Assembly: GCA_964534375.1 (NCBI GenBank)
Contig: CAZHPN010000065.1
Location: 1-28,640, forward strand
Direction of reading: 5' to 3'
From: an uncultured bacterium
GTDB taxonomy: Bacteria; Lernaellota; Lernaellaia; Lernaellales; Lernaellaceae
Length of the DNA: 28,640 bases
Shown in pieces: positions 1-28,640 of the stretch; the first letter of the stretch is position 1; each line of letters begins with the position of its first letter. Made by a program: the position numbers and the translations under genes. Under the pieces are notes generated by a model. That model saw only the letters and a program-made list of their open reading frames with translations, ran no database searches and was not told the origin of the DNA.

Positions 1-127
1 GCTAAGTATGCGAATTTACAGAATCACGACCCCTGAACTGGCGAAGTTGGGCTAACTGCTGAACGAGCCCTCGATATTCTCGGCGTGTCCTTCGGCCGCT
101 TGGCGAAGGACGAAACCATTCATCGCA

Positions 128-167
128 GGGACGGACGAAGGCCCGGCTTTCGTCCGTCCTCTTTTTT
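128..167 (+). terminator. Intrinsic terminator of a + strand transcript that begins before the window
   Basis: Perfect 11-bp stem GGACGGACGAA (129-139) / TTCGTCCGTCC (149-159) followed by TCTTTTTT. Confidence 0.75.
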
Positions 168-209
168 CGGCCCCGCCTGCCGACCCGTGCGCCCATCGCC
201 TGGCGGATT

Positions 210-1463
210 TTACGAGCGACATTCTACGAAGCGGGTGGTTTCGGCCCGCAACTGGTCGAAGTCCATGCCGTTTTCGAGACAACGACGCCGCACGTGCGAT
301 TGCAGGCCCGGCGAGTTCATCGCCACGCGCAGCAGGGAACGAAGATGTTCGAGGTGGTTTTCCGTAAACAGCGATCCTTCGACGCGTTGTGCCCCGGCGC
401 GCAGCAACGCCGCCGCCAACGACGCGCCCGGGTCGGAATCAAGGGGAGTGCGCTGAAAAACGCGCAGCAGTTTGAGATGCCGCAGATCGAGCGCGGCCAG
501 TTCCGAAAAATCCACAAATTCGGGAAGCTGGGGAGAGACGAAGGGCCGGCCCATTTCCCAGGCGCGCGAGCGCGGCGGCACGTGGAAACCGCCGAAGACG
601 TAATGCGTGTCTTTGTCGCGCAGTGTCGTCAGGATCTCGGATTTCGTGGGATTTTCGAGAAAATGCCGGCAGGGCGCGACGAGGGACGGCGGCCTCGCGT
701 CGCCGAGAGCGGAGAACATAATTCGGACCAGGCGGGCTCCGGCGTGGCAGTCGGAATTGAAGTTTCGATAGGTGTTGAGGATCACGACGACGTGCCGGCG
801 AAGAATGTCGAATTCGGCCAGTTCGCGATCGAGCCGCAGCCGCTCCAGCGCGTTCTGCAGAAATGTTTTGTCGGTCAGCAGCCAATCGATCGTCGCGTCG
901 GTGTCGGCCTCGAAAAACTGCATCGCCGACAAATGCCGCCACGACAATTTGATCGACAAACGGCGCGAACGTTCGGCCGGACCCCCGGTGCGGGTTCGAA
1001 AGAACATCCGGCGAATGGCGGCCGTCGCGCGATCCGCATCGGCCAGAACGAACTCCCCGCGCGCCAGATCGCGACCGCCGCGGACGGCGAGAATTCTGAC
1101 GCCGCCGTCGGCCGCGCCGGCGGCCCAAAAGAAATCCTCATTTTCCCCCAGCAGCCGCACGGCCGCAAAAAGTCCGACAAATTGGGCGCAGTCGGCGTCA
1201 AACCACCGGCGCAATTCGTCCATGTTGTCCGTCGAAATCGCGATCGCCGCGTCCGGGAAATCGATGCGCAACGTCGCGTCGCCTTCCTGCCGGATCGTGA
1301 AACGGACGACCGGCGAAGCAGGCGAGGCGGCGAAGGGCGGCGGCCGGCGCGGCAACGCCAGCGACACCGCCAACGGCAACGCCGCCGGTGGCGCGCCCGG
1401 CAGTTGCGCCAGACGCAATGAATGTGCGTCGATACGGAACGTCGCTGTTTTTTCCGCGCTCAT
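210..1463 (-). CDS. Hypothetical protein (~417 aa) with a C-terminal CHAT/caspase-like domain, apparently catalytically degenerate
   Basis: ORF 210..1568; ATG at 1463 (MSAEKTATF) lies downstream of a good sigma70 promoter. The C-terminus (NPTKSEILTTL..HYVFGGFH..FSELAALDLRHLKLLRVFQ..SLAAALLRAGAQRVEGSLF) follows the CHAT domain pattern. Confidence 0.6.
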   Translation of the reverse strand: MSAEKTATFRIDAHSLRLAQLPGAPPAALPLAVSLALPRRPPPFAASPASPVVRFTIRQEGDATLRIDFPDAAIAISTDNMDELRRWFDADCAQFVGLFAAVRLLGENEDFFWAAGAADGGVRILAVRGGRDLARGEFVLADADRATAAIRRMFFRTRTGGPAERSRRLSIKLSWRHLSAMQFFEADTDATIDWLLTDKTFLQNALERLRLDRELAEFDILRRHVVVILNTYRNFNSDCHAGARLVRIMFSALGDARPPSLVAPCRHFLENPTKSEILTTLRDKDTHYVFGGFHVPPRSRAWEMGRPFVSPQLPEFVDFSELAALDLRHLKLLRVFQRTPLDSDPGASLAAALLRAGAQRVEGSLFTENHLEHLRSLLRVAMNSPGLQSHVRRRCLENGMDFDQLRAETTRFVECRS

Positions 1464-1596
1464 CGCGAAGTCTCGTTCGCTTCGTTTGAGCCGAGCGGCC
1501 TCCGCCGGGCCGGCGGCTGGAAAGTCTCGGCGCTGGATCCTCCGGAAGACCAACACTCCGCAACTCAAATGTCGTGAATTCGCCGATGCGAGAGTT

Positions 1597-1626
1597 AGTG
1601 TAAATCTGCGTTTCGCCGAATGTCAA
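1597..1626 (-). promoter_or_regulatory. Putative sigma70 promoter for the CHAT-like gene
   Basis: Minus strand TTGACA-N18-TACACT in an AT-richer intergenic region. Confidence 0.55.
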
Positions 1627-1737
1627 GAAAAATCGGCGCAAACATCCAATAGTACGGGCGCGAAGATATCATTCGTAAACAATGGGAATGACGCAAAATC
1701 TCCGCGGACTGGCCCGCCGCGGCGTTCGCTGAGACAT

Positions 1738-1767
1738 AAAAAAACGGAGCGGCGCGGGCCCGCTCCG
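1738..1767 (-). terminator. Intrinsic terminator after the MepA-LysM gene
   Basis: Stem CGGAGCGG/CCGCTCCG (1745-1767) followed by T7 on the minus strand, ~20 nt past the stop at 1790. Confidence 0.75.
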
Positions 1768-1789
1768 GCCGTGTTCCGTTGCGCGGGAA

Positions 1790-3448
1790 TCAGTGTTTTA
1801 CGTACAGCAGCAAGGTCTGGCCCAACGCCAGATTCTGCGACGGCAGTCCGTTCCAAGCGCGAATTTCTTTCACGCTGACGCCGTAGCGTTTCGCGATCGT
1901 CCACAGGTTGTCGCCCGAACGGACGCGATAGCGGATGCCTTGGCGGCTCGCTTTGCCCTTCAAGCCCTTGGCCGTCTTGGCGGCCGCGCCCTTGCCGGCG
2001 ACCGCGGCGGCGTCCGTCGGCTGGTCGGCGCCGGCGACCGCCGGCTTGTCGGCCGCGGCGGCTGGTTTCTCGGCGAGGCCGCCGGCCTTCTCGGCCACAG
2101 CGGGCTTGTCCACCGCAGCCGGAGCTGCCGTCGCGACCGTCGCAACGGGCGACTCAAGCGTCGCCGGCGTCTCGGCCAGCATCGCGATCCGGCGGCCCTG
2201 GTCGTCGGTGATGATCGTCAACGGCCGGCTGATCAAGCCGCCGACGCCCAGAGGCGTCCAGTCAACTTTCGCCAACACGGTCGGCGTGGAGAGGGGCAGA
2301 TGCCGGCCCGGCAGGGCAAGCGGCCCCGGCACGCGCGCGACGCCATTGCGCCGCCCGACGCGCACGACGGCCCCCGGCCGCAGCCGGCCGCGCAGCGCGC
2401 GCCGCATCTGGGCGGTCGACACGCCGTAACGCTGGGCGAGGGTCGCGAGCGTGTCCCCTTTGCGGACCTTGTAATAGGAGACGTAGTTGGCGGGCCGGAC
2501 CAGCTTCATCGCGAGCAGGGTCGGATACGCGCGGCGGCCCATCTCTTGCGCGAGCGGATTGAAGAAGCGGACGTGAAAATGCGTGTTGTGCCCGCGAACG
2601 TGGCGGAGAATCGTGTGCTTGCGGACGCCGGGGTATTGGAAGACGCCGCTCAACCATTCCGGGTTTTCGCCGATCGACAGCGCATACTCGTACAAGATGC
2701 GTTGGATCCGCGAATCGAGCAGGATCATTTCGACATCGGAGTAAACGATCAACGCGCGGACGAACGCCCAGTTCCGCGCGAGATCCAGGTTTTTGGCGTT
2801 GCCCGGTGCGAACCAGTGGTTGGCGCCGGCGACATAGTAGTAACCGATGTCGGCGTCGCGCCCGGCCTGGTGGCTCTTGTGCCGTTTCAGCCGGCCGCCG
2901 TCGCGATCGCTGATGTCGCCGATCGACAACGGCGGTGAACCGGGATAGGCCGCCTCGACTTGGTGGATCGCGGTGGCGATGGCGTCCACCGTCTCCTGCG
3001 TGGCCCACGCGTTGTCCGGATTGACCAAGCGCCAATGCTCGCCTGCCGGCATCTGCACGCCGTTGACCAGCGCGCCGCAATTGGTGAAGCCGACCGACAT
3101 CGGGCCCAATGCCGCCGGGTTGTCCTGCAATCGTTGTTTGATGTCTGCATCGGTCAGGTCGGCGAACGGCAATTCCTTCGGATTCACGACGCCCGGCAAG
3201 GACGTTGGGGATTCCTCGTTTTCCGGGTCCTCGGCGTCCTCGGGCTGGTCGGGGTCGTCCTCTTCTTCTTCGGCGCCGACCCGGCTCGCAGCGGCGCCCG
3301 TCGGACTGGCTGCCGCGGCTGTCGGGGCCGCGGCCAGCGGAGACACCTTGGGCTGCGTGGCGCCGACATCGTCGGCGGCGGCGAGCATGGCGTGGCCTAT
3401 CACGAACACCAAGACCGCAAGTATCCAACAGAAGTGCCTAAGCGTCAT
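1790..3448 (-). CDS. Secreted penicillin-insensitive murein endopeptidase (MepA/peptidase M74-like) with two LysM domains
   Basis: GGAGG RBS before ATG 3448; signal peptide; Zn motifs HKSHQAGRDAD and GHNTHFHVR; LysM motifs YKVRKGDTLATLAQRYGVS and YRVRSGDNLWTIAKRYGVS...LALGQTL. Confidence 0.9.
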   Translation of the reverse strand: MTLRHFCWILAVLVFVIGHAMLAAADDVGATQPKVSPLAAAPTAAAASPTGAAASRVGAEEEEDDPDQPEDAEDPENEESPTSLPGVVNPKELPFADLTDADIKQRLQDNPAALGPMSVGFTNCGALVNGVQMPAGEHWRLVNPDNAWATQETVDAIATAIHQVEAAYPGSPPLSIGDISDRDGGRLKRHKSHQAGRDADIGYYYVAGANHWFAPGNAKNLDLARNWAFVRALIVYSDVEMILLDSRIQRILYEYALSIGENPEWLSGVFQYPGVRKHTILRHVRGHNTHFHVRFFNPLAQEMGRRAYPTLLAMKLVRPANYVSYYKVRKGDTLATLAQRYGVSTAQMRRALRGRLRPGAVVRVGRRNGVARVPGPLALPGRHLPLSTPTVLAKVDWTPLGVGGLISRPLTIITDDQGRRIAMLAETPATLESPVATVATAAPAAVDKPAVAEKAGGLAEKPAAAADKPAVAGADQPTDAAAVAGKGAAAKTAKGLKGKASRQGIRYRVRSGDNLWTIAKRYGVSVKEIRAWNGLPSQNLALGQTLLLYVKH

Positions 3449-3515
3449 TGCACCTCCTGAAGCCAAATTTTCCCGACTACAAAGAAATCGTGGGACAACA
3501 GCCCCGTAAGGCGAA

Positions 3516-3545
3516 ACTTTAACATTATCCAAACATTGAATGCAA
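3516..3545 (-). promoter_or_regulatory. Possible sigma70 promoter of the MepA-LysM gene
   Basis: Minus strand TTGCAT-N18-TAAAGT with an extended -10 TG and an upstream A-tract (UP-element-like). Confidence 0.4.
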
Positions 3546-3723
3546 CACTTTTTTTTCGCAAGACAAGTCGTTGATTATCAAGAGGTTATCGCCACTGTCG
3601 GCCGGACGGAGACGACGCCGCCATGGTCCAAAGCCAGATGTTTTTATTCGAAATGAAATATTGTTGAGATGCAGTCCAGATAGCGAAACGATCGCGCCCC
3701 GCGTCGCAAACCGGCGGCAGACG

Positions 3724-3749
3724 AAAAAACCGCCTCGCTGGGAGGCGGC
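3724..3749 (-). terminator. Intrinsic terminator after rpmA
   Basis: Stem CCGCCTC/GAGGCGG followed by T6 on the minus strand, ~25 nt after the rpmA stop. Confidence 0.75.
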
Positions 3750-3774
3750 TTTGCTTGAACTCTCGGACGGCGGT

Positions 3775-4062
3775 TTAGACTGTCGTCGCCTGTTCCGGCA
3801 TCGTCTCTTCGATTGGGATGATGTTCGCTTTCTTGCGCTTCCGGCCCCAGCGGGTAAATTTCACCCGGCCCGGGATCTTGGCGAACAAGCTGTAGTCCCG
3901 CCCCATGCCGACGTTCTCGCCGGGGTGGATGAGCGTGCCGAGTTGCCGAATGATGATCGAGCCGCCGGTCACCAATTCGCCGTCGTAGACCTTCACGCCG
4001 TAGCGCCGGCCGGCGCTGTCGCGGCCGTTCTTGGCGCTGCCGCTGGATTTCTTGTGGGCCAT
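3775..4062 (-). CDS. rpmA: 50S ribosomal protein L27
   Basis: [16 protein letters not shown]...[10 protein letters not shown]...[22 protein letters not shown]. Confidence 0.98.
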
Positions 4063-4077
4063 GATCTCGCTCCTTGC

Positions 4078-4389
4078 TTACCCGATGATCTGCGCGATTT
4101 TCACGCCGGTGAACATCTGGCGATGGCCGCGTTTCTTCTGGTAACCCTTGCGGCGGATGTAACGGAAAACGACTACCTTCTTGGCGCGGCCCTGTTCGAT
4201 GATCTCGCCGACCACCTTGGCGCCCGCGACGTACGGTTTGCCGATTTTCACGCCGTCGTCCGTCCGCAGCATCAGCACCTTGTCCAATTCCACTTTTTCG
4301 CCGACGGCGCCCGTCAGTTTGGCCACCTTCACCAGGTCGCCTTCTTTCACTTTGAGCTGTTGGCCGCCGGTTTCAATCAAAGCATACAT
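4078..4389 (-). CDS. rplU: 50S ribosomal protein L21
   Basis: MYALIETGGQQLKVKEGD...IGKPYV...RKGYQKKRGHRQMFT; adjacent to rpmA. Confidence 0.98.
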   Translation of the reverse strand: MYALIETGGQQLKVKEGDLVKVAKLTGAVGEKVELDKVLMLRTDDGVKIGKPYVAGAKVVGEIIEQGRAKKVVVFRYIRRKGYQKKRGHRQMFTGVKIAQIIG

Positions 4390-4425
4390 CGTTTTTACCC
4401 TTGTTCAGGACTTCCGGAGCGGCGG

Positions 4426-4454
4426 AACATACCGAAGGGCGTGGCGTTTGTCAA
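4426..4454 (-). promoter_or_regulatory. sigma70 promoter of rplU-rpmA
   Basis: Minus strand TTGACA-N17-TATGTT followed by a GC-rich discriminator (CCGCCG), as expected for a stringently controlled r-protein promoter. Confidence 0.7.
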
Positions 4455-4691
4455 GCGCGTATTACGGCCGGATTTTCGGCGGCCGTCGGCAGCCGCAAAG
4501 GGCGCGGGCGCGCGGTCGCCGGCGGCGGAGAAGCCCCGGGCGCGGCGGGCAAGAAACAATCGCCGGCAACGCTTGGCGAGCGGCGCGGTTCGTGTTACAA
4601 CCATCGTGCGCGGCGCTGGGAAGGGGATCGGCGTTTCCGGCTTCGCGACGCTCACCATGAATTCGCTGACGAGTCGGGCGGAGGCCGCGCC

Positions 4692-5609
4692 ATGTTCCAA
4701 CTGGAATCACGCGACGATTTGGGCCGGATTCTGGCCTTTCCCCTGGTGAAGGTGCGCACGACGATCGGCCGCGACCCGAACTGCGACATCGTGCTCGAGG
4801 ACGAAGATGTTTCGCGCCACCACGCGCGCATCTACGTGATGGGCGGTCAGGTCAAAATCAAAGACGAAAACTCCGCCAACGGCACGTACGTCAACAATGC
4901 CCCGATCGCCGACATGGCGGACCTGCCGATCGGCGGCGAAATCATTATCGGCTCGAACCTTTTCTTTCTGCGCCAGGTCGACGCCGCGCCGGACGAAGAA
5001 AACCTGCAACTGACGACGATGCTCACCCTCGACCAGTTGCGCGACATGACGCAGAGCTTTTCGTCGCTGCTCGATGACGCGCCGTCCACCGCGAACCTGG
5101 CCGACACCGTGATCCTCAATCGGCGCGAACTGATCGAGAACATTTATCTCAAGCAGATCGCCTTCATGGCCCACCCCACGCTCGAAATCATCTTCGGCCC
5201 CGACAAGGGCCGCAAATACGTGCTGACGCCCGGGGAACACCGCCTCGGCCGCGGCGCCAACTGCAATATCCGCGTCGACGATCCGATGGTCAGCGGTTTG
5301 CACGGCACGATCATGGTCGACAGCGACCAGACCGTCTACACCGACGAAGGCAGCCGCAACGGTTCGATCCTCAACAACAAGATCGTCCAGACCCATCCGC
5401 TGCGCCACCGCGACGTGCTGGTGCTCGGTTCGACGAGATTGAAGTACCTCAACCCGAAGGAAAAGGCCGCCGTGGCGACCGGGGCGCCAATCGGGGCGTA
5501 TCCGGCCGGCGGCGGGCCGTGGCTCGCGCGCTACGGCCTGTGGCTCGGCATCGGCGCCGCCGGCGTCGGGCTGGTCGTCTTGCTGGCGATGCTTTTCTTC
5601 TGGCGCTGA
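4692..5609 (+). CDS. Tandem FHA-domain protein with a C-terminal transmembrane anchor (305 aa)
   Basis: GGAGG RBS, ATG 4692. FHA1: IGRD..D..VSRHHA..DENSANGTYVN. FHA2: LGRG..VSGLHG..DEGSRNGSILN. C-terminal hydrophobic YGLWLGIGAAGVGLVVLLAMLFFWR. Confidence 0.9.
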   Translation: MFQLESRDDLGRILAFPLVKVRTTIGRDPNCDIVLEDEDVSRHHARIYVMGGQVKIKDENSANGTYVNNAPIADMADLPIGGEIIIGSNLFFLRQVDAAPDEENLQLTTMLTLDQLRDMTQSFSSLLDDAPSTANLADTVILNRRELIENIYLKQIAFMAHPTLEIIFGPDKGRKYVLTPGEHRLGRGANCNIRVDDPMVSGLHGTIMVDSDQTVYTDEGSRNGSILNNKIVQTHPLRHRDVLVLGSTRLKYLNPKEKAAVATGAPIGAYPAGGGPWLARYGLWLGIGAAGVGLVVLLAMLFFWR

Positions 5610-5836
5610 CCGCTGCCCGCCGACCACCGATAGCTGCGAACTCAAAGTTTTTGGCGAGCGCAAACCGGAATGTCGAATGTTGATGGAGAATGGCGAATTT
5701 CGGACAGCGTCGGCAATTCTCCATTCTCCATTTTTCGTTGTTGTGGCGGATGCGTTCGCAAAAAGCGATCGACGGCGACGCAGAACCTACCCACGCCAAG
5801 GCTGCGGCAGGCAGGTCCCGAATCCCGATTCCCGAT
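5606..5836. repeat. Compound intergenic heptamer repeats with an inverted repeat
   Basis: CTGACCG/CTGCCCG/CCGACCA/CCGATAG/CTGCGAA (5606-5640); ATGGAGAATGGCGAAT (5683-5698) inverted against ATTCTCCATTCTCCAT (5716-5731); TCCCGAA/TCCCGAT/TCCCGAT (5816-5836). Confidence 0.7.
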
Positions 5837-5906
5837 TGCGCCTTGAGTCGTCGGCCGCAAGCCTGTACTGTGCGGATTCCGGCTCGCCACGGGGGGGACC
5901 GCTCGC

Positions 5907-6968
5907 ATGACCGACCGACCGCGCATTGGCTTTGCCTGCTCGTACACGCCGCTGCCGGTGATCGACGCCGCTGGCTTTCTGCCGCACCGGCTGCTGCCGA
6001 CCGGCGACGCCCCGGCGCAGAGCGGCGCGTTGCTGCACGACAATCTCTGCCCGCACGTCTTGCGCATCCTCGACCGGGCGCTGGCCGGCGAATTTCCGCC
6101 GCTCGCCGGCGTCGTCGTGATGAACAGTTGCGACGCGATGCGCCGCCTCGCTGACGCCTGGCGCACGACCCGTCCGGCGGACCGCCTGATCGTCCTCGAC
6201 CTGCCGATGGCGCCGAGCGCGCAACTGACCGCGGATTTCCGCGAGGAATTGACGCGGCTCGTCGACTTTCTCGTGGCCGCCGGCGGCGTCCGGCCGTCGG
6301 ACGATGCGCTCGCCGAGAGCGTGGCGACGTATCAGGAACTGGCCAGCGGCCTCGATCTGCTTCGTGATCGCGCGCGGCGCGGCGTGTTGCCCGGCGGCTG
6401 GGCAAAACTGCAAGAGATCAACAACCAATCGGTCACGCAGCCCGTCGGCGCCACGCTCGCCGCGATCGGCGCGATTCTCGCGGAAGCCGAGGCGCCCGAC
6501 GGCGCCGCGCGCGGCGCGCCGATCTACTTGATCGGCAACGTTCTGCCCGAGCCGGAGGCGCTGGCGCTCTTCGCCGAGTGCGGCGCGCGCCTGGCGGGCG
6601 AGGACTTGTGCACTGGCGCGCGGCAGCACGCGCTGCTCGATTTCGACGGCCCGGGCGACGCGCTCGACTGCTTCGCGCGGGCGTGGCTGGCGCGCACGCC
6701 GTGCGCACGCACCTTCGACGCCGCGGCGCCGGGCGCCGTCGCCCGCCTGATCGCGGAGAAGGCCAAGGCCTGCGGCGCGCGGGGCGTGGTCGCGCACGTG
6801 ATGAAATTCTGCGACCCGTACCTGGCGCGGCTGCCGTATATCCAAGACGAACTGCAGCGGCAGAATCTGCCCTTGCTGACGCTGATGGGCGATTGCGGCG
6901 GCGGCGCGCTCGGCCAATTCCGGACGCGCCTGGAAGCGTTCGTCGAGATGCTGGGGGCGCGCTCATGA
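5907..6968 (+). CDS. 2-hydroxyacyl-CoA dehydratase family subunit (HgdB/FldC/BcrC-like, HGD-D)
   Basis: IGFACSYTP; three [4Fe-4S] Cys positions NLCPHV, NSCDAMRR, KFCDP; C-terminal GQFRTRLEAFVEML. Confidence 0.9.
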   Translation: MTDRPRIGFACSYTPLPVIDAAGFLPHRLLPTGDAPAQSGALLHDNLCPHVLRILDRALAGEFPPLAGVVVMNSCDAMRRLADAWRTTRPADRLIVLDLPMAPSAQLTADFREELTRLVDFLVAAGGVRPSDDALAESVATYQELASGLDLLRDRARRGVLPGGWAKLQEINNQSVTQPVGATLAAIGAILAEAEAPDGAARGAPIYLIGNVLPEPEALALFAECGARLAGEDLCTGARQHALLDFDGPGDALDCFARAWLARTPCARTFDAAAPGAVARLIAEKAKACGARGVVAHVMKFCDPYLARLPYIQDELQRQNLPLLTLMGDCGGGALGQFRTRLEAFVEMLGARS

Positions 6969-8170
6969 TGCGGGAATATTTCGACAACGTCGCCGGGCAA
7001 CTGGCCGCCAAGATCGCCGCGCAGCCGGAATTGCCGCACGCCCGCCGGCGCTTTGCGCTGGAGACGGCGCGCCTGGGCCAACGCCTGTTCTCGGCGACCG
7101 ACGCGGTGGCGTGGTGCGGCGTGCCCGTTCCGTTCGACCTGCTGCGCGCGATGGACGTGCACTCGTGCTTCATCGAATTCGTCGGCGCGATGATGGCCTC
7201 GGCCGGCGCGGCGGGCGCGATGCTGCAAACCGCGGAGACCGCCGGCTATTTCACCGACAGTTGCGCGTACCACCGCGCCGTGCTCGGCGCCGCGCTGAAC
7301 AACTTGATGCCCGTGCCGGATTTTCTCATCGGCGCGACCACGCCCTGCGCCGGCGGCCTCGCGGCGCTGGAAAATCTTGCGCGGCATTTTCGCAAAGATC
7401 TGTTCGTCCTGCATTTTCCCTACGACGCGGACGAACGGAGCGCGCGCAGCCTCGCGGCCCAATTGGTCGAGATGACGCAGTTCGTCGCGGCGCACACCGG
7501 CCGGCCGCTCGATCCGGACCGCTTGCGCGCCGCCGTCGAAAAAACCAACGCCGCCCGGGCGTTGATGATCGAGGTGTACGACCTGGCCAGGCGCAAGCCG
7601 TCGCCGCTGCGCAGCAACGACCTCAAGGATTTCGGAATCGTCATGCCGTTGTTCTTCGGCTCCGACGCCGCGCTCGAAATCGCGCAAGCGTGGAAAGACG
7701 AACTGACGGGCCGGCTCGCCGCGCCGGCCGGGCCGCCCGAGCGGCTGCGACTGTTGTGGATTCAAAATCGCGTGCAATTCAAGAATCCGCTGATCGCGAT
7801 GTTCGAGGACGAATATCGCGCGAAGATCGTCGCCGACGAGTTGAACGACATCCCCTGGGGCCCGATCGATCCGGACGAGCCGTACCTTGGCCTGGCGCGG
7901 CGGATGCTGACGATCCCGCTGCACGGCGCCCTGCCGCGGCGCATCGAGCGCCTGGTCCGCCTGGCGCGCGAATACCAGGCCGACGGCGCGGTCAATCCGT
8001 GCCACTGGGGGTGCCGCCAGGGAACAGGGGCCAAAGGGTTGATTCAACGCGCCCTGCGCGACGCCGACATCCCGGTGATCAATCTCGAAGTCGATTGCAT
8101 CGACCCGCGCAACTTCGCCGAGGGCCAACTGCGCACGCGGTTGGAAGCATTCTTCGAGATGTTGGGGTGA
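6965..8170 (+). CDS. 2-hydroxyacyl-CoA dehydratase family subunit (HgdA/FldB/BcrB-like, HGD-D)
   Basis: ATGA overlap with the upstream stop; Cys positions DSCAYH, TPCAGG, WGCRQ; C-terminal DCIDPRNFAEGQLRTRLEAFFEML. Confidence 0.9.
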   Translation: MMREYFDNVAGQLAAKIAAQPELPHARRRFALETARLGQRLFSATDAVAWCGVPVPFDLLRAMDVHSCFIEFVGAMMASAGAAGAMLQTAETAGYFTDSCAYHRAVLGAALNNLMPVPDFLIGATTPCAGGLAALENLARHFRKDLFVLHFPYDADERSARSLAAQLVEMTQFVAAHTGRPLDPDRLRAAVEKTNAARALMIEVYDLARRKPSPLRSNDLKDFGIVMPLFFGSDAALEIAQAWKDELTGRLAAPAGPPERLRLLWIQNRVQFKNPLIAMFEDEYRAKIVADELNDIPWGPIDPDEPYLGLARRMLTIPLHGALPRRIERLVRLAREYQADGAVNPCHWGCRQGTGAKGLIQRALRDADIPVINLEVDCIDPRNFAEGQLRTRLEAFFEMLG

Positions 8171-8186
8171 AGGAGGCGGAAGCCGT

Positions 8187-9887
8187 TTGTCCGAACCCAC
8201 GCGCCAATCGCCGCCGACGGTCTGGCTTTCGCTCGGGGTTGCGCTGCTGACGCTGGCTGTTTTTGCGCCGGTGCTGCGCGCCGAATTGGTCTTCGACGAC
8301 GAACGCACGATCACCGAAAACCTGCGGGCCCACAGCGTCGGCCAGGCGCTGACGATCTTGTCGCCGGCGAATTCGTGGATCGTCGGCGAAATGACCTGGC
8401 GGCCGTTGACCACGGGAACGTACGTCGTGGTCTACCCCTTTTTCGGCCCGCTTCCCGCGGCGCATCACGCCGTCGATTGGCTGCTGCACGCGCTCAACGC
8501 GGCGCTGCTGCTGGCGCTGCTGGCGCGGCTAGGCCTCGGCCCCGCCGCGGCGGCGTTCGGTGCGTTGTGTTTCGCGCTGCACCCGCTGGTCGTCGGCACG
8601 GTGTCGATGATTTCCTTCCGCGAAGAAACGCTCTCGGCGGCGATCGGGTTGAGCGGCCTGCTGCTTGTGCTCGCCGAACGCCGCGCGCGCCGCGCCGCCG
8701 GGCTCGGGATGATCGGCCTCGCGCTCTTCGTCAAGGAAACCGGCGTCTCGTTCGGCCCGTTGGCGGCGCTGCTGCCGCGTCCCGGCGGCGGTCGCCGTTG
8801 GCGCGACGCCGCGACGCCGATCGCCGTATCGCTCGTGGCGCTGGCGTTGCTGCTCTGGGCCGATCGGTCGACGACGATGTTCGCCGCCGTGGCGAAACAA
8901 GCGGCCGTGCCGTGGGCGGCGCGCTTTTCCCACGCCGGCGAAACGCTGATGGCGTATCTGCGCAATCTCTTCGTCTGGCAGGATCTGTCGCCGGTGCACG
9001 ACGACGCGATCCGCACGACGTTCGGCTCGGCGGCGTCGTTCGCCGGCGTGGCGCTCTTGCTGCTGCTGGCCGGGGCGGCGACGTACGGCTTGTTCCGCCC
9101 GAATCGCGGCTCGCTGGCCGCGGGGATGATCCTCATCCCCTTGCTGCCGACGTTGAATTTGCTCGTTCAGGCTTGGACCGCGCAGTCGGACCGGTTTTTC
9201 TATCTGCCCATGTTGGGCGTGGGTCTCGTCGCCGGCTGGTCGCTCGATCGCCTGCTGGCGCGTGCGCCGGCGGAAGGCCGCGCAACACGATGGCTGACGC
9301 TTGCCGCGGCGGCCGCGATTCTCGCGCTGCTCGCTTGGGGCACGTGCCGCGAGATTCCGCGCTATCGCAACGCGTGGTCGCTTTACTCGACCGTCGCCGC
9401 GCGCCAACCCGGCTCGGCGCTCGGCCAATTTTATTACGGGCAGCAATTGATCGACGTCGGCCGGCCGGCGGAGGCGACGAAGATCCTGGCGCCGCTTTTC
9501 GCGAAATATCCGGAGAACCAGGCCGTCGACCGCGCCTATGCGCGCGCCCTGCTCGACAGCGAGCAGCCGCGCGAGGCGATTCGCGTGCTCTCGGGCCGAG
9601 AATTGAGCGGGCCGACCGGGGCTGCGGCGATGGTCACGCTGCAAGCGGCATACGTGGCGGCCGGCGAAACCGAGGCGGCGATCGCGCTGGGCGAGCGGTG
9701 GCAGGACGCGCCGGCGATCGGCGACGGCGATCGCGCGCTGCTGGCGGCCAACGCCGCGGTTGCGGCGGCGCAACTGGGCCGTGCCGCGCAGGCCGCCGCG
9801 TTCGCGCGGCATGCGCTGGCGCTGAACCCGAATCTGGTCGGCATGCGGCCGATTGCGGACGCGGCGCCGGCGGAGCCCAAACCGTAA
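8187..9887 (+). CDS. TMTC-like GT-C membrane glycosyltransferase (putative O-mannosyltransferase) with C-terminal TPR repeats
   Basis: AGGAGG RBS, TTG start; motifs FDD, WRPLT, FALHP..V..IS.R, KETG, DRFFYLP, YRNAWSLY; many TM helices followed by helical TPR-like repeats. Confidence 0.8.
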   Translation: MSEPTRQSPPTVWLSLGVALLTLAVFAPVLRAELVFDDERTITENLRAHSVGQALTILSPANSWIVGEMTWRPLTTGTYVVVYPFFGPLPAAHHAVDWLLHALNAALLLALLARLGLGPAAAAFGALCFALHPLVVGTVSMISFREETLSAAIGLSGLLLVLAERRARRAAGLGMIGLALFVKETGVSFGPLAALLPRPGGGRRWRDAATPIAVSLVALALLLWADRSTTMFAAVAKQAAVPWAARFSHAGETLMAYLRNLFVWQDLSPVHDDAIRTTFGSAASFAGVALLLLLAGAATYGLFRPNRGSLAAGMILIPLLPTLNLLVQAWTAQSDRFFYLPMLGVGLVAGWSLDRLLARAPAEGRATRWLTLAAAAAILALLAWGTCREIPRYRNAWSLYSTVAARQPGSALGQFYYGQQLIDVGRPAEATKILAPLFAKYPENQAVDRAYARALLDSEQPREAIRVLSGRELSGPTGAAAMVTLQAAYVAAGETEAAIALGERWQDAPAIGDGDRALLAANAAVAAAQLGRAAQAAAFARHALALNPNLVGMRPIADAAPAEPKP

Positions 9888-9899
9888 CCGGATCGGCGG

Positions 9900-11372
9900 T
9901 TACGGCGCTTCAGCCGGCGGCGGCAGATAGAAGAACATGCCGCCCACATTCGCCGGCGGCGGATAGTACCGGGCGATTTCGGCGAGCAGCGCGGCCGGGT
10001 AGCGGTCGGCGGTGATGAGCGACGGTCGCGCCGCCGGGCTATCCAGGGCGATCGCCGCGTAACGGCGCTGGCGGACTTTTTCGAGATACGGCGCCAGCGG
10101 CAACACCCCGCGTGCGAACAGCCGCTTCAGCAGGAACGGATTGACCAAGTCGAGATCGCGCCGGCCCGCCAGCAGCGCATACCCGACATTCTCCAACAGC
10201 AACGGCCCGTCGCCCGCGTGCCGCAGCAGCGCGACCCGTTGCGCCTCGACCCGCTCGTACCGGCCGGCGAAAACGTCGTGCAACAGCCGCGGCGCCGCGA
10301 GAGCCGCCAGCGCCGCGACGACGCCGAGCGCCGCCACCGCGGCCCAACGCCCGAGGCCGCGTTCGATCGTCGCCAGCGCCACGCCGACGCCGATCGCGCA
10401 GGCGACGCTGAATTCGATGAAGTAGAAGCGGCTCGAGCCTTCTTTCCCCAGCAACGCCAGCGCCGCGAGATTGAGCGCCAGATACCACGGCGTCGGCGAC
10501 GCGCGCCAGCCGCCGCGCCCAAACCCGATGAACGCCGCCAGCAGGCCCGCCCATGCCGGCACGTGCGACGGCGAGTGCGAGAGCAAATGCCATTCCACGA
10601 AATATTTCATCCGCAGCCAGGTGAAGCCGGTCCCGGGGTAGACGAGCATCGTCTTCAAGAACATCCTGTGCGACGCGCACTCGCTCAACCCGAGGGTCGC
10701 GAGCATCAAGCCGCCGTACAAAGCGATAAACTGCGCCGCGCGCCGCCGGTCGCTCGTCAACAACCACAGCGTCAACGCCGCCGGGCCGAGGATCGCCGTC
10801 TGCTTGACGAACCAGCCCGCGACGCCCAGGCCGGCCGCGGCGGCCAGGCCGCCGAGACGCGACGAAAAACGCCACCCGACAAACAGCGCCGCCGCCGAGA
10901 AAAAAACCGCCAGCGAGTCGGCGCGCACGACCACCGCGTACAAATCGATTTCCGGCAACGTGAAAAAGAAACCGGTGGCCGCCAGGCCCCACGTCGTCGC
11001 GCCCGTCGCGCGCCGCGCGGCGAAGCCGGCGGCGACGGCGGCCCCCGCCAGCGCCAACAGGCTGATCAGGCGGCCCGGCAAAAACGGGCGCACGCCGCCG
11101 GCGAACCAGCGCAGCAGCAACGGATACAGCGGCGGGTAGTTGTAGATCGGCGTCTGGCCGGCCGCGGGATCGCCGTACAGCGGCCCGCCGGCGGCCCATT
11201 GCTCGGCCGCCACGATGCAGCCGCCCTCGAAATGTTCGATCGGATACGGCCAGAGCACGATGTGCGCGGCGGCGGCGAGCGCGGCCGCGGTCACGCCGAA
11301 CAGCACGACGAGCCCGATCACGAGAAACAAGGACGAGTTGAAAACACCGGCCGCTGGTTTCACGCGTTCCAC
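9900..11372 (-). CDS. GT-C fold membrane glycosyltransferase (ArnT/PMT-like); start uncertain (11372 GTG or 11408)
   Basis: Polytopic membrane protein with PIEHFEG, YNYPPLY, GRLIS, RADSLA and KQT motifs; AAGGGG upstream of GTG 11372. Confidence 0.7.
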   Translation of the reverse strand: MERVKPAAGVFNSSLFLVIGLVVLFGVTAAALAAAAHIVLWPYPIEHFEGGCIVAAEQWAAGGPLYGDPAAGQTPIYNYPPLYPLLLRWFAGGVRPFLPGRLISLLALAGAAVAAGFAARRATGATTWGLAATGFFFTLPEIDLYAVVVRADSLAVFFSAAALFVGWRFSSRLGGLAAAAGLGVAGWFVKQTAILGPAALTLWLLTSDRRRAAQFIALYGGLMLATLGLSECASHRMFLKTMLVYPGTGFTWLRMKYFVEWHLLSHSPSHVPAWAGLLAAFIGFGRGGWRASPTPWYLALNLAALALLGKEGSSRFYFIEFSVACAIGVGVALATIERGLGRWAAVAALGVVAALAALAAPRLLHDVFAGRYERVEAQRVALLRHAGDGPLLLENVGYALLAGRRDLDLVNPFLLKRLFARGVLPLAPYLEKVRQRRYAAIALDSPAARPSLITADRYPAALLAEIARYYPPPANVGGMFFYLPPPAEAP

Positions 11373-11467
11373 GTTGCCCCTTGTCCTTATGGTTGGCGCA
11401 TGGTGCAATATGTCGGCGCAAACGACAACCGGTCCTGCGCCGTCGTCTTGCGAAAGCGGGAGCCTCC

Positions 11468-12451
11468 ATGACCAACCCGGACGATTTCGCGACGCAGTTG
11501 GCGGATCTGCGCCGGCGGGCCGCCGCCTTGGCCGCGCCGAGCGTCGACGGCGCCGCGAACGCGCTGATCGCCGACCTGCTCGCCGCGCTCGCAGCCCTGA
11601 CGGAGGAATTGGCGACGAACGAGGAGCGCTTCCGCATCGTCACGGAAATCGCCGGCGACGTGGTGTACGAGCGGGACTTCGACACGGGGATCGCGCGGTT
11701 CTTTGGCGACGTCGACACGCCGCAGCGATTTGCCAAAGGCGAATACCCGCGCACGAGGGACGGCTGGGCGGACTTGTGCCATCCGGACGACGTGCGTGCG
11801 TCGCTGGAAGCCGCACAAGAGACTTTCCGGACGCGCCAACCGGTCACGGTGCAAATGCGTTTGCGCCGCAAGGATGGCGGCTACGCGACCTGGCTGGATC
11901 GCGGCGCCTTTCTCTGGGGCGCGAACGGCCAACCGACCAAATGGATCGGCGTCGCCACGGACATTTCGGAAAAGTTGCAGGCCGAGGCCGCGTTGCGCGA
12001 GAACGAGAAAAAACTGCAGGAACAGAACGAACTTCTGCAGCAGCGAGCCGCGGCCCTGCGCGAACTGATCGAGCAACTGAAGACCGAGCGAAGATCGTTG
12101 GAAGATCAGGTCCGCTCGCGTTTCGACCAGTCGGTCCGGCCGATGCTGCAGAAGGCGAAAGAAACGCTGCAGGTGACGAAGATTCGCGAGTTTCTCGAAA
12201 TTATCGACGAGTCCTTGCGGAGCGTCACGTCGTCGCTGGGCGAGGCGACGGGGCAGAACTGGGACTCGTTGAGCCGGCGCGAAGTCGAAGTGAGCCAGTT
12301 GATCCGCGACGGTTTGCCGTCGAAGCGGATCGCCGAATTGCTCGGCATCTCCTGCCGCAGCGTCGCGACGCACCGGCGGAACATCCGCCGAAAACTCGGA
12401 TTGCGCGCCCGAAAAATCAATCTGCCGACCTACCTGCGCAAATTCAAGTAA
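11468..12451 (+). CDS. PAS-domain LuxR-family transcriptional regulator (327 aa)
   Basis: GGGAG RBS; PAS_3 (W..LCHPDD...RLRRKDGGY.W..DRG...GVATDISE); coiled coil; LuxR HTH LSRREVEV..LIRDGLPSKRIAELLGIS.RSVATHRRNIRRKLG. Confidence 0.92.
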   Translation: MTNPDDFATQLADLRRRAAALAAPSVDGAANALIADLLAALAALTEELATNEERFRIVTEIAGDVVYERDFDTGIARFFGDVDTPQRFAKGEYPRTRDGWADLCHPDDVRASLEAAQETFRTRQPVTVQMRLRRKDGGYATWLDRGAFLWGANGQPTKWIGVATDISEKLQAEAALRENEKKLQEQNELLQQRAAALRELIEQLKTERRSLEDQVRSRFDQSVRPMLQKAKETLQVTKIREFLEIIDESLRSVTSSLGEATGQNWDSLSRREVEVSQLIRDGLPSKRIAELLGISCRSVATHRRNIRRKLGLRARKINLPTYLRKFK

Positions 12452-12646
12452 TCCGGCCGGGAAAACAGTATCGCGCCGTGGCCCGCGCGCCTTCGCGTGG
12501 AGAGGCGACGCCGGGAAATCACGCTCGGCGTCGTTTTTCGGGCGTTGGGAGTCGCGCGCGAAGGAGATAATAACTTGACGGCGAACGACCGGACGCTTAC
12601 CTATTCACTTGTTGCGAACCTCATCAGTACGCACAGGAGAAAAAGT

Positions 12647-13108
12647 ATGAAACGCTTCTATTTTCTCGCGGCCATCGCTGTGCTGCTCGTGGCCGTCGGC
12701 CTCGCGTGCAGCGCTTCCAGCAGCAGCGGGGGCAGTTCGCCGTCGGCGGACGACGACGCCTCGCCGGATGACGACGACGACGCCTCCGGTTGCACCAATC
12801 CCGCCCTCGTTCAATGCGCTGAGAGTGCCGCGAAGGCCTTGTCCACGTGTACGGCCGCTTGTCCGTCGTCGCAGGGTTCCTGCGATCAAACCAACTGCAC
12901 CTTCGGTTGCGAAATGACGCAAGGGAATGCTCTGATCGTTTGCGCCACGACGTACGATTGTCCCGAGACCGCCACCATCGCCAAATGCAACCAAGCGTGC
13001 GAGCAGGCCGGAATCGCTTGCCTGCAGCCGTTGTCCAGTTGCACCGATTTCAGGGCCCTTGGCTGCCTCGGCACAGAGGCGACGTGCGTCGAAAAGTGTC
13101 CCACGTGA
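12647..13108 (+). CDS. Cys-rich lipoprotein with Ser/Asp-rich linker (153 aa)
   Basis: AGGAG RBS, ATG 12647; signal peptide II ending LAC; SSSSGGSSPSADDDASPDDDDD linker; 16 further Cys. Confidence 0.8.
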   Translation: MKRFYFLAAIAVLLVAVGLACSASSSSGGSSPSADDDASPDDDDDASGCTNPALVQCAESAAKALSTCTAACPSSQGSCDQTNCTFGCEMTQGNALIVCATTYDCPETATIAKCNQACEQAGIACLQPLSSCTDFRALGCLGTEATCVEKCPT

Positions 13109-13378
13109 CGCCGGAACATGCGACTGGAGCAAGGTAGTCCAGCCGGTGCGCTACGAGCATGCTTCCGAATTCAAACAAGCCGGCCGGCGTCGCCGATTCG
13201 ACGCTTGCGCGCGCAGCCGCTGCAAGTGTGCGCGGTTGGTGCGGAGCGTCATTTCCTACGCATTATCTCCCTATTTTTGACGTATTTCGTTTTGCCGACG
13301 ACTCTGGATAGTTCACGAATTACCTGCGGCGCGCCAGCAGACGCCGTTACACGTTGCTCGAATTAGAAATTCAACTTC

Positions 13379-13792
13379 GTGAACGAAGAGTACAGAAATT
13401 TGGCGGAAGCCGGCGACGTCCCAGCCAATTTGCCACCGCTCCTCGCTTACGTATACGATCTCGACCGGTGACAAAACACGTATGTCACGGGATCGCTGTT
13501 CCGGCACTCCGGCTTTCTGCCCGAAGTGATCGACGCGATGAGTCTGGACTTTTTCAGACTGCTGACCCACGAGGCCGACAGCGCGCGGATCGCCGCGCAC
13601 CACGACGCCATGCGCTCACTGGCGCACGAGGCGATCCTGGAAACCGAGTTCCGCGTACGGACGCCGGCGGGGCAATGGCTTTGGCTTCTGATCCGCGACC
13701 GCCCGTTCAAGCGGGATCGAACCGGTCGGGTGACGCAGATTCTTTGCGTCGCCGAACAGCTTGTCGACCGCCGGCCAACCGCTGTGCGATGA
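13379..13792 (+). pseudogene. Stand-alone PAS domain gene interrupted by an in-frame TGA (13469-13471)
   Basis: One frame reads VNEEYRNLAE...PLLAYVYDLDR*QNTYV...HSGFLPEVIDAMSLDFFRLLTHEAD...ETEFRVRTPAGQWLWLLIRDRPFKRDRTGRVTQILCVA, a continuous PAS fold across the stop. Confidence 0.65.
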
Positions 13793-14003
13793 GCAAACCG
13801 CGCCGGCGATGCATGCGCTCGCGGGACGTCCTGGCGGCGCGATTCGGGTGGAATGGCTCTTGGTTTTGGGGACTGGCGAAGCAGGGCCGGATTAGGCACA
13901 ATATGCGTGGCCGCGGCGGCGTGATCGCCGCCCAGTAAACAAAGATATTGAACGAAGTCTCCACACGTATTCGGAACGCACTGAAAAAAGGAGGGTTGTC
14001 GCG

Positions 14004-14720
14004 ATGTCGTCCGTTTCTGCCGTCGACAGGGAAAAAACCGGAATCGATCGGCGAAGCGAGCCGCGTGTCTCCACGCGCGTGCATCTTGGTTTCGGCAAAG
14101 AAACGTCGGAGCACGCCGGATTCGGCTGGAACCTGTCCACGAGCGGCATCGCGATCTCCGGCAAGACGATCGTCGATTCCGCGGACACGGTCCATCTTGC
14201 CGTTCATTCGGCCGCCGGTCCGATTCCGCTGGTCGGAACCGTCCGCTGGAAAAGAACGGGCAACCTCTTCGTGCCCGAAACGTCGGATGACGCCTTTTAC
14301 GAGATTGGTCTGACGCTGGAAGCCGCGCCCAACGGGTACGCGAGCTTGGTCCAGCGAATCGCCGACGCTTTTCGCGAACGGCGCGCCGCCCCGCGGCTCA
14401 AGACCCGGTTGTCGACCGTCCTGGCCGCCGATTCCGTCAAAACGCTGCACTACGCGCTGGAACTCGCCGCGAACAGCGTCTTTGTCGCGACGCGGGCCAT
14501 GCTGGCCCCGCATGCCGCGGTCCAGTTGGAGATCGTACTCGGCGAGGACAGACGCCGGCTGAGCGTTGTCGCGGAGGTCGTGCGCGGCGTCAACAAAGAA
14601 CTGGCGCGGGCCAACAACGTCAATCCGGGACTGGCCCTCGTGTTCCGGCGCTTCCTCGGCGACGGCGAGGTGGCCCTCGCGGAATACCTCAGGGCGCGGG
14701 AAGCGTTTCTGCGCGGCTAG
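14004..14720 (+). CDS. Tandem PilZ-domain protein (c-di-GMP receptor)
   Basis: AAGGAGG RBS. PilZ1: DRRSEPR + NLSTSG. PilZ2: ERRAAPR + degenerate ELAANS, PGLALVF. Confidence 0.85.
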   Translation: MSSVSAVDREKTGIDRRSEPRVSTRVHLGFGKETSEHAGFGWNLSTSGIAISGKTIVDSADTVHLAVHSAAGPIPLVGTVRWKRTGNLFVPETSDDAFYEIGLTLEAAPNGYASLVQRIADAFRERRAAPRLKTRLSTVLAADSVKTLHYALELAANSVFVATRAMLAPHAAVQLEIVLGEDRRRLSVVAEVVRGVNKELARANNVNPGLALVFRRFLGDGEVALAEYLRAREAFLRG

Positions 14721-14796
14721 GCCGCGTAGCGCGGCGGCATACCACAGCTCATGTTGCAACGGCTTCGCCGCCTCGTTTTTTTTCGAGATAACCTGG

Positions 14797-16383
14797 CTAT
14801 CGCGCCGCCGGCGGCGCCGGTTCTTTCCGTCGCATGACGAGCAGCCATTTCCCGAGATAGTCGGTGTCAAATAACGCGCTGGCGTGGGTCTGGATGATCT
14901 TCAGGTTGCCGGGTTCGCCGGTCGCGACGATATGCGAATACTGGCCGCCCAGTTCGGGCCGTTCCAGATTTTCGACGAGGTTGACGGCCGGCAGCAGGCG
15001 CGGCTCCTTGACGCGGATCACGCCGGTGCCGAACAGCGCGCCCAGCCACCCGCCGCGTTCGACGATCGGGTAGTAACCCAAATAGCGGTACGGGTTGACC
15101 GAGTTGGGGAACGAATACGGATCGACCGCTTTCTCGCGATAGGGCCGGCCCTCGCGGAAATGAAAATGCGAATCGGCGATGTTAAGCACGCGGGCCTTGG
15201 CGTCGACGAACCGATCGAGCACGGCCGCGTCCTGCTTCGTCTGCCGCGCCGCCTGCGTCCACCACGCGCAATTCCACGCCAGCAGCGCCGCCAGCAGGCC
15301 GGTCAATACCCAATAGCGGCGCGGGCGCGCGGGCGCCGGCGATGTGACCGCGAGCGGCGCCAGCAGCAACCCGAGAAAAATAAAGCGCTGGCCGGGGCGG
15401 ACAACCTCATAAAGCTGCGAGGGCAGGATCATGCCGATCAGAATCAATAGACCCGCGGCGTAGAGCCACGGTTGGCCGCGATCGAATCGCCGTCGTAGCG
15501 CGCCGACAGCGACCACGAGCGGCACGGCGAGAATCGTCAGCGCGTTGATAGTCGCATTGATCCAAACCGCCCCATTCGGCGTCAGCGGGTAGTAGCTCGA
15601 CGCCGGCGCCCAGGGCCCGACCTGGAACCAGATGTAATAGAGCAAATTGTGAAAGGCGTAGACGGATTTGAATTCGCCCGAGCGCGCGTGGACATACCAC
15701 ACGAGTCCGACCAGCGCCGGGACGAACGCGAGCGCGAGCGGAAGCCAGCGCCGCAGGTCGGCGCGGAACGTCCACGCGGCCCAGACCAAGCAGACGATCC
15801 CGAGCATCACGAACGCCAGAAAATGGCTCAAGTAGATCGCGGTCGCCAGCGCCGCGAAGCACAGCCAGCCGCCGGCTTTGGCGGCCGCGCCGCGGCGGCG
15901 CAGCCAACCCACGGCCAGCAGAACGAACGCGAGGCCGAGCGCGAAATTGAAAAAGCCCATCAGGAAAAAATGATTCACCGCGTACATCGGCCCGAGCAAT
16001 TCGGCGAACGGGCGGTCGCGGCCGTCGGCGCGCAGGAAATAGGCCAGCGCCGCGATAAACAACACGATGTAGGCGGCGTACGCCAGCGCCGCGGCGCGGA
16101 AAATCGGGACGGCCTTCGCCAGCAGACCGATCGCCGCCTCGCCGAGCATGTTGGGGACCGGCCGCCAGGCGATGTCGTAATCTTGCGCCCAGGCCGGATC
16201 GTGCGGTTGGGCGATGATTTTGGCCTGCACGAGCCAGTCCATTTGATCCTGCAGCGGCGCGATCGGGGTGAACAGCGGCCAGGCAGCCAGAAAAATGGCG
16301 AAGGCGGCGAGCGTCAGGTTTCGCGCGCGACGGGAAAGCGGGCGCTCGCTGTTCATGGTCGCATCGGGCGAAACCGGTGTCAT
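14797..16383 (-). CDS. Polytopic membrane protein, probable GT-C superfamily glycosyltransferase (start 16383 or 16356)
   Basis: ~11 hydrophobic segments; first loop PLQDQMDWL...Y...PVPN; GFFNF; YLSH; soluble C-terminal domain. Confidence 0.65.
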   Translation of the reverse strand: MTPVSPDATMNSERPLSRRARNLTLAAFAIFLAAWPLFTPIAPLQDQMDWLVQAKIIAQPHDPAWAQDYDIAWRPVPNMLGEAAIGLLAKAVPIFRAAALAYAAYIVLFIAALAYFLRADGRDRPFAELLGPMYAVNHFFLMGFFNFALGLAFVLLAVGWLRRRGAAAKAGGWLCFAALATAIYLSHFLAFVMLGIVCLVWAAWTFRADLRRWLPLALAFVPALVGLVWYVHARSGEFKSVYAFHNLLYYIWFQVGPWAPASSYYPLTPNGAVWINATINALTILAVPLVVAVGALRRRFDRGQPWLYAAGLLILIGMILPSQLYEVVRPGQRFIFLGLLLAPLAVTSPAPARPRRYWVLTGLLAALLAWNCAWWTQAARQTKQDAAVLDRFVDAKARVLNIADSHFHFREGRPYREKAVDPYSFPNSVNPYRYLGYYPIVERGGWLGALFGTGVIRVKEPRLLPAVNLVENLERPELGGQYSHIVATGEPGNLKIIQTHASALFDTDYLGKWLLVMRRKEPAPPAAR

Positions 16384-16437
16384 TGTGAGTTGCTTTTGCC
16401 CGAAAGCCGGCGGAAACGCAAGCCCGTGAAGAGAGAA

Positions 16438-16528
16438 CGGGACTCGGGACTCGCGGTTCGAAATTCCGCAATCCGCAATCCGCAATCCGAAACCGGCAAT
16501 TCGCACCGGCAACTCGCAAACTTGCGAC
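16438..16528. repeat. Degenerate tandem heptamer array (CGGGACT x2, CCGCAAT x3 plus variants)
   Basis: cgggact cgggact cgcggtt cgaaatt ccgcaat ccgcaat ccgcaat ccgaaac cggcaat tcgcacc... between divergent genes. Confidence 0.8.
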
Positions 16529-16577
16529 GCGCCTTCGACCCGGCGTACGATGGCGCGCAACCTTTCCGGGAGACCGC

Positions 16578-18335
16578 ATGCGCATCGCGTTTCATTTGGC
16601 GGGCGGGCCGCGCGACGGCGGCGATTTTGCGCCGCTGGGCTTCGGCTATCTGGCGGCGTATTTGCGCGAGGAAGGCGTCGACGCCAAGTGCAGCGTCGAG
16701 CCCGACCTCGAAGCGCTCCTCGCCGTCGATCCCGATGTCGTGGCGATTTCCTGCTCGTCGCCGAACTACGGCCTGGCGCTGGCGGCCGCGCGACTGTTGC
16801 GTGAGCGCTGCCGCGCCGCGATCGTCGCCGGCGGGCCGCATCTCACGCTGCTGCCGGCGAGCTTTCAGCCCGTCTTCGACGCCGGCGTAGTCGGCGAATG
16901 CGAAGAAACGTTCGCGCATCTGCTGGCCGTGTTCGAGCACACGGGCGCGCTTGACGCCGCCGATTTGGCGAATGTGCCCGGCCTCGTTTATTGGGCGGAT
17001 GGCGCGCCGGCGCTGACCGCCGCGCGGCCGCCGATCGAGCCGCTGGACGGGATCCCGGCGCCGGACCGCGCGATCCTGCCGCGTGCGCGTTTTCAACACA
17101 TCGTCACCGGTCGCGGCGGCTTGCCGGGGTCGCGCGCATTCGCCAAGTGGGGCGGCATCCGCCTCTTCAGCGCGGACCGCACGGCGGCCGAGTTGCTCGA
17201 TTTGATTCGCGAGGGCTATCGGCGCGTCCACATTTTTGACGACACGTTCGTCGACGACCCTGAGCGGCTCATCCGCATCGCCGACGTTCTCGAAGAAGAA
17301 GAGGCGCTCGGCGCGGCCAAACTGATGTGCACGGCGCCAGTCGAGGCCTTGACCGATTCGCTTGTCGAGATGCTCGTGCGCCTCGGCGTCGACGCGGTGT
17401 CGGTGCGCCTGCCGCACTTCGAGGAGTCCGCGGCGCGCGCGGCTTTGGCGCGGCTCGACGAGTACAACGTCGCCGGCCGCATCCTGACAGCGGTCGGCGC
17501 GCCGGCGGAGACGCCCGCGGAAATGCGCCGGACGTTCGCTTTCCTCGCCGAGCAGGCGGTGCAGGGCCGGCTCGCGGACGCGCGGGTCGGCATCGCGGTG
17601 CCGGCGCCCGGCGATGACACGTGGGATCTCGCGGTCGAACGCGGCCTGATCGGCGACCTCACGGCCTTTGACTGGTCGCGGCTCGGCGCGCCGTGGCGCG
17701 GTCTGCTGCTCAATCCGCACGTGGCGGCCCACGCCGGCCGGTTGGTCGACTGGAGCCGCTATCTGGCGGCGATCTTCGCCGCGTTGCGTCGGCCGACGGT
17801 AATCGTCGCGCCCGATGAAATCGATCTGGATTTGGAGGCCGACCCCAGCGCCGTGCGCGCGGTATTTCTTTTGGCCGACGAGCCGGGCGTCGCCGAGGCG
17901 ATCGACAGCGACGAGATCGACCTGGCGCGCTTCGGACCGGCGGAAATGCGCCGGCAGTTGCAGGATTTGGTCGACCGATTCGGCGGCGCCCCGCTGGTCA
18001 TGTTCGCGCCGGACCCGCGGCAGGCGACGCCCGCGGTGACGCGCGCCTGCAAGCTCGCGTTGACGCTGCGGCAGGCCAAGTTCGTGCGTTCGCGCGCCGG
18101 CGCGTTTCCGCTGCTGACCACGTGCGCCGAGGCGCTACGGCTCGATGACGCGCATTTCGCCGCTCTCGTTCGCGGCGATGAGAGTGCGGCGCCCGACGAC
18201 GTTGTCGTCGCCGAGCCGCAGGAATTGCGCCGCTTACCCGCCGCCGATTTCGACGCGCCGCACGCGTTCGCCGGCGATCCAATCGCGTTGTTCGACGAAC
18301 TCGCCGCGTCGTTTGCGCCGCCGCGCGAGCGGTAA
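16578..18335 (+). CDS. B12-binding-domain radical-SAM-like protein lacking the CxxxCxxC motif, with an acidic C-terminal extension
   Basis: GGGAG RBS; cobalamin-binding domain (PLGFGYLAAYL, PDVVAIS, IVAGGPH, VVGECEETF); LDGIPAPDR; DDTF; GAPAET. The expected tsRGCPxxCxFC position reads TGRGGLPGSRAFA. Confidence 0.75.
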   Translation: MRIAFHLAGGPRDGGDFAPLGFGYLAAYLREEGVDAKCSVEPDLEALLAVDPDVVAISCSSPNYGLALAAARLLRERCRAAIVAGGPHLTLLPASFQPVFDAGVVGECEETFAHLLAVFEHTGALDAADLANVPGLVYWADGAPALTAARPPIEPLDGIPAPDRAILPRARFQHIVTGRGGLPGSRAFAKWGGIRLFSADRTAAELLDLIREGYRRVHIFDDTFVDDPERLIRIADVLEEEEALGAAKLMCTAPVEALTDSLVEMLVRLGVDAVSVRLPHFEESAARAALARLDEYNVAGRILTAVGAPAETPAEMRRTFAFLAEQAVQGRLADARVGIAVPAPGDDTWDLAVERGLIGDLTAFDWSRLGAPWRGLLLNPHVAAHAGRLVDWSRYLAAIFAALRRPTVIVAPDEIDLDLEADPSAVRAVFLLADEPGVAEAIDSDEIDLARFGPAEMRRQLQDLVDRFGGAPLVMFAPDPRQATPAVTRACKLALTLRQAKFVRSRAGAFPLLTTCAEALRLDDAHFAALVRGDESAAPDDVVVAEPQELRRLPAADFDAPHAFAGDPIALFDELAASFAPPRER

Positions 18336-18558
18336 GCATCAAGGTGGCGATAACGCCGCTCGCCGGTCGGTCCGGCCGGTCCGACTTTTCCGATCCGGTG
18401 GACGCCGCGCCGGGCGCAGCCCGGTGTTGATGGGATTTTTGCGTTCGTCGGCCCCGGATTAGCCGCTTTTCACCAATTCTTATCGTGACTACAATGAACT
18501 ACTAACAAAGCGGCGGTAGAGGATGATGAGAAAAGCGCAGCCAGAGGTGGAGAAGGTC

Positions 18559-19245
18559 ATGCCGAAGCCATGCATTTTGGTGGTCGATGACGAGGAGGAC
18601 ATCCTCGAGTTGGTTCATTACAACCTGGCCAAGGAGGGCTATCAGGTGGAAACGGTCGCCACCGGCGAGGAAGCGCTCGCGGCCGCGCGGCGCCGCAAGC
18701 CGGACCTGGTGCTGCTTGATCTGATGCTGCCCGGCCTCGACGGACTCGAGGTGTGCAAGAAATTGAAGGCCGACCCGGCGACCGCGCCGATACCGATTGT
18801 CATGCTCACCGCCAAGGGCGAGGACGCGGACATTGTCGCCGGCCTCGAACTCGGCGCCGACGACTACATTACCAAACCGTTCAGCCCGCGGGTGCTGACC
18901 GCCCGCGTGCGGGCGGCGTTGCGGCGGCGGCGCGTCGAACCGCCGACCGGCGACTCGGTTTTCCGGACGCGCGAAATCTCGATCGACCTGGGCCGGCACG
19001 AGGTGCGCGTCGCAAACCAACCGGTCGAACTCACCGCGACCGAATTCAACATTCTGCATTTTCTGGCCTTGCGCGCGGGTTTGGTGTTCACGCGCGGGCA
19101 AATCATCGACGCCGTCAAAGGTTCGGATTACCCAGTCACGGAACGCAGCGTGGATGTGCAGATCGTCAACCTCCGCCGCAAACTGGGCGACGCGGGCGAC
19201 GATATCGAGACAGTGCGGGGCGTCGGCTATCGCTTGAAAGAGTAA
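18559..19245 (+). CDS. OmpR/PhoB-family response regulator (PhoB/PhoP-like)
   Basis: ILVVDDEEDI, LLDLMLPG (phospho-Asp), MLTAKGE, GADDYITKPFSPR, winged helix RSVDVQIVNLRRKL..IETVRGVGYRL. Confidence 0.95.
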   Translation: MPKPCILVVDDEEDILELVHYNLAKEGYQVETVATGEEALAAARRRKPDLVLLDLMLPGLDGLEVCKKLKADPATAPIPIVMLTAKGEDADIVAGLELGADDYITKPFSPRVLTARVRAALRRRRVEPPTGDSVFRTREISIDLGRHEVRVANQPVELTATEFNILHFLALRAGLVFTRGQIIDAVKGSDYPVTERSVDVQIVNLRRKLGDAGDDIETVRGVGYRLKE

Positions 19246-19262
19246 GGGCCGGGGCTGCCGGC

Positions 19263-19751
19263 TTATTCCGCGGCGCCGCCGGGCTTTTTCCGCGGGACGT
19301 TGAAGCGCCGGCGGGTGCGCACGGCCGGGCCGCTCAACCACGTCGGGTCGAACGTTTTCATCACCACGCGCCAATCGGCTTCGTCTTTGACTCGATGCAT
19401 CGAGAACAAACGCGGCTTGGCGAAATCGTAGGCGATCGCCGCCGATCCGTCTTCCAATTCGAACGCGGTCGCGCGGAACAGATCGGGCCGGCTTTCGAGG
19501 TGCTTGATCAAATCGCCGTCGTCATCAGTCGAGAGTTCTTCCAGTTCCTGCCCGGACGGGAGAACCATGGTGTTGGGAGAAAGCAACTCGGCCTCAACCG
19601 CGCTCATCGCCGGATTGCCCAGGTGCATCATCACGTACAGCGGCACGGAGCCCGGCTGGGCGAGGAAATGACCGAGGTCAGCCTGTGGAAATTGGTCGAT
19701 CTCTCGCACCAAGTCGGTCTTGATAAACACGCGCCGGCGATTTTCAACCAT
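19263..19751 (-). CDS. Hypothetical protein (162 aa)
   Basis: AAGGAG RBS before ATG, an upstream sigma70-like promoter, and a normal globular-protein composition. Confidence 0.7.
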   Translation of the reverse strand: MVENRRRVFIKTDLVREIDQFPQADLGHFLAQPGSVPLYVMMHLGNPAMSAVEAELLSPNTMVLPSGQELEELSTDDDGDLIKHLESRPDLFRATAFELEDGSAAIAYDFAKPRLFSMHRVKDEADWRVVMKTFDPTWLSGPAVRTRRRFNVPRKKPGGAAE

Positions 19752-19796
19752 CTTCGCTCCTTGCCTCCCGGATCTTTGACTCGGCCTTCCAGCCGA

Positions 19797-19825
19797 AAGC
19801 TAAAGGCGTTTTGCAGAAAAATCAA
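19797..19825 (-). promoter_or_regulatory. Putative sigma70 promoter for the 162-aa hypothetical gene
   Basis: Minus strand TTGATT-N17-TAGCTT, ~45 nt upstream of the ATG. Confidence 0.5.
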
Positions 19826-19998
19826 GCAGTTTCGGCGCCCGGACGTCTGGACGACAAAACGCCCGGCGCCGATCGTTCAGTGAAAAGAACAAATCGCGAT
19901 TCTTCAATCGTTTGCAAGTCATCATGCCGGAGTCCTGCGTGCACTGCCTCCAGGCTGGACACGCTGGCGCCCGGCGGCTAATATCCGGCCACAAATTC

Positions 19999-20046
19999 GC
20001 CCCTCACTTGATTGCCTTCGGGATGCGGGTGGGGTTCGTTTTTTTC
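19999..20046 (+). terminator. Terminator-like hairpin upstream of lpxA
   Basis: Long imperfect stem closed by a cUUCGg tetraloop (20016-20021) followed by TTCGTTTTTTT. Confidence 0.5.
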
Positions 20047-20112
20047 AGATCGCGCCATTTCACCAACCGCGGGCAGCGCAGAGGGCAGGGGCCTTCCAGG
20101 GAGCCTTGACGC

Positions 20113-20898
20113 GTGCGGAATATTCATCCGACAGCGATCGTCGATCCGGCCGCCGAATTGGGCGAGGATGTCGACATCGGTCCGTTTTGCGTCGTCGAAC
20201 GCGACGTAAGAATTGGCGACCGCACTGTTCTGCAGGCGCGGTCGATGGTCCGGCGCTGGACGGAACTCGGCGCGGACAACAAGCTGCTGCCCGGGGCGGT
20301 CCTCGGCGGCGACCCGCAGCATCTGGCGTATAAAGGTGAGCGCACCGACCTGCGCATCGGCGCCGGCAATTGGTTCGGCGAACACGTCACGATGCACCGC
20401 GCCAGCAAGCCGGAGTCGGCGACCGTCATCGGCGACAACAACTATTTCATGGCCTATGCGCACGTCGGCCACGACTGCCATTTGGGCGATCGCATCGTCA
20501 TGACCAACTACAGCGGGTTGGCCGGCCACTGCGTCATCGAGGACCGCGCGCTGCTCGCCGCCTACTCCGGCGCGCATCAGGGCGTGCGGGTCGGCCGCAT
20601 GGCGATGCTCGGCGCCGGCGGGCTGGTCGGGCAGGATGTGCTGCCATATCTCGTCGTGCAGGGCACGCCGGCCGGGCCGCGAGGCCTGAATACGATCGGC
20701 ATGCAGCGCAACGGCGTGCCGGCCGAAACGCGCCGCGTGCTTCAGGAAGCCTATCGCATTCTGTTTATGTTGAAGCTCAGTTTGCCGAACGCCGTGGCGA
20801 AGCTGCAGGCCGAATTGCCGGACCTGCCCGAATTGCGGCACTGGCTGGAGTTCATCGCCCAAAGCAAGCGGGGCATCGCCCGCAGGAGAACCTCGTGA
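20113..20898 (+). CDS. lpxA: Acyl-ACP--UDP-N-acetylglucosamine O-acyltransferase
   Basis: IHPTAIVDP hexapeptide repeats; GGDPQH; MAYAHVGHDC (catalytic His); LAGH; HQ; QDVLPY; GLNTIGMQR; AGGGAG RBS, GTG start. Confidence 0.96.
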   Translation: MRNIHPTAIVDPAAELGEDVDIGPFCVVERDVRIGDRTVLQARSMVRRWTELGADNKLLPGAVLGGDPQHLAYKGERTDLRIGAGNWFGEHVTMHRASKPESATVIGDNNYFMAYAHVGHDCHLGDRIVMTNYSGLAGHCVIEDRALLAAYSGAHQGVRVGRMAMLGAGGLVGQDVLPYLVVQGTPAGPRGLNTIGMQRNGVPAETRRVLQEAYRILFMLKLSLPNAVAKLQAELPDLPELRHWLEFIAQSKRGIARRRTS

Positions 20899-21860
20899 AC
20901 GACAAACAACGGCTGCGCGTCGCCGTCGTCGGCGTCGGCCACATGGGCCGCTACCACGTCGGCGCCTACAGCGAGATCCACAATGTCGACGTCGTCGGCG
21001 TCTGCGACATCGATGCGGCCCGCGCCGCCCAGGCCGCCGCGCCCTTCAACTACCCGACCTACACCGACTACCGCGACCTCTTCGGCAAGACCGACGTCGT
21101 CACCGTCGCCGCGACCACCGAAATGCACTACGCGATCACCAAGGATTTTCTCGAGCACGACATCCACGTGCTGCTGGAAAAGCCGATCGCGCCGACGCTC
21201 GGCGAGGCCGAGGCGCTGTTCGAGTTGGCGGCGAAGCGCCATCTTGTGCTGCACGTCGGCCACGTCGAGCGGTTCAACGGCGCCGTGCAGGAATTGAAGA
21301 AGATCGTCGTCGAACCGATTCTCGTCGAAAGCCGGCGCGTCGGCCCGTGGACCGGCCGCAGCGTGGTCACCGGCGTCGTGATGGACCTGATGATCCACGA
21401 CATCGACATCGTGCTGAACCTCGTCGATCAGCCCGTCGTCGAGCTGGAGGCGCTCGGCCGCAAGGTGCGCAGCGATTACGAAGACCTGGTGACCGTGCAG
21501 ATGCGCTTCGCCGACGGCGCGCTGGCGACGATGCTGGCCAGCCGCGTCACCGAGGAGAAGTTCCGCACGCTGGGCATCCACCAGCCCGACGCGTACATCA
21601 TGTTGGACTACAGCACGCAGGATATCCAAATTCACCGGAGCACCAGCAGCAGCACGCAGGTGGGCGACAACCATTTGAAATATCGGCAGGAGAGCATCGT
21701 CGAACGGGTGTTTATCCATAAGGGCAATCCGCTGAAATTCGAAATCCAGCATTTCCTCGACAACGTCACCGGCGCCAACGGCCGCTTGATCGGCGTCGAG
21801 CGCGAACTGCGCAGCTTCAAGGTCGCGCTGCAAGTCGCGGAGATGGTCCGCGGGAAGTGA
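20895..21860 (+). CDS. Gfo/Idh/MocA oxidoreductase, probable GnnA-type UDP-GlcNAc 3-dehydrogenase
   Basis: GTGA overlap with lpxA; VAVVGVGHMG, LLEKPIA, VGHVERFN, DLMIHDID. Position next to lpxA matches gnnA. Confidence 0.85.
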   Translation: MNDKQRLRVAVVGVGHMGRYHVGAYSEIHNVDVVGVCDIDAARAAQAAAPFNYPTYTDYRDLFGKTDVVTVAATTEMHYAITKDFLEHDIHVLLEKPIAPTLGEAEALFELAAKRHLVLHVGHVERFNGAVQELKKIVVEPILVESRRVGPWTGRSVVTGVVMDLMIHDIDIVLNLVDQPVVELEALGRKVRSDYEDLVTVQMRFADGALATMLASRVTEEKFRTLGIHQPDAYIMLDYSTQDIQIHRSTSSSTQVGDNHLKYRQESIVERVFIHKGNPLKFEIQHFLDNVTGANGRLIGVERELRSFKVALQVAEMVRGK

Positions 21861-21868
21861 ATTGAGAC

Positions 21869-21991
21869 TTTAAACACGGAGAGCACAGAGAATGGCGCAG
21901 AAGGCACAGAGAAGACACAGCGGCAATATTGGAACACAACAATATTTTCTCTGTGTCCACTGTGTGCCCTCTGTGTTCTCTGTGTCTAAAA
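21869..21991. repeat. ~120-bp imperfect palindrome built from CACAGAG units (REP/MITE-like)
   Basis: Left arm TTTAAACACGGAGAGCACAGAG...AATATTG; right arm CAATATT...CTCTGTGTTCTCTGTGTCTAAA; much more AT-rich than the flanking genes. Confidence 0.85.
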
Positions 21992-22006
21992 TTCCAACAC
22001 CGACCC

Positions 22007-22834
22007 ATGTCGCCGCCAACTGACAAACCCCTGGGCATCCTCGCCGGCGGCGGACGCCTGCCGTTGCTGGCCGCGCGGGCCGTGGCGGCGCGCGGGCGGC
22101 CGGTCGTCGCGGTGCAGTTCGCGGAAACCGGCCAGCGCGGCCTGGCGCGGCAGTTGCCGCAGGGCGCGGCGACCTTCAGCCTGGGGCTCGTCGGCGCGAT
22201 GCTCGAACACTTCCGCGCGCACGGCGTCGAGGATCTGCTCTTTCTCGGCAAGGTCGAGAAGGGGCTCAATTTCGCCGATATTCGGTTCGACGACGTCGGT
22301 TTGGCGATGCTCCAGCGCCTGCCGGGCCGGGCCGACGGCGCAATCTTCGCCGTCGTCGCCGAGGAACTCGAGGCGCGCGGCTTCCACATCGCTTCGCAGG
22401 CCGCGGAGTTGGCCGAGTGGCTCGCGCCGGAGGGCCATTTGGCCGGGCCGGCGCTGCATTCGAGCCGCGCCGCAGACGTTGCGCGGGGCTTCGAGGTGGC
22501 GGCGGCGCTGGCCGCGTACGACGTCGGCCAGACAGTCGCGATCAAAAACGGCGTGGTCGTCGCGGTCGAGGCGTTCGAGCACACCGACGCCTGCCTGCGC
22601 CGGGCGGGCCGGCTCGCGGGCAAGGGCCTCGTCGTCTGCAAGACCGCGCGGCCGAAACAGGACCCGCGCTTCGACGTGCCGGCCGTGGGGCCGGACACGC
22701 TGAAGACCTTGGGCCGGCTCGCCGCCGCGGGCCTCGCGATCGAAGCCGGGCGCACGTTTTGGCTGGAGCAGGAGAAATGCCGCGAATTGGCGGCGCAGTT
22801 CGGGGTCAGCGTGATCGGCGGCCGACGCCGTTAA
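22007..22834 (+). CDS. lpxI: UDP-2,3-diacylglucosamine diphosphatase LpxI (DUF1009)
   Basis: LGILAGGGRLP, DVGQTV, AVEAFEHTD, K.ARPKQDPRFDVPAVG, LAIEAGRT; lipid A operon context. Confidence 0.92.
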   Translation: MSPPTDKPLGILAGGGRLPLLAARAVAARGRPVVAVQFAETGQRGLARQLPQGAATFSLGLVGAMLEHFRAHGVEDLLFLGKVEKGLNFADIRFDDVGLAMLQRLPGRADGAIFAVVAEELEARGFHIASQAAELAEWLAPEGHLAGPALHSSRAADVARGFEVAAALAAYDVGQTVAIKNGVVVAVEAFEHTDACLRRAGRLAGKGLVVCKTARPKQDPRFDVPAVGPDTLKTLGRLAAAGLAIEAGRTFWLEQEKCRELAAQFGVSVIGGRRR

Positions 22835-22860
22835 CCAGTCAGCCGTTTGGGGTAACAAAA

Positions 22861-24525
22861 ATGCGACGCAGTTTGTTGGTCATCGCGTTGATCGTGTCGG
22901 CGGCTGTGGCCGTGACCGCCGGCGCCTGGGCCGACGACAGCCAGACGACTTCCGCCGGCGCCCAGGCGACGCCGGCGCCCGCGCCCGCGGCCGAGTCCTC
23001 GCCGGAACCCGCCGCGGCGCCGCCGGCGCCCACCGCAGCCGACAATCAGAAGGAAATCGAACGGCTGCAGGCCGAGATTGCCGCTTTGGAGAAGCGCCTG
23101 GCCAGCGTCGAGGGCAACGTGGCGAAGAACTGGGACCCGAATCGCGACGGCGTGCGGCTCGGCGAGAAAATCTGGTTCACGTTCCACGGCGAATTCCGCA
23201 GCCGCGCGATTATCGAGGCCAACACGAAAAACGCCTACACCAACTATGCCGGCGAGCGCCTGTACGCCTACGATCCGAAATCGACGCTGGAGAACGATTA
23301 CGGCTGGTGGGATTCGCGGCTCCAGGTGCGCACCGGGTTCAACTTCGCCAACCGCGCCGAACTGGTGGCGATGATCCAGTTCGGCGACGTCAATTGGGGT
23401 TCGCAAACGGCGGCGTTCGGCGAGTCGGGCACGTCGATTTACGACAAGCCGATGCCCTATTTCCGCGAACTGTACGCCCGGGTCTCGATGGACCCGATCC
23501 CGATGACGCTCGTCTTCGGCCGCGTCCCGATCGACTTCATCGGCAATCGGCTGATCATCGGTTACGAGCACAACGGCGCCTACACCTACTTCGGCCCGCG
23601 TTGGCTGCAATTCGGCTTTGGCGGCTTCCGCGACTACGAGGGCGAACCGTATGAGTACGGCAAACGCTATAACGACGACGAAGACATGTTCCTCGCGTGG
23701 CTCAACACCGTGCCGGCCGCGGGGCAAAAACTCCAGTTCTTCGGTTGGATGCGAGACCTGATCGTCGCGGCCAAGCCCGTGCAGCTCGATCAGACGAGCC
23801 CCTTGTACAGTTTGCCCGGCTTCACGCAGGACAAGTACACCGGCCAGAACGGGCAAGTGTGGGACGTCGGCGTCAATTGGGTCGGCGACTTCGGCCCCGT
23901 GACCCTCAACGCCGAAATCGACCAGGAGATCGGCGTGCTGCCCGCGTCGCATTCGGCCGCCGCGGACGGCGCGCGGGACATTCACTTCAATGGCCGCGCC
24001 GCGTTTCTGAAGACGGATTGGCACGTCGACAACCTCGACTGCCTCGCGTTGACCGGCGGTTACGGCTCGGGCGACAATCCGAAATCCCAGAACTACTCGG
24101 GCTTTTGGGCGCCGGACAACGAGTACATCATCCGCGACTTTTACCGCGAAGAACCGATCCAGCGCGGCACGTTCATGGTCTACAATTCGATCGCGCCGGG
24201 CGCGGGCGTGCCGGGCGCGTTGAAGCAGAACCTGGGCACGGGCGGCATCGAGAATACGATCTTCGCCAACCTCGCCGCCGACCTCGGCATTCAGGACAAC
24301 CACCACTATTACATCAGTTGGGGCTACATCCGCGCGGCGGAGCCGAATCCGGTGACGCATTCGGCGGACATCGGCTGGGAAATGGACGCGCGCGTCGACT
24401 ACCTGTTCAACTCCAACGTGACGTTCTCGATTTACGGCGGGCATTTGTTCATGACGGGCAATTATTTCCGCGAGCACGCGCACGACGCCGCGGCGATCTT
24501 CTTCGAATGGAAACTGTCGTGGTGA
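22861..24525 (+). CDS. Outer-membrane beta-barrel protein (porin/alginate-export-like) with an N-terminal Pro/Ala linker and coiled coil
   Basis: Signal peptide (AWA-DD); coiled coil QKEIERLQAEIAALEKRL; FHGEFRSR; aromatic-rich alternating strands; DIGWEMD; terminal aromatic strand FFEWKLSW. Confidence 0.8.
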   Translation: MRRSLLVIALIVSAAVAVTAGAWADDSQTTSAGAQATPAPAPAAESSPEPAAAPPAPTAADNQKEIERLQAEIAALEKRLASVEGNVAKNWDPNRDGVRLGEKIWFTFHGEFRSRAIIEANTKNAYTNYAGERLYAYDPKSTLENDYGWWDSRLQVRTGFNFANRAELVAMIQFGDVNWGSQTAAFGESGTSIYDKPMPYFRELYARVSMDPIPMTLVFGRVPIDFIGNRLIIGYEHNGAYTYFGPRWLQFGFGGFRDYEGEPYEYGKRYNDDEDMFLAWLNTVPAAGQKLQFFGWMRDLIVAAKPVQLDQTSPLYSLPGFTQDKYTGQNGQVWDVGVNWVGDFGPVTLNAEIDQEIGVLPASHSAAADGARDIHFNGRAAFLKTDWHVDNLDCLALTGGYGSGDNPKSQNYSGFWAPDNEYIIRDFYREEPIQRGTFMVYNSIAPGAGVPGALKQNLGTGGIENTIFANLAADLGIQDNHHYYISWGYIRAAEPNPVTHSADIGWEMDARVDYLFNSNVTFSIYGGHLFMTGNYFREHAHDAAAIFFEWKLSW

Positions 24526-24618
24526 CGCGCGGGCGCGAACCGCGCACTTGACCGGAACGCGCCGGCGGCGTGAAATGCATCCGCGTGGGCGATAGTGAAG
24601 GGACAACGGAGGAAACCG

Positions 24619-25077
24619 ATGCGTCGTTCGACCGTCTTGTTGCTGATCGCACTGGCGCTCGCGGCGTCGACCGCGGCGTGCGGGTGGCGGTCGTCCGGCT
24701 ACGCGAACGATTTTCCGGAAGAAGACTGGGGCAATTACGACTACGTGCTGCGCGGCCCGGCGCCGATCGCGCATTATCCCAAGACCGTCGTGGAATTGAA
24801 CGTCAACGACGACGGCACGGTCGACGGCGTGGTGTCGAGCATCATCTGGTCGCAGTTCACCGGCGCCCTCAGCGGTGAGACGCTGACCCTGAATCTGGCG
24901 TTCTCCGACCCGGCCTGCGCCGGCGAATCGCACGGCGAATTCTGCGGCCAGTTCACCGGCAAAACGCTGGCCGGCACGTTCGAAATCCAATCCTGCCAAT
25001 GGTACTCGTTTGCTTTCGACGGCGGGCTGGTCGGCGGGCGCGACTGGACGCCGGCGGACGGCGAAGGAACGCCATGA
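24619..25077 (+). CDS. Lipoprotein of unknown function (152 aa)
   Basis: GGAGG RBS, ATG 24619; signal peptide II MRRSTVLLLIALALAASTAAC; acidic, beta-rich mature domain. Confidence 0.75.
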   Translation: MRRSTVLLLIALALAASTAACGWRSSGYANDFPEEDWGNYDYVLRGPAPIAHYPKTVVELNVNDDGTVDGVVSSIIWSQFTGALSGETLTLNLAFSDPACAGESHGEFCGQFTGKTLAGTFEIQSCQWYSFAFDGGLVGGRDWTPADGEGTP

Positions 25078-25093
25078 CGGCCGCGGGAGCATA

Positions 25094-26941
25094 ATGCTGG
25101 AGCGGCTGGCCGAATACGATCGCCTGATTTTCTACGCGATCAATCACGACTGGTCGGATCCGGGCCTCGACGTTTTGTTCGCGTTTTTCACGTACCTCGG
25201 CCACAGCGCGGCGCTGGCCCCGCTCGGCCTGCTTTGCCTGTACGCCTTCGACCGCAAGAATTTTCCGAAAAACTTCCTCGTGATGGGCGCGGTGCTGCTG
25301 TTCGGCGGGCTGTGGGTCCAACTCGTCAAAGCCTTTATCGACCGCCCGCGGCCGTTCGCCGACCCGCTGCTCGGGGCAGACACGGCGGCGGCGATCAAGA
25401 CGAGCCTCTTCGGCCTGGTCGACGAATGGAACGTGCCGCTGGCCCCGCGGCTGCCGGCGCTGGCGTACTGTTCGGGCGCGCTGCACCTCATCGGGCCGCG
25501 GCTCGCCCGCCATTCCTACCCGAGCGGCCACGCCGCCGCCGCCTTCGGCGCCGCGACGGCCTTGACCTACGCCTACCGGCGCTGGTTCTGGCTGTTTTTT
25601 CTGCCGGCCGCCGCGGTCGCGGTCAGCCGCGTTTATGTCGGCGCGCATTTTCCGCTGGATGTCGTCATCGGCGCGCTGATCGGCGTCGTCAACGCCTGGG
25701 CGCTGCTCGATTGGCTGCGGCCGTACACCGGCATCGGCCTGCGCCGGCCCCGGACGTTCGCGCCGGCGGCGTCGCCCCCGGGCCAGCCGTTGATCATGCT
25801 GACCGCCGGCGAGGCGAGCGCCGATGCGTATGCCGCGCGGCTGGTCGCGGCTTTCAAGGGGACCACGCCGGGCGCGCGGTTCATCGGCGTCGGCGGCGAG
25901 CAGACAATCGCGGCGGGCCTCGAGCCGCTGGGCCGCGCCGACGAGCTGGCGATCGTCGGCTTCACGGGGGTGCTGACGGGCCTGCGCGGCCTGCGGCGCG
26001 TCTACCGCGCGTTGCTCGGGGCGATGGACCGCCGCCGGCCCGACGCGCTGGTGTGCCTCGATCTGCCGGACTTCAACCTCGGCCTCGCGAACCAGGCCAA
26101 GGGGCGCGGCATTCCGGTGCTCTACTACATCAGTCCGCAGGTGTGGGCGTGGCGGCCGGGGCGGATCGCCACCATCGCCGACCGCATCGACCGCATGGTC
26201 GTGACGCTGCCGTTCGAAAAGCCGCTGTACGAAAAAGAGCACGTGCCCGTCGACTTTTTCGGGCACCCGATTCTGGAAACGATTCGGCCGAAATACGCGT
26301 CGCGCGACGAGGCCCGCCGCGCCTTCGGCCTGGCGCTCGACTGCCCGGTCGTCGTGCTGGCGCCGGGCAGCCGCAGGAATGAAATCGCGCACCTCGCGCC
26401 CGTGCTGGCGGGGGCGGCGCGGCTGCTGGCGGCGCAGCGGCCCGACCTGCAATTCGTCGTGCCGCTCGCGCCGACCGTCGACGACGGCGAAGTGCGGGCG
26501 ATTTTCGCCGCGGCGGGCGTCGCGCCGGCGTACACGCGCGGCGAATATTACGACACGGTCGCCTGCGCCGACGCGGGGATCGTCACCAGCGGCACGGCCA
26601 CGCTCGAAGCCGCCCTGGCCGGCCTGCCGCACGTCATCGTCTATCGCGGCAACGTCCTGAATTACGCGATCGCCCGCCGTGTGGTGCAGGTGGACAAAAT
26701 CGGCCTGCCGAATATTATTCTGGGGCGGGTTGCTTTCCGCGAGCTGATCCAGAAAGAATGCACCCCGGAGGCGGCGGCCGCCCAGGCGCTGGCGTTGCTG
26801 GCGGGTCCCGCACGGGAGGCGGCGCTCGCGGCGTGCGCCGAGGTGCGCCGCGCGCTTTCCGGCGGCGAGGTCAGCCGGCAGACGGCCGCGGCGCTGCAGG
26901 CGCTGATTCGGCGCCGGCCGCCGGCGACGGACGCAAAATGA
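25094..26941 (+). CDS. lpxB: Fusion of a PAP2-family membrane phosphatase (N-term) and lipid-A-disaccharide synthase LpxB (C-term), 615 aa
   Basis: GGGAG RBS. PAP2 motifs KAFIDRPRP, SYPSGH, SRVYVGAHFPLDV. In the same frame, LpxB motifs AGEASAD, DLPDFN, YYISPQVWAWR, LPFE, GHP, LAPGSR, TSGTATLE, IGLPNII. Confidence 0.92.
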   Translation: MLERLAEYDRLIFYAINHDWSDPGLDVLFAFFTYLGHSAALAPLGLLCLYAFDRKNFPKNFLVMGAVLLFGGLWVQLVKAFIDRPRPFADPLLGADTAAAIKTSLFGLVDEWNVPLAPRLPALAYCSGALHLIGPRLARHSYPSGHAAAAFGAATALTYAYRRWFWLFFLPAAAVAVSRVYVGAHFPLDVVIGALIGVVNAWALLDWLRPYTGIGLRRPRTFAPAASPPGQPLIMLTAGEASADAYAARLVAAFKGTTPGARFIGVGGEQTIAAGLEPLGRADELAIVGFTGVLTGLRGLRRVYRALLGAMDRRRPDALVCLDLPDFNLGLANQAKGRGIPVLYYISPQVWAWRPGRIATIADRIDRMVVTLPFEKPLYEKEHVPVDFFGHPILETIRPKYASRDEARRAFGLALDCPVVVLAPGSRRNEIAHLAPVLAGAARLLAAQRPDLQFVVPLAPTVDDGEVRAIFAAAGVAPAYTRGEYYDTVACADAGIVTSGTATLEAALAGLPHVIVYRGNVLNYAIARRVVQVDKIGLPNIILGRVAFRELIQKECTPEAAAAQALALLAGPAREAALAACAEVRRALSGGEVSRQTAAALQALIRRRPPATDAK

Positions 26942-28640
26942 ACGACACGAAGAACGAGCAAGCGGGTTTCGCGCGGCGTACGGCGTCGGCGGTCGGCGCG
27001 CGCGTTCGCCGGTCGGCGAGGGAGCGTTTCGACCGCTTCCGCGCGAGCCGCGAATATCAGATTTTCGCCCGGCTCTTCCGCTACTTCCTGCCTTACAAAA
27101 TCTGGGTCGCCGTGGCGCTGGGGTTCGCGCTGGTGGTGTCCACCGCGGACGGCGCGGTGCCGGCGTACCTCGTCCAGCCGATCATGGACAAGATTTTCGC
27201 CAATCCGGACAAGACGACGGCCTACGCGTGGCTGAGAATGATGCCGTTCCTGATCGTCGCCGTGTTCGTGGGGAAGGGCGTGCTGCGGTTCCTGCACAAT
27301 TACATCATCTGCGTCATCGGCCAACGCGTGATCCGCCAGGTGCGGGGTCAACTCTACGAGCATTACCAACAGCTTTCGATCGACTACTACACCGACACCA
27401 ACACCGGCGTGATGATGAGCCGCATCACCAACGACGTGAACATGATGGAGCGGGCCGTGCCCGCGCTGACAAGCATGATTCGCGACCCGTTCGGCGTGCT
27501 GGGTCTGGCCGTGGTCGCCGTCGTCATGTGGTGGAAGATGGCGGTGATCGTCATCGTCATCACGGCGCTGACCGCGTATCCGATCCAACTGTTCGGGCGC
27601 AAGGTCCGCAAATACACCGGCCGCGGCCAGACGTTCATGGGCTTGATGAACACGATCCTCAAAGAAAACTTTTCCGGCATCCGCGTCATCAAGGCGTTCG
27701 GCATGGAGAAATATGAGATCGAACGCTTTCGCAAGGAGAACGAACGGGTCTACGGGGCCAATGTCGCCCGCGTAAAATACGATGAACTCACCGCGCCGGC
27801 GATCGAGGCCCTGGGCGCGATCGCGCTATCGGCCGTCGTGGTCTTCGGCGGCGCGCAAGTGCTCAGCGGCGTCATCACGACCGGCCGGTTTTTCTCGTTT
27901 GTCGCCGCCGTGCTCCTGATGTACGAGCCCTTGAAGCGCACCGCGCGGATGTACACCGCGTTTCAGAGCGCCATCGGCGCCGCCGAGCGCGTCTTTGACG
28001 TGCTCGACACCTCGGCCACCATCGCCGACCGCCCCGGCGCGGCGGAACTGCCGCCGATTCGCGACCGCATCGATTTCGAGCACGTGCAGTTCTGCTACCA
28101 CGGTTCGCCGGACATCGTGCTGCACGACTTCAACCTCGAAGTGCGCGCCGGTCAGACCATCGCCATCGTTGGCGGCAGCGGCTCCGGCAAGACGACGCTG
28201 ATCAATCTGATCCCGCGGTTCTACGACCCGACCGGCGGGCGCATTCTCATCGATGGCGTGGACCTGCGCGACGTGACGATGACGAGCCTGCGGCGGCAAA
28301 TCGCGATGGTCACGCAGGATACTTTCCTGTTCGACGACACGGTGCGGAAGAACATCGCCTACGGCCGCGGCGACGCCGACCTCGCGCGCATCGTCGACGC
28401 CGCGAAAATGGCCTACGCGCACGATTTCATCATGTCGTTTCCGAAAGGTTACGACACCGACATCGGCGAACTGGGCGTGAAGCTTTCGGGCGGCCAACGG
28501 CAGCGGCTGGCGATCGCCCGCGCGCTGTTCAAGAACGCGCCCATTCTGATTCTCGACGAAGCGACGAGCAGCCTGGACACCGAATCCGAGCGCGAGGTGC
28601 AACTGGCGCTCGAGAACCTGATGCAGGGCCGCACGACGTT
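26938..28640 (+). CDS. msbA: Lipid A export ABC transporter (MsbA-like), 3' end runs off the window
   Basis: ATGA overlap with the lpxB stop; my translation (MNDTKNEQ...FARLFRYFLPYK) gives a 6-TM domain (MSRITNDV, GIRVIKAF), Walker A GGSGSGKTT, LSGGQRQR, ILILDEATSSLD. Confidence 0.9.
   Translation, partial: MNDTKNEQAGFARRTASAVGARVRRSARERFDRFRASREYQIFARLFRYFLPYKIWVAVALGFALVVSTADGAVPAYLVQPIMDKIFANPDKTTAYAWLRMMPFLIVAVFVGKGVLRFLHNYIICVIGQRVIRQVRGQLYEHYQQLSIDYYTDTNTGVMMSRITNDVNMMERAVPALTSMIRDPFGVLGLAVVAVVMWWKMAVIVIVITALTAYPIQLFGRKVRKYTGRGQTFMGLMNTILKENFSGIRVIKAFGMEKYEIERFRKENERVYGANVARVKYDELTAPAIEALGAIALSAVVVFGGAQVLSGVITTGRFFSFVAAVLLMYEPLKRTARMYTAFQSAIGAAERVFDVLDTSATIADRPGAAELPPIRDRIDFEHVQFCYHGSPDIVLHDFNLEVRAGQTIAIVGGSGSGKTTLINLIPRFYDPTGGRILIDGVDLRDVTMTSLRRQIAMVTQDTFLFDDTVRKNIAYGRGDADLARIVDAAKMAYAHDFIMSFPKGYDTDIGELGVKLSGGQRQRLAIARALFKNAPILILDEATSSLDTESEREVQLALENLMQGRTT

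Follow-up and report, generated by a model that had tools for sequence, protein, structure and literature searches.

How can one polypeptide carry an enzyme domain for the periplasmic face of the inner membrane together with one for the cytoplasmic face, and what would such a pair do to lipid A? The question was raised by a gene in which a phosphatase of the PAP2 family ran without interruption into LpxB, the lipid A disaccharide synthase. The window, meaning the whole stretch of DNA that was analysed, comprised 28,640 nucleotides of a metagenome-assembled genome (381 contigs, 94% complete). The host was an uncultured wetland bacterium of the candidate phylum FEN-1099/Lernaellota. The gene and its parts were located as follows:

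25085..25089, forward strand: Shine-Dalgarno-like GGGAG, 4 nt upstream of the fusion ATG
25094..26941, forward strand: PAP2-LpxB fusion gene (protein P0001), 615 amino acids with an LpxE-like PAP2 domain, a linker and LpxB
25094..25729, forward strand: PAP2 membrane domain, residues 1-212 (AF2 models, PDB profile search, Foldseek, charge counts)
25328..25354, forward strand: PAP2 motif C1, K79-x6-R86-P87, invariant in 29/29 sequences
25355..25519, forward strand: periplasmic C1-C2 insert, residues 88-142 (AF2 models, PDB profile alignment)
25520..25531, forward strand: PAP2 motif C2, P143-S-G-H146, with S, G and H invariant in 29/29
25625..25660, forward strand: PAP2 motif C3, S178-R-x5-H185-x3-D189, with R, H and D invariant in 29/29
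25730..25789, forward strand: cytoplasmic linker, residues 213-232, 20 residues, Arg/Pro-rich, pLDDT below 50 in the domain-only model
25790..26941, forward strand: LpxB (lipid A disaccharide synthase, GT-B fold), residues 233-615 (Pfam, TIGR00215, Foldseek)
26938..26941, forward strand: ATGA, overlap of the fusion stop with the msbA start, read in the sequence

The open frame spanned position 25010 to the TGA at 26939-26941, and translation from the ATG at 25094, which was downstream of the stop of the preceding ORF at 25077, gave 615 residues with zero internal stops. The sequence-only reading had described a single uninterrupted frame holding three PAP2 motifs, a linker and a complete LpxB, and the Pfam and TIGR00215 matches agreed with this description. 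In 13 related loci only 2-33 codons of open frame preceded the aligned start (2 codons in L008 and L018), and this narrow space ruled out an extra hidden N-terminal helix. The junction between the two domains contained no stop codon and no start preceded by a Shine-Dalgarno sequence, as had been claimed. An in-frame ATG, M235 (25796-25798), was found at the position where stand-alone LpxBs start. Internal initiation at M235 to yield a free LpxB was considered unlikely, because no Shine-Dalgarno-like run was seen upstream of it on reading the sequence and Met was missing from this stretch in 7/29 aligned fusions (read by eye from the alignment). Contigs of an independent-sample run (X3) bridged the junction, matching 25522-26405 with neither differences nor gaps and showing no indel or stop that would split the gene; contigs of two possible source runs were identical over 24900-26504 and 24900-26717. 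The RNA run X8 yielded a single 257-nt contig at 25208-25462, which is not enough to show that the fusion or its junction is transcribed.

The C-terminal part resembled LpxB of family GT19 along its full length, above the curated cut-offs and with a GT-B fold. PF02684 matched residues 234-593 (E 1.4e-89, 301 bits against a cut-off of 22.6), and TIGR00215 gave 288.4 bits against 190.25. The top three Foldseek matches of this part were the E. coli LpxB structures 5W8N, 5W8S and 5W8X, at 33-34% identity and with a high rmsd that is in keeping with the strand-swapped dimer of the LpxB crystal. The fusion was the sole LpxB match in the 94%-complete genome, where LpxC, LpxK and WaaA were found elsewhere; lpxD was seen in the relative G002. 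E. coli LpxB is a peripheral protein without a transmembrane part, whereas the LpxB of the fusion was tethered by an enzyme domain of seven helices.

LpxB proteins with additional N-terminal or C-terminal parts provided a comparison. The long LpxB of Chlamydia has an N-terminal membrane extension, LAB_N, which is thought to hold LpxB at the membrane. Like that protein, the fusion had an extension of about 230 residues ahead of LpxB. Unlike it, the extension was a PAP2 enzyme with intact motifs: Pfam at E values up to 0.01 gave LpxB, PAP2 and PAP2_3 only, with no LAB_N, and the match to PRK01021, an LpxB profile of 610 positions, was confined to its positions 229-597, the LpxB part. The earlier statement that the protein is not of the chlamydial type was therefore correct. 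Other LpxB fusions were met, namely LpxB-MsbA (P0168, 1013 aa), LpxB-WaaA (P0183, 865 aa) and Gfo/Idh/MocA-LpxB (P0201, 718 aa), and these likewise joined LpxB to a neighbour from its own operon. The active sites of their partners are cytoplasmic, in contrast to PAP2-LpxB, where the two sites were placed on opposite faces of the membrane.

The N-terminal part matched PF01569 over residues 62-208 (E 1.2e-22, 80.5 bits against a cut-off of 27.2). Residues K79, R86, P87, S144, G145, H146, R179, H185 and D189 were invariant in 29/29 aligned fusions, which came from this phylum and beyond and shared 34-76% identity. AF2 placed seven helices at residues 2-17, 23-35, 38-52, 57-81, 145-160, 162-181 and 187-212, and modelled the C1-C2 insert as a three-stranded sheet (101-105, 109-116 and 129-133) with pLDDT of about 76-89. 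The long loop noticed in the sequence-only reading (about 55 aa) measured 55 residues between P87 and P143; its length was kept in 29/29 sequences, in all of which segment 82-144 had 56-67 residues. Stand-alone PAP2 relatives matched residues 1-206 using only about 178 residues.

The best solved match by profile was Aquifex aeolicus LpxE, 6EBU (98.8 bits, E 3e-27), followed by PgpB with 49 bits and YodM with 48 bits. By fold, 6EBU was again first in Foldseek when the PAP2 part was folded alone (E 2.7e-7, TM 0.81 on the target, rmsd 3.0 Å); with the whole-protein model, only LpxB and other GT-B folds appeared among the matches listed. PMC6581854 describes Aquifex LpxE as an established 1-phosphatase of lipid A, with both the N-terminus and the active site on the periplasmic side. 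The fusion shared with it the C1 and C3 motifs, the number (seven) and order of the helices, an outside amphiphilic helix at the N-terminus and an inside C-terminus. The Aquifex protein differed in being a stand-alone enzyme of 180 residues with a bare C-terminus and a C1-C2 loop shorter by about 35 residues, and its C2 motif reads PSGD against PSGH in the fusion in the profile alignment. Among PAP2 enzymes, Aquifex LpxE is of the small type and lies near B. subtilis YodM/PgpB.

The mean charges of the loops in the 29 sequences (-1.1 for the N-terminal tail, +1.4 for the helix 3-4 loop, +2.4 for the helix 5-6 loop and +2.3 for the linker, counted as segment 209-232) agreed with an N-out/C-in orientation, and the same topology in Aquifex LpxE places LpxB in the cytoplasm. 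A periplasmic N-terminus and PAP2 active site, with the C-terminus inside and helix 7 returning the chain inward, is thus predicted in silico and supported by the helix-for-helix likeness to 6EBU, the charge distribution and the need of LpxB for the cytoplasm. The two-faced polypeptide proposed earlier from the course of the last PAP2 helix gained support from these data.

The NCBIfam models could not set the PAP2 subtype, since all scores were far below cut-off and an Aquifex sp. homolog of 6EBU behaved in the same way. The LpxE equivalog PRK09597 has a cut-off of 177 bits and reached 15.9-18.2; among partial matches, the undecaprenyl-diphosphatases SepP (52-57 bits, cut-off 250) and PRK11837 came out best together with PgpB, all below cut-off. 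The Aquifex homolog also scored best on SepP and had no match to PRK09597, a narrow model. The LpxT family was absent from the NCBIfam matches of the PAP2 part.

The genes around the fusion were arranged as follows:

20113..20898, forward strand: lpxA (Hexapep, Acetyltransf_11)
20913..21860 (start approximate), forward strand: Gfo/Idh/MocA oxidoreductase between lpxA and lpxI, in the same position in G002
21929..22834, forward strand: lpxI, UDP-2,3-diacylglucosamine hydrolase (LpxI_N, LpxI_C)
22861..24525, forward strand: barrel protein of the outer membrane; it has a signal peptide and a coiled coil, and one stretch is rich in Ala and Pro
24595..25077, forward strand: 160-aa ORF that separates the porin-like gene from the fusion; it has a lipoprotein-like signal, and Pfam assigns it to no family
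26938..28640, forward strand: msbA, truncated where the contig ends; contig C318, also of this genome, starts with its final 59 codons

Thus, the fusion was linked to lipid A genes in the order lpxA-gfo-lpxI-porin-[PAP2-lpxB]-msbA-GT-C-waaA. The porin-like gene was directly upstream of the fusion in 13/13 related loci, a synteny that extended across the phylum. As a lead, its product may be an alginate-export-like porin, since look-alikes in the atlas carry PF13372; the queries for this protein started at 22831, 10 residues before the true start. The 160-aa ORF had no match in the 13 related loci and was present in this genome only. The ATGA overlap with msbA noted in the sequence-only reading was verified, and overlapping or abutting stops and starts between the two genes were repeated across related loci, so the tight coupling was conserved. 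The downstream ORF scored 503 bits on the MsbA model TIGR02203 against a cut-off of 602, the gene being cut by the contig end. On contig C318 the end of msbA was followed by an ArnT-like GT-C gene at C318:182-1720 and then by waaA/kdtA. An ortholog of this GT-C gene (PMT_2) was found 3' of msbA on the same strand in 13/16 relatives, as it was here across the overlapping contig end, and waaA came after it in the 3 genomes checked. The GT-C protein received no NCBIfam name and no PDB sequence match, ArnT included, and the operon showed no donor synthase resembling RgtE. When the PAP2 domain was co-folded with the membrane domain of MsbA, two runs gave a score of 0.00, which speaks neither for nor against contact; the contact of the fusion with MsbA that had been envisaged is left without support.

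A route in which LpxE is followed by RgtF, a GT-C enzyme, is known (PMC7663294); in rhizobia, loss of the 1-phosphate is followed there by transfer of galacturonic acid. The operon resembled the rhizobial LpxE/RgtF/RgtE set in encoding a PAP2 phosphatase and a GT-C protein with lipid A genes, both of which would act after flipping by MsbA. In rhizobia, by contrast, LpxE is a separate gene that is not fused to LpxB, and the GT-C protein here, which is without a named family, was likened to RgtF by context.

The fusion was intact and of full length in 15/17 species genomes of FEN-1099/Lernaellota. In the remaining two, one assembly (G008) was 77% complete and had the gene in three frames, and the other (G011) had the neighbouring GT-C gene at a contig end. 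The architecture was widespread among metagenome proteins, where both Pfam families occurred in 67 of the 120 90%-identity clusters listed. A scan of genome contigs with a PAP2 profile gave at least 2 fusion loci from the phylum of the window and at least 78 stand-alone matches. A second phylum also had the gene, with a patchy distribution within a single family. Around the copies with all three PAP2 motifs in that phylum, no msbA, GT-C, porin-like gene or waaA was found within about 10 kb (7 loci), and 5 of these genomes had no GT-C ortholog at E 1e-15, which indicates that the phosphatase was retained there without a GT-C partner.

Seven proteins of 528-573 aa aligned continuously over helices 2-7 and were without helix 1, C1, the insert, C2 and C3. 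These motif-less proteins were nested in the fusion clade (an 8-row clade at 100 within a 28-row clade at 100, SH-aLRT), and in G182 the motif-less fusion was the only LpxB match of the genome at E 1e-10. Loss of the catalytic motifs with retention of the helices argues that the domain doubles as a membrane anchor for LpxB, and LpxB function in these variants is independent of the phosphatase. Eight shorter LpxB-only proteins were also found inside the fusion clade; four began at the internal Met before GEASAD, two a few residues earlier, and two had N-termini that looked out of frame. Six of the eight were on contigs of 1.8-16 kb, and the other two, P0083 and P0108 (contigs of 137 kb and 468 kb), are possibly true splits. 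P0078 and P0124 were divergent fusions. The sequence-only reading had not foreseen the fusion as a phylum-wide trait with a patchy occurrence in a second phylum, nor the putative anchor role.

Taken together, the data make it somewhat more likely than not that the protein works as a bifunctional enzyme on both faces of the inner membrane, keeping LpxB anchored and stripping lipid A of its 1-phosphate constitutively, ahead of glycosylation. The C-terminal LpxB would make lipid A disaccharide 1-phosphate at the cytoplasmic face, where the membrane domain would tether it, and the disaccharide would be finished at the inner face; LpxK, WaaA and LpxC are all encoded in the genome. The co-translated MsbA would then flip the lipid, and the periplasmic PAP2 domain, of the Aquifex LpxE type, would take off the 1-phosphate. 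The ArnT-like GT-C transferase encoded 3' of msbA would then probably attach a sugar at that position, by analogy with LpxE and RgtF of rhizobia; the acceptor of the transferase could be Kdo or something else. Since the phosphatase is made one-to-one with the sole LpxB, the modification would be constitutive. According to PMC6581854, Aquifex LpxE is trifunctional, acting on lipid A 1-phosphate, C55-PP and PGP, and in Aquifex lipid A galacturonic acid replaces phosphate; the likeness to a trifunctional enzyme leaves the substrate unfixed. Of the three activities considered in the sequence-only reading (lipid A phosphatase, recycling of C55-PP or PGP, and LpxT-like transfer), the lipid A 1-phosphatase appears to gain most, because an enzyme with proven LpxE activity is the closest relative of solved structure, the GT-C gene follows msbA throughout the phylum, and BacA and two other PAP2 genes are present. 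EptA-type phosphoethanolamine transfer was set aside, as no EptA_B_N match was found in the 94%-complete genome.

The PAP2 domain might instead do mainly housekeeping work, dephosphorylating undecaprenyl pyrophosphate, phosphatidylglycerol phosphate or both; it would be joined to LpxB as an anchor, and its physiological substrate would not be lipid A. The sub-cut-off matches to SepP, PRK11837 and PgpB, the promiscuity of the Aquifex LpxE/YodM subgroup reported in PMC6581854 and the persistence of three-motif copies in the second phylum outside any msbA/GT-C context are consistent with this, but BacA/UppP (248 bits) and two further PAP2 genes in the genome render the domain dispensable for carrier recycling, PgpB and YodM reached only half the score of LpxE in the PDB profile search, and within the phylum the gene is embedded among lipid A genes with overlapping stops and starts. 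We regard this explanation as unlikely. It is quite improbable that the membrane domain serves in essence only to anchor LpxB, with incidental or vestigial phosphatase chemistry: the nine invariant catalytic residues and the conserved insert length are not expected of a vestige, even though a nested sub-lineage, including the sole LpxB of G182, kept helices 2-7 and LpxB after losing the rest. LpxT-like chemistry, in which the phosphate of undecaprenyl pyrophosphate is moved to lipid A to form the 1-diphosphate and none is removed, draws on LpxT being itself a PAP2 protein of the periplasmic face (PMC2229476) and on hydrolases and transferases being inseparable by motifs alone; with no LpxT family among the NCBIfam matches and with hydrolases as the nearest solved relatives, it is extremely improbable.

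The chance that assembly or gene calling merged two adjacent genes is virtually nil. The genome was assembled from a metagenome into many contigs, and the eight shorter LpxB-only proteins lie within the fusion clade, but most of these start at or near the internal Met and six of them come from short contigs, while the same unbroken architecture recurred across the phylum and the listed clusters. This explanation was rejected at the present locus on the strength of the 15/17 genomes and the identical independent contigs. The two-sided enzyme might also be a transmembrane coupling device, in which the PAP2 domain with its clade-specific β-sheet insert binds flipped lipid A, signals the supply in the outer leaflet through helix 7 and the short linker to LpxB, and so sets the rate of lipid A synthesis, possibly with MsbA and the GT-C protein as further stations of one assembly line. 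This is a long shot; if true, it would provide a direct feedback route outside the proteobacterial LapB/PbgA-LpxC system.

A literature search for a PAP2-LpxB or LpxE-LpxB fusion found no paper, and the main text of the Lernaellota paper contained no mention of lipid A, lipopolysaccharide or LpxB. Where these proteins have a name in the sources, it is plain lipid-A-disaccharide synthase, so the phosphatase half is overlooked. The continuation of the operon into msbA, GT-C and waaA, the patchy occurrence in the second phylum and the motif-less anchor copies are new here. The catalytically dead copies, a natural experiment in which anchoring is separated from chemistry, suggest that the LpxB of this lineage now depends on its covalent anchor. 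The [PAP2-LpxB]-MsbA-GT-C-WaaA module is compact enough for testing in E. coli. If the favoured reading of a two-sided lipid A enzyme is true, the same molecule is handled two times by a single protein, at the inner face in the first membrane-committed step and at the outer face after flipping. A whole uncultured phylum would then be predicted to make lipid A without the 1-phosphate, probably glycosylated, and the binding of cations and cationic peptides by the lipopolysaccharide of the phylum would be affected.

Analysis of the open reading frame at 25094-26941 (+) revealed that a PAP2 phosphatase domain and an LpxB domain were encoded by 615 uninterrupted codons, with the ATG at 25094 placed after GGGAG and the stop of the preceding ORF. 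In related loci the frame opened just 2-33 codons ahead of the aligned start, so no further N-terminal helix was hidden. Pfam assigned residues 62-208 to PAP2 (E 1.2e-22) and residues 234-593 to LpxB (E 1.4e-89), and the protein scored 288 bits on the NCBIfam lpxB equivalog (cut-off 190). Frame reading, Pfam and NCBIfam thus bore out the sequence-only reading of a single ORF with both domains and all three PAP2 motifs (C1, C2 and C3), and the long loop of ~55 residues that it had described between motifs 1 and 2 measured 55. The overlap of the fusion stop with the msbA start was also confirmed in the sequence: the downstream gene, cut by the contig end, matched the MsbA equivalog with 503 bits. 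Such an overlap or abutment recurred among related loci.

The source is a metagenome-assembled genome of 381 contigs (94% complete), and the window is one whole contig, C65. The fusion is nevertheless not an artefact, an explanation with practically nothing left in its favour. It was matched uninterrupted and at full length in 15 of the 17 species genomes of the phylum, this one counted (39-66% identity), so relatives do not always encode the two halves separately, and a contig from a wetland run outside the possible source runs covered 25522-26405, across the junction, with zero differences. As to the two exceptions, G008 (77% complete) had the fusion gene split over three frames and its GT-C neighbour (the ArnT-like glycosyltransferase gene after msbA) likewise truncated, and the miss in G011 is probably an assembly gap because its GT-C gene lay where a short contig ends. 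Both Pfam families were present on 67 of the best 120 protein clusters (90% identity). When 1.84 billion representatives at 50% identity were scanned exhaustively, full-length fusions made up 8 of the best 150 matches, against 4402 LpxB-like matches at E 1e-30, which indicates a small family. One relative with 62% identity carried the label Candidatus Lernaella stagnicola, and another locus stemmed from isolate 'fen_1099', which makes the phylum FEN-1099/Lernaellota.

The nearest solved relative of the PAP2 half was LpxE, the lipid A 1-phosphatase of Aquifex aeolicus (6EBU). A profile built from 12 PAP2 domains and searched against solved structures scored 98.8 bits on 6EBU, compared with 49 for E. 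coli PgpB and 48 for B. subtilis YodM. When the domain was folded alone (pLDDT 84), the fold search again ranked 6EBU first (E 2.7e-7, TM 0.81 on the target, rmsd 3.0 A, 29% identity) and YodM second. The model contained seven helices (2-17, 23-35, 38-52, 57-81, 145-160, 162-181 and 187-212), the number also given for Aquifex LpxE in its structure paper, where helix 1 is amphiphilic, N-terminal and on the periplasmic surface, the second helix reaches halfway into the membrane, five helices are transmembrane, and the active site lies at the periplasmic surface (PMC6581854). The C1-C2 loop was ~35 residues longer than that of 6EBU, and the extra residues were modelled as a three-stranded sheet; among 29 sequences this insert was conserved in length (segment 82-144, 56-67 residues) but not in sequence. 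Since C3 is at the start of helix 7, this helix must end in the cytoplasm, followed by the Arg-rich linker and LpxB. The mean charges of the 29 sequences (N-tail -1.1, loop 3-4 +1.4, loop 5-6 +2.4, linker +2.3) agree with this topology. The earlier proposal that the last PAP2 helix returns the chain to the cytoplasm is therefore upheld by the charge distribution and by the likeness to LpxE. LpxB requires UDP-diacylglucosamine and so has to be cytoplasmic. Taken with the PAP2 topology, this predicts that the two active sites face opposite sides of the membrane.

The window contained the following features around the fusion gene, which was preceded by lpxA, a Gfo/Idh/MocA oxidoreductase gene, lpxI, a barrel gene and a genome-specific ORF:

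1790-3532 (-), LysM/Peptidase_M74 protein
4401-5609 (+), double-FHA protein
5907-6968 (+), HGD-D (2-hydroxyglutaryl-CoA dehydratase D-component) ORF
6578-8170 (+), second HGD-D ORF
8187-9887, ORF with TPR_19 and a weak PMT_2 match at 8484-8852
18523-19245 (+), OmpR-type response regulator
~20913-21860 (+), Gfo/Idh/MocA oxidoreductase, kept between lpxA and lpxI
22861-24525 (+), barrel gene (outer-membrane barrel/porin-like) with signal peptide, Ala/Pro-rich stretch and coiled coil
24595-25077 (+), 160-aa ORF with a lipoprotein-like signal, between the barrel and fusion genes in this genome only

The HGD-D, LysM/Peptidase_M74, FHA and OmpR-type genes have no link to the fusion. The Pfam search assigned no family to the barrel gene or to the 160-aa ORF; Atlas look-alikes of the barrel protein carried Alginate_exp (PF13372). 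All 13 related loci had the barrel gene directly ahead of the fusion gene, and it is thus part of the lipid A operon. The oxidoreductase, also found at L139:4628-5617 in the relative G002, may be a GnnA-like enzyme and, if so, would suggest a diamino-sugar backbone.

The assembly break falls inside the operon. Contig C318 of the same genome opened with the last 59 msbA codons, and its bases 1-21 overlapped window positions 28620-28640 (about 21 bases) with one mismatch, so that C65 and C318 complete msbA and the operon reads [PAP2-lpxB]-msbA-GT-C-waaA. The GT-C gene was the best PMT_2 match in the genome and ended 4 nt ahead of waaA. PMT_2 is very largely expanded here, with 73 matches (62 marked over the family cut-off) in 6.3 Mb. 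In 13 of 16 relatives the GT-C ortholog lay on the same strand ~1.8 kb past the fusion gene, a distance equal to the length of msbA; the remaining three had contig breaks. G002 showed the string bamA-skp-lpxD-lpxA-gfo-lpxI-barrel-[PAP2-lpxB]-msbA-GT-C-waaA, with genes touching or overlapping. Just downstream of waaA in G002, L139:14870-17587 encoded a 905-aa GT4 glycosyltransferase-radical SAM/SPASM fusion. LpxC, LpxK and WaaA were all encoded in the window's genome.

On these sequence data we lean slightly towards a bifunctional, two-sided enzyme, produced one-to-one with MsbA, in which LpxB would work in the cytoplasm and an LpxE-type domain would remove the 1-phosphate at the periplasmic face, the dephosphorylated lipid A going on to GT-C. 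The PAP2 phosphatase and GT-C encoded around the flippase recall the known route in which LpxE strips the 1-phosphate and RgtF then adds galacturonic acid (PMC7663294), and likewise the lipid A of Aquifex, where galacturonic acid takes the place of phosphate (PMC6581854). Contact between the fusion and MsbA found no support. The PAP2 domain could instead be a housekeeping C55-PP/PGP phosphatase, given that Aquifex LpxE performs all three reactions and NCBIfam does not separate PAP2 subtypes; this is unlikely, however, as BacA and two further PAP2 genes in the genome mean that carrier recycling does not depend on the fusion. A domain serving purely as an anchor is less probable again, and an LpxT-like activity would be quite surprising. 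Separately, contig C54 encoded a lone 189-aa PAP2 paralog (L002:1300-1869) with K-x6-H-P for KX6RP and PSNH for PSGH, which could be a 4'-phosphatase or carrier phosphatase; similar small PAP2 proteins of about 190-250 aa occurred in each phylum relative.

Many metagenomic fusions were just 50-55% identical to any genome of the phylum. With a junction-spanning query (residues 140-330), the PAP2 relative and LpxB proved to be apart in all five single genomes searched from other phyla (Polyangia, Nitrospiria, Syntrophobacteraceae, Bdellovibrionota and Aquifex). Run on the phylum of a 'Polyangia bacterium' genome, this query gave fused matches in 1/101 (phylum sample), 4/101 (class sample) and 4/61 (order sample) genomes. 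These fusions sit in one family, all 44 genomes of which were searched: five gave strong junction-spanning matches (46-53% identity), two weaker ones, one had the fusion-type LpxB alone, 17 had ordinary LpxB and 19 had nothing at E 1e-10. The three strong matches that were read (G060, G176 and G188) kept all three PAP2 motifs. No msbA, GT-C, barrel gene or waaA was found within ~10 kb at seven of the second-phylum loci, nor a GT-C ortholog in the five fusion-bearing genomes searched.

One weaker match, in G182, was P0079, which belongs to a set of seven proteins (528-573 aa) with no Pfam family in the N-terminal 150 residues. Profile-profile alignment with the fusion was unbroken between the 'DRRRFPKN'-type loop and helix 7, helix 7 included; these proteins had lost helix 1, C1, the insert and C2, and carried other residues in place of those of C3. 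In an unrooted tree of the LpxB part (84 rows, quick search), the seven proteins and one LpxB-only row formed a clade (SH-aLRT 100) nested in a 28-row fusion clade (100) that also held five genomes of one Lernaellota family (f3). This nesting in the unrooted tree suggests that the fused gene was transferred out of a Lernaellota lineage, after which the phosphatase may have decayed in some recipients while the helices were kept.

Other LpxB fusions in public data were LpxB-MsbA (P0168, 1013 aa), LpxB-WaaA (P0183, 865 aa) and Gfo/Idh/MocA-LpxB (P0201, 718 aa); fusion of LpxB with its operon neighbours seems to be a recurrent event. Foldseek on the fusion model ranked a Tetrahymena complex I subunit next after LpxB and before other GT-B enzymes (8b6f_A0, 8gym_T1 and 7tgh_T1; 472-491 aligned columns, TM 0.44-0.46 on the query). 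Literature searches for a PAP2-LpxB or LpxE-LpxB fusion found no publication; LpxB is nowhere mentioned in the LpxE structure paper (PMC6581854), nor did a term search of the main text of the paper describing Lernaellota find lipid A (PMC9324843). Naming sources label these proteins plain lipid-A-disaccharide synthase. Both halves as families and the proposed chemistry are already known. What is new is that the two are fused across the membrane, that the fusion shares an operon with MsbA and a GT-C, that it is spread across the phylum, and that dead-anchor derivatives exist. In the latter the phosphatase has decayed and the helices are retained, which shows that the membrane domain is valuable as an anchor by itself.
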